Part shown: positions 1 through 64,000 of the stretch, piece by piece
How positions within the stretch are numbered: position 1 is the stretch's first letter
How the letters are laid out: each line of letters opens with the position of its first letter
Assembly: GCA_964480345.1 (NCBI GenBank)
Contig: CAYZNW010000004.1
Location: forward strand, 27,962 to 91,961
Direction of reading: 5' to 3'
DNA from: an uncultured Candidatus Saccharibacteria bacterium
GTDB lineage: Bacteria; Patescibacteriota; Dojkabacteria; SC72
Length of the DNA stretch: 64,000 nucleotides
The notes under the pieces: generated by a model
Told to the model about the DNA's origin: nothing
Seen by the model: only the letters and a program-made list of their open reading frames with translations
Database searches by the model: none
Position numbers and translations under genes: made by a program

Positions 1-2641
1 CTGTTGCTTTCTTACTTCCACCGTTATCATTTATTACTTCTTTGATTACAATTAACTTTCCTAGGTTTCTACTGTTTGTGAAAGTACATACTACATCTTC
101 ACCTGATTTAAGAGAGATAGTTGCACTCTCATTTGCTATCACGATATTATTGCTTCCAAAACAAACTAAAGAGGTAAAGTGATAGTTCTCTTTATTTATC
201 TCTTTTACTGTATATGATCCTGGTCTAAGTTCTGAAACTGTGTTTCCAGTAGCATGACCGAGATCTCCATTTAATGTCCATGTCCAATCTGTTGCACCTT
301 TTCTATCTACGCTATCTTCTACATCTCCATCTCCGTTTTCATCAACATTTTTTATGACTTTAATACTTCCTTGTTTGTAGTTAACAAAATTTACATTAAC
401 TTCATTTTCTCCTGCTGTAATGGTTACAGTTTGTTCTCCAACTACTAATACAGCCCATCCTGTTTGTAATACTTCTTTTACAATATATGTACCTGGTAGT
501 AATTTAGTAAATGAATATTTACCTGTACCATCTGTACTTGTTTCTGCCAATTTCAATGTATTGGTTGAGTTCCATAACTCTATACCCCAACCTGCAACAT
601 ATGTTTGATCAGTAGTTGTCTCTGGGTCTGCATCAGCATCATTGATTTTGTAACCTGATATTGATGCATATTTAGTATTAGTAAATGTACATGTAATTGA
701 TTTACCTGCTTCAATTACAATATTACCTATTGTATTTCCATCACTACAACCGTAAGTTGTTTGCCAATCAGCACTGTAGTCATTTTCTGCTACAGCGTAT
801 ATACCTGCTTTCAAGCTAAATGTTTTGCTTGCATCCTCTGTTGCAGAGTTGTCTACTAAATTAAACTGTTCATTAACTGAGTTTCCTGTAAGTGTAAAAC
901 CAAATGAGTTAGTACCAAATGGTAATGCTCTCTTAACAATTGTTAACGAACCATCTTGCGTATTTGTAATGGTACACTCTTTTGTCTCATTACTAGTAAT
1001 TACAATGTTTGAACATGTATTACTTACTAAGCTCCAACCTGCAGGTACTGTTTCTGCGATATTGTAAGTACCAGGCATTACATTATATGTATGTGAACTA
1101 TTTCTACTAATACTTCCAATATTACTATTACTGTCGTACAAGAATGTAGGAGAACCTTCTATTGAAGGTGTACCACTACCAACTATTTCAAATGCTTGAT
1201 TACTGCTAGAAGTTGGGCTTAACACTTTGTTAACTACAATCTTACCCTGTGGGATTAGACAATCGTTTTCATATACTGATTGTCCATATTCTGTCCAGTT
1301 AACACCTGGGAAGTAGGTTCCATCATATGATGTGAATGAAGGGATAATATCTCCCCATGTGTCCATACCAGGGAACCAAATTGCTCCTGTATGTCCTGCA
1401 TGACCATTAAGATCTCCAGATGCACTTGGGGTATGTACAATATATGGGTTTGTTTGAGAATTAGATGCATGACAGATTCTAATTGTTGGAATAACACCGA
1501 CATAGTTTGCAGGATCACTTGCAGTTAGGTTATGTGAAGATGTAACTGTTCCGATATTTGTATAATTTCCTGCAATAGCTTTTGCACTTCCTGTACACGT
1601 CATGCTGATACCTGCTTCTAACTCTGTTTCAGGGCATGTAACTGCTACTCCTTTATCATCGGTAACAAGTATATCGGTTAATTTAACATTACCTGTATTC
1701 TGAACTATATATGTAAAATTAACAGTTTCTCCTGCTGTTACTTGTACTGCATCTTTTGTACTGTTAGCATCAGAATCATTAACTTTCTTAACAATAGATA
1801 TTGCAGGTCTTTCAACTAATACAGAACTTAAATGTCCTAGTAGAAATGCTTTATTATCTTTCCTTTCTTCAGTTACAAACTTTGATACAGCACTACCTGT
1901 AGGGTATGCATTTTGGAATCCATCTATCTTCAATGTATATTTAGTATCACCAATGGTAAATACTTTATCTCCATATGCATTAGGAAATGTTACGACATCA
2001 TCACAAGGAGTTGTACTTAACTGCTCATCTGGATATCCAGAGCAATTGTAATAGAACCAAGGGTTATTAGATGTTTCATTTATATCGAAATAATAACTGA
2101 AAGTAGGGGAAGGAGTTACTGCTGGATTTGAAAAATTCAAAGTAACTTTTAATGTGGCACCACTTGCAGCATCTGAAACAGGCCAGTTCATATGAGTTAA
2201 ATCACCTATGAGGAACTTTTCATCAGCATTGAAACTTTGAGTTCCAGCACCATCAAATCTTAATCCACTTTTATATGTATTTTCTGGTCTTCCCCATCTA
2301 ACTTCTGACGTATTAATACCCGTAATATACCGTCCACCTGTTACTCCAGTCCAGATCCCACTAGTAGAGGAAATTGAGTATTGTCCTGTTGCATTTAACA
2401 TTGCTTTAGGTAAAACATCAGTTCTGTATTCTAATTTCTCACCTTTAGCAATCTCCTCAGGATCAGAGATACCATCTAAGATACTCTTACTAGTATCTTC
2501 AGTTGTAGCTGATACCGATTGAATATTTGCAGGAATTTCACTAATAGCCAAAGCTGACGGAGTTAGCGTGTAAAATATAAAGAAAAATGAAACAAAAGCC
2601 TTATAAAAAGACTTTAGAAATACTTTTGTACTTCTTCTCAT
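1..2641 (-). CDS. Large secreted adhesin-like surface protein, 5' part only (runs off the window start). It has a signal peptide, a DUF11-like domain and multiple Cna-B/SpaA-type prealbumin-fold repeats.
   Basis: Reverse-complement translation by hand from ATG at 2641..2639 gives MRRSTKVFLKSFYKAFVSFFFIFYTLTPSALA|ISE (signal peptide). Then an uninterrupted ORF to position 1, which is why it is absent from the ORF track (no stop in the window). Repeated G.Y.V.E....GW motifs (e.g. LPGTYIVKEVLQTGW, RPGSYTVKEINKENY) are typical of Cna B/SpaA isopeptide-type domains. A VNFTYIVQNTGNVKLTDILVTDDKG segment is DUF11-like. The only ORFs in this region on the + strand (420..608, 825..1067) are short shadows. 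Confidence 0.6.
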   Translation of the reverse strand, partial: MRRSTKVFLKSFYKAFVSFFFIFYTLTPSALAISEIPANIQSVSATTEDTSKSILDGISDPEEIAKGEKLEYRTDVLPKAMLNATGQYSISSTSGIWTGVTGGRYITGINTSEVRWGRPENTYKSGLRFDGAGTQSFNADEKFLIGDLTHMNWPVSDAASGATLKVTLNFSNPAVTPSPTFSYYFDINETSNNPWFYYNCSGYPDEQLSTTPCDDVVTFPNAYGDKVFTIGDTKYTLKIDGFQNAYPTGSAVSKFVTEERKDNKAFLLGHLSSVLVERPAISIVKKVNDSDANSTKDAVQVTAGETVNFTYIVQNTGNVKLTDILVTDDKGVAVTCPETELEAGISMTCTGSAKAIAGNYTNIGTVTSSHNLTASDPANYVGVIPTIRICHASNSQTNPYIVHTPSASGDLNGHAGHTGAIWFPGMDTWGDIIPSFTSYDGTYFPGVNWTEYGQSVYENDCLIPQGKIVVNKVLSPTSSSNQAFEIVGSGTPSIEGSPTFLYDSNSNIGSISRNSSHTYNVMPGTYNIAETVPAGWSLVSNTCSNIVITSNETKECTITNTQDGSLTIVKRALPFGTNSFGFTLTGNSVNEQFNLVDNSATEDASKTFSLKAGIYAVAENDYSADWQTTYGCSDGNTIGNIVIEAGKSITCTFTNTKYASISGYKINDADADPETTTDQTYVAGWGIELWNSTNTLKLAETSTDGTGKYSFTKLLPGTYIVKEVLQTGWAVLVVGEQTVTITAGENEVNVNFVNYKQGSIKVIKNVDENGDGDVEDSVDRKGATDWTWTLNGDLGHATGNTVSELRPGSYTVKEINKENYHFTSLVCFGSNNIVIANESATISLKSGEDVVCTFTNSRNLGKLIVIKEVINDNGGSKKAT

Positions 2642-2792
2642 ATAAATATAATTAAATTTATATATTTACAAATAAAAATTTTAAAGAGTAGCTATTGAAC
2701 TTCTTTTGTAAGAAATCAAATTAATACTCTCAGTAACCGAACAAATTATACATCAAACTCTATCGAATTACAACTCATAGTGCGAGAGACTA

Positions 2793-2801
2793 TGGTATAA
2801 A
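2793..2801 (+). promoter_or_regulatory. Possible extended -10 element (TGgTATAAA) upstream of typA
   Basis: TG-n-TATAAA lies about 45 nt upstream of the typA ATG at 2845. No clear -35. Confidence 0.25.
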
Positions 2802-2844
2802 CTCTTTAATTTATCCTCTCACTGTGTTAAAATTCCTCTTCGTT

Positions 2845-4740
2845 ATGTCAACTCCACACCAAGAGCAACAAAACTTAAGAAACATAGCAATCATTGCGCA
2901 CGTAGATCACGGTAAGACTACCTTGGTAGATGCGTTCATGAAGCAAACACATCTTTTCAGAGATAACCAAGAAGAGATGAGTCAAACACAAATACTTGAT
3001 GTAGGAGAGTTAGAGAGAGAGAAAGGTATTACCATAAATGCAAAGAATATTTCTGTTAGATATAAAGGAGTTAAGATCAATATTATAGATACCCCAGGTC
3101 ATGCTGATTTTGGGGGGGAGGTAGAAAGAACACTTAATATGGCAGATAGCTGTCTGCTATTAGTAGATGCTAAGGAGGGTACTATGCCTCAAACTAAATT
3201 TGTTTTGAAGAAAGCATTGGAGAAGGGGTTAAAACCTGTTGTAGTCATAAACAAGATTGACAAGAAATTAGCAAATATTCAAAAAACAATTTCTAAGATA
3301 CAGGATCTTTTTCTTTCATTAGCAACAAATGAAGAACAACTCGAATTTCCTATATTTTATGCGATCTCAAGAGAAGGTAAGGTATGGAGGGAGTTACCAG
3401 AGGGAGACCTTACTGTAGCTGATAGTATAGAGGGGGATCTAACACCTATATTAGATGAGATAGTAGATAATCTACCAGCACCACAAGGTGATGTGGATAA
3501 ACCGTTTCAGATGTTGATTACCTCCATAGAATACAATGAGCATTTAGGAAGGTATCTGATTGGTAAGATTGCAAATGGGAGTGTAACTGTTGATGACCCT
3601 ATTATTTTGACATCAAATAAAGAGGGTTTTCAAAAGAAACAGGGTAGAGTGAAAGAGATTTTTGTAAAAGAGGGTATGCAGTGGCAGAAAGTTAACAGTG
3701 CTTTAACAGGAGAGATAATTGCACTTACAGGTATAGATAGTACAGATATAGGAGCTACAGTATGCTCTCTTGATAACCCAGAACCTTTGCCTGAGATTAG
3801 TATGACTCCTCCATCTGTTAGGGTTAAGTTTTCGGCAAATACTTCACCGTTTGTAGGAAAAGAGGGTCAATTTGTAACTGCTAAGCAATTACAACAGAGG
3901 TTAGATCAAGAGAAGAATCTAAACATCAGTTTTAAGATAGAGTATATGGGAGGTGATGGATATTTCGTTTCTGGAAGAGGGGAGTTACAGTTAGCTATTC
4001 TCATAGAGCAGTTAAGAAGAGAGGGGTATGAGTTTGAACTTAGTAAGCCGGAGGTTATTTTGCGAGAGGTTGATGGTGTAGAGTGTGAACCACTAGAAGA
4101 GTTGTACATTGATGCTCCTGAGGAGTATTTAAGTGTAATTACCCAAGAGGTAAATGAAAGGAAGGGTAATCTTATCAATATTGAAACTGAAGATGGGGTT
4201 AATAGATTTACATTTAATATTCTCACTAGAAATTTGATTGGACTTCATAGAGTTTTAATGAATGCCACAAAAGGTACCGCTATTATCAATAGTTTTATTG
4301 TCGATTACATTCCTTTCAGCAAGAGTAATGAACTATTTAGAAAAGGAGTGATTATATCTTCTGAGACAGGTACTGCTTTAGCATATTCCTTAATGACTAT
4401 TCAAGAAAGAGGTAAGCTGTTCATATCAGGTTCTACTGATGTATATGAGGGCATGATAATTGGGATAAATAATCATGAGAACGACTTGGATGTTAATCCG
4501 TGTAAGGCAAGGCATAAGACAAATGTGCGTATGTCCCATGCTCAGGTTACTGAGATTGCATTAAAGACTCCTATACAACTTACAATAGAGTATGCTCTTT
4601 CGTTTATAAATAACGATGAGCTTATTGAAATAACTCCAAAGAGTGTTCGTCTTAGAAAGAAGCTTTTAACAGAGACACAAAGAATCTGGTCTAAAAGAAA
4701 AAATCTAACAGAGTATGCAAAGTCTCATTTGAATAGTTAA
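2845..4740 (+). CDS. typA: Translational GTPase TypA/BipA
   Basis: NIAIIAHVDHGKTTLVD G1 motif and DTPGHADFGGEVER. Overall trGTPase architecture of about 630 aa. The track ORF begins at an upstream GTG (2824); the ATG at 2845 (MSTPHQ..) is preferred. Confidence 0.9.
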   Translation: MSTPHQEQQNLRNIAIIAHVDHGKTTLVDAFMKQTHLFRDNQEEMSQTQILDVGELEREKGITINAKNISVRYKGVKINIIDTPGHADFGGEVERTLNMADSCLLLVDAKEGTMPQTKFVLKKALEKGLKPVVVINKIDKKLANIQKTISKIQDLFLSLATNEEQLEFPIFYAISREGKVWRELPEGDLTVADSIEGDLTPILDEIVDNLPAPQGDVDKPFQMLITSIEYNEHLGRYLIGKIANGSVTVDDPIILTSNKEGFQKKQGRVKEIFVKEGMQWQKVNSALTGEIIALTGIDSTDIGATVCSLDNPEPLPEISMTPPSVRVKFSANTSPFVGKEGQFVTAKQLQQRLDQEKNLNISFKIEYMGGDGYFVSGRGELQLAILIEQLRREGYEFELSKPEVILREVDGVECEPLEELYIDAPEEYLSVITQEVNERKGNLINIETEDGVNRFTFNILTRNLIGLHRVLMNATKGTAIINSFIVDYIPFSKSNELFRKGVIISSETGTALAYSLMTIQERGKLFISGSTDVYEGMIIGINNHENDLDVNPCKARHKTNVRMSHAQVTEIALKTPIQLTIEYALSFINNDELIEITPKSVRLRKKLLTETQRIWSKRKNLTEYAKSHLNS

Positions 4741-4763
4741 GAATTTCCATTGTTTTGTATTAT

Positions 4764-4791
4764 AAAAAAAAGAGAGGTATTTCTACCTCTC
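4764..4791 (-). terminator. Rho-independent terminator hairpin between the convergent typA and RRM genes (perfect 8-bp stem GAGAGGTA/TACCTCTC, TTTC loop, flanked by an A8 tract, which reads as a U-run for the minus-strand transcript)
   Basis: Seen directly at 4764..4791. The A-tract at 4764..4770 becomes the poly-U tail for the minus-strand gene 4829..5089. Confidence 0.5.
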
Positions 4792-4828
4792 CTTCAAATC
4801 CGTTTCAAGAAAAACGAATGGTTACCTA

Positions 4829-5089
4829 TTAGAATTCCCTCTTCTCTTCTCGAGCTTCGGAAACGTTTATAGGTCTTCCATCAACTTCTTTACCGTTAAG
4901 TTCAGAAATTGCTTTTTGTGCTTCTTCTTCAGTGGACATAGTGACAAATCCAAAACCTTTGGATCTATTCTTGATTCTGTCCATAATTACTACTGCCTCT
5001 TCAACAGTACCAATTGAACTAAAAGCTTCCTTTAACTGTTCGTCTCTGACGTTCCAGCTAAGGTTTCCTATAAATAATTTTTTACCCAT
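4829..5089 (-). CDS. RRM-type RNA-binding protein (glycine-free short RBP)
   Basis: RNP-2 LFIGNL and RNP-1 KGFGFVTM motifs, 86 aa. Confidence 0.8.
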   Translation of the reverse strand: MGKKLFIGNLSWNVRDEQLKEAFSSIGTVEEAVVIMDRIKNRSKGFGFVTMSTEEEAQKAISELNGKEVDGRPINVSEAREEKREF

Positions 5090-5198
5090 TATTTATATTA
5101 ATATAATTTAAATTTGCTACACCAATTAATTGGGAGATTTACACTCTAAGCAGTCTGTCGAAGAAAGCTTCCATAGCTATCCACATTATACCACATTT

Positions 5199-6422
5199 CT
5201 ATCTCAAATATCCAATAATCTCTTTCAAGGTAGGACGCCTATTGTACATTAGACAGCCCAATTCAAACAATTTCATTGAGACAAAGAGAGCAAGAAGTAC
5301 ATACAGTATTGACATGACTATACCTAAAGTTAATTCTTCTGGTGAGAGTTTTCCAAATGAATTTCGTAATAACAAGGTCATAAATGATGTAAATGGGAAG
5401 TAACTAAAGATTTTTGCTAACAAAGAATCAGGTTGAGTCATGAGTGTTTGTAATAGATAGGTTGGGAAGATAGAGAGGATAATAAATACTGAGGAGAGAT
5501 TCCTACTATCCTCAGCTCCTGCTCCAACTGCACCTACACCAATCATTACTGCTGCAAAGAAGATAAAGCCTGTTACAGTTAAGAACACATTTAATGGAAG
5601 TAAACTCCAATCTATATTATGTAAATTAATATTAAACGGTAGGGTGAGATCAAAGTAGTTATTAATTCCGAAGTATGCAATTAATCCTAATCCTACCCAT
5701 GCTAATAGCTGAGTCATAGCAACACCAATTAATCCAATCATTTTTCCCATCATTAAAGATCTCTTATCTACCATGGATAGCATTGTCTCAATCATACGAT
5801 TCTCTTTCTCTGATGATACACTATCAAGCATAAATGAAGAGGAGATGAATACTGCAAGGAAGAATATCACCAAAGATAGTACAGGTAATATATACTCTTC
5901 AAAACCAAACGGTTTCAAATTTCCTTCTGCATCATATACATGAATAGTAGAAGAGTACGGCCCAGTAACCATTTTACTTACACTCTCATCAGAGATACTA
6001 CTTAATGCGACACCTTTGAACATAGATTCAGCTACAGTAGTTGCCATTGCATTTGTAAACATACCACCCTCATTGCTGAAAAACACTTCATATTTAAGAT
6101 CTGATTTAAAGGTGGAAGGGACATATATAATTAATGACTTTGTATCTTTAATTATCTCTTCCTTAACTATATCTACTGTAGAAGCCTTTATGATAGGCTC
6201 AACATACATAGCATCAGGAAACAAACCAGCATCATCTACAACATATATTTTGTTGAAAGCACTTCTGTCTTCCATCTTCTTTGTACTATCTGCGGCAGAG
6301 TATCCAGAAATGAACATTATTAATCCCATGAATACAGGGAAAAACAGAGTAGAGAACCAGAATGATTTCTTTCTAACTACCTTTAAATATTCAAATCTAG
6401 CAACAACTAAAAATTTTCTCAT
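5199..6422 (-). CDS. ABC-2 family transporter permease
   Basis: About six predicted TM segments in the C-terminal half. Start overlaps the upstream ATPase stop by 4 nt (operon). Confidence 0.7.
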   Translation of the reverse strand: MRKFLVVARFEYLKVVRKKSFWFSTLFFPVFMGLIMFISGYSAADSTKKMEDRSAFNKIYVVDDAGLFPDAMYVEPIIKASTVDIVKEEIIKDTKSLIIYVPSTFKSDLKYEVFFSNEGGMFTNAMATTVAESMFKGVALSSISDESVSKMVTGPYSSTIHVYDAEGNLKPFGFEEYILPVLSLVIFFLAVFISSSFMLDSVSSEKENRMIETMLSMVDKRSLMMGKMIGLIGVAMTQLLAWVGLGLIAYFGINNYFDLTLPFNINLHNIDWSLLPLNVFLTVTGFIFFAAVMIGVGAVGAGAEDSRNLSSVFIILSIFPTYLLQTLMTQPDSLLAKIFSYFPFTSFMTLLLRNSFGKLSPEELTLGIVMSILYVLLALFVSMKLFELGCLMYNRRPTLKEIIGYLR

Positions 6423-7339
6423 GGCTTTTTCATTAAATCTATAAATATTTGATTTAAACTTGGATAGTCTAACTTAACACTTACTAACTTAGTTCCATTA
6501 CTAATTATTTCTTTTAACACATCATTGCTATCTATAGAGTCGTTTTTAGGTTTAATTTCTGCCATCTTACCATCAATGATTGAGGTATATAGCTTACCAT
6601 TTGCTAAAGGTTGTTTACCGTCAAATTCAATAACAAGATTACTATCACCATGTCTTTTTCTAACTTCATCAACACTTCCATGCTCTAGCATCTTACCTGA
6701 GTTAACTATAACAAGACTGTCAGCCATCTTCTGTGCTTCATCTATTACATGAGTGCTGTAAAGAATAGTGGCACCTTTCTTCTTTCTTTCTAAAAGGATA
6801 TCTATAAACATCTGCCTGTTAACTGGGTCTAAGCCTCTAAACGGTTCATCAAGAATTAATATCTCAGGCTTATGAATTAATGCAACACCAAGCTGTACTT
6901 TTTGTTGCATACCTGAACTTAACTTTGATATCTCTTTATCTTTAGCCTCAATCAAACCTACATACTCTAAGTAGTCGAGAGATTTTTTCTTCGCTTCGCT
7001 ACTTGTCATACCTCTCAAAACACCTGTATATGTGAGAATATCTATAACTTTCGTATCTTTATACAATCCTCTCTCTTCAGGTAAGTAACCAATTACCTTA
7101 TTTAATTTCTCGGTATACTCTTTACCGTTAATTAACAGTTCACCTTCATCTGGTAAATAAATCTTTAACAAACATCTAATAGTAGTAGTTTTTCCAGAAC
7201 CATTTGATCCTAAGAAAGCAAATATTTCGCCTTCATTAACATCAAATGAGAAGTTATCAACTGCTTTAAGATCTCCAAAACTTTTTGAAAAATTCTTTAT
7301 ACTTATAGAATATGAAGCCATATGTAAAATATATAACAT
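6419..7339 (-). CDS. ABC transporter ATP-binding protein (ABC-2 exporter ATPase)
   Basis: Walker A GSNGSGKTTT, signature LSSGMQQK, Walker B ILILDEP. The true start may be the internal MASYSISIK. Confidence 0.85.
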   Translation of the reverse strand: MLYILHMASYSISIKNFSKSFGDLKAVDNFSFDVNEGEIFAFLGSNGSGKTTTIRCLLKIYLPDEGELLINGKEYTEKLNKVIGYLPEERGLYKDTKVIDILTYTGVLRGMTSSEAKKKSLDYLEYVGLIEAKDKEISKLSSGMQQKVQLGVALIHKPEILILDEPFRGLDPVNRQMFIDILLERKKKGATILYSTHVIDEAQKMADSLVIVNSGKMLEHGSVDEVRKRHGDSNLVIEFDGKQPLANGKLYTSIIDGKMAEIKPKNDSIDSNDVLKEIISNGTKLVSVKLDYPSLNQIFIDLMKKP

Positions 7340-7390
7340 ACTGCTAATTTTTCTGCAAGAAAGATTTTAATCATATGATATACTCGCATC

Positions 7391-7945
7391 ATGAAAATAT
7401 TAATACATACATGTTGTGCCGATTGCTTTCTGAATACGCTTAACTATCTGAAAGAGAAATCATTAATAAATTCTGAGACAGAAATAGTTGCCTTTTTCTT
7501 TAATCCAAATATTCATCCTAGAGCAGAGTATTTGGAAAGATTAAATGCGTTAAAAAAGGTCATTGAACAGCTAGATGATAGAAATATTAAATTAGTAATA
7601 CCTGATTACAAACCGAAAGAGTATATATCTATGATTAGAGGGAATGAAAAGAACATTAAGCTTTCAAGGTGTAATAAATGTTGGAATTTAAGATTAGAAA
7701 AATCTTTTGAGTATGCGCAAGAAATTGGTGCTGACACTGTTACGACAACTTTATTAACTAGTCATTACCAAAATAGAGAGGATATAAGAAAAATAGGAAA
7801 GGATATTAGTACAAAATATAACATTGATTTCTTAAACATAGACTCTTCATGTAATTGTCATAATCACGGCTTCTATAAACAGAATTACTGTGGATGCTGT
7901 TTTTCATTAACTGAAAAGATGCTACAATTATCAAATAATGAATAA
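7391..7945 (+). CDS. queH: Epoxyqueuosine reductase QueH (DUF208 family)
   Basis: N-terminal MKILIHTCCADC (the LLHxCCAPC-like Cys cluster of DUF208/QueH) plus downstream CNKCW Cys motifs, 184 aa. Confidence 0.7.
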   Translation: MKILIHTCCADCFLNTLNYLKEKSLINSETEIVAFFFNPNIHPRAEYLERLNALKKVIEQLDDRNIKLVIPDYKPKEYISMIRGNEKNIKLSRCNKCWNLRLEKSFEYAQEIGADTVTTTLLTSHYQNREDIRKIGKDISTKYNIDFLNIDSSCNCHNHGFYKQNYCGCCFSLTEKMLQLSNNE

Positions 7946-8146
7946 TTACTTTGTAATTTTAATACTCTCTTTCGTAGCAGTACTTTTTTTTCTTTTTCTT
8001 CTCTCGTTCATTATTCCTTCATCAAAAAAGAAAGTAGGAGATCAGTATGAAGGAGATGATGACGAGTCAAAAGAAGAAGACGAAGAGTAAATATATTACG
8101 AAGTCATGACTTTGTAATATGTGTAATTTATACTTCTACAGTAAGT

Positions 8147-8857
8147 ATGAAGCAACAAAGTATTCTAATAATAGAAGATTGTGCTAATTTAGTCTTTACA
8201 TTACAAAAATTTCTTAAAACGATAGGATACACTTCAGTTGCGGTATATGATGGTGCCTCAGGATTACAGAAAGCTCAATTTAAAGATATATCCTTAATAC
8301 TGCTAGATATTGGACTACCTGATATATCAGGAATAGAGGTTTTAAACAAAGTAAGAGAATTTACTAACAAACCTATCATAATAATATCTTCAAACAGTAC
8401 AGATAGTAACAAAATTGCTTCTTTTGAAAACAAGGCTAATATTTTTCATGAAAAACCAATTAACTATGAACTATTAAAAGCACAGATTGATAGCTTAATA
8501 AATAGAAACGTAAAGAAAGAGATAGTAAAGTTAGACCAATATATTACTGTAGATAAAAATAGTAACACAGTCTTTCACAACGGAAAAGAAGTATCACTTA
8601 CTAATAGAGAGTACTCATTATTAAATTTGTTAATGAGATATAGAGGGCAGACCGTAAGTAGAAAGAACATTATGCAGATATTTGATCCATTAGATAAACT
8701 AAATAGTGTAAATTCTGTAGATGCTACAGTATGTAGATTAAGAAAAAAGCTTCACTGTCATCCAAAAGACGGGTTTATTCAAAGTATCAATGGTAAAGGA
8801 TATCGAATTAAGAAGCAGGAATGTAAAGAGAAACCTTACAATACTTACTCCGCTTAG
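8147..8857 (+). CDS. OmpR-family two-component response regulator
   Basis: Receiver domain (ILIIEDC..., LILLDIGLPDISG, phospho-acceptor Asp context) and a C-terminal winged-helix (LTNREYSLLNLLMRYRGQTVSR...VCRLRKKL...GKGYRI). Confidence 0.85.
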   Translation: MKQQSILIIEDCANLVFTLQKFLKTIGYTSVAVYDGASGLQKAQFKDISLILLDIGLPDISGIEVLNKVREFTNKPIIIISSNSTDSNKIASFENKANIFHEKPINYELLKAQIDSLINRNVKKEIVKLDQYITVDKNSNTVFHNGKEVSLTNREYSLLNLLMRYRGQTVSRKNIMQIFDPLDKLNSVNSVDATVCRLRKKLHCHPKDGFIQSINGKGYRIKKQECKEKPYNTYSA

Positions 8858-9869
8858 AAGTGATTTTTAGATATCCATAAAACTTTTCTTTCAAAACAAG
8901 TTTACAAAACTGTAATCCACATCCCAACACAGTATCTTTTTCAAAACCATCTCCATTATCTCTAAATGTAATGACAACTGTATTTTCCCTCTTTACTACA
9001 TTAATTACTATCTTCTTTTTCCTCTTAGATATCCTTTCAAACTCCTCAATACTATTTATTAAAATATTCATACAAACTCGTAGAAACATAACTTTTTCTC
9101 CAAATATTAAAATATTCTTATCTCCTGTAATAACTACATTAATCTCATTTCGTTTGATTCTTGAAAGTAACAAATTAATTAATTTTCGAATTTCACACAG
9201 TGGTGAGAAGTTATCCTCTATATTCTTCCTTCTAATTAAAATATCACTACTATCAATAATATTCTCCATCTGCTGAGTAGCTAGCAAGAGCTTCTCCAAA
9301 GCCTGTTTCTCTTCATAACCTTTAATACTTCCATCTTGTAGCATTTTAGAAATACCGTACACTACACTCAATGGAGTAGATAGATCATGAAAAACAGATC
9401 TACATATCAAATTTGATAACCTATTACAATTCTCATGATTTACCAATTCCTCATACTCTTTCTTCAATTTTGTAATATGCATTAAATATGAATTCAATAA
9501 TCTTGCCAAAAAATATAGAAAGAGCATAAAACAAACATAGTACGAGAAAAATATATATTTAATATCTATAAATTTGTTTGCAGTTAAAGAATGAAGATGA
9601 GGTAGTATAAAAAACAGAAATATGACAAAAGCGAATTGAGTATGAAGTTTACCAACAAACAAGACTCTCTGACATACCACAACAACTACAATTATCAAAA
9701 ACAAGCAAATACTGTTTAACAGTATTACTAATGAAGGATCTCCAGACAAAATAAAAGTATTAAAACATAATGAAATAAATAAGATTGTTAAAAAAAGAAA
9801 AGTAGATATCTTCACCATCCTTTCTATCTTCGCTTCATAAAATGAAGGTAATTCTATTTTCTTTTTCAT
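8808..9869 (-). CDS. Membrane sensor histidine kinase
   Basis: N-terminal multi-TM region, H-box HDLSTPLSVVYGISKML, ATPase region FRDNGDGF / GCGLQFCK. The 3' end overlaps the response-regulator 3' end by 50 nt (convergent). Confidence 0.8.
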   Translation of the reverse strand: MKKKIELPSFYEAKIERMVKISTFLFLTILFISLCFNTFILSGDPSLVILLNSICLFLIIVVVVVCQRVLFVGKLHTQFAFVIFLFFILPHLHSLTANKFIDIKYIFFSYYVCFMLFLYFLARLLNSYLMHITKLKKEYEELVNHENCNRLSNLICRSVFHDLSTPLSVVYGISKMLQDGSIKGYEEKQALEKLLLATQQMENIIDSSDILIRRKNIEDNFSPLCEIRKLINLLLSRIKRNEINVVITGDKNILIFGEKVMFLRVCMNILINSIEEFERISKRKKKIVINVVKRENTVVITFRDNGDGFEKDTVLGCGLQFCKLVLKEKFYGYLKITSKRSKYCKVSLYIPAS

Positions 9870-9954
9870 TTTAATTAATAATTAATTTTACATAACAGTA
9901 TATGTTCTAACAATTACAAAATCATTACATCTATAATTATGATATAATTTTCAA

Positions 9955-10434
9955 ATGGCAAAAGTTTTAAAAATACTTACAACTAAAGATAAAGAAGAGG
10001 AGAAATTACTAAGAGAAATTAGTACTCCAGTAACAAGTGAAGATATTAAGAGTAAAGCATTTAAAAACTTCATAGAGAATTTACTTGAAACAGCTAAACA
10101 GAGTAAAATCCCTGCATGCGGTATAGCCGCTCCTCAGGTTGGCGAGTACAAAAGGCTCTTCTATATACTGAACTACGATACAGATAAATGGGAGTTACTG
10201 ATAAACCCTGAAATAGAACCAATGGGATTTGCAAAAACCCAAATAAAAGAGGCATGTCTTAGTGTTCCTGAAATAGAGAAAGAAGTCCTTAGATACAGAA
10301 ATATTAAAGTGAAATTTCAAGATGCACAAGGAAATTGGCAAACAAAGAAATATAATGACTACAATGCCATAACTGTACAACATGAAAATGATCATTTAAA
10401 TGGTATACTTTTTGTAGATAAAGCTGAAAAATAA
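9955..10434 (+). CDS. def: Peptide deformylase
   Basis: GIAAPQVG, EACLSVPE and HENDHLNG (HExxH) motifs. Confidence 0.9.
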   Translation: MAKVLKILTTKDKEEEKLLREISTPVTSEDIKSKAFKNFIENLLETAKQSKIPACGIAAPQVGEYKRLFYILNYDTDKWELLINPEIEPMGFAKTQIKEACLSVPEIEKEVLRYRNIKVKFQDAQGNWQTKKYNDYNAITVQHENDHLNGILFVDKAEK

Positions 10435-10466
10435 CTATTACTTAAATTTATACTCTGCCCAATAAA

Positions 10467-11654
10467 ATGAATAAGAGAAAAACAATATTCATACCAATAC
10501 TCTCTCTGTTTACACTCATATTAATCTCTTCTACTGTACTAGCACAAGAGACTAAAGTTTCTGATGTACTAGGAGAAAATCCAGCTCAACCGGCTACTAC
10601 AGAGCAATTAGATCAGAAAGAAGCTCAACGAGAGACTGATTTTCTTAATCAGTTACTTTTAGAGATACCTGCAGAGACTGACAATCCTAGCTATACATTA
10701 ACCTTTACAGATCCATCATCTGACAAAAAAGGAGTCCAATTAGAAATAGATTCAAAATCTTACCAGGATATTAAAAGTCCATACTCTCTACCTGCCTTAA
10801 GTATTGGTAAACATACTCTTAAATTCAAATTTGCAGACAAATACAATACCACACAAATATTAGAGAAGGAGATTATAATACTTCCAAGACCTCCAATCAT
10901 TAGTACACCTAATATTTTAGAGAACAAATTAGTTTTAACAGGAACTGGCTTAGCTAACTCGGATTTAACATTAATCCTAGCATCAGATGATAGGATGGTA
11001 GTGAAAGAAGCTGCAGTAGATGCTGATGGTAAATGGAGTATATCCATAGAAGAGAATATACCTTCTGGAGTTTACTCTTTCATAGCATATTTAAGAAAAT
11101 ACGGCTTCTCTAGTAACTTATCACAACCAATTACTGCAAATATTGATAAAAACATAACCTCTGTAACAAGTAGTAATATTAATCAGAGTGAAGATATTCG
11201 TTTTGCTCTTAAAGATATTAAATTAGATAAACTCCCTGTTATTCTTTCAAGCAATCCAGATCTATTAGTAGTTATTTCAATAGGTTTTATACTTGGTATA
11301 ATCATCTCCTCGTTGATTTACGCTTTTTCTAAAGCAAGCAAAGAGAAAAAAGAGATTAAGAAGGTAGAGTGTATAGTAAAACCAAAAGAAGAAGATAGTA
11401 AGAAAGGGAAAACCCTTTTTGAAAAGCTTACTCAGGATATAGAGGAGAAGAAGGGTGAGGGGAATAAAGATAAAGGTAAGAAAGAGGAGGAAAAGATTGA
11501 TGATAAAAAGGATGTAAAGGAAGAGAAAAAACAAGAGAAACCTGAATTTCTATCTAAGATAGACTTCCTTAAAGACTTTAAGAAATTTGATCCTGATGAT
11601 GATAAAGGAAAAGAGAAAGATAACATCAAAGTATCATTAACATCTAAGGATTAA
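10467..11654 (+). CDS. Secreted single-pass membrane protein with an Ig-like ectodomain and a Lys/Glu-rich low-complexity cytoplasmic tail
   Basis: Signal peptide MNKRKTIFIPILSLFTLILISSTVLA|QE, a TM segment LLVVISIGFILGIIISSLIYAF, and a C-terminal KKGEGNKDKGKKEEEKIDDKKDVKEEKKQEK tail. Confidence 0.55.
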   Translation: MNKRKTIFIPILSLFTLILISSTVLAQETKVSDVLGENPAQPATTEQLDQKEAQRETDFLNQLLLEIPAETDNPSYTLTFTDPSSDKKGVQLEIDSKSYQDIKSPYSLPALSIGKHTLKFKFADKYNTTQILEKEIIILPRPPIISTPNILENKLVLTGTGLANSDLTLILASDDRMVVKEAAVDADGKWSISIEENIPSGVYSFIAYLRKYGFSSNLSQPITANIDKNITSVTSSNINQSEDIRFALKDIKLDKLPVILSSNPDLLVVISIGFILGIIISSLIYAFSKASKEKKEIKKVECIVKPKEEDSKKGKTLFEKLTQDIEEKKGEGNKDKGKKEEEKIDDKKDVKEEKKQEKPEFLSKIDFLKDFKKFDPDDDKGKEKDNIKVSLTSKD

Positions 11655-11660
11655 CAGTAG

Positions 11661-11744
11661 GCCAGGATGGTGAAATTGGCAGACACGCTGTGTTCAGAAC
11701 GCAGTCCTAGAAATAGGGTGGGGGTTCAACTCCCCCTCTTGGCA
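11661..11744 (+). tRNA. tRNA-Leu (anticodon CAG), type II with long variable arm, no encoded CCA
   Basis: Acceptor GCCAGGA/TCTTGGC, D stem GTG/CAC, anticodon stem CTGTG/CGCAG with loop TTCAGAA, variable arm TCCTAGAAATAGGGT, T arm GGGGG-TTCAACT-CCCCC, discriminator A. Confidence 0.85.
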
Positions 11745-11746
11745 AA

Positions 11747-13519
11747 TTAATCTTTCCAAACCCACTTCTCAATATTACTAAAACGATCATATGAATAGCT
11801 CATATTGCTAAGATCTATACCACTCCAACCATTTCGAACATAGTACAAAAATGACGGAGAGTAGAGAAATACTACTGGAGCATCCGCATTTAGATATCTC
11901 TGAAACAGTGTATATCTCTCTTTTCGTATATCTTTGTTGTTAGTCTTCCTACCATCTTCAAGCAAAATATCTACCCTCTCATAGTTATATCCAGAAAGAT
12001 TCAAATCAGGATAATTACTCTTTAAAGAGTGCCATAAATTATACTGATCTGGATCTATAGCAGTCTCTACTTCATACAGAAGAATCTCAAAATCTCGAGT
12101 AGCAATAATCTCCTGAGTTAATCTTGTATATGTAAGCCTTTCTACCTTCAGTACTATTCCTTCTTTTTTGTATAACTCAACAAGTAAATTAACAAGCCTA
12201 TCATTACTTACACTTCCTAAATAGCTAATTGTGAAAGTTAAGATCTCTCCATTACTTGCTTCATAATAACCACTACTCTCATTTTTCTTAAACTGCTTAC
12301 CACCAAGTAACTCAGATGCTTTAGTAGGATTATATTCATACTTCTCAATATTGCTATTGTATATCCAAGACTCACTTGGAATAGCTCCATAAATAATATG
12401 ACCACCAGAATCAAGCTCTTCCATAAACTTCTCTTTATTTAATAAGTAATTAAAAGCCTGTCTCACCTCTTTTGATTTCAAAGACTCTTTTCTAACATTA
12501 AAAAACAGAAGTTTCTTTCTATTCACCTCTTTCTCCTCATACAAGCTATAGTTCTTGTACTCATCAACAAAAGAGTAAAGTGCTCGATCCCAACCTCCAA
12601 TACCATCTAATGCACCAACTCTAAAAGACATCTCTAAACTCTCAATATCAGGGAAGACCTTAAATACTAAAGTCTTAATACTTGGATTAAAACCATCTAA
12701 CTCATTGTCTCGTAAATATACAGAGCTATCATCACTCCTAGTCACTCTGTACTTTCCACTTCCAACAGGATACTTTGTAAAAGAATCAAACAACATCTGT
12801 CTCGGATCAACATCTTCTAACCTGTCCATAGGTACAATATATACAGATACTAACTGAAAGAAAGTAGGATTAACCTCAGGAAGTACAAACCTAACTGTAT
12901 TCTCATTTGTTTTCTCTACAGTAACCTCCTGTATAGGGCTACCAATAGTGTCATATTCATAATTCTGAGCGAGTTTTATACCTGTCTGAAAAGTAAACAC
13001 AACATCATCGGCAGTAACTTTTGTCCTATCATGCCAATATTTACCATCTCCAATAACAAAATCATATGTCAAATAGTCAGAAGATACTCTCCACTCCTTA
13101 GCTATACCTGCTACAGGATCTCCGTTTTTGTCCAAATATACAAGTTTTTCAAAAACTAAACTCTGTACACTCTTGTCTAAATAGTTGTTAGTACTAAACA
13201 GAGGATTAAATGAAGAGATTGCTCCTATACTACCCTCTACATATGTATCTTTTTTGGTAGATCCATTAACAATATTAAGAAAGAAACTTGATTGAATTAC
13301 ACCAATGATTAATAGAGCAACTAAGCCAAAACAAAAAATGTAGCTTAAAGGAATAAATTTAGAGAATAGCTTCGATAAATATAAGGGATAGTTCCATACT
13401 ATCTCTCGTAAATCAATCTGAATAGATTGATTAGAGTTCTTAACAGTAGTAGAGATATCACCTAATGCTTCCTTCATAGAAGAACTCACCATTTTACTAA
13501 CTTTCTTTTTTGTAGGCAT
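11747..13519 (-). CDS. Family-5 extracellular solute-binding protein (Opp/Dpp-like), membrane-anchored by an N-terminal TM
   Basis: SBP_bac_5-like segments (AKEWRVSSDYLTYDFVIGDGKYWHDRTKVTADDVVFTFQ) and an N-terminal TM IFCFGLVALLIIGVI, 590 aa. Confidence 0.7.
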   Translation of the reverse strand: MPTKKKVSKMVSSSMKEALGDISTTVKNSNQSIQIDLREIVWNYPLYLSKLFSKFIPLSYIFCFGLVALLIIGVIQSSFFLNIVNGSTKKDTYVEGSIGAISSFNPLFSTNNYLDKSVQSLVFEKLVYLDKNGDPVAGIAKEWRVSSDYLTYDFVIGDGKYWHDRTKVTADDVVFTFQTGIKLAQNYEYDTIGSPIQEVTVEKTNENTVRFVLPEVNPTFFQLVSVYIVPMDRLEDVDPRQMLFDSFTKYPVGSGKYRVTRSDDSSVYLRDNELDGFNPSIKTLVFKVFPDIESLEMSFRVGALDGIGGWDRALYSFVDEYKNYSLYEEKEVNRKKLLFFNVRKESLKSKEVRQAFNYLLNKEKFMEELDSGGHIIYGAIPSESWIYNSNIEKYEYNPTKASELLGGKQFKKNESSGYYEASNGEILTFTISYLGSVSNDRLVNLLVELYKKEGIVLKVERLTYTRLTQEIIATRDFEILLYEVETAIDPDQYNLWHSLKSNYPDLNLSGYNYERVDILLEDGRKTNNKDIRKERYTLFQRYLNADAPVVFLYSPSFLYYVRNGWSGIDLSNMSYSYDRFSNIEKWVWKD

Positions 13520-13558
13520 ACTTAATCAGTATTTATACTTATGACTTAAAAAGCACAA

Positions 13559-13801
13559 TTAAGATGAATACTTAAGAACCAACAAGGACAATACTACTAA
13601 AACAACAACTAAGAAAATAGTAAAGTAGTACAGGAACTTCTCTAATCCTCTTTTGGTTCTAAATACTTCACCGCCACCACCAAACATAGATCCCAATCCC
13701 TCTGCACGATTCTGAAGAAGAATTGAAACTATTAAAAGAACACAAACCACTATTTGTGAAATTAAAAGTATTTGAGTTAAATTTTGTATCATAATCTCCA
13801 A
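13559..13801 (-). CDS. secG: Preprotein translocase subunit SecG
   Basis: Two TM helices flanking LLQNRAEGLGSMFGGGGEVFRTKRGLEKFL (SecG signature Gly-rich loop), 80 aa. Confidence 0.7.
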   Translation of the reverse strand: MEIMIQNLTQILLISQIVVCVLLIVSILLQNRAEGLGSMFGGGGEVFRTKRGLEKFLYYFTIFLVVVLVVLSLLVLKYSS

Positions 13802-13837
13802 TTATACATCATATAATTAAATATTTACTACAGTATT

Positions 13838-14248
13838 CTAAGATGACCTGTCTAATTCACGATAGATTGATGCTAAACATGCAATAGATAATGATGTAAG
13901 CACGATAGTAATTAATGGAGTAACATTAAAACTCTCAATATGTAAATTACCTATACTCAATGCATCAAAGTCATATGAATCAATTGTGAAATCTATCATA
14001 AACATCTTTAAAACAAAGAGTACTCCAACAAGTAAAACAGAACTCACTAGAAAGAATGTAATGAAGTTTGATTTCACTGTAAGAAATCTTAATAGAGGAT
14101 TAACAAAAGATATTGCTAATGCAATAAGAAAATATGTAAATAGCAAATATTCAGCACGCACAGGTAGATGGATACTACCTCCAAAAAGATCAATAGCTAA
14201 GTAAATAATAAGGAAATTAACAAAAAATTTCTTTATTTCTTCTTTCAT
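13838..14248 (-). CDS. Small 4-TM membrane protein, DUF360/YvlD-like (holin superfamily IV-like)
   Basis: GGSIHLP...LIALAISFVNPLL pattern and four hydrophobic segments. Assignment by pattern only. Confidence 0.4.
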   Translation of the reverse strand: MKEEIKKFFVNFLIIYLAIDLFGGSIHLPVRAEYLLFTYFLIALAISFVNPLLRFLTVKSNFITFFLVSSVLLVGVLFVLKMFMIDFTIDSYDFDALSIGNLHIESFNVTPLITIVLTSLSIACLASIYRELDRSS

Positions 14249-14354
14249 ATATACTTAAAGATAATCTTACTGACAACAGAATACTATGTTTAATGAAAAA
14301 ATACAAAATTTATTTCTTTTACTGTATACTGAATAAATAGAAATCGCTGCCCAA

Positions 14355-15758
14355 ATGAATAGCAATAGAACAGCAAGAACAAAAATAGTCGCAACAATAG
14401 GACCTTCCTCATGGGATGATACTGTATTGCGAGAGATGTATAGAAGTGGAATGTCACTAGCAAGGATTAATGCATCTTTTGCTGATTTTGCTGAATTGAA
14501 GAGGGTATCAGATCAACTTAGAAATATATCTCCACGAATATCAATAATATTGGATACACAGGGCAACAAAATTAGAGTTGCCAATTTAATTAATCCAATT
14601 GAGATCAAAGAAAAAGTTATTCTTTCTTCAGAAAACAGTGGAGAAAATATCATAAATGTCGGGTATCCTAAACTTCATGAAAACATCATAGTTGGCTCAA
14701 GAATAGCTTTAGATGATGGAAACATACAATTAACCGTAGCATCTATTGAGGGAAGCAATATACTTTGTGATGTCATTCAAGGAGGTACTCTTAAACCTAA
14801 CAAGACAGTTAATATACCTGATGTTAATCTTAAATTTCCTGTTCTAACTGAGAAAGATAAGCAGGATATCCTTTTTGCAGTAGAAAATAATTTTGATTTT
14901 GTATGTGCATCATTTGTAAGAAATGCGGAAGATGTTAGAACTGTTAAAAAGTTAATAGCTAATAGTAGTGTAGGCATTATTTCAAAGATTGAAAATAAAG
15001 AGGGGGTGAAAAATTTCTTAGAGATATTAAATGAATCTGATGGAATCATGATTGCAAGAGGAGATCTTGGTGTAGAGATAGATTTAGATAAAGTTCCAAT
15101 ATTGCAGAAGCAGATGATTCATAAGTGCAGAACAGTTGGTAAACCAGTGATAGTAGCGACACAGATGTTAGAGTCTATGAAAGAGAATATCCGCCCAACA
15201 AGAGCAGAAGTTTCAGATGTTGCAAATGCAGTCATGGATGGAGCTGATTGTTTAATGCTCTCAGCAGAGACTTCCACAGGAAAGTATCCTATTCAATCAG
15301 TTGCAACAATGTATAAAACAATATTAACCACAGAAACTGTAATGCAATCAAAAAAGATAGTTGGTAATACTGACGCAGGAGAAGATGTAGATGAAATAGG
15401 TAGTAGTATATTTAATATATCTCAAAATATAAACCTTAAAGCTATCTTACTTATCACAGATAACACTAGCACAATAGGCACTGTAAGCAGACATCGTCCA
15501 AACCTACCTATATATGTAGTTGGTAGTAAATTACAAAGTATTAGAAGAAATATTATCTACAATTCAGTAAAAACATATTACATTCAAAATCTATCATCCG
15601 ATAGAGACAGTAGCATCATAGAGGCAGTAGAGCAAATTTATGCACATGGGGAGTTGGATTTATGTGATAAAATTGCTATTATTAGCGGTAGCTCTATAAA
15701 AGGTAAAGATGGAGATAGCATTCTTGAGATTCTAACTGTCAAAGATATTCTCAAATAG
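14355..15758 (+). CDS. pyk: Pyruvate kinase
   Basis: RTKIVATIGPSS, MIARGDLGVEI and VIVATQMLESM motifs. Confidence 0.9.
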   Translation: MNSNRTARTKIVATIGPSSWDDTVLREMYRSGMSLARINASFADFAELKRVSDQLRNISPRISIILDTQGNKIRVANLINPIEIKEKVILSSENSGENIINVGYPKLHENIIVGSRIALDDGNIQLTVASIEGSNILCDVIQGGTLKPNKTVNIPDVNLKFPVLTEKDKQDILFAVENNFDFVCASFVRNAEDVRTVKKLIANSSVGIISKIENKEGVKNFLEILNESDGIMIARGDLGVEIDLDKVPILQKQMIHKCRTVGKPVIVATQMLESMKENIRPTRAEVSDVANAVMDGADCLMLSAETSTGKYPIQSVATMYKTILTTETVMQSKKIVGNTDAGEDVDEIGSSIFNISQNINLKAILLITDNTSTIGTVSRHRPNLPIYVVGSKLQSIRRNIIYNSVKTYYIQNLSSDRDSSIIEAVEQIYAHGELDLCDKIAIISGSSIKGKDGDSILEILTVKDILK

Positions 15759-15760
15759 AA

Positions 15761-15833
15761 GGTGACGTAGCCAAGTTGGTTAAGGCCGTGGTCTGCAAAA
15801 CCACTATCATGGGTTCGAATCCCATCGTCACCT
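15761..15833 (+). tRNA. tRNA-Cys (anticodon GCA), discriminator U73
   Basis: Acceptor GGTGACG/CGTCACC, anticodon stem GTGGT/ACCAC with loop CTGCAAA, T loop TTCGAAT. Starts 3 nt after the pyk stop. Confidence 0.85.
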
Positions 15834-15842
15834 AATTGTACT

Positions 15843-15929
15843 GCTGGGATGGCGGAACAGGCAGACGCGCGGGACTTAAAATCCCGTTCTAGAAATAGAG
15901 TGGGGGTTCGATTCCCCCTCCCAGCACCA
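15843..15929 (+). tRNA. tRNA-Leu (anticodon UAA), type II, with genomically encoded 3' CCA
   Basis: Acceptor GCTGGGA/TCCCAGC, anticodon stem CGGGA/TCCCG with loop CTTAAAA, variable arm TTCTAGAAATAGAGT, T arm GGGGG-TTCGATT-CCCCC, then ACCA. Confidence 0.85.
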
Positions 15930-15945
15930 CGAAGTTAAACAAACC

Positions 15946-16377
15946 ATGAATAAAAGTAATATAGAGCAACCTCTAAACAAACAAGATATCCTTTCAATAC
16001 TAAATAAGTATAAATTCGATAAAAGTGAATTTATCATCATATCAGGAGCCTCCATGGTATTACAGGATATTAAAAAAACGACTCATGATATAGATATAGC
16101 AGTATCACCAAATCTCCTCAATGACATTCTAGAAAAACATCAATGCGAAGTAGAAAAAGAAGATAAGGAAAGTAATAAGAGTGTATATTACCTAGATAAT
16201 TACATAAACTTTAGTACCAATTACTTTGATAATACCCAGTGGCAGTACTATCAAGGATACAAAATACAAACAGCTGATTCATTATTAAAATTAAAAAAAG
16301 AACTAAATAGAGAAAAAGATAAAGAAGATATCATATTAATAGAGGAATATATCAAAACAAAGAAATCAGATATATAA
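15946..16377 (+). CDS. Minimal nucleotidyltransferase-fold protein (Pol-beta NTase; Lnu(A)/ANT(2'')-like size and motif)
   Basis: FIIISGASMVLQDIKKTTHDIDIAV matches the hG[GS]x(9-13)DxD NTase motif, 143 aa. The resemblance to lincosamide/aminoglycoside nucleotidyltransferases is by pattern and length only. Confidence 0.45.
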   Translation: MNKSNIEQPLNKQDILSILNKYKFDKSEFIIISGASMVLQDIKKTTHDIDIAVSPNLLNDILEKHQCEVEKEDKESNKSVYYLDNYINFSTNYFDNTQWQYYQGYKIQTADSLLKLKKELNREKDKEDIILIEEYIKTKKSDI

Positions 16378-16408
16378 TAAAATATATTTAAAATAATAAA
16401 TAACAGAT

Positions 16409-16729
16409 ATGGCTGAACAAACAGGTTCTAAATCATATTTCGATGGTGGATTACTCCAACTAATTGGCTGGCGAATAGTAGGAATTTTAATAACTCTTCT
16501 AACATTTGGCATCTGCTTCCCCTGGGCCATCTGCATGCTATACTCTTGGGAAACAAAACATACTGTCATAAATGGAAAAAGATTGTATTTTGATGGGAAA
16601 GCAATTCAACTATTTGGATCTTGGATTAAATGGCTATTCTTTACAATAATTACATTAGGAATATACTCATTCTGGCTAGACATAGCACTAAAGAAGTGGA
16701 TTACAAAGCATACACACTTTCAAAACTAA
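16409..16729 (+). CDS. Small membrane protein with two DUF898 (YjgN)-like repeat modules
   Basis: Duplicated YFDG...G.W....T..T.GI..PW/FW...W.TKHT modules with ITLGIYSFW, similar to the YjgN repeat. Confidence 0.45.
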   Translation: MAEQTGSKSYFDGGLLQLIGWRIVGILITLLTFGICFPWAICMLYSWETKHTVINGKRLYFDGKAIQLFGSWIKWLFFTIITLGIYSFWLDIALKKWITKHTHFQN

Positions 16730-16734
16730 CTCTG

Positions 16735-16986
16735 CTACTCTGAATCATCAAACTTATCCAAATCAGAGTTACCACACTTAGGACAAACTTTCATGGGAAC
16801 AGCTCCCTCATATACATAGCCACATACTAAACATTTCCATCTAAGCCATCTAATATCCAAATCCTCCACTAACTGACTATCAGTAGGAACGGCAGGTATA
16901 GATTGCCCATTATTCACAGGCACAGTAGGGGAGATATTAGAAGTTGTATCATTTGAATTAAGATTGTTTTTTGATATATCCTCCAT
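16735..16986 (-). CDS. Rubredoxin-like zinc-ribbon protein with an N-terminal disordered extension
   Basis: WKCLVCGYVYEG...PMKVCPKCGNSDLDKF resembles rubredoxin CxxCGY...CPxCG knuckles. Confidence 0.5.
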   Translation of the reverse strand: MEDISKNNLNSNDTTSNISPTVPVNNGQSIPAVPTDSQLVEDLDIRWLRWKCLVCGYVYEGAVPMKVCPKCGNSDLDKFDDSE

Positions 16987-17563
16987 CTTTCAATCTTTCT
17001 AAAATTAGATCAAAAGTTTGAACCTCATTCATATTAGTACTATCTATTACTATATCATTGTACAATGACGGCTTGCTGTATTCAACTCCGTAAAGCTCCT
17101 TATATCTTTTCTCATCAAATCTTTTTCTGTAATACAAATCAATACAAGATTTCAGAAAAAGGAGTATCTTTTCTAGAATATTTAAATCTTTCTGTTTAGA
17201 AACAGTTCTCAAGCCTCTTCTCCACAGAGATGCTGTAAGCCAAATCTTAGCAGTACACTCAATACGCTCTACAGTAGCAATTCCTGCAAAGATTTTAGAA
17301 TCAATTACAACAAAACCAGTTTTAGCTCGCTCCCGCAAATAACTATCTATTTTCCTATCTGCATTTATCACATCCTCCTTCTTTCCATTTTTAAAGAATT
17401 CTTCTAGAGAGGAGAAACCTTTCTCTAATACCTCATCTCTCATTAGCTCTCCTCCATACACTCTTTCTAAACCAAACTGCTTGGCAAGCATAATAGATAT
17501 TGTAGAAGAGCCACTAGAGCCTGGTCCTCCAATAACAAAAATATAATTCTCTTTCTTATCCAT
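16958..17563 (-). CDS. cmk: Cytidylate kinase-like P-loop nucleotide kinase (archaeal/type-2 CMP kinase-like)
   Basis: P-loop FVIGGPGSSGSST. KIWLTASLWRRGLRTV matches the KIFLTAS..R.ERI region of short CMP kinases. Start set to the internal ATG (MDKKENYIF) at 17563 rather than the track start 17665. Confidence 0.65.
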   Translation of the reverse strand: MDKKENYIFVIGGPGSSGSSTISIMLAKQFGLERVYGGELMRDEVLEKGFSSLEEFFKNGKKEDVINADRKIDSYLRERAKTGFVVIDSKIFAGIATVERIECTAKIWLTASLWRRGLRTVSKQKDLNILEKILLFLKSCIDLYYRKRFDEKRYKELYGVEYSKPSLYNDIVIDSTNMNEVQTFDLILERLKDGGYIKKQS

Positions 17564-17595
17564 CTTGATATATAGTATAGTAATACTTAGATTGT

Positions 17596-18804
17596 ATGTC
17601 GAGAAGTACTGCTTCAACAAAACCAAAAAAACAGGGATACAAATCAGACAAGGTAATACTCTCATTTGCGATAGCTATGGCTATTTTCGGAGCCATAATG
17701 ATCTTCGATGCAAGTATATACAAAGCAAACGAATCATTTAATGACCCATTTCACTTTCTCAAACTTCAGGGAATATGGCTACTCGTAGGATTAATACCTG
17801 CCCTCATAATATACTTCTGGGACTACCGTAAACTTCTTAAACTTTCATTCCCAATATTAATGATTACTGTAATCCTACTAATAGCAGTGCTCATATTTGC
17901 ACAAGAGATAAACGGATCAAAAAGGTGGTTCTCCATAGGATCTCTACCACCAATACAACCTGCAGAATTTGCTAAAATTTCAATAATCCTCTACCTAGCA
18001 AGATGGTTAGGAAACAACAATTTCTTCTCATCAAATATTAAAACTGATTTTAAAAATACTTTTCTAAAAAGTTTCTTCAGCTTCGGAGTAATACTAGCTC
18101 TCATAATCCTTCCAATTTTTCTAGAGCCTGATCTAGGTACTACAGTTATGATTGGTATTACAGCATTTGCAATGTTCTTTGTTGCAAAAGAAGACAGAAA
18201 TCATAGATGGTTTAGTATATTAACTTTAATCGCCCTGTTTATCCCATTTATACTAATAGCTGGACTTCTAGCACCTTACAGACTAAAACGAATCACAACT
18301 TTTCTACATCTATTACTGACAGGAGAGGTGGCAGATCCTCAAGGAACAGGCTACCAGATACAACAAATTTTGATTGGTATAGGTTCAGGAGGATTATTTG
18401 GCACAGGATTTGGGCAATCAAGACAACGATTTGGATACTTAGTAGAAAACACTGCTTTCACCGATTCTATATTTGCAGTAATACTTGAAGAGATAGGGTT
18501 TCTAGGAGGAACAATACTTGTAATCGCATGGATACTATTTTTGTGGAGAGGATTAAAGATAGCAGTAAACGCACCAGACAAACAGGGAAGAATGCTTGCT
18601 ACGGGAATAACTGTTTGGTTATCACTTCAAGCATTTATAAACATGGCAGCAAATATAGGGTTAGTACCATTAACAGGAATACCTCTTCCTTTTCTTACAT
18701 ATGGAGGCTCTAGCACTATCGTAACCTTAATAGGAATTGGTATACTACTTAATATAAGTAAATATAGAAACAACAGTAATCAAAATGAGAAATATAGAAG
18801 ATAG
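17596..18804 (+). CDS. ftsW: SEDS-family peptidoglycan glycosyltransferase FtsW
   Basis: Ten-TM SEDS architecture with GSKRWFSIGSLPPIQPAEFAKISIILYLA. Directly precedes murG. Confidence 0.8.
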   Translation: MSRSTASTKPKKQGYKSDKVILSFAIAMAIFGAIMIFDASIYKANESFNDPFHFLKLQGIWLLVGLIPALIIYFWDYRKLLKLSFPILMITVILLIAVLIFAQEINGSKRWFSIGSLPPIQPAEFAKISIILYLARWLGNNNFFSSNIKTDFKNTFLKSFFSFGVILALIILPIFLEPDLGTTVMIGITAFAMFFVAKEDRNHRWFSILTLIALFIPFILIAGLLAPYRLKRITTFLHLLLTGEVADPQGTGYQIQQILIGIGSGGLFGTGFGQSRQRFGYLVENTAFTDSIFAVILEEIGFLGGTILVIAWILFLWRGLKIAVNAPDKQGRMLATGITVWLSLQAFINMAANIGLVPLTGIPLPFLTYGGSSTIVTLIGIGILLNISKYRNNSNQNEKYRR

Positions 18805-19948
18805 AATCGTTGTAACAGGTGGAGGATCAGGAGGACATGTCTCTTGTGCTAGTGCAATAATCTCAGGGTTACAGGAAAGATACAATCTTACAGATCAAAA
18901 CTTCATGTATGTTGGAGGAGATTTAGGACTTTCTGGAGAGAGAGACTCAAAATCCTTAGAGATGAAATATTTTGAAAAAGCTAATTTCAATACTAAATAC
19001 ATTAGAGCAGGCAAGCTACAAAGAGTATTTAGTGTAAAAACGATACTCCTTCTTCTCCGGACTATCTTAGGTTTTGCAGATTCTTTCAAAATATTTAGAA
19101 AATTCAAACCCACAGTCATTATTTCTACTGGAGGATTTACCTCAGTCCCTGTATGTATTGTAGGCAAAATTTTTGGAGCAAAAATATATATCCATGAACA
19201 AACAGCAACCGTTGGTTTAGCAAACAAAATAGTTTCTAAAATATCAGAAAAGATATTTCTAACATACCAGATATCCGAGAAATATTTCAAAAAAGAGAAA
19301 ACCATATATACTGGTTGCCCTGTTAGAAAGAGTATATTTTCGAAGGAAGGCACAGGAGAGCATACCTCTGATTTCAAAGAGATGATAGCCAAAAAAGAGA
19401 AATTACCAATAATATATGTCTCAGGAGGAGGTTTAGGTTCTCATCTCATAAATAAAGTAGTTATACAAAACCTGAGTAAGTTACTTCAGAAATATCAGAT
19501 AGTTCTACAAACAGGAGAGAGTAAAACATACAATGATTTTGATTTAGCAAAGGAAGAGAAAGAAAATCTAGCAGAAGAATTAAAAGATAGATTTCTTCCA
19601 GTTAAATATATTACTGAAGAGTGGATAGGCTTTCTTTACAACAATATAGATATATATGTTGGTAGAGCAGGAGCAAACAGTGTCTACGAGATAGGAGTAT
19701 TACAAATACCATCTGTATTCATACCTATACCGTGGGTAACTCATAACGAACAGGAGGAGAATGCAAAGATCTTAGTCAATTTAGGATTAAGCACCATTAT
19801 TAATGAATCCTCACTTTCAATAGATACATTGTTAGAAGCATTAGAAAAAACAGATCTCAAAAACAGTGGTATTGATACAGTAAAATTAGGAGAAACATTT
19901 AAGACAAACGCGGTTGAAGATATTTTAAACAGTATATATATAAAATAA
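18785..19948 (+). CDS. murG: UDP-GlcNAc:lipid I N-acetylglucosaminyltransferase MurG
   Basis: GGGSGGHV N-terminal motif and GT28 architecture. Overlaps the ftsW stop. Confidence 0.85.
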   Translation: MRNIEDRIVVTGGGSGGHVSCASAIISGLQERYNLTDQNFMYVGGDLGLSGERDSKSLEMKYFEKANFNTKYIRAGKLQRVFSVKTILLLLRTILGFADSFKIFRKFKPTVIISTGGFTSVPVCIVGKIFGAKIYIHEQTATVGLANKIVSKISEKIFLTYQISEKYFKKEKTIYTGCPVRKSIFSKEGTGEHTSDFKEMIAKKEKLPIIYVSGGGLGSHLINKVVIQNLSKLLQKYQIVLQTGESKTYNDFDLAKEEKENLAEELKDRFLPVKYITEEWIGFLYNNIDIYVGRAGANSVYEIGVLQIPSVFIPIPWVTHNEQEENAKILVNLGLSTIINESSLSIDTLLEALEKTDLKNSGIDTVKLGETFKTNAVEDILNSIYIK

Positions 19949-19960
19949 ATTGATAAATCT

Positions 19961-21253
19961 ATGGCAAACTTAATTGTAAGAGGAGGGAACAAATTAGTAG
20001 GAGAGATTACTCCAGCAGGTAATAAAAATTCAGCACTCCCCATAATTTGTGCATCTTTACTTACAAATGAAGATGTTACCATTAGGAACATGCCTGATAT
20101 TACAGATGTTGCGAAGCTACTAGATTTAATGAAATCCTTAGGCTCATCAATTACATGGGATAAAGAGAATTTTGTCTTAAAGATAAATAACTCAAACTTT
20201 AAAGAAGATTTCGGTAAAGAATCATTTCCATTAGGAATGAGAGGTGCAGTTTTGCTACTAGGACCTCTAGTTACAAGAATGAAAAAGATAGAGATAAAAG
20301 AGGAGATAGGAGGGTGTGCTTTAGGAATCAGAGAGATAGATCCTCATCTAGAGGTTTTGAAAGAGCTAAATGTAAATATTGAAACAAATGGTTCTATCAA
20401 AATAAATACTGAGAATGGATTGAAAGCAGGCAAACTGTGGCAAGAGTATATGAGTGTAACTACTACTGAGAACTTCCTCATGGCAGCATCAAAAGCCAAA
20501 GGTATTTCCACAATGGTAAATGCTGCATCAGAACCTCATGTACAAGATTTATGTAACTTTCTAATCAGCATGGGTGCTAAGATAACTGGAGTAGGAAGCT
20601 CTATCTTGACTGTAGAGGGAGTAGAGGAGTTACACGGTGCTGACTTTACCATATCCTCAGATCATCATGAGATTACAACTATGTTGGCACTAGGAGCTAT
20701 AACAGGAGGGGAGATTAAAGTACATAATGCTATACCTGAACATTTCCCATTGATTGTTAAAGAGTTTAAGAAGTTTGGTGTAGATATTTCATATAACCAG
20801 GATACTGCTTCTGTAAAAGATTGTGATAGATTACTGATTGAACAACCGTATACAAAGAATATGCTTCCTAAAATAGAAGCAGCTCCATGGCCATACTTTC
20901 CTGCTGATTTAATGCCATTAATGATCGCTCTTGCTGTAAAAGCAGATGGAAGCATAATGTTTTGGAACAAGCTGTATGAAGGAGGTTTCTTCTGGATACC
21001 TGAGATGATTAAATTTGGATCTCATATAGTTATGTGTGATCCACATCGAGTAATAGTGTATGGAAACAAACCGCTATCTCCTGCAAAGGTAGTAGCTCCA
21101 AATATCATTAGAGCCACTGTTGCTTTAGCTATGGTAGCACTCTCTATTGATGGTGAGAGTGTAATAGAAAACGCAGATGCTATTAGAAGAGCCCATCCAA
21201 ACTTCACAGAGAATTTACAGAAGCTAGGAGCAGATATCGAGTGGACTGAGTAA
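19961..21253 (+). CDS. murA: UDP-N-acetylglucosamine 1-carboxyvinyltransferase MurA
   Basis: LIVRGGNKLVGEI..AGNKNSALPI EPT-family N-terminus, 430 aa. Confidence 0.9.
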   Translation: MANLIVRGGNKLVGEITPAGNKNSALPIICASLLTNEDVTIRNMPDITDVAKLLDLMKSLGSSITWDKENFVLKINNSNFKEDFGKESFPLGMRGAVLLLGPLVTRMKKIEIKEEIGGCALGIREIDPHLEVLKELNVNIETNGSIKINTENGLKAGKLWQEYMSVTTTENFLMAASKAKGISTMVNAASEPHVQDLCNFLISMGAKITGVGSSILTVEGVEELHGADFTISSDHHEITTMLALGAITGGEIKVHNAIPEHFPLIVKEFKKFGVDISYNQDTASVKDCDRLLIEQPYTKNMLPKIEAAPWPYFPADLMPLMIALAVKADGSIMFWNKLYEGGFFWIPEMIKFGSHIVMCDPHRVIVYGNKPLSPAKVVAPNIIRATVALAMVALSIDGESVIENADAIRRAHPNFTENLQKLGADIEWTE

Positions 21254-21258
21254 AGCAA

Positions 21259-22641
21259 TTAAATAGCACCTAGTTTCTTAAGATAGTCTGGAATCCTATA
21301 CAAACTCAGAGAGTTACTTCCTTTTAGTAGTATCGCAACTTTTTGACCATTTAACTCACTTAAGCGAGAGTTAAGCAATGCGGCAACTTCATCTGCAGAT
21401 TCTACTAACTCTCCAATACCGAAATCTTTCATATTATCTCCTACATAGTACACTTCATTAAAATCACAATCCTTAACTAACTGACCTATTTCTTTATGCT
21501 TAGAGCAAGAGATATATCCTAGCTCCTTCATATCACCCAGAACTGCTATTGTATGATATTCAGATTTAAACAATTTGCAGAAAGTTTCTAATGAGATCTC
21601 CATAGAAGATGGGTTTGCATTGTATGCATCATTTACAATTACGATGTTATCTCCATACTGTAACTTTTCAAATCTTCCATCTGAGCTATTAAAATCAGCT
21701 AGAGATTTTATACAGTTATCTAAGCTAACCCCAAGCATATTAGCAACTATGATAGATGCCATGGCATCATACACAAAACCTTCTCCATACACTTTTAAGT
21801 CTACATCTAATGTGTTGTCATGATAGTAAGTAAATTTAAAATGTGTGCCTGATTCGTCAACTGATACGTCACTAATTCTAAAATCTGAGTTTTGATCTTT
21901 ACCAAAAGTAGTTAAGGGATAATCACCTGTATATACATCGTAGATTCTGCGAAGCATTTCGTCATCAATATTTAATACTAATGGTTTACCAACTCTTCTC
22001 ATGAAATCTGCAAGATCCTTCTTCTCCTCATATATATCTTCTATACTCCCTATCTTTTCTGCATGAACAAAACCTATGTTTAGCAATACTCCAATATCAG
22101 GATCTACTGAATTTACATGCCAGGCTATTTCTCCTTTCATATCCATAGCGCACTCAAGTACTATTACATCCTCATCTTCTAATTTGCTAAGTAGGGCAGC
22201 ATTACCCCATACAGTGTTAGAATAATCAGACCAGAGGACTTTCTTTTCAGATTCTAATATTTTAACTAACATTCTTTTAGTTGTAGATTTACCTGTACTA
22301 CCAGCAATAGCTACTATTGGTTGTTTAATAGAGGAGGTTGCATAGTTAAGCACTTTTTCTAAACCTTCTTCTATACTATCAACAAGAATAATTGGTTTGT
22401 TAGATTCAGCAATATACTCTCTCTTAGATCCTTCACAAAATGAAGCTGAAGCTCCTGCATCTAATGCATTTTTAATAAAGACATGGCCATCAAATTTCTC
22501 TCCTACGATAGGGATATATATACTTCCTTTTACGTCACTCCTTGTATCATAGCTAAAGCTTGTAAAGTATGCTGATTCGTCATAGTTTTCTATTTCAAAT
22601 TCTGGGAATCTCTCTTTGATATCTTTAAGAAAAATTTTCAT
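21259..22641 (-). CDS. murF: Mur ligase, MurF-like (UDP-MurNAc-tripeptide D-Ala-D-Ala ligase)
   Basis: Mur ligase P-loop IVAIAGSTGKSTTKRML and downstream ligase core. MurF-like N-terminal domain (IPIVGEKFDGHVFI). Confidence 0.65.
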   Translation of the reverse strand: MKIFLKDIKERFPEFEIENYDESAYFTSFSYDTRSDVKGSIYIPIVGEKFDGHVFIKNALDAGASASFCEGSKREYIAESNKPIILVDSIEEGLEKVLNYATSSIKQPIVAIAGSTGKSTTKRMLVKILESEKKVLWSDYSNTVWGNAALLSKLEDEDVIVLECAMDMKGEIAWHVNSVDPDIGVLLNIGFVHAEKIGSIEDIYEEKKDLADFMRRVGKPLVLNIDDEMLRRIYDVYTGDYPLTTFGKDQNSDFRISDVSVDESGTHFKFTYYHDNTLDVDLKVYGEGFVYDAMASIIVANMLGVSLDNCIKSLADFNSSDGRFEKLQYGDNIVIVNDAYNANPSSMEISLETFCKLFKSEYHTIAVLGDMKELGYISCSKHKEIGQLVKDCDFNEVYYVGDNMKDFGIGELVESADEVAALLNSRLSELNGQKVAILLKGSNSLSLYRIPDYLKKLGAI

Positions 22642-22905
22642 TGAATAAATAGTTAATTTATCTGTTTATACAATATATCTTAATGAAGAAATTTACAACA
22701 GGAGAAATAACTTCTTTAGTGTCAATAGAACCGTAATAGAACAACATGTCAACCTACATATTTCAATAACAGTATTAAAATATCTACGGGTTTAAATAAA
22801 TATTCATATAATTTTATTAAACATTAGAAAAAAATATTTTTTCCCATTAAAACACCCTTAAATAGAAGCCTAGAGAAAAATAACAAACCCTATAACTCTT
22901 TTCTC

Positions 22906-22934
22906 TTGACGAGTCAGATTCCCAGTGTTAAATT
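22906..22934 (+). promoter_or_regulatory. Near-consensus sigma-70-type promoter for the mraZ operon (-35 TTGACG, 17-nt spacer, -10 TAAATT)
   Basis: TTGACG at 22906..22911 and TAAATT at 22929..22934, about 48 nt upstream of the mraZ ATG. Confidence 0.45.
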
Positions 22935-22981
22935 AGTGGCAGGAAGTGGAAAAAAGTGGAAAGAGATGATATAGTAGATTC

Positions 22982-23425
22982 ATGCTAATAGGAGAATACA
23001 AAAGTAAAGTAGCAGAAAAGAAAAGAGTCTCACTTCCAAAAAAGTTTAGAGATGAGATAGGAGATGATCTCATCCTAACAAGAGGCTATGAACAAGCTTT
23101 AATACTGGTAAACAAAAAGCTTTGGAAAAACATAGCAAAAGAAGTAATAAATGGCTCTTTCACAAACAAAGATATTAGAGACACAAGTAGATTCCTAGTA
23201 GGAGGAGCAAAAGAGATAGAGATGGATACACAGGGAAGATTTGTAATACCAACCCCCCTTTATGACCATGCAAAGTTAAAAGAGGACATTGTATTCCTAG
23301 GATTAATAAATTGGATAGAAATATGGGATTTATCAAAATGGGAAGAAAGACTCAAATATTTAGAAAAGCATGGTGATGAAATAGCTCAAGAGATAAATAA
23401 AATAGGAAGCAAAACTAATGAATAA
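22982..23425 (+). CDS. mraZ: Transcriptional regulator MraZ
   Basis: MLIGEYKSK...RVSLPKKFRDEIG and a second RFVIPTPL module (two MraZ/SpoVT-AbrB repeats). Confidence 0.85.
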   Translation: MLIGEYKSKVAEKKRVSLPKKFRDEIGDDLILTRGYEQALILVNKKLWKNIAKEVINGSFTNKDIRDTSRFLVGGAKEIEMDTQGRFVIPTPLYDHAKLKEDIVFLGLINWIEIWDLSKWEERLKYLEKHGDEIAQEINKIGSKTNE

Positions 23426-24305
23426 AATACATGTACCTGTACTTCTAAAAGAATCAATAGATTCATTAAATATCAAACCTGATGGCTTCTATATAGATGG
23501 AACATTAGGAGATGGAGGTCACTCTCTAGCCATATTACAGAAACTCTCACCAAAAGGATTACTTGTCAGTACTGATCAAGATCAATACGCTATCGACTTT
23601 GTTAAAGAGTATTACAAAAACGAAATAACAGAGAATTGGAAAATAGTTAAATCCAATTTTAAGAATATAAATAAGATAGCAAAAGAGATAGGTAGGGAAG
23701 TTGACGGAATCTTACTAGATATAGGGATATCATCTAGACAGCTAGAAGAGTCAAACGACAGAGGATTTAGCTACCTAGAACCAGAAGAGCAACTAGATAT
23801 GAGAATGGATAGAGATTTAGGAGTAACAGCAAAAGATCTAATCAACGCACTTTCAGTACAGGAACTATCATATATATTTAAAAAATATGGAGAAGAGAAA
23901 TTTGCTACTAAGATAGCAAAAGAGATAAAAAAAGAAACCTCTAATATCAATACCGTAGGAGATCTCACAAGAATTATCTACAAAGTAGTGCCGGCAGATA
24001 ACTCTAACCTTAAGAACCCTTCTCGCAGAGTCTTTCAGGCTCTGCGAATCGTGGTAAACGATGAGTTAGATAGTCTTACAGATGCTTTAGAAAATTCTTT
24101 TGAGATCTTAACAAAAAATGGAAGAATCTCCGTAATATCCTTCCATTCATTAGAAGACCGAATAATTAAACAATTTTTTGTAGAAAAACAGAGAAGCGGT
24201 GAGGGTACTTTGTTGAATAAGAATCATATAGCCCCAACCGATGAGGAAATTCAACAGAATCCCAGAGCCGCTTCAGCAAAATTAAGAACATTAATTAAAA
24301 ATTAA
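23418..24305 (+). CDS. rsmH: 16S rRNA m4C1402 methyltransferase RsmH (MraW)
   Basis: HVPVLLKE...DGTLGDGGHS N-terminal signature. Start overlaps the mraZ stop. Confidence 0.9.
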   Translation: MNKIHVPVLLKESIDSLNIKPDGFYIDGTLGDGGHSLAILQKLSPKGLLVSTDQDQYAIDFVKEYYKNEITENWKIVKSNFKNINKIAKEIGREVDGILLDIGISSRQLEESNDRGFSYLEPEEQLDMRMDRDLGVTAKDLINALSVQELSYIFKKYGEEKFATKIAKEIKKETSNINTVGDLTRIIYKVVPADNSNLKNPSRRVFQALRIVVNDELDSLTDALENSFEILTKNGRISVISFHSLEDRIIKQFFVEKQRSGEGTLLNKNHIAPTDEEIQQNPRAASAKLRTLIKN

Positions 24306-24310
24306 GAAAA

Positions 24311-24616
24311 ATGAAGATACCTGCCCCAAAATCTAGAAACACATCAATATTTATTTTTGTGATTGCTCTATCCTCCTTCATACTCTCCCAACTAATCATT
24401 AACTCAATACTTGCTCCCCTTGGTACAGATCTTCAGAATTTAAACAGAGAGAAAAACTATCTAGTAGAGGAGAACAGAACAATGGAAGAGCAAATAGCTA
24501 AAGCTAACTCCATAACTGTAATACAGAAGCTAGCAGACAAATCTTTGTCTTTGACTACTGGTTCAAAAACTGTTGTATACTTAGAGAAAGATCCTCTAGT
24601 TGCAAATCGACAGTAA
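24311..24616 (+). CDS. ftsL: Cell division protein FtsL-like (single TM plus coiled coil)
   Basis: Small bitopic protein located between rsmH and ftsI. Its TAATG stop/start overlap with ftsI. Confidence 0.55.
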   Translation: MKIPAPKSRNTSIFIFVIALSSFILSQLIINSILAPLGTDLQNLNREKNYLVEENRTMEEQIAKANSITVIQKLADKSLSLTTGSKTVVYLEKDPLVANRQ

Positions 24617-26448
24617 TGACAAAACTCAATCATCTGTACAAAAAAAACAAATCAACAAGAAAGAGAAAGAGTTTCTCTTTACCAAACCTCTCAGGAATTA
24701 CCATATTAGCTTTAGGAGTATCATTAGTAGGTTTGATCATAATCGTACAAGCATTTAGATGGCAAATCATTTATGCAGAGAAGTTTAGAAGCCTTTCAAA
24801 AAATCAGTATGCTACTAGTGAGAAAGAAATCGCACAGAGAGGAAAAGTAGAAGCTATAGATGGTACAACATTAGCGATAGATCAACCTGTTTGGAATATA
24901 TATGCAACATTAAGTATGAATGAGCCAGAAAGAAAACTTTTCTTCAGTAAAAAAGATAAATTTGCTGCTGAGGTCTCTGGAATTTTAAATATTCCATTAG
25001 AAGAGGTTAGCACTAAGCTTACAGATGATTTTGTGTACGCCCCATTAGCGAAAGGGGTATCTACAGAGAAGAAGAAAGCACTTCAAGAAGCAAATATCTT
25101 TGGAGAAGATAAACGAGGATTTGGTCTCTACTTTGAAAGAGAAGAGCAGAGAACATATCCAAACGGTTCATTAGCAGCACATATTTTAGGATTTCTAGGA
25201 AAAAACAGTGAGGGAGAGCAGATAGGACAGTATGGGGTACAAGGATACTACTTTAGAGATATTACAGGAAAAGCAGGATACTCATATGAAGAGAAAGACT
25301 CGTCTGGCAATGTCATTTTGACATCAGAGTACGAACCTGTACTTCCTAGAAGTGGAAAAGATTTTAAATTAACCATACTTCCAAGTATTCAAAGTAAAGT
25401 AGAAAACATTCTAGAGCAGGGTGTTAAATATGCTAGAGCTAAAAGTGGGACAGCTATAATTATGAATCCTAAAACAGGAGCTATCATAGCCATGGCAAAT
25501 TACCCAACATACAATCCTGCAGAGTATTGGAGAGTTTCAGAATCATGGGTGTTAAAAAACAGGGCTGTATCTGATGTTTACGAATACGGATCTGTACATA
25601 AACCAATTACAGCAGGTATTGGCATAGAGACTAATGCAATAGATAAAGATTATAAGTGTGATGACAATACAGGCTCCTTAGATCTTTACAAAGTAACAGG
25701 CTATGAGGATTTAAAAGGACAAAAGGTATACACATGGAATCGTAAGCCTGCAGGGCTTCAAGATATTGCAGATATTTTCAAAAATTCAAATAACCCATGT
25801 ACAGCTCAAATAGCTTTGAAAGTTAACTCATTAGAGTACTACTCATATCTCAAAGATTTTGGTATTGGAGAATTTATTGGAATAGGGGTGCAAGATGAGG
25901 CAACAAGCTACATGAAGCCTTTTGATTACTGGACAAGATTAGATATCATAACTTCATCATACGGACAAAGTATTGCTGCTACTCCACTTCAGGTGCTTTC
26001 GGCATTAAGCACATTTGCAAATAATGGAGAGAGAATGAGACCGTACATAATCTCAGAGATTTCTGATGAGAAGGAAACGATTAAAATTGAGCCTAAAGTT
26101 CTTTCTACACCTGTATCAAAGAAAACTGCAAATGAAGTAAAAGATGCACTAACTGTAGCAGTAGAAAGAGATTCTCTTGGAGGATTAGCCAAAGGCTTAG
26201 AGCAGTACAGTATTGCTGCGAAGACTGGAACGGCTCAGGTACTCGATACTTTAAAAGGTGGTTACAAGAGTCATGCTACAAACGATACTGTAGTAGGTTT
26301 CGCTCCTGCAGACGATCCTAAAATGATTATGTTAGTGAAGCTAGAAGAGCCTCAGATAGCTAACTATGCAACATTAACAACAGTCCCAATATGGAAAGAT
26401 ATTTTTCTGGAGATAGCAGACAATCTGGAAATATCAAAGAAAAACTGA
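24616..26448 (+). CDS. ftsI: Class B penicillin-binding protein (FtsI/PBP2-type transpeptidase)
   Basis: N-terminal TM, PBP dimerisation region, and a transpeptidase SxxK (GSVHKP) context. Confidence 0.8.
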   Translation: MTKLNHLYKKNKSTRKRKSFSLPNLSGITILALGVSLVGLIIIVQAFRWQIIYAEKFRSLSKNQYATSEKEIAQRGKVEAIDGTTLAIDQPVWNIYATLSMNEPERKLFFSKKDKFAAEVSGILNIPLEEVSTKLTDDFVYAPLAKGVSTEKKKALQEANIFGEDKRGFGLYFEREEQRTYPNGSLAAHILGFLGKNSEGEQIGQYGVQGYYFRDITGKAGYSYEEKDSSGNVILTSEYEPVLPRSGKDFKLTILPSIQSKVENILEQGVKYARAKSGTAIIMNPKTGAIIAMANYPTYNPAEYWRVSESWVLKNRAVSDVYEYGSVHKPITAGIGIETNAIDKDYKCDDNTGSLDLYKVTGYEDLKGQKVYTWNRKPAGLQDIADIFKNSNNPCTAQIALKVNSLEYYSYLKDFGIGEFIGIGVQDEATSYMKPFDYWTRLDIITSSYGQSIAATPLQVLSALSTFANNGERMRPYIISEISDEKETIKIEPKVLSTPVSKKTANEVKDALTVAVERDSLGGLAKGLEQYSIAAKTGTAQVLDTLKGGYKSHATNDTVVGFAPADDPKMIMLVKLEEPQIANYATLTTVPIWKDIFLEIADNLEISKKN

Positions 26449-26480
26449 GATAATTTTAAATAATATTTTTAATTACTAAC

Positions 26481-27512
26481 ATGACTGAAATACTCAAAAC
26501 ATCACTAGAAGCCCTATTCATATCATCATTAGCATCAGCTCTCATAGCTCCAATTATGATTAATCTTCTTTACAAATTCGGTCAAGTTAGTGGCATAACA
26601 AAATCAAAAATAGGTGGAGGAGAGGGAGATAACACTCTATTTATGAAAATAATGAAGAGTACAACTACCAATGGTACTCCAAATATGGGAGGGATGTTAA
26701 TATGGATAGTAGTACCAATAATTACATTGATATTACTACCTGTAACTGAGATAAGTAGAATCTTTTTAATAGGTTTCTCTCTCTTTGGTCTATGGGGATT
26801 CATAGATGTTGTGGTATTTACAAACGGTTTTAAAAAGAACGAGAAGATGAGAGTGTTGCAAGAGTCATTTGAATGGAGACTTTTCAAACTTTGTTTTGCT
26901 ATGTTAATGAATATTGGGATTATGTTTCTTCTTAAAAGAAGTGGGTATATATCATCAATAAATATCATAGATAGCTTAGCATTAAACTTTACTCCTATCA
27001 TAGCGATTATCTCTGGTGTAGTAGGGCAGTTTGCAATATATTCAGCTGAGCTCTCTGATGGAGCAGATGGTTTGATGATAGGTATATTCATCATAATCAC
27101 AGTAGGAATGAGTACATTACTTCTAATACAGGGTAAATATGACTTCCTACCAATATTAGGAATAATACTAGGAGTACAATTAGTCGATCTTTACTTTAAT
27201 ATTCCTCCTGCAAGATTTTGGAATGGAGGACCTGGAGCTATGCCACTAGGCTTTGCGATGTACTTCATAGCTTTTGCTACAAATAATCTAATTCCTTACT
27301 TCTTGATGAGTTCAATAACTTGGATTATTATGCTTTCTAGTATGATGCAGATAGTTAGCATGAAGTTTTTCCATAGAAGAGTATTTAAGATAGCTCCAAT
27401 ACATCACCACTTTCAAGCAAACGGCTGGCCACAATACAAAGTAGTTATGAGATTCTGGTTGTTTGCTCTGTTTACAAGCATAATAGGAATATATATTGGG
27501 ATAGCTATCTAG
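26481..27512 (+). CDS. mraY: Phospho-N-acetylmuramoyl-pentapeptide transferase MraY
   Basis: C-terminal HHHFQANGWPQYKVVMRFW (MraY HHH motif). Polytopic membrane protein. Confidence 0.85.
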   Translation: MTEILKTSLEALFISSLASALIAPIMINLLYKFGQVSGITKSKIGGGEGDNTLFMKIMKSTTTNGTPNMGGMLIWIVVPIITLILLPVTEISRIFLIGFSLFGLWGFIDVVVFTNGFKKNEKMRVLQESFEWRLFKLCFAMLMNIGIMFLLKRSGYISSINIIDSLALNFTPIIAIISGVVGQFAIYSAELSDGADGLMIGIFIIITVGMSTLLLIQGKYDFLPILGIILGVQLVDLYFNIPPARFWNGGPGAMPLGFAMYFIAFATNNLIPYFLMSSITWIIMLSSMMQIVSMKFFHRRVFKIAPIHHHFQANGWPQYKVVMRFWLFALFTSIIGIYIGIAI

Positions 27513-28210
27513 TTACACTTTACAGTAGATGGCTCGCAGGTACATATCTGCTGTTTGCTAATAGATTCAAAGACATCTCCTATACCGTACAGGGTTCCAT
27601 TATAGTAACAGCTATTTAAATCAAACAGTTTTCCCTCCTCACTTCTATACATAATTGAGAATGAATCTAATTTTGGAATTGTAATATCCAAAATAGTGTA
27701 AATATTACTAATTAAACATGGTGTATCGTAAACCGAAGTATCACGATTAGTTAAAGTTGTTAATACTAGAGCATTTTCTCTTAATTCATAAAAACCTGTC
27801 TGTACTGGAGGATTACCATCAGATGTACAGTATGATTCTCTTTCAAAATATACATATATACTGTGCGGATTATGATTTACATCTCCTAAACTAACTTTTG
27901 AGCTATCACTTCCTCTTTCTAACTTTCTAACAAAAGCGTAGGAGAAATCTAAATTTTCTGTATTAAAAGAATCATATGACAAAACCCTTTTCTCATCTTC
28001 ACATTTCACCCCTTCAGCTCCAAAACATCTACAGTTAGCAAACTCTTTATACCCCTCTAGAATATCTCCCTCTTTGTAATATATACCGTTGAAAAGACAG
28101 CTATCTTTTCTCATTTCTCTTGATATTGAAATATACAGTACAAACAGAGAGGTAACAAAAAGAAAAACAGTAATTAACAGTAACCAATTCCTATTTTTCT
28201 CTCTTGCCAT
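27509..28210 (-). CDS. Secreted/anchored protein with a duplicated Cys motif domain
   Basis: N-terminal TM NWLLLITVFLFVTSLFVLYISI. Two copies of C..NG.Y...GD......C.C.....VKC (CLFNGIYYKEGD...CRCFGAEGVKCE and CYYNGTLYGIGD...CTCEPSTVKCN). Confidence 0.5.
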   Translation of the reverse strand: MAREKNRNWLLLITVFLFVTSLFVLYISISREMRKDSCLFNGIYYKEGDILEGYKEFANCRCFGAEGVKCEDEKRVLSYDSFNTENLDFSYAFVRKLERGSDSSKVSLGDVNHNPHSIYVYFERESYCTSDGNPPVQTGFYELRENALVLTTLTNRDTSVYDTPCLISNIYTILDITIPKLDSFSIMYRSEEGKLFDLNSCYYNGTLYGIGDVFESISKQQICTCEPSTVKCN

Positions 28211-28261
28211 AATGATTAGATTCTACCACAAATAGAGAGCATATGTGATACAATCTACCTT

Positions 28262-29149
28262 ATGCATGACTCACATATTCATTTAACAAGAGAGCCTTTG
28301 CTTTCAAATATTGCCGAGATTGTAGATAGATTTGTAGAGAATAACGGTAAATATATACTATCTCAGGTTACTCATGTAGATGATTTTGATAACAATTTGG
28401 CTTTAACAAATCAATTTCCAAATATAGTGCAAACAGCTATAGGAATACATCCAACTGTATTTGAAGAGATGACTTTAGCAAACAGCTTAGCTGATGAAGA
28501 GAAAACAGATATATATATTAAAGGTCAGAGTGAGATAGAGAAATTTGAAAAATATTTATCTACACACAGAAAAGAAATCTCTGCAATTGGAGAGTGTGGA
28601 CTAGATTACTATGAATTTAACATAAACACATCATATACAGAAGAGCAAAAAGAACAATTAAAAGAGATACAGAAATTAGCTTTCAGAAAACATTTACAGT
28701 TAGCAAAAGAATTTAATCTACCATTAAGTATTCATGCTAGAGATAGCTATGAATCTAATCAGTGTGTAGAGGATGTGATACGAATAGTAGCAGAGGAGGG
28801 GAATGGAACATTGAAAGGAGCTTTTCACTGCTATACAGGAGATATTAAGTTTCTATATGACATATTAGATTTAGGATTCCATATTGGTTTTAATGCAATC
28901 ATTACATACAAGAGTGGAGAGAGTGTAAGAGAGATATTGAAGGCTACACCGTTAGACAGAATCCTGTTTGAAACAGATGGTCCATTTCTACCACCTCAAT
29001 CTGTTAGAAAAGATAGTCATATTAAAGAAAAATTCGCACAACCGTATGATATAAAAGAGATAATGGAAGTAGCTATTGAATTAAAAGATGTAACCTATGA
29101 CAAGTTAGAGAGAAGTACCGATCAAAATTACGAACTACTTTTTCTTTAA
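28262..29149 (+). CDS. tatD: TatD-family metal-dependent hydrolase
   Basis: HIHLT, GECGLDYY, FHCYTG, ETDGPFL motifs. Confidence 0.85.
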   Translation: MHDSHIHLTREPLLSNIAEIVDRFVENNGKYILSQVTHVDDFDNNLALTNQFPNIVQTAIGIHPTVFEEMTLANSLADEEKTDIYIKGQSEIEKFEKYLSTHRKEISAIGECGLDYYEFNINTSYTEEQKEQLKEIQKLAFRKHLQLAKEFNLPLSIHARDSYESNQCVEDVIRIVAEEGNGTLKGAFHCYTGDIKFLYDILDLGFHIGFNAIITYKSGESVREILKATPLDRILFETDGPFLPPQSVRKDSHIKEKFAQPYDIKEIMEVAIELKDVTYDKLERSTDQNYELLFL

Positions 29150-29841
29150 ATATCTTTGTTGTTAAATATCACAACATACTCTCCATGAGGAGAATTCTCA
29201 AAATCTCTCTCTGTCAAAAGATGTATTACCTCATCTACAGTTCCATATATACTTTCTTCTCTTAATTTTGATATGTCTTTTGCTAAAAAACAGCTACATT
29301 TAGGACCTAAAACCTCTTTAGCTACATCAAGTAATTTCATTAATCTTTTTGGAGATTCATATATGACTAAAGTAACTTCATTCTTTTTGTACTCTTCTAA
29401 TAGCTTTTTTCTCCTTTGCGCACTTTTCGGTAAAAATCCTAAGAAAAGAAACTTGTCTGTGGGTAGGCCTGATATAGATAAAGCTGATGTTAAGGCAGAA
29501 GATCCCGGTATGGAAACTACTTCAAATTCAGACTCTCTTAATTCGTTCACAAGTTTGTAACCTGGATCAGATATCAATGGAGTACCAGCATCAGATATCA
29601 AAGCTAAATCTAAACCTATTGTTAACTTCTCTTTAATCTTCTCAACCATACTTAAATGATTTTGGTCTCTATATGAAATTAGTTGGGTTTTAATATCATA
29701 CCTACCAAACAGTTTCTTAGATTCTCTAGTATCTTCTGCTAAAACAAAGGCTACCTCTTTCAATGTAGATACAGCTCTAAATGTAATATCTTCTAAATTA
29801 CCAATAGGGGTAGCAACAATATACAGTTTACCTTTCTCCAT
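29146..29841 (-). CDS. rsmI: 16S rRNA 2'-O-ribose C1402 methyltransferase RsmI
   Basis: LYIVATPIGNLEDITFRA...LAEDTR tetrapyrrole-methylase-fold signature. Confidence 0.85.
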   Translation of the reverse strand: MEKGKLYIVATPIGNLEDITFRAVSTLKEVAFVLAEDTRESKKLFGRYDIKTQLISYRDQNHLSMVEKIKEKLTIGLDLALISDAGTPLISDPGYKLVNELRESEFEVVSIPGSSALTSALSISGLPTDKFLFLGFLPKSAQRRKKLLEEYKKNEVTLVIYESPKRLMKLLDVAKEVLGPKCSCFLAKDISKLREESIYGTVDEVIHLLTERDFENSPHGEYVVIFNNKDI

Positions 29842-30541
29842 GATTAATATCTTCTAAATTTAAAACAGAGTTTACAATTCTCTCTAAATTCTCATCAGTT
29901 ATATCGGAGCTAGATATAGATTGGTTTAAATCATACTCTCCGATGCGTGTTCTTTCTAATTCTACAGCTGTGGCATAAGTTCCTAGACTTTTACCCAAAT
30001 CATCTACTAGCGTCCTAATATAGGTACCTGTAGAACAAGATATTTCAAAAAGGACGTATGGCCAATCATATTGAAGTATCTTAAAAGTATCTACTGTAAT
30101 ACTGACAGGAGATAACTTTACCTCTTCTCCTTTTCTAGCTAGTTCATATGCTTTTCTCCCTGCTATTTTTTTTGCTGAGTAGGAGGGAGGTGTTTGTAAA
30201 ATTTCTCCTATAAATCCATTTTGAATTTTCTTTTCAATATCTTCTATACCTATCTTAATATTTCTTTTCTCTTCAAACATTTTCGTACCTGTAATATCTT
30301 GAGTATCTGTTGAGTACCCAAACTCTGCTTTAACTACATAGGTTTTCTTTAAGGAGTGTATTCTGTTCATTTGTTTTGTTCCTCTTCCAAGTAGTATTAC
30401 TAGTACACCTGTAGCAAATGGATCCAATGTCCCACCGTGACCAATTTTCTGCCCTTTTGGTAAAACTTTTTTTAATTTTCGTATTACATCATACGATGTA
30501 ATATTTCTCTCCTTGTTAATTAACAGAATTCCATCTATCAT
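29828..30541 (-). CDS. truB: tRNA pseudouridine-55 synthase TruB
   Basis: GILLINKERNITSYDV...GHGGTLDPFATGVL motif. Confidence 0.9.
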   Translation of the reverse strand: MIDGILLINKERNITSYDVIRKLKKVLPKGQKIGHGGTLDPFATGVLVILLGRGTKQMNRIHSLKKTYVVKAEFGYSTDTQDITGTKMFEEKRNIKIGIEDIEKKIQNGFIGEILQTPPSYSAKKIAGRKAYELARKGEEVKLSPVSITVDTFKILQYDWPYVLFEISCSTGTYIRTLVDDLGKSLGTYATAVELERTRIGEYDLNQSISSSDITDENLERIVNSVLNLEDINHGER

Positions 30542-30581
30542 ATGTATATATATTTACACTTTACTTTATGATGATATCACA

Positions 30582-31121
30582 ATGTTAAATGGAATTTCTT
30601 TAGCAATCATAATGATAGCAGTATCACTCTTATTACTTTTTAGTATTACAGTACTCGTAAATGTATTTTTAGTACCAATTGTAGGAACATCTGGGAAGAT
30701 TCTAAAAGAGATTTTGGAGATTATGGATTTAAAGAAGAAAGATGTATTCATAGACTTAGGTAGTGGTGATGGAAGAATGATTTTGCGAGCGTATGCGGAG
30801 GCCAAATGTAGATGTATAGGGTATGAGATATCACCAATATCTATTTTGATTTCTAGAACCAAGAGGATTCTTAAATATCCTAGGGTTTCTGATATTTCAT
30901 TTGAGTTAGAGAATATTTTTACAATTGATTTTTCTGTATCTACCAAAATTTACTGCTATTTGAATCCAGAGTGTATGGGTGTATTGAAGAAAAAATTTAA
31001 GAAGTATGTTGAGGATGGAGGGTATATATTCAGCTATATTCATCAGATTCCTGAGATGAAATACAATGGGAAGTTTGTGTTGGGTAATGGTGATATTTTG
31101 TATGTGTACAGGAAGAAGTAG
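30582..31121 (+). CDS. Membrane-anchored class I SAM-dependent methyltransferase
   Basis: N-terminal TM, then VFIDLGSGDGRMIL (motif I). Start moved to the internal ATG at 30582 to avoid overlap with truB. Confidence 0.55.
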   Translation: MLNGISLAIIMIAVSLLLLFSITVLVNVFLVPIVGTSGKILKEILEIMDLKKKDVFIDLGSGDGRMILRAYAEAKCRCIGYEISPISILISRTKRILKYPRVSDISFELENIFTIDFSVSTKIYCYLNPECMGVLKKKFKKYVEDGGYIFSYIHQIPEMKYNGKFVLGNGDILYVYRKK

Positions 31122-31150
31122 AGGTTTTGGTTGAGATGATATAATGGGGT

Positions 31151-32350
31151 ATGGCAATTTATGAGCCTTTAGCATCAAAATATAGACCGAAGAGTTTAGA
31201 GGATTTTGTTGGTCAAACTCATTTGGTTGGGAAGAATGGACCAATTAGGAAGTTTTTGGAGAGTGGGAATATTCCATCTATGATTTTTTGGGGACCTCCA
31301 GGTACAGGTAAGACTACTTTAGCGTATATTCTTTCTTTGAATTTGTATTATGATTTTCATAAGGTGCAGGCTGTTAATAGTGGTAAGGATGCTTTAAGAA
31401 AGATTATTAAGATTGCACTTGGGAATCAGCAGTATGGTAAGAAGACGATTCTTTTTTTGGATGAGATTCATAGATGGAATAAGGCTCAGCAGGATGCTTT
31501 GCTTCCGTATGTGGAGAAGGGGGTTATCATTTTAATTGGAGCTACTACAGAGAATCCTTCTTTTACTGTGATTAGTGCTTTGTTGTCTAGGACTAAGGTT
31601 TTTGTGTTTAAACAGCATACAGAGGATGATATTTTTTCTCTTCTTGGGAGGATTAGTAAGGAGGAGTTTCCAAAGATCAAGATAGATCAGAAGGTGTTAA
31701 GGAGTATGGCTTCTTTATCAAATGGTGATATTAGGTCTGGTTTAAATATTTTAGAGATGAGTAGTAATTTAGCGTTGGCTAATGGTAGTAAGAGTGTTAC
31801 TGCTAAGCTTTTGCAGGATACTGTTCAGAGTCCTGTCTACTATGACAAGAATGGAGAGGAGCATTACAATTTGATTTCAGCTGTTCATAAGTCTATGAGG
31901 TCTTCTAATCCTGATGCGGCTTGTTACTGGGTAGGTAGGATTATAGCGGGGGGAGAGGATCCTCTTTTTGTTGCAAGAAGGCTGTTGCGTTTCGCAAGTG
32001 AGGATGTTGGGAATTCTGATCCTAATGCGGTTGTTTTAGCTAATGCTGTATATGAGGCTTGTGCGAAGATTGGTATGCCAGAGAGTGAGGTTTTTCTTAT
32101 GCAATTAGCAATATATTTGGCTAATGCTCCAAAGGACAATACAGCGTATGTTGTGGAGGGATTGGTTAAGGAGGATATAGAGAAGTTTGGTAATTTACCT
32201 GTGCCTATGCATATTAGAAATGCTCCTACTAAATTGATGAAGGAGTTGGGATATTCAAAGGGATATGAGTATGATCATGATTTAAAGAGTAAGAAGTCTA
32301 ATCAACAGTGTATGCCTGACAAATTGAAGAACAGGAAATATATTACTTAA
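31151..32350 (+). CDS. rarA: Replication-associated recombination protein A (RarA/MgsA AAA+ ATPase)
   Basis: YRPKSLEDFVGQ, GPPGTGKTTLA, LFLDEIHRWNKAQQDALLPYVEKG. Confidence 0.9.
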   Translation: MAIYEPLASKYRPKSLEDFVGQTHLVGKNGPIRKFLESGNIPSMIFWGPPGTGKTTLAYILSLNLYYDFHKVQAVNSGKDALRKIIKIALGNQQYGKKTILFLDEIHRWNKAQQDALLPYVEKGVIILIGATTENPSFTVISALLSRTKVFVFKQHTEDDIFSLLGRISKEEFPKIKIDQKVLRSMASLSNGDIRSGLNILEMSSNLALANGSKSVTAKLLQDTVQSPVYYDKNGEEHYNLISAVHKSMRSSNPDAACYWVGRIIAGGEDPLFVARRLLRFASEDVGNSDPNAVVLANAVYEACAKIGMPESEVFLMQLAIYLANAPKDNTAYVVEGLVKEDIEKFGNLPVPMHIRNAPTKLMKELGYSKGYEYDHDLKSKKSNQQCMPDKLKNRKYIT

Positions 32351-34880
32351 ATCTCTCCTCTATATTTTTCTTCTTCTGTGTTCTTCTAATTTCACCATTT
32401 CTTATAACATATCTACCTAGTTTTAGAACTCTATTTCCCATTGTAATATACAGGCTGTCTATGAACTTTGTAGTAGGGTAGAACAGGACGCCTAGTATCA
32501 ACATAGTAGCTCCAAGTACTACATTTCTTAGGTATGCGTTATCAAATATTCCTGTTTTAGGTGGCACTCCTGGAGTAGATGGACACAAACAGGTAGCTTT
32601 GCTACATTTATCCCATGAGCATGTAGTTCCTGATGGATTTCCTTCTTCACACTGTTCACCTTCTTGTAATTTTCCATCTCCGCAATATTCCGAGACTTTA
32701 ACTTCACAATCACATGTTGATTTACTACACTCTTCCCACAAGCAGGATACACCAGTAGGATTATTTTTCTCACACTGTTCTCCTGTATCTAATTTACCAT
32801 CTCCACATCCTGGTTCTATACATTCACATTTTAATTGGTTACATGTATCCCATTTACAGGTTGTACCTGTAGGGTCACCTTTCTCACACTGTTCTCCTGC
32901 ATCCAATGTTCCATCTCCACATCCTGGAGTTATACATTTACATGTTGTTCTATTACATGTATCCCATTTACAAGTAGTTCCGCTAGGATCTCCAACTTCA
33001 CACTGTTCTCCAGCTACATTTATTATTCCATCTCCACAGAAAGGAGCAGTAACAGTAGGACAAGTACAAGTTACATTGTTACAAACATTCCAACTACAAG
33101 AGACTCCAGTAGGATCTCCAAACTCACATTTTTCACCTGTTGTATTTCCTAATATTCCATCTCCACAGTACGGGACTCCAGGTGTTGGAGGAGGAATAAC
33201 AGGTGGTTCAGATGGAGGTTCATTACATGTATCACAGATAAGATTTTCTACTCTACATATCTGATCACAAGTACCTGTAACTGCAGTCGTCCAATAATTA
33301 CCACAATTACACAAAATTGGAGCACGGACATTTGAGCCTACTGTACCTGGTTCACAAGGATCCACTGATGTCTTTCCTGTAGGAACTAAAACTGCTGTTT
33401 GAGTTTTGGCATCGTATCTGTATGTGTAATCATCTGCAGAAAGCTTCTCACAAGCAGACGTGCCATCAGGCATCTGACAATAAACATGAGAATTACAATC
33501 GACAACTTTACCATTCATAATACAGTAACGAACAACCGATTTCTGTGTCTTAATACAAGCAGACGTGCCATCAGGCATCTGACAATAAACATTAGAACTA
33601 CAATCAACAACTTTACCATTAACTGTACATTCTGTAATAGTTCTTCTAAGGGCCTTGTTTAAAGCTTCTTCCATAACTCTCTCCTTAACTTCAGCTGCTT
33701 CTTTACTCCCAGTATTAGCAACATACTGATCTAAAGAGGTTTGATTTACAGGAGTAGTTGAAGAACCACTACCTGTATTAACTTTTATTTGATCTGCTGA
33801 TCTCACACCCTCCAACGCTGTATTCATTGAAACGGGTTTATTTGAACTATTCAGAAGTGATGATCCATTCCAAGTGTAGGTAACACCACCTATCGTTACT
33901 GTATCCCCCTGTTTCAAATTATTTACAAGAGTAGGATACAACGTTTGTTCTTCAGGAGGTGTTTGATTTAGATGCGAAGCATTACTACCAAAGAGTTCTT
34001 CGTCTTTCTTCTTTTGCTCTTCATATTTTGCTGCTATTCTTTGCTCTTCTTCATTACCATGTTCTGCTCTTGCATTCATTAAATCTTCATATGTAGCACA
34101 ATTTGGGCGACAATCACCAGCGGAACTTCGTAAAGGGCTATAATTACTTTTTATACTATTAACCTTAAATGTTAAGTATCCAAGAGAACAAATTATCAAG
34201 AATACTTGAGCCCCAAGAACAATTCTTCTTTTTCTGTAATCAAATTTATTTCTAAAGAATAGAATAACAACAAAGCTAACAACAATTAAAATAATCACAA
34301 TAATTAATAAAATCAAAGTAACAATATTAATCTTGTTGACATAATCTATCAGAGTCATAGAAGCTATCTCTTTGTTATATGCTTGAATTGACTCCTCTAA
34401 ATAGTCATCTGCTTCTTTAATGCTAGCCTTTAAATCGATGTTTTCAGCTTCTAAAGTGAACCTACTTCCAATAGCTAAAGTAATATCATCAACACCTACT
34501 GTACACACGTCTTTATATAAGAAAGTAGGAACAAGTATTTCGGAGAAATAACACTTCTGCCTATACAACTTAGCAAATTCCTCATAAATATTTCCTCCCC
34601 TTGGAACATTTACTACATTAACTGTAAAATAATCTACTTTCTCAGGAGAAACGCTATTAATATAGTCTAATACTGTTTTACTTGCCTCAGATCCATCTTG
34701 TACAAACAAATATGCTTTTTCCTTGTCATAATCACTTGCTTTAAAATCATTTACCTCTGTGATAGCTGAAGTCGCAGTGCTATCCTGCGCTTTTACCTCA
34801 TTAACATTACACAAAGAAAATAAAAGAAATGTGAAAAATACAACCAAAAGAGAACTCCAAGCAGTTTTTAATCTATACAT
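32343..34880 (-). CDS. Large Cys-rich repeat membrane protein (signal peptide, internal TM, 5 tandem CGDG..GEQCE repeats, C-terminal TM)
   Basis: Signal MYRLKTAWSSLLVVFFTFLLFSLCNVNEVKA|QD (track start 34949 is probably too far upstream). TM LILLIIVIILIVVSFVVILFF. A duplicated 35-aa module containing NGKVVDC.S.VYCQMPDGTSAC. Five repeats of about 38 aa, CGDG.(L/I)...GEQCE.G.P.G..C.W..C....C.C, similar to the Myxococcus cysteine-rich repeat (TIGR02232-type). C-terminal TM and a basic tail. Confidence 0.7.
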   Translation of the reverse strand: MYRLKTAWSSLLVVFFTFLLFSLCNVNEVKAQDSTATSAITEVNDFKASDYDKEKAYLFVQDGSEASKTVLDYINSVSPEKVDYFTVNVVNVPRGGNIYEEFAKLYRQKCYFSEILVPTFLYKDVCTVGVDDITLAIGSRFTLEAENIDLKASIKEADDYLEESIQAYNKEIASMTLIDYVNKINIVTLILLIIVIILIVVSFVVILFFRNKFDYRKRRIVLGAQVFLIICSLGYLTFKVNSIKSNYSPLRSSAGDCRPNCATYEDLMNARAEHGNEEEQRIAAKYEEQKKKDEELFGSNASHLNQTPPEEQTLYPTLVNNLKQGDTVTIGGVTYTWNGSSLLNSSNKPVSMNTALEGVRSADQIKVNTGSGSSTTPVNQTSLDQYVANTGSKEAAEVKERVMEEALNKALRRTITECTVNGKVVDCSSNVYCQMPDGTSACIKTQKSVVRYCIMNGKVVDCNSHVYCQMPDGTSACEKLSADDYTYRYDAKTQTAVLVPTGKTSVDPCEPGTVGSNVRAPILCNCGNYWTTAVTGTCDQICRVENLICDTCNEPPSEPPVIPPPTPGVPYCGDGILGNTTGEKCEFGDPTGVSCSWNVCNNVTCTCPTVTAPFCGDGIINVAGEQCEVGDPSGTTCKWDTCNRTTCKCITPGCGDGTLDAGEQCEKGDPTGTTCKWDTCNQLKCECIEPGCGDGKLDTGEQCEKNNPTGVSCLWEECSKSTCDCEVKVSEYCGDGKLQEGEQCEEGNPSGTTCSWDKCSKATCLCPSTPGVPPKTGIFDNAYLRNVVLGATMLILGVLFYPTTKFIDSLYITMGNRVLKLGRYVIRNGEIRRTQKKKNIEERFK
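32567..33185 (-). repeat. Five tandem coding repeats of about 114 nt (Cys-rich CGDG-GEQCE modules) inside the 32343..34880 CDS
   Basis: Repeated protein modules seen in translation. The antisense shadow ORFs 32599..33264 and 32835..33152 are a by-product of the periodic composition. Confidence 0.55.
33452..33660 (-). repeat. Intragenic tandem duplication with a 105-nt period (two near-identical copies of about 64 nt)
   Basis: aagcagacgtgccatcaggcatctgacaataaacat(g/t)aga... occurs at 33452 and again at 33557. It encodes the duplicated NGKVVDC.S.VYCQMPDGTSAC module. Confidence 0.7.
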
Positions 34881-34912
34881 AATAAACATACAATACCAAT
34901 ATAGAAAAAATT

Positions 34913-36160
34913 TTGCAATACATATATAATCAAAACATGAACATATCAACAGACAAACAAATCATAAATAGAATACTAACAAAAGCAGTAGAACAAATCC
35001 TGCCATCCAAGGAACTTTTAGAAAAAAAACTACTCTCTGGAGAAAGACTAAACATCTACCAAGGATTTGACCCAACAGCAGACACACTACACATAGGACA
35101 CACAGTTGCAATGAGAAAGTTAGAAGACTTTAGAAAATTGGGACACCATGTAATCTTCCTCATAGGAGACTTCACAGCAAGAATAGGAGATCCTAGTGAT
35201 AAAACAAACGCTAGAAAGGCACTAACAGAACAACAGGTAAAAGAAAATCTGAAAGACTATGTAGAACAAGCCTCACACATTATTGATATAAATAACAAAG
35301 AGAACCCAGTAGAAATACTCTTCAACAGCCAATGGCATGACAAGTTAACATTCCAAGATGTCATAAATCTCTCTACAGAATTCACAGTACAACAAATGCT
35401 CAAAAGAAACATGTTCCAACAAAGAATAAAAGAAGACAAACCAATATACCTAAATGAATTCCTCTACCCAATAATGCAAGGATACGACTCAGTAGTCATG
35501 AACATAGATATAGAGGTAGGAGGAAATGATCAACTCTTCAACATGCTTGCAGGAAGAGATATGGTTCTCAACCATCTCAACAAAGAGAAGAGCGTCATAA
35601 CTACAAGATTACTTACTACACAAGATGGTGCCAAAATGGGTAAGTCAGAAGGTAATATGGTCAAACTCAATGATAAACCAGAAGAGATATATGGAAAGAT
35701 AATGGCAAGTACTGATGATTCTATCGTAGAGATGTTCGAGCTACTCACATCTGCTGATTTAGAAGAATTAGAAAAATACAAAGAAAGATTACAAGCAGGA
35801 GAGAATCCTATGAATTTGAAAAAAGAACTAGCCTTTAGAATAACCAAGGAGGTAAAAACAGAAGAGGAAGCCGTACTAGCACAGAAACATTTTGAATCAA
35901 TATTTCAAAAAAGAGATAATTCTACAGACACAATAGAACAGAAAACACTCTCGGAAGATGAGATAAATATATTAGATCTACTCGTACAAGTAGGCTTTTC
36001 ACAAAGCAAAGGAGAGGCAAGAAGATTAGTAGAACAGGGTGCTGTTAAAATAAACGATCAGAAGTGTACAGATTACAAAACAACTGTAGATTTCAAAAAC
36101 GATCAAGAAATCATATTAAAAGCAGGAAGACATATTTGTCTAATTAGATACTCTAAATAA
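34913..36160 (+). CDS. tyrS: Tyrosyl-tRNA synthetase with a C-terminal S4 domain
   Basis: HIGH (TLHIGHTVAM) and KMSKS-type (AKMGKSEGN) motifs. The start could be the downstream ATG at 34937. Confidence 0.9.
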   Translation: MQYIYNQNMNISTDKQIINRILTKAVEQILPSKELLEKKLLSGERLNIYQGFDPTADTLHIGHTVAMRKLEDFRKLGHHVIFLIGDFTARIGDPSDKTNARKALTEQQVKENLKDYVEQASHIIDINNKENPVEILFNSQWHDKLTFQDVINLSTEFTVQQMLKRNMFQQRIKEDKPIYLNEFLYPIMQGYDSVVMNIDIEVGGNDQLFNMLAGRDMVLNHLNKEKSVITTRLLTTQDGAKMGKSEGNMVKLNDKPEEIYGKIMASTDDSIVEMFELLTSADLEELEKYKERLQAGENPMNLKKELAFRITKEVKTEEEAVLAQKHFESIFQKRDNSTDTIEQKTLSEDEINILDLLVQVGFSQSKGEARRLVEQGAVKINDQKCTDYKTTVDFKNDQEIILKAGRHICLIRYSK

Positions 36161-36178
36161 TTACTAATACTAGCAAAT

Positions 36179-37618
36179 ATGAACGAAGAAGTATTAATAA
36201 AAAAGGTTGTAGAAAACACGCCTGAGCTATTCAAAAATGAAGTTAGTAAAGCATATATATTTGCTCAGAAAGAATACAGTGGTAAATTTCGATATAACGG
36301 AGCTACTAGAATTTCCCATACTCTCAATGTAGCCTCATATATACAAGATGTTGGTCTAGATACCAATACCGTCATAGCTGCAATACTTCACGAAGTACCT
36401 CTCTCAGAAGAAGAACAAATCATTAGCAATAGTTCTAAAGAAGTATTAGATATAATTCAGAAAGCTTACAATATAAAAGAAGCATCACAAAGTACAGACA
36501 CAGATCCCGAACTCATCATTAAATATATATTAAATAGCTCTAAAGATCTCAGAGCACTCTTCATAAAAGTATTTGATAAATTAGATGATGTAAGAAGCAT
36601 ATCTAAAATTCCAGATGAGTTCATAAAAGACACTTTAAACAAATCATTAAATATCTATTCTGCTCTTGCAGAGTACCTCTTTTTAGATCAAACAAAGAAA
36701 GAGATAGAAGAGAAATCATTCCAAAACTATCTACCTCAAGAGTATGAAAGTATTACAAAAAAAATGCAGGAATCAGGAATAAACCTAGACTTACTAAATA
36801 GATGTAAAGGAAAAATATTTCAATGTATGCAAAATCTAGATGAGGATATTACACTTACTGGAAGGATCAAAGGAACATACAGCATTTACAATAAATTAAA
36901 AAAATATGAAAAAGAGTGGATTAATCCAAAGATAGATAGTATCGATGACCTAATAGCATTCAGAATAGTTACAAATAGTAATGAGCACTGTTACAAAGTC
37001 TTGGAATCACTGATGGATAGTGGCGAAATAGTTGAAGAGCGCTTTGATGACTACATCTCAAATCCAAAACCTAATGGATATATGGCAATACAATTCCCTA
37101 TGAAGTTTACGGACATTACAGATATTAATATAGAGATACAAATTCTGACAAAAGATATGGATTACAACAATAGATACGGAACAGCATCTCACATAGCATA
37201 TAAAGCAAGTAAGACTAGATTTGCTAAACCTACAAATAAATACGATTGGGTAAAGACAATTCAGGATCAAATATCCTCTAACATAGCAAACAGAGAGAAA
37301 GAGATTAACTTACCAATTAACTGTGAGATATATGAAGATGAGGTTTTTGCATTTACTCCAAAAAGGAAAATAATACAGTTAGATAAAGGAGATACAGTAA
37401 TAGATTTTGCATTTAAATTACACACAAGCATAGGTAACTCAGCAGTATCAGCAAAAATTAATGGTGCTCCTGCGAAACTAAGCAGCATAATTCAAACAGG
37501 AGATATAGTAGAGATCAAGGTAGACAAAAGTAAATCTCATCAAAGTGATAATGTATTAGAATACGCGAATTCTACAAGTACAAAAAACAAAATATTAAAA
37601 TATTTGAAACAGGTATAA
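36179..37618 (+). CDS. Short RelA/SpoT-family (p)ppGpp synthetase homolog (HD-like, synthetase and TGS domains; no ACT/RRM C-terminal domains)
   Basis: Synthetase motifs GRIKGTYSIYNKLKK, DDLIAFRIV, DYISNPKPNGYMAIQF, EIQILT...HIAYK. TGS domain FTPKRKIIQLDKGDTVIDFAFKLHT...GDIVEI. The HD motif is degenerate (LHEV instead of HDVxED). Confidence 0.8.
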   Translation: MNEEVLIKKVVENTPELFKNEVSKAYIFAQKEYSGKFRYNGATRISHTLNVASYIQDVGLDTNTVIAAILHEVPLSEEEQIISNSSKEVLDIIQKAYNIKEASQSTDTDPELIIKYILNSSKDLRALFIKVFDKLDDVRSISKIPDEFIKDTLNKSLNIYSALAEYLFLDQTKKEIEEKSFQNYLPQEYESITKKMQESGINLDLLNRCKGKIFQCMQNLDEDITLTGRIKGTYSIYNKLKKYEKEWINPKIDSIDDLIAFRIVTNSNEHCYKVLESLMDSGEIVEERFDDYISNPKPNGYMAIQFPMKFTDITDINIEIQILTKDMDYNNRYGTASHIAYKASKTRFAKPTNKYDWVKTIQDQISSNIANREKEINLPINCEIYEDEVFAFTPKRKIIQLDKGDTVIDFAFKLHTSIGNSAVSAKINGAPAKLSSIIQTGDIVEIKVDKSKSHQSDNVLEYANSTSTKNKILKYLKQV

Positions 37619-37775
37619 TTTAGTACGATACTTAATTCTGTGTTAAAATCAAACATATGAAAAAAGAATCAAAAAAGAGAATACACAAAGTAATCAACAT
37701 AACAATGGCTTTAGTGCTTCTAGCCAGTATAGCTGTCCCTATGATTCTTGTAGTCATAGATATGCTGAAGTAATA

Positions 37776-39770
37776 ATGAGATTAGCTACAGATTCTCCAA
37801 TAACAGATATCAAAGGAATAGGGCAGAGACAAGCTGATCTTTACTCCAAACTATCAATATTCTCCGTAAGAGACTTACTCTTCCATATACCTTTCAGATA
37901 CAAAGATACTTCAACTCTAATTCCTATTACAGAATTTAAACAGAGTGGAGAAGGAACATTTCTTGCAGAGATAGAAGATGTAAAAACAACATACTTTAGA
38001 CGAGCAATAGTCTCTATCAAAGTAAAGGATGACACAGCATCATTGAGAATGTCTTTTCTAAATCAACCGTATCTAGCAAAAACTTTTCAAAAAGGAGACA
38101 TATATATTTTTGATGCAAAAATAAGCCAAAAAGGAAAAAACAAAAACATATACAATCCTAAATTTGAGAAATTTGAAGCAGAGAAAGAAACTGTACATCT
38201 TGGGAAAATTATGGGCATCTATCCTGAGACAGAGGGATTAACCTCCAAATCAATTCGAACAAAAGTACAAACTTTGCAACCAGATATAGAGAAACTACTT
38301 CCTGATCCAATAAATATAGAAAAATACGATTCACTATCTGACGCAATAAATACAATTCATTTTCCTAACAATCAAGAAGAGATTAAAAAAGCTCGGAATA
38401 GGCTTGCTTTTGATGAAATGTTGAGAATAGCAATAAAGATAGAGCAAGATAGAAAAGAATCAGCGAAACAGAAAGCTAAACCGATGAAAATATATACAAA
38501 AGAGCTGAATCAATTCATCAAAAATCTACCTTATAAACTCACAGAAGATCAAAATACATCAATAGAACAAATACTTGCTGATTGTACAAAAAAAACTCCT
38601 ATGAATAGGTTGCTAAATGGAGATGTCGGTAGTGGAAAAACAATAGTAAGTGCAGTAGCTGTACTAAATTGTATAAGAAACGGATTTTCTGCAATACTTC
38701 TAGCTCCTACAACCGTATTAGCAATACAACATTACAGCACTTTCACAAAAATTTTTGAAGATACAGGTATAGATATTGAGCTATGTATATCAACAAAAAA
38801 GAATATTTCAAAAGCAGATAACAAATTAATCATAGGTACACATGCCATACTTTTTGAAAAAGAGCTACCTAAAGATCTAAACCTAGTAATCATAGATGAA
38901 CAACATAGATTTGGAGTAGAACAGAGGCATCATTTCAAAAAAACAGTTAAAAATCCTCCTCACTACTTAACTATGAGTGCAACTCCTATACCAAGAAGCT
39001 TAACTGAGATTTTCTTTGGAGGAATGGATGTCTCAGAGATACGACAGAAACCTGCAAACAGGAAAGAAATTAAAACATATTTTACTCCATCAAACAAAAG
39101 AGTAGATTGCTTAAATTGGGTAAAAGAAAAAATCATTTCAAGCAAAAAAAATAGCAATTCGAATCAAGCCTTCATAATATACCCACTCATTGAAGAGAGC
39201 GAGAAGTCTTCTACAAAATCCATACTAAACGAATACGAAAATTTAAAGAAGCTATTTAAAGGCCTTAATGTAGAGTATCTACATGGGAAATTAAAAGAGA
39301 GGGAAAAAGATCAGTTACTAAATGATTTCAGAGAGAAGAAGATAGATATCTTACTTTCTACAACAGTAATAGAGGTAGGCATAGATATACCTGATGCGAC
39401 AATCATGGTAATAGAGGATGCGGAAAGATTTGGTTTAGCACAATTACATCAACTTCGTGGAAGAGTTGGCAGAGGAGAGAAAGAATCGTACTGTTTTGTA
39501 ATACTCGGAACATCTGTGGAGAATAAAGCTCCAGCAGAAGAGAGATTAAAATACTTTGCAAGCCACTCCTCTGGATTTGAAGTGGCAGAATACGACTTAA
39601 AACATCGTGGCCCAGGAGAGGTATACGGTACCAAGCAATCAGGTATCCCTATTTTCAAAGTAGCAAACATCTACGATTTAGAACTACTTAAAGAAGCCAG
39701 AAAGTTTGCAAAATCGCTGTTGCAGAGAGATAATAACGTGCAATATATATTAGATCATATTTTCACATAG
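37776..39770 (+). CDS. recG: ATP-dependent DNA helicase RecG
   Basis: GDVGSGKT, DEQHRFGVEQR, TMSATPIPRSL, QLHQLRGRVGRG. Confidence 0.9.
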   Translation: MRLATDSPITDIKGIGQRQADLYSKLSIFSVRDLLFHIPFRYKDTSTLIPITEFKQSGEGTFLAEIEDVKTTYFRRAIVSIKVKDDTASLRMSFLNQPYLAKTFQKGDIYIFDAKISQKGKNKNIYNPKFEKFEAEKETVHLGKIMGIYPETEGLTSKSIRTKVQTLQPDIEKLLPDPINIEKYDSLSDAINTIHFPNNQEEIKKARNRLAFDEMLRIAIKIEQDRKESAKQKAKPMKIYTKELNQFIKNLPYKLTEDQNTSIEQILADCTKKTPMNRLLNGDVGSGKTIVSAVAVLNCIRNGFSAILLAPTTVLAIQHYSTFTKIFEDTGIDIELCISTKKNISKADNKLIIGTHAILFEKELPKDLNLVIIDEQHRFGVEQRHHFKKTVKNPPHYLTMSATPIPRSLTEIFFGGMDVSEIRQKPANRKEIKTYFTPSNKRVDCLNWVKEKIISSKKNSNSNQAFIIYPLIEESEKSSTKSILNEYENLKKLFKGLNVEYLHGKLKEREKDQLLNDFREKKIDILLSTTVIEVGIDIPDATIMVIEDAERFGLAQLHQLRGRVGRGEKESYCFVILGTSVENKAPAEERLKYFASHSSGFEVAEYDLKHRGPGEVYGTKQSGIPIFKVANIYDLELLKEARKFAKSLLQRDNNVQYILDHIFT

Positions 39771-39772
39771 AA

Positions 39773-40231
39773 ATGAAAATACACATCGTTTTAGACAATA
39801 TAAGGTCTTGCTTTAATGTAGGAAGCATATTCAGATCTGCAGATGGAGCAGGTAGTGTTAAGAAAATCTATCTATGTGGAATGACTACTGACATAGATAA
39901 CCCCAAATTAGAGAAAACTGCACTAGGAGCAACTGATATGATTGAATCTGAGCATTACGATACAACAGAAGAAGCATTAGAAGAAATTCGAAATTTAAAT
40001 ATTCCAATATACTCCGTAGAACTAACAGAAGATGCAGAGGATTTTCAAAAAGTAAAATACCCTGAAGAAATAGCTTTGGTATTCGGCCATGAAAAAATGG
40101 GAGTAGATGAGGATATCTTAATAGAATCAGATAAGAAGATATTTATACCTATGAGAGGAAAGAAAGAAAGTCTAAATGTTGCCAATTGTGCAACAACAAT
40201 ACTGTATGAAATTACAAGAGAGAAGAAGTAA
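39773..40231 (+). CDS. Minimal SPOUT-class RNA 2'-O-methyltransferase (TrmL/SpoU-like)
   Basis: 152 aa. N-terminal NVGSIFRSADGAG and a C-terminal knot region LVFGHEKMGVDEDIL...LNVANCATTILYE. Confidence 0.7.
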   Translation: MKIHIVLDNIRSCFNVGSIFRSADGAGSVKKIYLCGMTTDIDNPKLEKTALGATDMIESEHYDTTEEALEEIRNLNIPIYSVELTEDAEDFQKVKYPEEIALVFGHEKMGVDEDILIESDKKIFIPMRGKKESLNVANCATTILYEITREKK

Positions 40232-40269
40232 GCTAGCATATACATGTAATAGTACGATATAATCACAGT

Positions 40270-41016
40270 ATGAGTTTAAAACATGATTCGTTCAAAAAAT
40301 TAAGAAAAGAGAAAAACAAATGGAGAATAGACACTCCAGAAGATTTTGAAGAAAGAGAAACTACCTTCTTAAAAGAGATGTTGCAAAGCAAAGAGCCAAC
40401 TATAAAAACCTTGGTAAGAATAAGTGCGGGCAAAGCCAGGAACTTCAATATAGAGGTACCAAAAGCTACAAGACCTATGACAGATAGAATGAAGGTTAGA
40501 ATCTTTGATATTTTAAGAGAAGATGTTGTCAATAAAGATATACTAGATCTCTATGCAGGAGCAGGATCTTTTGGACTCGAAGCACTCTCACGAGGAGCAA
40601 AAAGCTGTACATTTGTAGATGCTTCTAAAAATGCTGATATTATAATAAAAAAGAACGTTGCTCATACAGGATTCCTGCCGGAGTCTGAGATTTTAAGAGA
40701 GAAAGTAGAAGAGTACCTATTTAGATTAACAGAAGGAGTAGAGAAAGAAGAAAAAAAAACTTTTGACATCATATTCATAGACCCTCCATACAAACTATTT
40801 AATACAAAACGAGTCTTTAAAATGGAGAAAGTTATTAACATGGCATCAAAACTCTTACCTGGAGTTAGTAATCCAAAAACAAATAAGTTTAAAGGGGCAT
40901 TGATTTTAAAACATCCGAGAAGATACGATTTAGAGAAATTGAAATTAGAAGAAATTAGAAAAGTAGAAAGCATAACCCTAGGGTTAAATGTAATATCATT
41001 TTATATAGTTAAATAG
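40270..41016 (+). CDS. rsmD: RsmD-family 16S rRNA m2G966 methyltransferase (N6-Mtase_2 fold) with an N-terminal extension
   Basis: RPMTDRMKVRIFDIL, DLYAGAGSFGLEALSRGA, FIDPPY. Confidence 0.7.
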   Translation: MSLKHDSFKKLRKEKNKWRIDTPEDFEERETTFLKEMLQSKEPTIKTLVRISAGKARNFNIEVPKATRPMTDRMKVRIFDILREDVVNKDILDLYAGAGSFGLEALSRGAKSCTFVDASKNADIIIKKNVAHTGFLPESEILREKVEEYLFRLTEGVEKEEKKTFDIIFIDPPYKLFNTKRVFKMEKVINMASKLLPGVSNPKTNKFKGALILKHPRRYDLEKLKLEEIRKVESITLGLNVISFYIVK

Positions 41017-41035
41017 TATAATTAGTAATCTACAT

Positions 41036-41109
41036 GGGCCTGTAGCTCACTTGGTTAGAGCACTTCGCTGGCAGTGAAGGGGTAAGGGGTTCGAATCCCC
41101 TCAGGTCCA
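41036..41109 (+). tRNA. tRNA-Ala (anticodon GGC) with the G3:U70 identity pair, no encoded CCA
   Basis: Acceptor GGGCCTG/CAGGTCC with G3-T70 wobble, anticodon stem CTTCG/TGAAG with loop CTGGCAG, T arm AGGGG-TTCGAAT-CCCCT. Confidence 0.8.
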
Positions 41110-41553
41110 AAATACGTTCAACACCATCGGTTATACTTACAGCATCTACATTATTTCATACTTTTTCATAGATATTTAAGATACTAGAAGATACTTTCTA
41201 TGAAAATTGATTGTGTTTACAACATTTACACAAAATAACCGTTTAATATATTACATGTATATATTGTGTAAACCTTTATATACCAATCTTAACACTCCTA
41301 AACTATCCTATATCTTCTTAAATATTTATGAATTATCTACTTGAAATCTTAAACTGGTATGGATATCTGTAAACCTTCAACCTAGAATCAAGACTTGATA
41401 CTGTTCTGCTTCTTGTGATAGAATTTCCACAGAAACAATGTTCAAAATATACGGTACAAACAAATCAAAGCTAGCAAAGATTGTCTTTACAACATGGACT
41501 TTTTAATAGCTATCGTTAATCCCCCAACTAACTTATTATATATTTAACCATTT

Positions 41554-43332
41554 ATGGATTCGGAAAAAGAAATATTGAAATTAGAAGAAATGAGGCACTC
41601 AGCATCTCACATCTTAGCTCAAGCTGTATTAAAGCTTTATCCTGATACTAAACTAGGTATAGGACCTGCTATAGATAATGGCTTTTACTATGATTTTGAT
41701 TTTACAGAGCCAATTACAAATGAAGACTTACCAAAGATAGAGAAAGAGATGCGAAAAATCATCAAGCAAGGGCTACCTTTTGGCAGAGTCATGATGAGTA
41801 GAGATGCTGCTAAAGAGTATTTGAAGAAAACAGACCAGATATATAAGCTAGAGCTTTTAGATGAATTAGAAGGTGATGAATTTAGTTTTTATGTTACTGG
41901 CGAGAATGAGTTTGCAGATCTTTGCAGAGGACCTCATGTTGAAAACACAAAAGATATAGGAGCAATAAAATTGACTAAGACAGCAGGAGCATACTGGAGA
42001 GGTGATGAGAACAACAAGATGTTAACAAGAATATATGGAACCGCATTTCCAACTGAGAATGAATTAAATACATATTTAAAACAGCAAGAGGAGCTTGAAA
42101 ACAGAAATCACAGGAAGTTAGGTAAACAGTTACAGCTCTTTGCGATCATTCCTGAAGTAGGACAGGGTCTTCCTGTATGGCTTCCTAGAGGATATGTGAT
42201 GAGAAGAATTCTTGAAGAGTATATGATTGATCTTGAAAGAAGTGCAGGGTATGAGCATATTTTATCTCCTCATATTAATAAAGAGGTACTCTTTCAAACA
42301 TCCGGTCATTTAGATTTCTATAAAGAATCGATGTATGCACCAATAGTAGTAGATGACGAAACTTACTATTTGAAGCCTATGAATTGTCCTATCGCTATGA
42401 TGGTATACAAGTTAGACACTAAAAGTTACAAAGACTTGCCTTACAAGTTAGGAGAGCTAGGCACAGTATATAGATATGAGAAAAGTGGAGAATTACACGG
42501 TCTACAAAGAGTAAGAGGATTTACTCAAAATGATGCTCATCTTTTCTGTACTTCAGAGCAATTAGAAGGAATCATAGATGAGACTTTAGACTTACTTGAT
42601 ATTTTCTACAAAGATGTAGGATTCAACAACTATAAATTTAGACTCTCAATATCAGATTGGGAGAAAAAATCAGATAAGTATGCGGGAACAAAAGAGAAAT
42701 GGGAACATACAGAAGAAATTTTAAGAAAAGTACTCGTCAACAGAGGACTAGAATTTGAAGAGATGCCAGGAGATGCCGCTTTCTATGGACCAAAAATTGA
42801 TATCCAAGCTGTGAATGTTTTTGGTAAAGAAGATTCCGTCTCTACAATTCAGCTAGATTTCAATCTTCCAGAAAGATTCAATATCACATATATTGATGAT
42901 GATGGACAGGAGAAACAACCGTATGTAGTACATAGAGCTTTACTTGGATCATTTGAAAGATTTTTGGCTTTCCTCATTGAACATCACGGAGGAGACTTCC
43001 CACTTTGGTTTACGCCAGAGCAAGTCTATATTATCCCAATATCAGATAAACATATACAGTATGCACAAGATGTATATGAAAGATTAAAAGAAGCACAATT
43101 AAGAGTAAAACTAGACGACAGAACAAAGAGTATGCAATCAAGAATTAGAGATGCAGAAAAAATGAAAATTCCATACATCATCATTGTAGGAGATAAAGAA
43201 ATTGAAACAGAGACTGTCTCAGTAAGAGCACGAAGAAACAAAGAAGAGGGGTTAATGAAAGTTCAAGAATTCATCGATAAACTAAAAGAGGAGATTAGAA
43301 CTAAAGATTCTTTCTCTTCTGACAATATATAA
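41554..43332 (+). CDS. thrS: Threonyl-tRNA synthetase lacking the N-terminal TGS (N1) domain
   Basis: Starts at the N2 editing-domain region (RHSASHILAQAV...GPAIDNGFYYDF). Class II motifs RGFTQNDAHLFC, 592 aa. Confidence 0.9.
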   Translation: MDSEKEILKLEEMRHSASHILAQAVLKLYPDTKLGIGPAIDNGFYYDFDFTEPITNEDLPKIEKEMRKIIKQGLPFGRVMMSRDAAKEYLKKTDQIYKLELLDELEGDEFSFYVTGENEFADLCRGPHVENTKDIGAIKLTKTAGAYWRGDENNKMLTRIYGTAFPTENELNTYLKQQEELENRNHRKLGKQLQLFAIIPEVGQGLPVWLPRGYVMRRILEEYMIDLERSAGYEHILSPHINKEVLFQTSGHLDFYKESMYAPIVVDDETYYLKPMNCPIAMMVYKLDTKSYKDLPYKLGELGTVYRYEKSGELHGLQRVRGFTQNDAHLFCTSEQLEGIIDETLDLLDIFYKDVGFNNYKFRLSISDWEKKSDKYAGTKEKWEHTEEILRKVLVNRGLEFEEMPGDAAFYGPKIDIQAVNVFGKEDSVSTIQLDFNLPERFNITYIDDDGQEKQPYVVHRALLGSFERFLAFLIEHHGGDFPLWFTPEQVYIIPISDKHIQYAQDVYERLKEAQLRVKLDDRTKSMQSRIRDAEKMKIPYIIIVGDKEIETETVSVRARRNKEEGLMKVQEFIDKLKEEIRTKDSFSSDNI

Positions 43333-43355
43333 CTTTTTACTTTTAAAATACATTA

Positions 43356-43922
43356 ATGGCTTTTGAAAACAAAACAGATTTTAGGAAGAAGTTTGGACCT
43401 AGGAAAAACGAATTTATTCATGTTCCAGAAGTACAATTGATAGATGAGAAAGGAGAGAATATAGGGGTCGTTTCTACACAGAAAGCTTTAGAAATGGCAA
43501 AAGAGGTGGAACTTGATTTAGTAGAAGTAGGACCAAATGTTAGACCTCCTGTTTGCAAAATTATGGATTTTTCAAAATACATGTATATGCAAAGTAAAAA
43601 AAGTAGGATGAATAAGAAAGGAAAGGTGAAAGAAACGAAAGAGTTTAGATTTACACCCGTTATAGAGAAAGCAGATGTAGAACACAGGATTAAAAGAGCT
43701 AAAGAGTATCTAAGTAAAGGGCATCCAGTTAAAATATTAATGGTTAGAAAAGGCAGACAAAGTAAAGAGCAGGCATTAGAAGTTTTTAATCAAATATTGA
43801 CTAATTTTACTGATTATAGTAGTATCGAGGCCGTACCTACACAAGAAGGTAATCGTATATCTTTGACATATAAACCAAATGGCAAGACAGAAAACAAACA
43901 AAACAGCGAAGAAAAGAATTAG
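43356..43922 (+). CDS. infC: Translation initiation factor IF-3
   Basis: VQLIDEKGENIGVVSTQKALEMAKE...DLVEVGPNVRPPVCKIMDFSKY. Confidence 0.9.
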   Translation: MAFENKTDFRKKFGPRKNEFIHVPEVQLIDEKGENIGVVSTQKALEMAKEVELDLVEVGPNVRPPVCKIMDFSKYMYMQSKKSRMNKKGKVKETKEFRFTPVIEKADVEHRIKRAKEYLSKGHPVKILMVRKGRQSKEQALEVFNQILTNFTDYSSIEAVPTQEGNRISLTYKPNGKTENKQNSEEKN

Positions 43923-44091
43923 CCTTTCTAATCCAAGAGGAAATAAGGCTCCTGTTGTTCAGTATAAACAGAGTCATCAAGGCCATTTGAAGACAAAGAG
44001 ATCCGCAAGAGCAAAAAGAAGACAGTTTTCTAATGCAAAAGTACATAGTACTACTGCAAAGAAATTGATAAAGAAAATTATTAATATCTAA
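43879..44091 (+). CDS. rpmI: 50S ribosomal protein L35
   Basis: Very basic 70-aa protein (KTNKTAKKR...KTKRSARAKRRQ) in the canonical infC-rpmI-rplT position. Overlaps the infC 3' end by 44 nt in another frame. Confidence 0.6.
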   Translation: MARQKTNKTAKKRISLSNPRGNKAPVVQYKQSHQGHLKTKRSARAKRRQFSNAKVHSTTAKKLIKKIINI

Positions 44092-44102
44092 ATAGTACAA
44101 AA

Positions 44103-44444
44103 ATGAGAGTTAAGGGTGGAACCACAAGGAAAAGAAAACATAATAAAATCTTAAAGAGTACAAAAGGATACAGAATGAGCAAAAGTACTCTATATAGAGT
44201 AGCTCACGAATCTTTCATGCATGCAGGCCAGTATGCATATAACCATAGACAAAGAAGAGCAAGTGATTTCAGAAGAATTTGGATAGCAAAAATTAATGCA
44301 GCATGTAAGAATAATGGCATTCAGTACAAAGATTTAATAAACAAACTAAAGATAAAGAAATCAGAGCTTAATAGAATGGTTCTTGCAGATATAGCACAAA
44401 ATAATCCTGAAGTGTTTTCTGCAATAGTAAAAACTATTTCATAA
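44103..44444 (+). CDS. rplT: 50S ribosomal protein L20
   Basis: MRVKGGTTRKRKHNKILK...AGQYAYNHRQRR...RRIWIAKINAA. Confidence 0.9.
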   Translation: MRVKGGTTRKRKHNKILKSTKGYRMSKSTLYRVAHESFMHAGQYAYNHRQRRASDFRRIWIAKINAACKNNGIQYKDLINKLKIKKSELNRMVLADIAQNNPEVFSAIVKTIS

Positions 44445-44478
44445 GCGTTTCCTATACTACTCCAACAGTCCCATAGTG

Positions 44479-44487
44479 TGTTATAAT
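44479..44487 (+). promoter_or_regulatory. Extended -10 promoter element (TGtTATAAT) for the three-gene cassette
   Basis: TG at 44479..44480 and TATAAT at 44482..44487. SD AGGAGG at 44551..44556, 9 nt before the ATG at 44566. Confidence 0.35.
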
Positions 44488-44565
44488 ACTACTGTATTAT
44501 TACTTTTGTAACAATACAGATCTTTAACAACAATTTCTTATTAATCAAGAAGGAGGAAACACATA

Positions 44566-45066
44566 ATGGTCGGCGAGAGTTATTCACGTTTTGACAATGT
44601 CTATACTCAATTTATTCAACATGGAAGGAAGAACAACATTTATAGCTCTTCAGCATCTATAGAAGAGACTAAGATCAAAGAACTAACTGTGTACGAAGCA
44701 CTAGAAGCTTCTTACAACAAATTTGATAAGGGAGAGAAGATTACAGAATTACTCATCACATTAGCATTTTACAAATACTGTCAGGAGGAAGCTCCAAGTC
44801 TTATACCAAGCTATGGTATAACTCTAGTTTCTGTAAAGAAATCAAAGAAGGCGAATTGGTCATATCAGCTATATCTCAATGGAATAAGGATGCTCAGTCG
44901 TCCAACAGATGATATTAAAATTACGGAGAAAGAAATATATACTCCAGTTCATCTAATTATCACTGATCCAAATCCACCAGAAATAAAAGTATTTACATTA
45001 TTTAGTGAAAAGAAATTGGATAATCTACTCAATGAATGTCATTATTTAAATCTGGGGGAAGTATGA
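44566..45066 (+). CDS. Hypothetical cytoplasmic protein (cassette gene A, 166 aa)
   Basis: No recognisable motif, signal peptide or TM. Strong SD. Stop TGA overlaps the next start (ATGA). Confidence 0.5.
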   Translation: MVGESYSRFDNVYTQFIQHGRKNNIYSSSASIEETKIKELTVYEALEASYNKFDKGEKITELLITLAFYKYCQEEAPSLIPSYGITLVSVKKSKKANWSYQLYLNGIRMLSRPTDDIKITEKEIYTPVHLIITDPNPPEIKVFTLFSEKKLDNLLNECHYLNLGEV

Positions 45067-45590
45067 ACATTAATATGTCAAAAAAGTCTGAGAAAATCTG
45101 TAATCAATTAAGATTCTACTGTAACAGACTAATTAACACTAGATACTGGAATACTTTCTGTAAACAAGATGGTGTTTATCAAGAAGACACCACTTTCAAC
45201 GATATGACATATAAAGATGCAATCGAAATAGCCTATATGAGATTCTTCTCACCTAGTAGTTTGTATCATCACGACAGTGAATGCCCAGCAAGATCATCTC
45301 TTGCGACTACATTGGCTTTCCTTTATTCAATAGACTTAGGAGGACACTTAGTATACATTGTGCCCAAACTTTTTGTAATCAAGCAACATTTTGAGCATCA
45401 AGAAGTAATACTTGCACTAATACAACTAGAAGATATACAGATTGCTGTAGATCCATCTCAAATATTTGGTCCAGATATATTCCATACATTAGCAGATGTT
45501 AAGGAATATCATCATAAAGATACCTACACTTCAGATATTCATCAATACAAAAAAATTTCTTCTTTACTAAAGAAAAAAATGCCAGTTTAA
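45063..45590 (+). CDS. Hypothetical cytoplasmic protein (cassette gene B, 175 aa from MNINMSKK)
   Basis: ATGA overlap with gene A suggests translational coupling. The track ORF starts earlier (45036) but the in-frame ATG at 45063 is preferred. No recognisable domain. Confidence 0.5.
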   Translation: MNINMSKKSEKICNQLRFYCNRLINTRYWNTFCKQDGVYQEDTTFNDMTYKDAIEIAYMRFFSPSSLYHHDSECPARSSLATTLAFLYSIDLGGHLVYIVPKLFVIKQHFEHQEVILALIQLEDIQIAVDPSQIFGPDIFHTLADVKEYHHKDTYTSDIHQYKKISSLLKKKMPV

Positions 45591-45621
45591 TTAATAAGAA
45601 ATAGAACAGTTAGGAGGGAGG

Positions 45622-46149
45622 GTGAAAGAAATAACCTGTTTTTTCAAAGGAAAAATTACAAGAACCTACCAACTAGATATACCAGAGGAGGTAGAAGTAT
45701 TTATTAGAGTAACACCATTTCTACCAGATGATATCTATTCTGAGAATGCCTTTATTAGTTCAGAGCTCTATGATTTGTCACAAGAGGAAGGAGTATATTT
45801 ACAAAAAGTTTTGTTAGCTGATGACATACTACATTGTTTTCTGATATTTACTACAACATTCCAGCCATTAGATTATGATTTGAAAGAGAGGTCTCCAGAG
45901 GAGCTATATTTAATAAACAAACATTTGATATCATCTAATATGTCACCATTGACAAAAGATGTTAAGATACTCTCAAAGCACAGTGATGAGTATGCTAGCT
46001 TTGCTAGTAGTCAAGATGAATCAATATCTCCGTTTGAAAATGACGAATGGATTTATGCAGAACGTGTTTTATCAGAATGGACAGAAGAAACAGAGAAAAA
46101 GCTCTTTTTACCGAACAAAATCTATAAGAAAATATTCAAAACCAAATAA
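45622..46149 (+). CDS. Hypothetical acidic cytoplasmic protein (cassette gene C, 175 aa, GTG start)
   Basis: GTG start immediately after AGGAGGGAGG. No recognisable domain. Confidence 0.45.
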   Translation: MKEITCFFKGKITRTYQLDIPEEVEVFIRVTPFLPDDIYSENAFISSELYDLSQEEGVYLQKVLLADDILHCFLIFTTTFQPLDYDLKERSPEELYLINKHLISSNMSPLTKDVKILSKHSDEYASFASSQDESISPFENDEWIYAERVLSEWTEETEKKLFLPNKIYKKIFKTK

Positions 46150-46158
46150 CTGCTCAAT

Positions 46159-46256
46159 AGTGGATATAACTTAATATTGAATGCTTAAAAAGCTTCTCTA
46201 TACTACAAAGTTATATCCACTACAAACCTTTCTATTCAACCTACTTTTGTAGTATA
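46159..46256 (+). repeat. Two interlocked inverted repeats in the gene C-pheS intergenic region (possible terminator/attenuator)
   Basis: Perfect 14-bp IR agtggatataactt (46159..46172) / aagttatatccact (46208..46221). Second 11-bp IR tatactacaaa (46199..46209) / tttgtagtata (46246..46256). Each arm of one IR lies inside the loop of the other. Confidence 0.45.
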
Positions 46257-46260
46257 CTGA

Positions 46261-47301
46261 GTGGAAATGAATTTCACACACAACAATTTACAAAAAATAT
46301 ATGACAATTTAATTAATGATATTAATTTGCCATACGAAGAGATAAAACAGAAGTATTTAAGTAAGAACGGAGAGCTTACTCAAGCACTGGCTGAAATCAG
46401 TACTCTTCCCAATCAACAGAAAGCTATATATGGAAAAGAAGTAAACACTCTCAAAACATATATATTAGAAAAGTTAGAAGAGAAACTAAATAATGAGAAG
46501 ACATACTCAACAAAAAAACGAATAGATCCAACAGCACCATTTGATATTAATACTAAGAAAAATCAAAGACCTACTATTTTTGATGAGAAGGGATCAAAGC
46601 ATCCTCTAAATAAAGAAGTAGAGAAACTAATAGGTATTTTTCAAAATATGGGTTTTGATGTATTAGAAAGTAGACAAATAGATGATGATTACCATATGTT
46701 TGAATCACTCAATTTTCCTCAAGGTCATCCTGCCAGAGATATGTATGATACATTTTGGACAGAAGATGGTTTTGTTTTACCAGCACATACCTCAACAATG
46801 CAAAATAGAGCTATGAAGAAGTTTGGACCTCCTCCAATTGCAGCAGTTATTCCAGGACGATGTTTTAGAAACGAAGCTACAGATGCCTCACACGAACATA
46901 CCTTCTATCAAATAGAGGGAGTGTATGTAGATAAGGGTATATCTATAGCCAATATGGAAGCTACAATCAAAACCTTTCTCGAGACATATTTAGAAACTAA
47001 GTTGGAAGTAAGAATGCAACCATCTTTCTTCCCATTTACAGAACCTGATTGTGAATTTGTAATTAGCTGTCCTTTCTGTAAAAAAGCAGGCTGTAGTGTA
47101 TGTGGATACTCTGGATGGATAGAGATAATGGGGTGTGGAATGATACATCCAAATGTATTGAAAGAAGCAGGCATAGATTCTGAAGTTTACTCAGGGTTTG
47201 CATGGGGTTTTGGAGTAGATAGATTAACAATGATCAAATTAGCCATAAATGATATACGACTTTTGCGAGATTCTAATCTTAATTTCCTAAGGCAATTCTA
47301 A
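46261..47301 (+). CDS. pheS: Phenylalanyl-tRNA synthetase alpha subunit
   Basis: FPQGHPARDMYDTFW, GRCFRNEATDASHEHTFYQIEG. Includes a Cys4 zinc-ribbon insertion (CPFCKKAGCSVCGYSGW). Confidence 0.9.
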   Translation: MEMNFTHNNLQKIYDNLINDINLPYEEIKQKYLSKNGELTQALAEISTLPNQQKAIYGKEVNTLKTYILEKLEEKLNNEKTYSTKKRIDPTAPFDINTKKNQRPTIFDEKGSKHPLNKEVEKLIGIFQNMGFDVLESRQIDDDYHMFESLNFPQGHPARDMYDTFWTEDGFVLPAHTSTMQNRAMKKFGPPPIAAVIPGRCFRNEATDASHEHTFYQIEGVYVDKGISIANMEATIKTFLETYLETKLEVRMQPSFFPFTEPDCEFVISCPFCKKAGCSVCGYSGWIEIMGCGMIHPNVLKEAGIDSEVYSGFAWGFGVDRLTMIKLAINDIRLLRDSNLNFLRQF

Positions 47302-47302
47302 G

Positions 47303-49792
47303 ATGAAAATAACTACGAACTTACTAAAACAATTTGGCGATATTAATGTCTCAGATGAAGAGATTATTAGATTAACTAAAGAACATATTGCAGAAGTAGA
47401 GGAGCAACACAATCTAAAGGCTGATTATGAAAATATAATCATTGCAGAGATAACAAGCAAAGAAATACATCCTGATTCAGATAAGCTTGGAATATATAAA
47501 TTAACCACAGATGGAAGTAATCAAATACAGGTAGTTGCAGGAGATAGAAATTTACAAATAGGGGATAAGGTAGCATATATCCAACCAGGAGCCATAGTTC
47601 CATATTCTATTTACACAGAAGAAGAGCCTATTACAATTAAGAGTGTAAAATTAAGAGGTGTAGATTCAAACGGTATGATGGGGTCAGAAAGAGAGTTGAA
47701 TATAGGAAGCAATCATATAGAAGTCTACAAATTACCTAAAGATGCTCCTGTAGGAGAATCTTTCTCAAAATATTTCAATTTGGAAGATACTGCATTCTCC
47801 ATAGAGAATAAAGGCTTAACAAATAGAGGAGATCTTTTTGGAGTGATTGGTCTTGCAAGGGAGTTAACAGCTATTACTGGTAATAAATTTACCTCTCCTG
47901 AGTCATATGTCGATCATGATAGTAACCTTAAACCAGAAACTAGCTGTTTAAATCTTCAAATTACAAATAATGCTGAAGTGCTTTGTCCAAGATATACAGC
48001 AATAGCTATAGATAATGTAAACATACAAGAATCTCCAGTAGAGTTTAAATCTACATTGATAAAATGCGGTATTAAACCAACAAACAATATAGTTGATATA
48101 ACAAACTATGTCTCTTTGATATTTGGACAACCTATGCATGCTTTTGATTATGACAAGGTTATTTCTAATGATAGAAGTACTACTAATACTGCAAATATAG
48201 AAATTAGATTAGCTAGAGAAGGTGAAAATATGTTAGGTTTGGATAACAAAGTACACGAGTTGAATAGTAGGACAGTTGTAATAGCAGATAGCACCCATCC
48301 AATAGCTATTGCAGGAGTAATTGGTGGTAAAGATACAGAAGTAGATTTCAATACCAGAAGAATAATATTTGAATCTGCTAATTTTGATAAAAATAGTATT
48401 AGAAAAACCTCGATGGAGTTAGGGGTATTCACGGATGCATGTACTAAATACAAACACTCTTTAGATACAGAGGTAACATTACCTGCTCTAAAGAAAGCAG
48501 TATCATTAGCGAAAGAGTTAGCTGGGGCTAAAGTTGCTTCCTCTATAGTCGATCTATATGAAATACCTTTTGATACAAACCAAACCATTAAGTTTGATAT
48601 TGATAATTTTAATACAATAGCAGGTATAGAAATAAGTCCAGAAGAGATAAAAAAGATTCTTGAGAATTTGGAGTATAAAGTTACAGAGAACGATGATAAT
48701 TCATTAATTGTATTTATTCCTTCATGGAGGAGAGATATTTCTATCAAAGAAGATCTGTACGAAGACATTATTAGAGTGTATGGATACAACAATATAGTTC
48801 CTATTCTTCCAAAGAAACAGATTAAACCTCCTGTAAAAAATGAGATATTTGAACTTAAGAAAGAGGTTCGAAATATATTAAGTAATAGAGGAGCTAATGA
48901 AATTGTAAGTTACAGTTTTACTGGTTTGAAGAATTTCCAAGAGTGTAATTTAAATCCTGATGAGGCTTTTAGAATTGCAAATCCTCTTTCACCTGAATTG
49001 TTTCTGATGAGAACAAGCATCTTGCAATCAGTTTTGCAAAAAGCAAAAGAGAATATATTACGATGTTTTGATAAATTTGTGTTATATGAGCAGGGAATTT
49101 CTCATCTAAGGAGTAGAATAGATGAGGGTAATGTTCCTGAAGAGGAGTGGATGCTTTCTACAGTTGTTACTGATATGAGAAAGGATGATTATGAAGGCTC
49201 GCCATATTATGAATCTAAGAAATATCTTGATGATTTACTGGAAAGTTTAAATTATCATAATGTTAAATATACTCTTGTAGCAGATATGGAAGAGGAGAAA
49301 TTGCCTGCAAGAATAAAGAATCTTCTTCCTATATTTGATCCTAATGTCTCAGCGATTGTATCTATGGGTATGGATTATTTCGGTATAGTAGGAGAGGTGA
49401 AAGAGAGTATTAAAGATACTTTCAAATTACCAAAGAACACATCTGCTTTTGAGATTTCATTATCTCATCTCATTACATTAGATAGGTCAATGAAATCATA
49501 TAGAGATATCCCTGTATATCCTCCTTTTTCAATAGATATGTGTTTTAAGGTAGATACTGCTATACTTTACTCTGATTTATATAACGAGATTAATTTTGTT
49601 GTAAATAAAGAGAATTACTATGGAAAAGTTGAATGTTTGGATATATATCAAGATAACGATGAGAAGAAAAAGATAACATTTAGAATATCAGTAAGTAATT
49701 ACAACAGTACATTTACTGAGAAACAAATTAATGAGATTAAGGAACAAATAATTAAAAAGCTATCAAAGAAATTCTTAGCTGAGGTTGTTTAA
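47303..49792 (+). CDS. pheT: Phenylalanyl-tRNA synthetase beta subunit
   Basis: 829 aa, starts 1 nt after the pheS stop. B3/4, B5 and FDX-ACB-like architecture inferred from length and context. Confidence 0.85.
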   Translation: MKITTNLLKQFGDINVSDEEIIRLTKEHIAEVEEQHNLKADYENIIIAEITSKEIHPDSDKLGIYKLTTDGSNQIQVVAGDRNLQIGDKVAYIQPGAIVPYSIYTEEEPITIKSVKLRGVDSNGMMGSERELNIGSNHIEVYKLPKDAPVGESFSKYFNLEDTAFSIENKGLTNRGDLFGVIGLARELTAITGNKFTSPESYVDHDSNLKPETSCLNLQITNNAEVLCPRYTAIAIDNVNIQESPVEFKSTLIKCGIKPTNNIVDITNYVSLIFGQPMHAFDYDKVISNDRSTTNTANIEIRLAREGENMLGLDNKVHELNSRTVVIADSTHPIAIAGVIGGKDTEVDFNTRRIIFESANFDKNSIRKTSMELGVFTDACTKYKHSLDTEVTLPALKKAVSLAKELAGAKVASSIVDLYEIPFDTNQTIKFDIDNFNTIAGIEISPEEIKKILENLEYKVTENDDNSLIVFIPSWRRDISIKEDLYEDIIRVYGYNNIVPILPKKQIKPPVKNEIFELKKEVRNILSNRGANEIVSYSFTGLKNFQECNLNPDEAFRIANPLSPELFLMRTSILQSVLQKAKENILRCFDKFVLYEQGISHLRSRIDEGNVPEEEWMLSTVVTDMRKDDYEGSPYYESKKYLDDLLESLNYHNVKYTLVADMEEEKLPARIKNLLPIFDPNVSAIVSMGMDYFGIVGEVKESIKDTFKLPKNTSAFEISLSHLITLDRSMKSYRDIPVYPPFSIDMCFKVDTAILYSDLYNEINFVVNKENYYGKVECLDIYQDNDEKKKITFRISVSNYNSTFTEKQINEIKEQIIKKLSKKFLAEVV

Positions 49793-52578
49793 TTGTTATT
49801 ACCATTTCCAGGTTTAGGTGTGATAGGGTCGGCAGGAGGAGTAACTGGTTCAGTTGCTACGGCTTTGACTGTGACAGAAGCAGTACCTATTTTTGCATGA
49901 TTATCTTTAGCTGTTACTACTATTTTAATATCTCCTGCTTTAGTGGTAGTAGGTACTGTGTAATGTATTACATATGAGCCATCAGCATTTAATGAAGCGG
50001 CAACATTTTTCCCATCAAAAGTAACTATGAACTCAGAAATACTTTCTAAGTATCTAACACTTCCTGTGATTTCCACCATCTGACCTATTTTTACTTCAGC
50101 TCCAGATGCCGGAGTCTTAATTTCTACTACAGGAGCATTATTTTCACCTAAAGGAAGCTGACATACTCCAGTTGCAGGATTATCAAATAGATAAACTGAA
50201 TCTGCAGGAGCAGTTAAATGTACTTTATATGCATCAAACTGTAAAGAATTTTCTAATTTTGTAGAAAGAAGGATTTTTGTCGTAACTAGTTCATACTTTC
50301 GAGCTGCATCAAGATTCGTAGGAATCAAATTATTAGCTTTACAAACTTCAATTACCTTTCTGTTATCAACCTGAGGAGCTTTACCAGCAATATATAAAGA
50401 AGCTTCTTTCGCACATTCTACTCCCTCAGCAGGAGTTGCACCTGTATCTGTACAAACCGATGTAGTCATAATACCTGCGGGCCTATTAAAAGCAAATTCA
50501 GAGTAGCTATCTATAACTCGCTTGAAGAAAGAGTTAGCCATAGCAAGAGAGATCGTAGAAGCCCAACCGTTAGGCATAATCTCTCCATTGTTATTACCGT
50601 TCCATGCCCCAACAACTAAGCTTTGATTGTACAAGAAGGCATCTAAGTCTTTAGGACCATCTGTTGTACCTGTCTTTCCACAAACTTTTTTACCATTAAT
50701 ATAGAAGTAATTATCTCCATACCTGTCATGGAATCCTTGGATATCACAAGCCATCCAGTTAATTAAATATGCTTCCTTTTCATCTATAACTCTAGTTCCT
50801 TCATTATCTTTATACTCTTTCAAAATATTCCCTTTGTTATCCTCCACTTTTAGAATAGATGTAACATCGTGTTTAACTCCACTGTTTGCCAATGTTGCAA
50901 ACGCACCAGCAAAGTCCAAAAGTTTCATCTCTGCCGAACCTAATCCTAAACTCAAACCGTAACTAGCTTTAGATACAATATCTACACCTAGTTTCTCCAT
51001 AAGCTGAATATACCCATCAATACCACCAAGCTGCAACATATATACGGCAGGAGTATTTCGAGAGAGAACAAGAGCTTTTCTTGCAGTCATTAAACCTTGA
51101 TTTTTTCCATCCCAGTTCTTAGGGTCATAGGTTCCAAATTTAATCTCAGCTATATCAGGAGCAAGTGTCCAAGGACCGTACCCTCTTGATATCGCATTAA
51201 GATACACAAAAGGCTTAACTGAAGAACCCATCTGTCTATCACTCGTCGTAATATTTACATTACCATCCACACGAGGATCCGAAGTATTCCAGTAATCTAC
51301 AGAACCAACCATAGCTAATATCTGACCGTTCTTTGGATTTAATACAATCATAGCTCCGTTATTTGCATTAAACCTTCTAGCAGCATCAACACTTTTAACA
51401 ACCTCTTCTTCTGCTATAGATTGCAAAGACGGATCAAGAGTAGTAGTAACTTTCAATCCTCCTCTTTCAACACGATCAATGCCAAACTCCTCTTCTAAAA
51501 GCTGTTTAACATAAAAGACAAAATGAGGAGCCTTAATATCAATCTTCTTTGTACTGTAAGTTAACTCTTCATCTCTTGCCGAAGCTATTTCATCTTTATT
51601 AATACCTGTAAGATTTTGATGCTTTTCCATTTGATCTAAAACATACTGCTTTCTTACCTCAGCCATCTCCGGTTTTGTTCCATACAAAGGAGAGTATATT
51701 CCAGGACTCTGAATCAAACCTGATATCAATGCACTCTCTGCAAGTGTAAGTTCACTTACATCTTTATTAAAATATGCATTAGCAGCAGCTTGGAAACCGT
51801 AATTAACTCCTCCAAGAGGCACTTCATTCATATACATCTGTAATATCTGATCTTTGGTAAATGTCTGTTCTACCTGCATAGTAATCAAAACCTCCTGTAT
51901 TTTCCTGGAGTATGTTTGTTTGTAGGCATCATCTCCAAGCACATCGTAGAGGATAGTGTTTTTTACCAACTGTTGAGTAACAGTACTGGCTCCTCTAACA
52001 ACTCTCTTATTTCTTAAGTTCTGAATAAAAGATTTGAGAATGCCTAAGTAATCCAATCCTTTATGCTGATAAAACTCAATATCTTCAGCAGCAAGCAGAG
52101 CCCATTTAGTATGATCAGGAATCTGATCTATTGGAACAAATTTCCTGTTGTGATCTTTATATACTGTGTAAAGTAAATTCCCATCTTTATCTAAAATCTG
52201 AGTACTCTGATCTGATACTCTATCAACAAGTTTATCTGGAGAGGGTAATGACTTCTGAATGTTTCTTAAATACAAACCAACCACTATTAATCCAACACAA
52301 CCAAGAAAGAATAAAACACCAATGAAAATATATACTACTTTCTTTGCCTTCTTTTTAAACTCAGCATTACCAAAAGGTCGTTTCGTTCCTACTTTCTTAA
52401 TATCTCCCTCCTTATTACTTCTTTTACTAATACCATTAGCACTATACTTCTTGAAATTTTTGTACCTATTTAATTCAGTAGGACCAAAAGATCTTGAAAG
52501 ATTTCGAATGGAATCCTTACTTCCAAACATCTTTTTTCGTCTATCGCTTATACCAAAACTGTACTTCATGGTTACCAT
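49789..52578 (-). CDS. Class A penicillin-binding protein (bifunctional GT51 transglycosylase/transpeptidase, PBP1A-like) with a basic N-terminal cytoplasmic extension and a C-terminal Ig-like/Pro-rich extension
   Basis: GT51 motifs ALLAAEDIEFYQHKGLD and RGASTVTQQLVKN. Transpeptidase SSVKPF (SxxK). The C-terminal 150 aa are beta-rich, ending in PVTPPADPITPKPGNGNNN. Confidence 0.85.
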   Translation of the reverse strand: MVTMKYSFGISDRRKKMFGSKDSIRNLSRSFGPTELNRYKNFKKYSANGISKRSNKEGDIKKVGTKRPFGNAEFKKKAKKVVYIFIGVLFFLGCVGLIVVGLYLRNIQKSLPSPDKLVDRVSDQSTQILDKDGNLLYTVYKDHNRKFVPIDQIPDHTKWALLAAEDIEFYQHKGLDYLGILKSFIQNLRNKRVVRGASTVTQQLVKNTILYDVLGDDAYKQTYSRKIQEVLITMQVEQTFTKDQILQMYMNEVPLGGVNYGFQAAANAYFNKDVSELTLAESALISGLIQSPGIYSPLYGTKPEMAEVRKQYVLDQMEKHQNLTGINKDEIASARDEELTYSTKKIDIKAPHFVFYVKQLLEEEFGIDRVERGGLKVTTTLDPSLQSIAEEEVVKSVDAARRFNANNGAMIVLNPKNGQILAMVGSVDYWNTSDPRVDGNVNITTSDRQMGSSVKPFVYLNAISRGYGPWTLAPDIAEIKFGTYDPKNWDGKNQGLMTARKALVLSRNTPAVYMLQLGGIDGYIQLMEKLGVDIVSKASYGLSLGLGSAEMKLLDFAGAFATLANSGVKHDVTSILKVEDNKGNILKEYKDNEGTRVIDEKEAYLINWMACDIQGFHDRYGDNYFYINGKKVCGKTGTTDGPKDLDAFLYNQSLVVGAWNGNNNGEIMPNGWASTISLAMANSFFKRVIDSYSEFAFNRPAGIMTTSVCTDTGATPAEGVECAKEASLYIAGKAPQVDNRKVIEVCKANNLIPTNLDAARKYELVTTKILLSTKLENSLQFDAYKVHLTAPADSVYLFDNPATGVCQLPLGENNAPVVEIKTPASGAEVKIGQMVEITGSVRYLESISEFIVTFDGKNVAASLNADGSYVIHYTVPTTTKAGDIKIVVTAKDNHAKIGTASVTVKAVATEPVTPPADPITPKPGNGNNN

Positions 52579-52621
52579 TATGCACCATTTATATTCTCAA
52601 ATCAATTCCTTACCCAACATA

Positions 52622-52641
52622 TGTCGGACCTAGGTCAGACA
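52622..52641. promoter_or_regulatory. 20-bp GC-rich imperfect palindrome TGTCGGACCTAGGTCAGACA (copy 1), a candidate operator in the PBP1A promoter / 5' UTR
   Basis: Perfect 10-bp core GACCTAGGTC. The same two mismatched positions as copy 2. 44 nt upstream of the PBP1A start codon. Confidence 0.5.
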
Positions 52642-52804
52642 CGTTGTAAGAACTTTTTCATCTACACCTTAACCTTAGTGCAATAGGTTTTTTCAGACTT
52701 CTTGTTTTTTTCTATTTTTCGACCAGTATATTTTTTACAAAACCAAAAGCAGCTAAGGGCCGTACTTTGAGATAAACTATTGTTATGAACTGTTTCTTAA
52801 AAGA

Positions 52805-52824
52805 GGTCGGACCTAGGTGCGACC
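52805..52824. promoter_or_regulatory. 20-bp GC-rich imperfect palindrome GGTCGGACCTAGGTGCGACC (copy 2), overlapping the -35 region of the hisS promoter
   Basis: Shares GTCGGACCTAGGT with copy 1. An extended -10 TGaTATAAT (52835..52843) lies just downstream. Confidence 0.5.
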
Positions 52825-52834
52825 TGTAAAGGCA

Positions 52835-52843
52835 TGATATAAT
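52835..52843 (+). promoter_or_regulatory. Extended -10 element TGaTATAAT for hisS
   Basis: TG at 52835..52836 and TATAAT at 52838..52843, a few nt upstream of the hisS start. Confidence 0.3.
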
Positions 52844-52849
52844 CGTTGT

Positions 52850-54151
52850 ATGGGAACAAGAATGAAAGCAACAACATTAAAAGGGTTTAAGGACTATTTC
52901 GCACAGGATGTGCAGATAAGAGAGTATATCAAGGATACTTTTAGGAATTTAGCTTTAAGTTATGGGTACGAGGGGCTTGAGACTCCTTCTTTAGAATACT
53001 CTGAATTGATACTAGGCATCAGTGGAGCGGAGGCAGAGAAGCTTTACTACCGATTTAAAGATCATGGAGATCGGGATGTAATGCTTAAGTATGAATTAAT
53101 GACATCTATGTGTCGAGCAGTCGCTCAAAATGTTAATGAAATACAAATGCCTTATAAGAGATATCAGATGCAGAATGTTTGGAGAGCAGATAATGTTCAA
53201 AAGGGACGACTTCGAGAGTTCACTCAGCTTGATATTGATACATTAGGTACAAATTCAAATTTCTCAGATGCAGAGATATTAGAGATAGGTTTAAGATTCC
53301 TGCAGAAGTTAGGATTTAAGAAATATGTAGCAAGAATTAGTAATCGAAAGATTCTACTAGGTATATTGGAGTATTTGGATATACCTGAATCATACTTTGA
53401 TGGTTTCTATATATCAGTAGATAAGTTGAAGAAGATAGGAGAAGAAGAGGTTAAATATGAATTAATTAATGTAAGAGGAATAGAGAGTAAAAAGGTAGAA
53501 CAGATAATGAAAATTTTAAAAACAAGGGAGCTGGAAGATTTAGAGAAAAGTATTGGTACAACAGAAACAGGAGGAGAAGGGGTTAATGAATTAAAAGAAA
53601 TACTATCTATTCTAAAAGAAACTGATCTTGATCCTTCTACATATCAGTTTGATATCACATTAGCTCGAGGTTTAGCTTCATATACTGGCCCTATTTGGGA
53701 ATATGAGATATTAGATAACAACATAGGTTCTGTTTCTGGTGGGGGAAGATATGACAAAATAATAGGAAGATATATAGGTTATGATATTTATGCTACTGGC
53801 GTATCTTTTGGGTTAGAGAGGTTACAAGAGATAATGAAAGATAATAATATGGTCAAAGACATCTCTACCACAACAGATGTGTTAGTAGTTCCTATGGAAA
53901 ATAAATATATTGAATACACTATCCAAATTGCACAAAAATTAAGAGAAAAAGGAATAAAGACTATGGTATATCCAGAAATTAAGAAATTAGGAAGTGTATT
54001 TAAATATGCAGATAAGAAAAATTTTCCGTGGGTAATAGTCATAGGTGAAGATGAAGTATCAAAGAAGTGTGTACAGTTAAAAAATATGAAAACACAGAAG
54101 CAATCGACTGTAATAGTAGAGGAAGCTGTAAAGTTAATTAATCAGAAGTAA
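52850..54151 (+). CDS. hisS: Histidyl-tRNA synthetase
   Basis: Class II motifs: LKGFKDYFAQD..., YRFKDHGDRDVMLKYELMTS, RYQMQNVWRADNVQKGRLREFTQLDIDTLG. C-terminal anticodon-binding domain. Confidence 0.9.
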   Translation: MGTRMKATTLKGFKDYFAQDVQIREYIKDTFRNLALSYGYEGLETPSLEYSELILGISGAEAEKLYYRFKDHGDRDVMLKYELMTSMCRAVAQNVNEIQMPYKRYQMQNVWRADNVQKGRLREFTQLDIDTLGTNSNFSDAEILEIGLRFLQKLGFKKYVARISNRKILLGILEYLDIPESYFDGFYISVDKLKKIGEEEVKYELINVRGIESKKVEQIMKILKTRELEDLEKSIGTTETGGEGVNELKEILSILKETDLDPSTYQFDITLARGLASYTGPIWEYEILDNNIGSVSGGGRYDKIIGRYIGYDIYATGVSFGLERLQEIMKDNNMVKDISTTTDVLVVPMENKYIEYTIQIAQKLREKGIKTMVYPEIKKLGSVFKYADKKNFPWVIVIGEDEVSKKCVQLKNMKTQKQSTVIVEEAVKLINQK

Positions 54152-54185
54152 TTTTTTTGTAATCCCCATAGGCTATATATTTTGT

Positions 54186-54788
54186 ATGATATCTTCGTAC
54201 AAAAATATATATATTATTTCTACAGATAAACAATTCATTACTTCCATAAGAAAGAATATATACTGCGATACCCTGTCCAAAGAGAGTAATACCAAAATAG
54301 CACTGATAGATAGAAGGAAGGAATCAAATACTTCCATTTCATATATTGAAAAGGTAAGAGTATGTAGGAAGATACATATTATTAATAATCTGTCATACAA
54401 AAGAATTAACAAATTGCTAGATCACGGTACTGATTACATTATCTCAGATCCGATAAATGTTAATTTACTTAATGGAGTGATATCTAAATTTCAAGGGAGT
54501 AATGAATTTATTGAATATCACGGTCTGAAACTTTATTTGAAAGATTTAGTTTTAGAATACAAGCAGTGTAGAATAAATATTACAAAGATAGAGGCTTTAA
54601 TAATCAAAGCATTAATTTTTAATAAAGGTTTTTGTTCCTTGGAGAGATTATGCGAGTATGCAAGAAGAGATCTGACAAGCAATTACATACAGGTAATTGT
54701 AACAAGAATAAATAATAAAAGTAAATTAGCAACAGGGATTAAGATTATAAAAAACAGATACGGTTTAGGATACAGAATAGCAATTTAA
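54186..54788 (+). CDS. Atypical OmpR-family winged-helix DNA-binding protein with a degenerate, non-canonical N-terminal domain
   Basis: C-terminal trans_reg_C-like ITKIEALIIKALIFNKGFCSLERLCEYARRDL...IQVIVTRINNKSKLATGIKIIKNRYGLGYRIAI. The N-terminal 100 aa lack the canonical receiver acidic pocket. Confidence 0.5.
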   Translation: MISSYKNIYIISTDKQFITSIRKNIYCDTLSKESNTKIALIDRRKESNTSISYIEKVRVCRKIHIINNLSYKRINKLLDHGTDYIISDPINVNLLNGVISKFQGSNEFIEYHGLKLYLKDLVLEYKQCRINITKIEALIIKALIFNKGFCSLERLCEYARRDLTSNYIQVIVTRINNKSKLATGIKIIKNRYGLGYRIAI

Positions 54789-57386
54789 TTAAATTTTCTT
54801 CCTCCATTTAACAATTTTATTTAATGCCTCTATTGGAGTTAGGTTATCTACATCTAATTCTTGAATTTCTCTCTCAATTTCTGATTCTTTTGCAGAGAAG
54901 AGTGGGTATTGAAGGGCACTTTGTCCATTGGAGATATCCTCTTTTTTTGAAGGGAAGACAACTTCTCTAACCGCACCTTTTGGTGAAAACATATTCTTTT
55001 GTTCAAAACTCTCTAATATCTCATTTGCTCTAACTATAACTTTTTCTGGTAGACCCGCCATCTTAGCAACATATATACCGTAACTTCTATCTGTACCTCC
55101 TTCTACTATTTTGCGAAGGAAAATCACAGATCCTTTCTCTACATCCTCTTCAACAAGTACATTAAAATTCTTAACGGTATTTTGGTTCTTCTCGGAAAGT
55201 TTTAACAGTTCATGATAATGGGTTGCAAAAAGAGTTCGAGCTTTAATATCTTTTAATATATACTCCGCTAAAGCCCAAGCTATACTAACTCCATCATACG
55301 TACTTGTTCCTCTGCCAACTTCATCAAGGATTATTAAACTATACTTAGTTGCATTATTTACTATATTGGCTGCTTCATCCATTTCGACCATAAATGTACT
55401 TCTTCCTTTAACCAAATCATCTGAGGCTCCAACTCTTGTAAATATCCTATCTACTATAGAGATATCAGCTTTTGATGCAGGAACAAAACTTCCGATTTGT
55501 GCCATTAGAACAATAGTAGCAACCTGTCTTATATATGTAGATTTACCTGACATGTTTGGGCCTGTGAGAATTGCCATATTTGATTCTTTTTGTGAGAGAT
55601 AGGTATCGTTTGATATAAATTCCTCATCAGAGATAGCTTCGATTATTGGATGTCTACCTTTTTGTATGTCTATAATTCCATCTTTCTCTCCAATTTCATA
55701 AATATTTGGCTTAGTGTAATTATTCTTAATAGCTATATATGCGAAGTTTGAAAGAACATCTATATACGCCACTACTTCAGCTAATTTAAGTAATTGATCT
55801 AAATTAGGTTGTAATGAATCTCGTAAGTCATTAAACAAACTGTATTCAAGAGCAAATAATTTATCATGTGCATTAAGTATGATGTCTTCTTTCCCTTTTA
55901 ATTCTTCTGTAATATATCTTTCTGAATTTACCAAAGTCTGCTTACGAATATATCTATCAGGGACTTTATCTTGATGAGCTTTTGTAACCTCAATATAGTA
56001 TCCAAACACAGAATTAAATCCGATCTTAAGTGTAGAGATTCCCGTTTTGTTTCGCTCTTCCTCTTCGAAACTCTTTAGCCAATCTTTACTATCACCAGAT
56101 ACTGCTCGAAGGTCATCTACCTCTTTGCTGTATTGCTCTTTAATTATTCCTCCCTCTGTTAATAGAGTAGGAGGAGTATCAGATATTGCTTTCTCAATCT
56201 TCTCAACTATTTCCTCAAACAGATTAATTTTTAATGAATCAAATTTAATATTCAGTTCTTTATTTAATTTCTCCAAAACTTTTAATGAACTAGAGAGAGA
56301 ATATTGCAAAGATTTAATATCTCTAGGAGCTGCTCTTTTCAAACCTATTCTCCCAGCAATTCTTCCAATATCATTAACTCCATCTAACTCTTCTCTTACT
56401 TCATTTAATATGTTTTCATTTTTGTAAAACTTCTCAACTATATTTACTCTCTCATCTATTTCTTTTTTACTAATTAACGGATTTAATATCCAAGAATACA
56501 GTAATCTAGTACCCATACGAGTACAGGTTTCATTAAGAATACTAAATAATGAATTTTCAATATTTCCTGAATATGAACTAGCGATTAACTCCAAATTTCG
56601 AATTGTAGCTTTATCCAAATTCATACTGCTATTCAAAGACACTCTTTTTGGTTTCTGGATATGCTTTGGTTCCATCAATTGAGTATCAAGAATATATTTT
56701 ATTATCATTGCTACTGGTATGATTTCTTCATCTTCATTAAGACCTAATGAATCTATATTTTTAACCTCAAAGAATTCAGAAATTAATTTTGAACTATACT
56801 GAATATTTTTTAAACCTTTATCTACAAACTGAACTGGAATACTGTTTAGCAAATCCTCATTCTCGCCCTCTACCAAGAGTATCTCAGTAGGATCATATTT
56901 AGATATGATGTTATTAATATTTAATTTAATATTATCTTCTACTAGAAGTAGAAAAGTTCCTGTAGAGATATCGCATAGGGAAGAGTACAATTTTTTACTT
57001 GTTAAGAAAAATGCTCCAAGATATGAATCTTTTATGGAGCTTGCTTCCTCACCATCTAATGTACCAGGGGTTACAACTCTTACTACTCCTCTCTTTACTA
57101 TTCCTTTAGCTAACTTAGGATCTTCTAACTGATCTACTACTACTACACAGTATCCTGACTCTATGAATTTTGGAAGATATTGATCTATCGCTTTATGAGG
57201 GAAACCTGCTAAGGGAACTTCTCCTTTTTTGTCTCTTTTTGTGAGAGTAATATTTAAAACTTTCGAAGCTATTTTTGCATCATCTCCAAATGTTTCAAAG
57301 AAATCACCCATTCTAAAAAGAACTATTTTATCAGCATACTGCTTCTTGAAAGCAGTATATTGTTTCATCATTGGAGTATTATCCAT
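54789..57386 (-). CDS. mutS: DNA mismatch repair protein MutS
   Basis: MMKQYTAFKKQY...FRMGDFFETFGDDA N-terminal mismatch-binding motif. Walker A LTGPNMSGKST. Confidence 0.9.
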   Translation of the reverse strand: MDNTPMMKQYTAFKKQYADKIVLFRMGDFFETFGDDAKIASKVLNITLTKRDKKGEVPLAGFPHKAIDQYLPKFIESGYCVVVVDQLEDPKLAKGIVKRGVVRVVTPGTLDGEEASSIKDSYLGAFFLTSKKLYSSLCDISTGTFLLLVEDNIKLNINNIISKYDPTEILLVEGENEDLLNSIPVQFVDKGLKNIQYSSKLISEFFEVKNIDSLGLNEDEEIIPVAMIIKYILDTQLMEPKHIQKPKRVSLNSSMNLDKATIRNLELIASSYSGNIENSLFSILNETCTRMGTRLLYSWILNPLISKKEIDERVNIVEKFYKNENILNEVREELDGVNDIGRIAGRIGLKRAAPRDIKSLQYSLSSSLKVLEKLNKELNIKFDSLKINLFEEIVEKIEKAISDTPPTLLTEGGIIKEQYSKEVDDLRAVSGDSKDWLKSFEEEERNKTGISTLKIGFNSVFGYYIEVTKAHQDKVPDRYIRKQTLVNSERYITEELKGKEDIILNAHDKLFALEYSLFNDLRDSLQPNLDQLLKLAEVVAYIDVLSNFAYIAIKNNYTKPNIYEIGEKDGIIDIQKGRHPIIEAISDEEFISNDTYLSQKESNMAILTGPNMSGKSTYIRQVATIVLMAQIGSFVPASKADISIVDRIFTRVGASDDLVKGRSTFMVEMDEAANIVNNATKYSLIILDEVGRGTSTYDGVSIAWALAEYILKDIKARTLFATHYHELLKLSEKNQNTVKNFNVLVEEDVEKGSVIFLRKIVEGGTDRSYGIYVAKMAGLPEKVIVRANEILESFEQKNMFSPKGAVREVVFPSKKEDISNGQSALQYPLFSAKESEIEREIQELDVDNLTPIEALNKIVKWRKKI

Positions 57387-57439
57387 ATGTGGAAGTATAT
57401 CATATGGAAAAGGGTTTTTGTGTTATATGGAGTTGTAGA

Positions 57440-59971
57440 TTATTTCCCTAGAATAATTTTGCTCTCTTCTTCAAAAGCAACTTTCCTTGCTTCTTTAATA
57501 TCTTCAGGATATACAGATACTCCGTATACTCCTGCCTGTACACAGTATTTGAGTAAAGGTTTACTATTTTCAACTATAACTATGACTTTCTCAGCTTTTG
57601 GCTTAACAACTTCCAATACATTATCGAGTACTTTAAATACACTATGTCTAGCTAAATCATATTTAGCATCTTTCTCATCAAGTTTGAAACCTTGCATTAC
57701 TCTAGCTATTCTTGGCATATTTAAAATCAAACCATCTATCTTGCTGTTTAATATCTCATCTGCAAGAATTACTTCTGATGGGTTATCTAGTATTGCAAAT
57801 ATTCCAAATGTAGAAGTTCTTCGTAATTTTTCACCTGAAAGTAATTTTTTGAATTCTTTCATTACATCATCATTCATAGGGGAGTGTACTGCAAGAGAAA
57901 TATTTCTCTTCTTATATACATTTCTTAATCTCTTAATTATAGTCGCAACTCTTTTTAGCAAAGCTGGATTACTGATGTAGTGTATAGCTCCAGACATATC
58001 ATTAGAAAGAATTTCGCCCTCATGTTCCTGTCCACCTTTTAGATTTTTGAATTCTTTGACAGTCGAGGAACCAAGTGAGAGGACAACATCGTTACCTGAG
58101 GCTAGGTTTACATACTCCAGCACTTTATCACATATCTCTTTTGTATATTCAACAAACTTCTTCTCCTTAACATACTCTAGAGGATGTTTTCCATTTTCTA
58201 TCATAACTCTATCCAAATCTACATATACTATTCCATCAGAATCACCTATATATTCAAAAAGCTTTTTACTATTAATATTAGCCATGCTATATATTTTAGT
58301 AGCGGATGGGGGTAGGGTACTATCTTTCAAAGGTATAGCTTCTTTAGTTTCAATAATCTTCTCAACAGGAGCTTTAACATCACCAGCAACATATGAGTCT
58401 ACAACAGGATGGGTATCCTTACCAGCAGGAGTAACCTCTTTCTCTCTATATACCGTACCTGAGCTTCCATCAATTCGAATATATTCACCATTTTTTAATA
58501 TCTCAGAAGCATTACCAGCCCCAACAACTGCTGGGATATTAAATTCTCTACAGAGGATTGCAGTATCACTTGTAACACCTCCTGTATCAAGAACAACTCC
58601 GCCACTTCCAAGTATCATTGATTCCATATCAGAGGAGTAATTCTTTATGACTAATATATCTTTTCTACTAAGTTTTCTTTTATCATCTGGTTTAGCAATA
58701 CATACATTTCCAACTGCTACACCAAAGCTAGCGCCAATTCCTGTAAGTATGAGGTCATCTTTAGTTATATCTTTCTTGTTCAAATCAGTATCTAAACCTT
58801 TCTTAGCAAGATATATTAACTCTTCTAACTTTCTGCTTACTTCATCATTATTCTTCTCTACGATCTTTTGCGCTTCATTCATAGCAGAGGAGACCATCTG
58901 TTTCTCAACTCTATATTTCTCTAAGAAAGCTATCACAACCTCTCTAATATTTTTTCTTGATATATCAGCATCAGAGAGCATAACTTTATCCTGAGCAACC
59001 ATTTCATAGAGAGGTTTGTTTTGAAGAATCCAGAATCTACCACCTGCAAGAACCCATTCTACATTTTGTACCTCTTTAGATTTATCTTCTATCACAAGAG
59101 CTATTTTAGATATCTCTTCCATATCTTTGTCTGAAAGTTTCTGCCTATGACTCCAATTCATGGAGATTTTAATTTTCTCAGCATTTTTGCTGTTTCCACC
59201 TGAAGATCTCATTGTTCTAACTTTCATCCACTCTTGTGGAGCTATATGTTTTTCTAAAATGGATAGATCTTTCTTGTTTAATAGGTAGGAGTCAGGAGTT
59301 AATTCGCCAAGTGATATCACATCTCCAAGGCCGTAAACTGCTTCGATACTTAATTTACTGTTATCTTGCGTTATCGGATCAACTGTAAATATTACTCCTG
59401 AGATCTCAGACTGAACCATTCGCTGAACTACTACAGCCATTTTTACATCTGAAAGATCAATACCAACACGAGATGCATATGCTACTACATCATCTGTGAA
59501 TACTGAAGCGTAAATTCTTTTGATGGAGTTTAGTAATTGATCAAACTTCCTAACATTTAACTCAGTTGCAAATATTCCATTAAAAGAGATATCTTTCCCA
59601 TCAGGAAATACAACAGAAGATCTAACTGATACCCATGCTTCTGTAAAACCTGAAAGACGAGTATATGCACTTAGAATTTCCTCCTCAACACCTTTATCAA
59701 AATTAGCTTTCAAGAAAGTATTCTCTATCTCTTTTCCCTCAGGATTCCTACCTTTACCCAAAAGTTTATCCTCTACAGAATCAAAAGCGTTTAAGCAGAA
59801 AGAGGTAAATACATTACTAGAAATCACAAAAAAATCAGGAACTGGAACATCCATGTCTTTTAATCTGAACAGACTATATCCTTTTCTTCCAATTCTATTT
59901 CTGTTTAAATCTTTAGCAGCGAAATCTTCAAAAAAGAAAACGGAACTCTTCTTTGTGCTAGAATTTTCCAT
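57440..59971 (-). CDS. PEP synthase / pyruvate-phosphate-dikinase family homolog with substituted catalytic residues (probable pseudoenzyme or neofunctionalised paralog)
   Basis: N-terminal PPDK_N/ATP-grasp-like region (IGRKGYSLFR...DVPVPDFFVIS). Central PEP-utilizers mobile domain DILVIKNYSSDMESMILGSGGVVLDTGGVTSDTAILCREFNIPAVVGAG, where the conserved phospho-His of GG.TSHAAI is Asp (TSD). The C-terminal domain aligns to PEP-utilizers_C but lacks the S[LIVMF]G[ST]NDLTQ signature (IDGLILNMPRIARV). Confidence 0.7.
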   Translation of the reverse strand: MENSSTKKSSVFFFEDFAAKDLNRNRIGRKGYSLFRLKDMDVPVPDFFVISSNVFTSFCLNAFDSVEDKLLGKGRNPEGKEIENTFLKANFDKGVEEEILSAYTRLSGFTEAWVSVRSSVVFPDGKDISFNGIFATELNVRKFDQLLNSIKRIYASVFTDDVVAYASRVGIDLSDVKMAVVVQRMVQSEISGVIFTVDPITQDNSKLSIEAVYGLGDVISLGELTPDSYLLNKKDLSILEKHIAPQEWMKVRTMRSSGGNSKNAEKIKISMNWSHRQKLSDKDMEEISKIALVIEDKSKEVQNVEWVLAGGRFWILQNKPLYEMVAQDKVMLSDADISRKNIREVVIAFLEKYRVEKQMVSSAMNEAQKIVEKNNDEVSRKLEELIYLAKKGLDTDLNKKDITKDDLILTGIGASFGVAVGNVCIAKPDDKRKLSRKDILVIKNYSSDMESMILGSGGVVLDTGGVTSDTAILCREFNIPAVVGAGNASEILKNGEYIRIDGSSGTVYREKEVTPAGKDTHPVVDSYVAGDVKAPVEKIIETKEAIPLKDSTLPPSATKIYSMANINSKKLFEYIGDSDGIVYVDLDRVMIENGKHPLEYVKEKKFVEYTKEICDKVLEYVNLASGNDVVLSLGSSTVKEFKNLKGGQEHEGEILSNDMSGAIHYISNPALLKRVATIIKRLRNVYKKRNISLAVHSPMNDDVMKEFKKLLSGEKLRRTSTFGIFAILDNPSEVILADEILNSKIDGLILNMPRIARVMQGFKLDEKDAKYDLARHSVFKVLDNVLEVVKPKAEKVIVIVENSKPLLKYCVQAGVYGVSVYPEDIKEARKVAFEEESKIILGK

Positions 59972-60003
59972 TTATACCGGGCAGTACAAAATTTATATCC
60001 TCT

Positions 60004-61101
60004 CTAAACGATACCTTTAGCCTTAATTTTTTGCAAGTCTATATAGAATTCGTAAAGGATCTTCAAAACGACAATTGCTGGAAGAGCTAACAAACCTCCA
60101 ATAGGACCAAACACTATGATAGCTGCTACTACACCTAACATTACAGCAAAAGGTTTAAGACCAATGGCATTACCCATAACACGAGGATACACTACAGTAT
60201 TCTCAATAGGCTGGTAGAAGAGGAGTAAGGCAAGAATTAAAACTGCTTTTGCTGGACCAAACACTATTAACCCTATTAATGATACCACTATGGCTGCAAG
60301 AGAAGCTCCAATATTTGGAATTAATCCAACTAGAGCTATGAATACAGCTAACGGAATAGCAAACGGCATCTGTAATATACTCAAGATAATTGCTGAATAA
60401 ATCATAGATAGTAGGCTTACAAAACTTTGACCAAGTAACCAACTACCTAATTTACTTTCTACATCTGAGACTAATTTCTTAACTCTTTCCTTCTTTTCAT
60501 CTGCAGGTATCCTGATTAGTATGAAATCAAGAAGAGAATCATGCTCTAATACAAGATATATCGAAAATATCATTGAAGTAATAACTGTACCAAAAGATTT
60601 TACAAAGCCAGAGAAGAACTCAGTTATATTTTTGAAATTATCAAAAGAGGGTAGGGCGTTCACTTTATCCATTAAAGATTTCTCTAAAGCATTAACATCC
60701 ACATTCATTCCAGCAATAGAGAAATTTCTCAAATCATCAGCAATTTTCTCTATCCAACCAGGTACAGCTGCTACTAGATTATCAAGCTGAGTAACAAAAG
60801 GAACAACTATAAGGGCAAATACTGATACCAATATTAATATTAAAGCAGTATACGCTATGAAGATAGATAGGAATTTGGAAACTCCCTTGCTCTTCAGTTT
60901 ATCAACAACAGGAAGACACACTGACATAAATATGAAGCTTAGAATCAAGAACATCAATACTGAAAGGATTTTCTTACCAAAAAACATAACGCCAAGTCCA
61001 AGAATAATTAGAAACATCAATCTAGGAGAGAGGTCAACCATAACTGTTCTGCTCTCTTCACTTCTACTACTATTCTCTTTTACTGAGTATATTTTTGCCA
61101 T
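60004..61101 (-). CDS. AI-2E family transporter (PerM/YhhT-like, UPF0118)
   Basis: Eight predicted TM segments. C-terminal conserved LIPNIGASLAAIVVSLIG...FYQPIENTVVYPRVMG motif. Confidence 0.7.
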   Translation of the reverse strand: MAKIYSVKENSSRSEESRTVMVDLSPRLMFLIILGLGVMFFGKKILSVLMFLILSFIFMSVCLPVVDKLKSKGVSKFLSIFIAYTALILILVSVFALIVVPFVTQLDNLVAAVPGWIEKIADDLRNFSIAGMNVDVNALEKSLMDKVNALPSFDNFKNITEFFSGFVKSFGTVITSMIFSIYLVLEHDSLLDFILIRIPADEKKERVKKLVSDVESKLGSWLLGQSFVSLLSMIYSAIILSILQMPFAIPLAVFIALVGLIPNIGASLAAIVVSLIGLIVFGPAKAVLILALLLFYQPIENTVVYPRVMGNAIGLKPFAVMLGVVAAIIVFGPIGGLLALPAIVVLKILYEFYIDLQKIKAKGIV

Positions 61102-61165
61102 ATTTCATAATTATAACAAAAAAGGGAGAATATTTCCTCCCTTTTTCAAAAACTATTTCAGTTGA

Positions 61166-62125
61166 TTATGCTCTCTTGTAATCTTTCCTAACTATTACAA
61201 CTCCTGAGCTTAGTACAAATGCTGCTATTGCTAGTATTCCAAAAATCATCATAAGCTTGTTGCCAAATAATGAATCTAAAGCTTCAGATAATTCTCCTGA
61301 TGCTACTGGAAGAGTAGAGTCAACAACTCCATCTCCATCAACATCTGCGACTGCATTACCATTTACACTACTTTCTGCAGAGTAGATAACTTTAATTTTC
61401 TCTTCGACATCGGTAACATTTCCTGCTTTATCTCTAATTTCCATACTAAATACATTTGGACCCTCCTCAAGAACTACTCCTTTCACTACAAAGTTACCTG
61501 AGTCATCACACTCGCTATTGTAAATACTTGTACCTCTTTTCAATATAACCTGACAACCTGGCTCTACATTTCCTGCAACTGAGAAAGTCTCAGTTCCTAC
61601 TTCTGCAGGATAGTTTACTTTTCCTAAAACAGGAACAGTCTTATCTACTTCGACTACTTTAGATGTAGATCTTGTTGAGATATATCTCTTTGGAAAACCC
61701 TTAACACCAGCTGCACTTACTACATATTTACCCTCACCACCTGTATTGTACTTATAAGCAAAATTACCCTCCTTATCTACATTTGTCTTACCTACATACT
61801 CATCATTTACATATACATACACATTGTTATACCCAGAAGCTACACCTTTAATCTCTACTTCATCTTGATTAGTCTCAGAAACAGTACCTGAAATAAATGG
61901 GGCTTGGAAAGATTCATCCAGCTGTGGTTCTCTTGTATATTTTATGAAAGAGAATATTCCATACAATACAAAGCCTAAACCTAAGATGATAAATATTGTA
62001 CCTAATATTCTAGAAATCTTATCTTGATCTTCTACTTCGACAGTTTTTACTTCTACTTTAGAAACCATACTATCTTTGCTCTCTGAAATTGGTTTTGTAG
62101 AAATGTATGTTTTTTTCTTAGCCAC
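61166..62125 (-). CDS. Surface protein with an N-terminal signal anchor, Ig-like beta-rich ectodomain, and a C-terminal hydrophobic segment plus positively charged tail (cell-wall-sorting-signal-like topology)
   Basis: N-terminal TM ISRILGTIFIILGLGFVLYGIFSFI. C-terminus ...STLPVASGELSEALDSLFGNK-LMMIFGILAIAAFVLSSGVVIV-RKDYKRA. Divergently adjacent to a sortase gene. Confidence 0.5.
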   Translation of the reverse strand: MAKKKTYISTKPISESKDSMVSKVEVKTVEVEDQDKISRILGTIFIILGLGFVLYGIFSFIKYTREPQLDESFQAPFISGTVSETNQDEVEIKGVASGYNNVYVYVNDEYVGKTNVDKEGNFAYKYNTGGEGKYVVSAAGVKGFPKRYISTRSTSKVVEVDKTVPVLGKVNYPAEVGTETFSVAGNVEPGCQVILKRGTSIYNSECDDSGNFVVKGVVLEEGPNVFSMEIRDKAGNVTDVEEKIKVIYSAESSVNGNAVADVDGDGVVDSTLPVASGELSEALDSLFGNKLMMIFGILAIAAFVLSSGVVIVRKDYKRA

Positions 62126-62225
62126 TGTTAGCCTATATTAAAATTTATATGTCTTACAAAGTAGGATAATATAATTGAGAGAATAATGCAATATCTTCAG
62201 AAATCTAGTAGAATGGAGAGCAGAT

Positions 62226-62912
62226 ATGAATAAACCATTAAAAATTGTAACTACACTTTTTCTTTTACTATTGGTCTTCGCCCCAATAGCTATTTTTCTC
62301 ATATACCCTGTATATTCCAACCTTGTTGTTCAATTTGAGAAAGTTAAAACATACACTCTTGCAAGAAAAACAACTATAGCTATCTTTTCATCAATAGCTC
62401 CAAGCAAAAGTAAGTATACTGAACAGGTATTAGGAGCATCTACAATAGAAGAATCAATAACAAATGCGCAGACAACGATAGACAAGAAAGAGATAGAGGA
62501 GATCAATACAGTATTAAGTATTCCATCATTAAATATTAGTGGCAAAATATTTCAAGGTCAGAATTCTGCTACTATGGATAAAGGGTTTTGGCACTTCCCA
62601 ACATCGATAAATCCTGGAGAGAAAGGTAATGCAGTCATCATAGGACATCGTTTCCTCCATATGCCTCCCAAAACTGATACCTTTTTTAACTTAGATAAAA
62701 TCGATATTGGAGAAAAGATTCAGATTACAACAGATCTTAGTGAACACAACTATATTGTATTAGAGAAAAAAGAAGTAGAGGCTAATGATCTCTCCATAGT
62801 TCAAGACAGTAATGATTACACATTAACCTTAGTGACATGCACTCCACTTTGGACATCAGAAAGAAGATTAGTCATCGTAGCAAAGCTAGACAAACTATAC
62901 AAAAAAGTGTAG
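62226..62912 (+). CDS. Sortase-family transpeptidase
   Basis: N-terminal TM anchor, catalytic His in GNAVIIGHRF, TLxTC motif YTLTLVTCTP, downstream Arg (ERRLVIVAKL). Confidence 0.75.
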   Translation: MNKPLKIVTTLFLLLLVFAPIAIFLIYPVYSNLVVQFEKVKTYTLARKTTIAIFSSIAPSKSKYTEQVLGASTIEESITNAQTTIDKKEIEEINTVLSIPSLNISGKIFQGQNSATMDKGFWHFPTSINPGEKGNAVIIGHRFLHMPPKTDTFFNLDKIDIGEKIQITTDLSEHNYIVLEKKEVEANDLSIVQDSNDYTLTLVTCTPLWTSERRLVIVAKLDKLYKKV

Positions 62913-62949
62913 ACTCAGAGAGTATTTTAATATATTTTTAACAAAAAAC

Positions 62950-63972
62950 ATGGACCAGTTTTACAGTAGAAAAGATAAAGATAAAAGTACTGTAGAGTTT
63001 ACAGTAACTATTCCAAGAAAAACTTTTACAGAAACATATCAAAACCTTCTTAAAGAGAATCTAAAGAAGACAGATATAAAAGGTTTTAGAAAAGGAAAGG
63101 TACCCGCAGATCTCGTAGAATCAGAGATTAGTAACAATTTGAGATTGGAAGCATTTGAGAAATTAATTCCTCTCTATTTAACTACAGCATTACAGAAAGA
63201 AAACATATCACCTGTAGCACCTCCAGATTACAAAGATTTTCCAAAACTTGATGGAGATAATGATATTACTTTTACTGTAGATATTACTGTTATGCCTGAG
63301 TTTAAACTTGGTAATTTGAAGAAGATTAAGGTAGAGAAAGAAGAGGCAAAGGTTTCAGCAAAGGAGATAGATGAGGCTTTAGAGAATGTTTTCAAAAACA
63401 ATCAGACAAAGTTTAAAGAGATGAACGATGATTGGGCAAAAGAAACTGCGAAATTACTAGGTAAGGACGATGTAAAAGATATGAAGAGTTTGAGAAAATA
63501 TGTAGAGGATACTCTCAAATCACAAAAAGAGCATATGTTAAAGCATAAACAGGAAGATGCTGTTTTAGAGCAAGCTATAAAGCTTTCAGGTATAGAAATA
63601 CCAGAGGCAGCTATTAGGTATGAGGCTATGGAGAGAGAACACTCTTTTGAACATGATATGGGACATAGACAGATTAAGATTGATGATTTTCTTAAAGCAA
63701 ATGACATTACTTTGGAGAAGATGAGAGAGTTATGGTTGAAAGATGCTAAACAGGCTTTAGAAACAGATGTTTTCTTACGAACATATATTAAAGCAAAAGC
63801 TCTACAATTCTCTGATGAGGAGTTAGCAAAGAAGATTGAGGAGATTAAGTTACAAGCTCCAGAGGGGACTGATAAATCAATATTTGAGGATGAAGAGTGG
63901 AAGGAGTATATAAGGAGAGTTTCTCTAAAGGATTTAGCTTTTAAGAAGTTCTCTGAGGAGGTTATTAAGTAA
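62950..63972 (+). CDS. tig: Trigger factor lacking the central PPIase (FKBP) domain
   Basis: N-terminal ribosome-binding domain with GFRKGKVP (the TF signature GFRxGxxP). The remainder aligns to the TF C-terminal arm domain. 340 aa instead of about 430, with no FKBP segment. Confidence 0.7.
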   Translation: MDQFYSRKDKDKSTVEFTVTIPRKTFTETYQNLLKENLKKTDIKGFRKGKVPADLVESEISNNLRLEAFEKLIPLYLTTALQKENISPVAPPDYKDFPKLDGDNDITFTVDITVMPEFKLGNLKKIKVEKEEAKVSAKEIDEALENVFKNNQTKFKEMNDDWAKETAKLLGKDDVKDMKSLRKYVEDTLKSQKEHMLKHKQEDAVLEQAIKLSGIEIPEAAIRYEAMEREHSFEHDMGHRQIKIDDFLKANDITLEKMRELWLKDAKQALETDVFLRTYIKAKALQFSDEELAKKIEEIKLQAPEGTDKSIFEDEEWKEYIRRVSLKDLAFKKFSEEVIK

Positions 63973-64000
63973 TAAATTCATTTAAATATATTAAATGGTT

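What the first reader, a model, noticed from the sequence alone, without database searches (positions are those of the whole stretch)
57440..59971. PEP synthase/PPDK-family protein with the phospho-histidine replaced by Asp and the PEP-binding NDLTQ signature lost
The 843-aa protein has the full three-domain layout of PEP-utilising enzymes: an ATP-grasp-like N-domain, the swivelling mobile domain and a C-terminal PEP/pyruvate TIM-barrel-like domain. It aligns residue-for-residue with the PpsA mobile domain (DILV...GG.TSHAAI.ARE.GIPAVVG). The catalytic His that carries the phosphoryl group is Asp (GGVTSDTAILCREFNIPAVVG). In the C-terminal domain the PEP-utilizers signature ...S[IV]G[ST]NDLTQ is IDGLILNMPRIARV, and Arg residues of the RLSD / GFRG regions are also replaced. 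A phosphotransfer enzyme that cannot form the phospho-His intermediate is either a pseudoenzyme, possibly regulatory or structural, or has changed chemistry. An Asp at the His position could act as a constitutive phosphomimic. It sits immediately downstream of mutS on the same strand.
Basis: partly seen in the sequence, partly recalled or inferred. Interest (0 to 1): 0.6.

Follow-up and report, generated by a model that had tools for sequence, protein, structure and literature searches.

The report
PEP-synthase relative with Asp replacing phospho-histidine
A gene that databases call PEP synthase in a tiny-genome Dojkabacteria bacterium has an aspartate where the phosphate-carrying histidine should be and a rebuilt PEP-binding pocket; the whole lineage keeps this altered form, so it cannot work as a normal PEP synthase and probably does a different, still unknown ATP-dependent job.

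Summary
ORF 57440-59971 (-) encodes an 843-aa homologue of PEP synthase over its whole length (hhalign against canonical PpsA: probability 100, E 4e-99). The phospho-carrier His is Asp469. The PEP/pyruvate/Mg residues of the C-terminal barrel are all replaced: Arg->Asp585, NDLTQ->PRIAR, Cys->Val or a gap. It scores far below the NCBIfam PpsA cut-offs.

This is not decay. Asp is present in 81 of 82 orthologous loci (one has Glu), using both Asp codons. Every protein in the Asp clade that carries an organism name is from Candidatus Dojkabacteria, down to about 30% identity. All three domains are conserved, the ATP-grasp domain most strongly. The ATP-phosphate ligands shown by mutagenesis in the related enzyme RPH (Lys22, Arg117, Thr136, Glu297) are kept. 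The replaced barrel positions are themselves conserved and mostly acidic.

Most likely it is a re-tooled ATP-dependent swivelling enzyme in which the carboxylate has a role, either as an acyl-phosphate carrier or as a catalytic base. An ATP-binding pseudoenzyme is nearly as likely. JGI labels it "pyruvate, water dikinase", which is probably wrong. A genuine pyruvate kinase lies in the same window. I found no earlier description.

The parts
57440..59971 (-). Whole gene, 843 aa plus stop: PpsA-derived three-domain protein ('PPS-like, Asp-swivel')
   Evidence: ORF. Full-length profile homology to PpsA. An identical protein is in NCBI and Logan on a 93-kb contig.
58994..59899 (-). ATP-grasp nucleotide-binding domain (aa 25-326)
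   Evidence: Pfam PPDK_N E 5.6e-65. K30, R117, T136 and E305 correspond to RPH-Lm Lys22, Arg117, Thr136 and Glu297 and are invariant in the family. This domain holds 43 of the 58 invariant columns of the broad family alignment.
59015..59017 (-). Lys319 codon. It replaces the invariant Arg of the canonical 'LQxRP' motif (Arg337 in PPDK numbering).
   Evidence: Lys in 20 of 23 diverse family members, Arg in 13 of 14 canonical PpsA.
58757..58981 (-). Helical insertion/linker (aa 331-405) between the ATP-grasp and swivel domains, longer than in canonical PpsA
   Evidence: Predicted helices 342-373 and 378-394. Largely unaligned against canonical PpsA in hhalign. Poorly conserved and expanded in the 900-1040-aa relatives.
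58442..58756 (-). Swivel (mobile) domain, aa 406-510
   Evidence: Pfam PEP-utilizers 436-505, E 1.2e-18. G464, G465, T467, S468, D469, R475, E476 and P480 are conserved.
58565..58567 (-). GAT codon of Asp469, at the position of the phospho-carrier His
   Evidence: Alignments. Across 82 orthologous loci there are 81 Asp (72 GAT, 9 GAC) and 1 Glu. Invariant in alignments A1 and A2.
57443..58309 (-). Remodelled C-terminal TIM-barrel domain (aa 555-843), derived from the PEP/pyruvate-binding domain
   Evidence: phmmer to 8a8e and 9dae, hhalign, Foldseek TMt 0.79-0.82. Only 13 of 69 canonical-invariant columns are kept.
58211..58219 (-). Asp585-Leu-Asp587, replacing the canonical Arg-x-Glu of 'GLLRAEF' (the PEP phosphate-binding Arg)
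   Evidence: Asp585 is found in 20 of 23 diverse members; position 587 is Asp or Glu in 22 of 23.
57701..57739 (-). IDGLILNMPRIAR (aa 745-757), replacing the PEP-utilizers signature IDGxSIGSNDLTQ (Asn->Pro753, Asp->Arg754)
60004..61101 (-). AI-2E family transporter gene immediately upstream (32-nt gap). Conserved neighbour, possibly co-transcribed.
   Evidence: Pfam PF01594 E 5.8e-52. Directly upstream in 66 of 70 assessable orthologous loci. A terminator-like hairpin lies only upstream of it, at 61117-61148.
54789..57386 (-). mutS immediately downstream (53-nt gap). Conserved neighbour.
   Evidence: translation; MutS domains I-V in orthologous loci. Directly downstream in 53 of 68 assessable loci and further along the same strand in 14 more. 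The adjacency also holds for the short variant in L083.

Best explanation
This is the Dojkabacteria-wide, vertically inherited descendant of a PEP synthase that has been re-tooled and no longer makes or uses PEP.

Shown:
- It is homologous to PpsA over all three domains.
- The phospho-carrier His is an invariant carboxylate (Asp469).
- Every residue that binds PEP, pyruvate or Mg in the C-terminal barrel is replaced.
- The ATP-grasp residues that hold the ATP phosphates are retained.
- All three domains are under purifying selection.

Inferred:
- It is still an ATP-dependent swivelling enzyme with different chemistry.
- The ATP-grasp domain binds ATP and acts on the Asp469 carboxylate presented by the mobile domain. 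The most likely result is an aspartyl (acyl) phosphate, which is what classical ATP-grasp ligases do to carboxylates. Alternatively Asp469 serves as the catalytic base for direct phosphoryl transfer.
- The mobile domain then visits the rebuilt, acidic and probably metal-binding pocket on the catalytic face of the barrel. There the phosphoryl group would pass to a new, unidentified acceptor or to water.
- The loss of two or three ATP-grasp arginines (canonical R164->D161, R169->A166, R316->K319) would fit abandonment of the pyrophosphoryl-His dikinase route.

The confidence of 0.42 is for the inferred part (still an enzyme, with the carboxylate functional). That the protein is a conserved, re-tooled PpsA descendant which is not a PEP synthase I hold at about 0.9.
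For: Homology and substitutions.

Not a PpsA equivalog: 309.7 bits against a cut-off of 598 (NF005057), and 294.1 against 739.75 (TIGR01418).

Selection for the carboxylate: 118 of the 120 closest homologues carry TSD. Of 82 loci, 81 have Asp, with both synonymous codons, and 1 has Glu. His is one nucleotide away from Asp (CAT vs GAT). The Asp is kept in every sub-clade of a monophyletic group down to about 30% identity, including short variants with a trimmed barrel.

The loop around it (G464, G465, T467, S468, R475, E476), which in His enzymes cradles the phosphoryl group, is also conserved.

ATP site: K30, R117, T136 and E305 match the RPH-Lm residues shown by mutagenesis to position the ATP phosphates (PMC4844700; alignment). 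They are invariant or nearly so. The ATP-grasp domain carries 43 of the 58 family-invariant columns.

Barrel: the replaced catalytic positions are themselves conserved (D585, D/E587, S635, H696, D/E729, N/D751, P753, E/D801). They sit at or just after the C-terminal ends of predicted strands beta2-beta7, the catalytic face of a TIM barrel.

Same family, different acceptor: RPH shows that this family can swap the acceptor domain and substrate.

No need for PEP synthase here: the same window encodes a genuine pyruvate kinase.
Against: - No biochemical data exist for any member.
- Asp has never been shown to replace His in a PEP-utilizer swivel domain.
- Asp is shorter than His, and the docking geometry onto ATP is untested. 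The AlphaFold model has low confidence for part of the ATP-grasp domain and for the inter-domain arrangement (pTM 0.42).
- Two representative clusters inside the clade have Asn (P0132) or Ala (P0137) at this position. That is hard to reconcile with an essential nucleophile unless these are errors or derived losses.
- The flexible ATP-grasp loop 'SSATAEDLPxASFAGQ' is replaced by 'SSVVFPxxxxxSFxGxF', so catalytic competence of the ATP site is not assured.
- The barrel pocket is only moderately conserved across the broad clade, and part of it is deleted in the short variants.
- Conserved ATP ligands are also compatible with a nucleotide-binding pseudoenzyme.
Confidence: 0.42

Rival explanations
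1. ATP-binding pseudoenzyme. The protein no longer transfers phosphate. It uses the retained ATP-grasp pocket as a nucleotide or energy-charge sensor, and the swivel and barrel domains as a scaffold or regulator of a partner, for example the adjacent AI-2E transporter. Asp469 would act as a fixed negative charge, a phosphomimic that biases the mobile domain towards one docking state.
For: The nucleophile, all acceptor-site residues and several ATP-grasp residues (R->D161, R->A166, R->K319, and the flexible loop) are changed together, the usual pattern in pseudoenzymes. Asn and Ala occur at position 469 in two clade members. A related group has a fully degenerate swivel motif, which shows that this lineage tolerates loss of phosphotransfer. 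The swivel-like domain of Geobacillus pyruvate kinase (2e28) is a possible example of such a domain in a non-carrier role (from memory, not checked). The neighbourhood with a transporter gene is tightly conserved.
Against: Near-absolute conservation of a carboxylate, and of the flanking GGxTS loop, over deep divergence is stronger than a scaffold role would normally need. A phosphomimic would be repelled by the now acidic former PEP site. The catalytic face of the barrel keeps conserved polar and acidic residues. Gene order is conserved over more than 10 kb in this lineage, so adjacency says little about function.
Confidence: 0.35
2. The ATP-grasp domain phosphorylates a His (or other) carrier supplied in trans by another protein, or directly phosphorylates a substrate with no role for Asp469.
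For: ATP-phosphate ligands are retained. Family members such as phenylphosphate synthase split the domains over separate subunits (established knowledge, not tested here).
Against: No gene for a PEP-utilizers or HPr-like domain was seen in the conserved neighbourhood. The cis swivel domain and its Asp are conserved, which would be unnecessary under this model.
Confidence: 0.06
3. It is still a PEP synthase (pyruvate, water dikinase), as JGI annotates it, using a non-canonical residue set.
For: Three-domain architecture and best NCBIfam hit to PpsA. JGI name 'pyruvate,water dikinase'.
Against: No His in the swivel domain. The PEP phosphate-binding Arg is Asp. The Mg ligands Asn-Asp are Pro-Arg. 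The catalytic Cys is absent. Scores are about half the equivalog cut-offs. Canonical PpsA with all motifs intact exists in other CPR lineages (WWE3, Shapirobacteria), so the divergence is not simply CPR drift. Pyruvate kinase is present in the window.
Confidence: 0.03
4. Decaying pseudogene, or a sequencing or assembly artefact.
For: None beyond the loss of the catalytic residues.
Against: Intact 843-codon ORF. The same substitutions occur in hundreds of independent assemblies. Mean column conservation is 0.74-0.78 in all three domains against 0.54-0.59 in the linkers.
Confidence: 0.01

Closest known systems
Phosphoenolpyruvate synthase PpsA (pyruvate, water dikinase, EC 2.7.9.2; TIGR01418 / NF005057; structures 2ols, 8a8e, 9dae)
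   Same: Same three domains in the same order, homologous end to end (hhalign probability 100). The ATP-grasp phosphate ligands, the GGxTS loop, the RE motif of the swivel helix, the barrel fold and the C-terminal helix are retained.
   Different: His->Asp469. The PEP/pyruvate/Mg residues and the catalytic Cys are all replaced. Three ATP-grasp arginines are changed. There is an extra helical insertion between the ATP-grasp and swivel domains of roughly 55-60 residues. The Met of the archaeal 24-mer motif is Ile840. Scores fall below the equivalog cut-offs.
Pyruvate phosphate dikinase (PPDK; 1kbl, 1dik, 5jvl)
   Same: Same architecture and swivelling principle; Foldseek E about 1e-27. The Lys22, Arg92, Glu323 and Gln335 equivalents are kept (K30, R117, E305, Q317).
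   Different: The Arg337 equivalent is Lys319, and the Arg135 equivalent is replaced (mapping from my memory of the PPDK sequence; PDB titles 2dik R337A and 1jde K22A show that these residues were studied). No His; no PEP site.
Rifampin phosphotransferase RPH (5fbs, 5hv1) and relatives PigC/RedH
   Same: They show that the ATP-grasp plus swivel module can be combined with a non-PEP acceptor domain. The ATP ligands Lys22, Arg117, Thr136 and Glu297 match K30, R117, T136 and E305.
   Different: RPH keeps the catalytic His (His825), has a different domain order and has an unrelated acceptor domain. Here the acceptor domain is a remodelled PEP barrel and the His is Asp.
Classical ATP-grasp carboxylate ligases (e.g. 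D-Ala-D-Ala ligase, RimK, graspetide/microviridin ligases)
   Same: Proposed chemistry only: ATP-grasp-catalysed phosphorylation of a carboxylate (including Asp/Glu side chains of peptides) to an acyl phosphate. This is established knowledge, not tested here.
   Different: Different ATP-grasp subfamily. In those enzymes the carboxylate is a substrate, not a tethered carrier domain, and the acyl phosphate is attacked at carbon by an amine or hydroxyl group.
C-terminal PEP-utilizer-like domain of Geobacillus/Bacillus pyruvate kinase (2e28)
   Same: A swivel-type domain apparently used outside the His-relay enzymes (hit; its non-carrier role is from memory), a possible analogue for the pseudoenzyme reading.
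   Different: A single domain appended to an active enzyme. As far as I recall it keeps the TSH motif.

Membership tests
PEP synthase, equivalog level (TIGR01418 / NF005057) | Whole-protein score above the curated equivalog cut-off | tested here: not met
   309.7 bits vs 598 (NF005057); 294.1 bits vs 739.75 (TIGR01418).
PEP synthase, equivalog level (TIGR01418 / NF005057) | Phospho-carrier His in the swivel-domain signature G-G-x-T-x-H-[STA]-[STAV]-[LIVM] | tested here: not met
   Asp469 in three independent alignments. There is no His anywhere in residues 406-510 (sequence).
PEP synthase, equivalog level (TIGR01418 / NF005057) | PEP/pyruvate/Mg site of the C-domain: Arg of GLxRxE, NPMLGxRG, Glu of ExP, S-x-G-[ST]-N-D-L-T-Q, catalytic Cys | tested here: not met
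   R->D585, E->D587, NPMLGxRG lost, E->D729, N-D->P753-R754, Cys->V798 or a gap. Only 13 of 69 canonical-invariant C-domain columns are kept.
PEP synthase, equivalog level (TIGR01418 / NF005057) | ATP + pyruvate + H2O -> AMP + PEP + Pi activity | not testable with these tools
   Needs an enzyme assay.
PEP-utilising enzyme superfamily (homology: PPDK_N + PEP-utilizers + PEP-utilizers_C) | Homologous ATP-grasp (PF01326) and mobile (PF00391) domains | tested here: met
   E 5.6e-65 and 1.2e-18, both above the gathering scores.
PEP-utilising enzyme superfamily (homology: PPDK_N + PEP-utilizers + PEP-utilizers_C) | C-terminal domain homologous to PF02896 | tested here: met
   No Pfam hit for this protein alone. 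Homology comes from family member P0116 passing PF02896 (24.4 vs 22.8 bits), phmmer to PpsA structures over 400-841, hhalign probability 100 and Foldseek TMt 0.79-0.82.
ATP-grasp nucleotide-binding competence (as defined by RPH-Lm mutagenesis) | Lys22, Arg117, Thr136 and Glu297 equivalents present | tested here: met
   K30, R117, T136 and E305 are invariant in A1 and invariant or nearly so in A2. Actual ATP binding was not tested.
Pseudoenzyme (catalytically dead homologue kept by selection) | Loss of the ancestral catalytic residues together with purifying selection | tested here: met
Pseudoenzyme (catalytically dead homologue kept by selection) | Absence of any catalytic activity | not testable with these tools
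   Needs biochemistry. The conserved carboxylate and the conserved barrel face argue that this should not be assumed.
Acyl-phosphate (aspartyl-phosphate) enzymes | Covalent Asp-phosphate intermediate, with acidic residues and Mg2+ around it | not testable with these tools
   Only indirect evidence: an invariant Asp on the carrier loop and an acidic acceptor pocket.

The most novel reading that the evidence does not exclude
The Dojkabacteria protein would be the first PEP-utilizer-family enzyme that carries phosphate on an aspartate (acyl phosphate) instead of a histidine. The PPDK-type ATP-grasp domain would have reverted to the ancestral ATP-grasp chemistry of activating a carboxylate, and the swivel domain would deliver the high-energy group to a new acceptor in an acidic, metal-dependent TIM-barrel pocket. 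This would define a new reaction class in a core gene of an entire CPR lineage. Related 'PEP synthase' genes kept by other ultra-reduced symbionts, for example the K01007 genes retained in Nanobdellota genomes that lack glycolysis (bioRxiv 10.64898/2026.05.13.725050), may hide similar re-tooled enzymes.
Probability: 0.25. Interest if true: 0.85.

Novelty: new variant of a known kind. Interest (0 to 1): 0.6.

Why it matters
1. The phospho-histidine is the defining feature of the PEP-utilising enzymes (PpsA, PPDK, PTS enzyme I, RPH, glucan dikinases). A clade that has fixed Asp at that position for a very long time, while keeping the ATP site and the mobile-domain architecture, is either a new mechanistic variant of swivelling phosphotransfer or a new pseudoenzyme family. 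Simple labelling experiments can tell the two apart.

2. The gene is conserved across Dojkabacteria, organisms with some of the most minimal metabolisms known (PMC7304191), so it probably does something important for them.

3. It is annotated 'pyruvate, water dikinase' by JGI and 'PEP/pyruvate-binding' by NCBI. Metabolic reconstructions of CPR bacteria invoke PEP synthase to link pyruvate and PEP when pyruvate kinase is missing (PMC7304191). For this lineage that inference is unsafe.

Tried and rejected
- **DPANN origin of the sister group.** I tested whether the sister group with a degenerate swivel motif (P0149, P0152 and others) comes from DPANN archaea, which would link it to the puzzling 'PEP synthase' of Nanobdellota. 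The only named member is labelled Dojkabacteria, and the next relatives are canonical PpsA of WWE3 and Shapirobacteria. No support.
- **Pfam on the isolated C-domain.** It gave nothing useful, even at E <= 10. Homology had to come from profile and structure comparison.
- **Organism names.** The listing of cluster members gave few names. The ones it gave were all Dojkabacteria.
- **Literature.** Searches for an earlier description of a His-less or Asp-bearing PpsA/PPDK homologue, or of this gene in WS6/Dojkabacteria, found none. The library is incomplete, so absence is not proof. A search for PPDK residue roles also found nothing, so the Arg135/Arg337 roles rest on memory.
- **Link to mutS or the AI-2E transporter.** I considered a functional link. 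Adjacency is highly conserved, but so is the whole block trigger factor-sortase-Big protein-AI-2E-this gene-mutS-regulator-HisRS-PBP1. I therefore do not use it as functional evidence.
- **'SNDMS' at 655-659 as a shifted NDLTQ.** Rejected: it is not conserved and aligns to the NPMLG region.
- **Antisense ORFs.** The ORFs overlapping the gene on the plus strand (57360-57980, 58047-58640, 58647-58994) were treated as artefacts of the AT-rich sequence.
- **Domain docking.** The AlphaFold domain arrangement (pTM 0.42) was too uncertain to use, and no coordinates were available to measure the distance from Asp469 to the ATP site.
Full report
**The object**

Window 57440..59971 on the minus strand is an intact ATG-initiated ORF of 843 codons. 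An identical protein is on record in NCBI and Logan on a 93-kb contig, and the named close homologues are from Candidatus Dojkabacteria (candidate division WS6, a lineage of the Candidate Phyla Radiation). The window is AT-rich (about 28-38% G+C). It carries housekeeping genes typical of such genomes: aminoacyl-tRNA synthetases, cell-wall synthesis genes, RecG and RelA/SpoT.

**Checking the observation**

- Pfam finds the ATP-grasp domain PPDK_N (residues 25-326, E 5.6e-65) and the mobile PEP-utilizers domain (436-505, E 1.2e-18). It finds no PEP-utilizers_C, either in the whole protein or in the isolated C-terminal 291 residues.
- The C-terminal domain is nevertheless a PpsA barrel.
  - phmmer aligns residues 400-841 to the archaeal PpsA structures 8a8e and 9dae.
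  - A family member 54% identical (P0116) passes the PF02896 gathering score.
  - A profile of 59 family members aligns to a profile of 20 canonical PpsA over 743 columns with probability 100 and E 3.9e-99.
  - The AlphaFold model of this domain (pLDDT 85-92) superposes on 8a8e_A and 9dae_A with target-normalised TM 0.82 and 0.79.
- All alignments agree on the key substitutions.
  - GGVTSD469TAILCRE lies opposite GGxTSHAAIVSRE.
  - IDGLILNMPRIAR lies opposite IDGxSIGSNDLTM.
  - The Arg of GLLRAEF is Asp585 and its Glu is Asp587.
  - The NPMLGxRG arginines are lost.
  - The Glu of the ExP motif is Asp729.
  - The catalytic Cys (Cys756 in P. furiosus PPSA, bioRxiv 10.1101/2022.08.11.503304) aligns to Val798 or to a gap.
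- There is no His anywhere in the mobile domain.
- The protein scores 309.7 and 294.1 bits against NCBIfam PpsA equivalogs whose cut-offs are 598 and 739.75.

Its statement about mutS is reversed. mutS (54789..57386, minus) starts 53 nt after this gene's stop codon and is downstream.

**It is a conserved state, not an accident**

- Of the 120 closest homologues (52-100% identity), 118 carry T-S-D; no motif was found in the other two.
- A scan of one genome per GTDB species found at least 567 genomes with a relative. The best 80 are all Dojkabacteria/WS6/Patescibacteria assemblies at 35-87% identity.
- In the 82 loci searched, 81 have Asp at the His position (72 GAT, 9 GAC) and one has Glu. His (CAT/CAC) is a single nucleotide change from Asp, so the carboxylate is being held by selection.
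- A search with no word index against 1.84 billion cluster representatives showed the same signature in every sub-clade of a monophyletic group in a rough neighbour-joining tree. The signature is Asp at 469, 'IDGxIxNxPxxA' in place of NDLTQ, and Lys in place of the Arg of the ATP-grasp 'LQxRP' motif.
- The group includes long forms of 900-1040 aa. It also includes short forms of about 690-775 aa with GG(I/A/P)N(S/A)D and a trimmed barrel.
- Every protein in the Asp clade that carries an organism name is from Dojkabacteria.
- Exceptions inside the clade are one Asn (P0132) and one Ala (P0137) representative.
- Mean column conservation among 118 full-length orthologues is 0.78 (ATP-grasp), 0.77 (swivel) and 0.74 (barrel), against 0.54-0.59 for the two linkers. 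A decaying gene is excluded.

**What was kept and what was changed**

I compared 23 diverse family members with 14 canonical PpsA. The family keeps 18 of 28 canonical-invariant columns in the ATP-grasp domain, 13 of 33 in the swivel domain and only 13 of 69 in the barrel.

*ATP-grasp domain*
- In rifampin phosphotransferase, mutagenesis showed that Lys22, Arg117 and Thr136 position the ATP phosphates; Glu297 coordinates Mg but was dispensable when mutated (PMC4844700).
- Through the alignment these are K30, R117, T136 and E305 here. All are invariant in the 59-sequence alignment and invariant or nearly so in the broad one.
- The ATP-grasp domain holds 43 of the 58 invariant columns of the broad alignment.
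- It is not untouched. Three canonical arginines are changed: R164->D161, R169->A166 and R316->K319 (A3 numbering). The flexible loop 'SSATAEDLPxASFAGQ' has become 'SSVVFPxxxxxSFxGxF'.
- By my recollection of the PPDK literature, two of these arginines (PPDK Arg135 and Arg337) serve the step that removes the gamma-phosphate from the pyrophosphoryl-His. I could not verify this with the paper tools. The PDB titles 2dik (R337A) and 1jde (K22A) only show that these residues were studied.

*Swivel domain*
- The loop and helix around the carrier residue are retained: G464, G465, T467, S468, R475, E476, P480.

*Barrel*
- The positions that used to bind PEP, pyruvate and Mg are now D585 (20 of 23), D/E587 (22 of 23), S635, H696, D/E729 (16 of 23), N/D751 (20 of 23), P753 and E/D801 (15 of 23).
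- By the secondary structure of the model they sit at or just after the C-terminal ends of strands beta2 to beta7, the catalytic face of a TIM barrel.
- The pocket has switched from basic (several Arg plus a Lys) to acidic.

*Linker*
- A helical insertion (about residues 340-395) between the ATP-grasp and swivel domains has no counterpart in canonical PpsA. It is larger in the long forms.

**Relatives that bracket it**

- The nearest relative that still has the His (P0148, 30% identical) also keeps the ATP-grasp Arg, the RxE and a near-intact 'GTSDLSQ'. It scores 156.8 bits on PF02896. On its contig it lies next to enolase fragments and glucose-6-phosphate isomerase.
- Canonical PpsA with every motif intact exists in other CPR lineages such as WWE3 and Shapirobacteria. 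The changes here are therefore lineage-specific re-tooling, not general CPR drift.
- A further group (P0149, P0152, P0359 and others) has lost the swivel signature in a different way, often with Tyr at the His position. It keeps the ATP-grasp Arg and, in the two loci examined, lies downstream of a Na+/H+-exchanger/TrkA_N gene.

**Genomic context**

- The order trigger factor <- sortase <- | -> Big-domain membrane protein -> AI-2E transporter -> this gene -> mutS is conserved down to 35% identity.
- The AI-2E gene is directly upstream in 66 of 70 assessable loci. mutS is directly downstream in 53 of 68 and further along the same strand in 14 more, with insertions such as a Y1 transposase between them.
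- The short variant keeps the mutS adjacency even though its upstream context differs.
- In the window a strong terminator-like hairpin lies upstream of the AI-2E gene (61117-61148). None was found between AI-2E, this gene and mutS.
- Synteny extends over more than 10 kb of unrelated housekeeping genes, so I treat it as evidence of vertical inheritance and possible co-transcription, not of function.
- The same window encodes a genuine pyruvate kinase (14355-15758, 349 bits) and MurA, a PEP consumer. PEP/pyruvate interconversion in the glycolytic direction is therefore already covered.

**How it most likely works**

*Shown:* it cannot run the PpsA cycle, because there is no His and no PEP site. 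It is under purifying selection in all domains. The ATP-phosphate ligands and the carrier loop are kept. A carboxylate is fixed at the carrier position. The catalytic face of the barrel is conserved but chemically inverted.

*Inferred, and my preferred reading (about 0.42):* it is still an ATP-dependent swivelling enzyme.
- ATP-grasp enzymes classically phosphorylate carboxylates to acyl phosphates, including Asp/Glu side chains of peptide substrates (established knowledge).
- An Asp presented by the mobile domain exactly where the His used to attack ATP is a natural substrate for that chemistry.
- The acyl phosphate would then be carried to the acidic, presumably Mg-binding barrel pocket and passed to a new acceptor or to water. 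A variant of this reading has Asp469 acting as the catalytic base for direct transfer.

*Main rival (about 0.35):* an ATP-binding pseudoenzyme in which the Asp is a fixed negative charge.
- It fits the simultaneous change of all three active-site elements, the Asn/Ala exceptions and the existence of relatives with degenerate swivel motifs.
- It fits less well with the near-absolute conservation of the carboxylate and its loop.
- A simple phosphomimic would be repelled by the now acidic former PEP site.

*Minor rivals:* a carrier supplied in trans, a still-functional PEP synthase, and a pseudogene or artefact are unlikely, for the reasons given in their entries.

**Novelty**

I found no description of a PEP-utilizer family member with Asp at the carrier position, nor any discussion of this gene in papers on WS6/Dojkabacteria metabolism. 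The library searched is incomplete.
- NCBI names the gene 'PEP/pyruvate-binding domain-containing protein'. JGI names it 'pyruvate, water dikinase'.
- CPR metabolic surveys invoke PEP synthase where pyruvate kinase is missing (PMC7304191).
- A recent preprint notes that ultra-reduced Nanobdellota archaea keep 'PEP synthase' without the rest of glycolysis. Whether those genes are similarly re-tooled was not tested here.

I classify the finding as a new variant of a known kind: a known fold and architecture with a changed carrier residue and a changed acceptor site. It would move towards a new mechanistic class if the aspartyl-phosphate carrier is demonstrated.

Noticed in passing
window 14355-15758 (+) and 19961-21253 (+): A genuine pyruvate kinase (PK barrel 349 bits plus PK_C) and a MurA-type enolpyruvyl transferase (EPSP_synthase family) lie in the same window, so the organism has ordinary PEP-consuming enzymes alongside the altered 'PEP synthase'.
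   Followed up: partly
L085 7001-9478; L088 7001-9751; proteins P0149, P0152, P0350-P0362: A second group of PpsA-like proteins of about 825-916 aa, at least one labelled Dojkabacteria, has lost the swivel signature differently: often D-S-Y with Tyr at the His position, and NDLTQ changed to D-x-D-x-L-S-Q. It keeps the ATP-grasp Arg and a recognisable PF02896 domain. In both loci examined (L085, L088) the gene sits downstream of a Transglut_core gene and a Na_H_Exchanger/TrkA_N gene.
   Followed up: partly
L086 7001-9661 (protein P0148): The nearest His-bearing relative (886 aa) lies next to short enolase N-terminal fragments (possibly a broken enolase gene), glucose-6-phosphate isomerase and an AI-2E transporter. 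It has already lost the catalytic Cys and has GTSDLSQ instead of GSNDLTQ, so it may be an evolutionary intermediate.
   Followed up: partly
protein P0215 (704 aa, metagenome): An apparently independent His->Asp change (GGLTSDAAILARE) in a protein that otherwise keeps canonical ATP-grasp motifs (VRSSA, QTRP) and groups with canonical PpsA in the NJ tree.
   Followed up: no
window 54186-54788 (+): A 200-aa ORF between HisRS and mutS has no Pfam hit at E <= 1e-3. In related loci (L084, L087) the same position holds an OmpR-type response regulator. Only the last ~26 residues (the winged-helix tail...RYGLGYRIA) still resemble it, so the receiver domain may be degenerate.
   Followed up: partly
window 32343-34949 (-): An 868-aa ORF (TTG start) with no Pfam family at E <= 1e-5.
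   Followed up: no
window 61117-61148 (-): A strong terminator-like hairpin (14-pair stem followed by a T run) lies between the Big-domain membrane protein gene and the AI-2E transporter gene. It may mark the start of an AI-2E / PPS-like / mutS transcription unit.
   Followed up: no
L001 8583-9038 and other loci (L025, L026, L028, L035, L048, L060, L061, L065, L069, L070): Insertions of 0.5-5 kb separate the PPS-like gene from mutS in about 14 of 68 species. In L001 the insert is an IS200-type Y1 transposase gene.
   Followed up: no
proteins P0182, P0186, P0190, P0197-P0202 and others (1100-2650 aa): Many giant relatives among the representatives carry one PPDK_N-type ATP-grasp domain and two or three intact GGxTCHAAI swivel motifs in one polypeptide. 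Their origin and function were not examined.
   Followed up: no
loci L004-L082 record titles: Many MAGs titled 'uncultured Candidatus Saccharibacteria bacterium', and one titled 'Candidatus Nomurabacteria' (L084), share the Dojkabacteria-specific gene order and the Asp-type protein. These submitter labels are probably generic or wrong.
   Followed up: no
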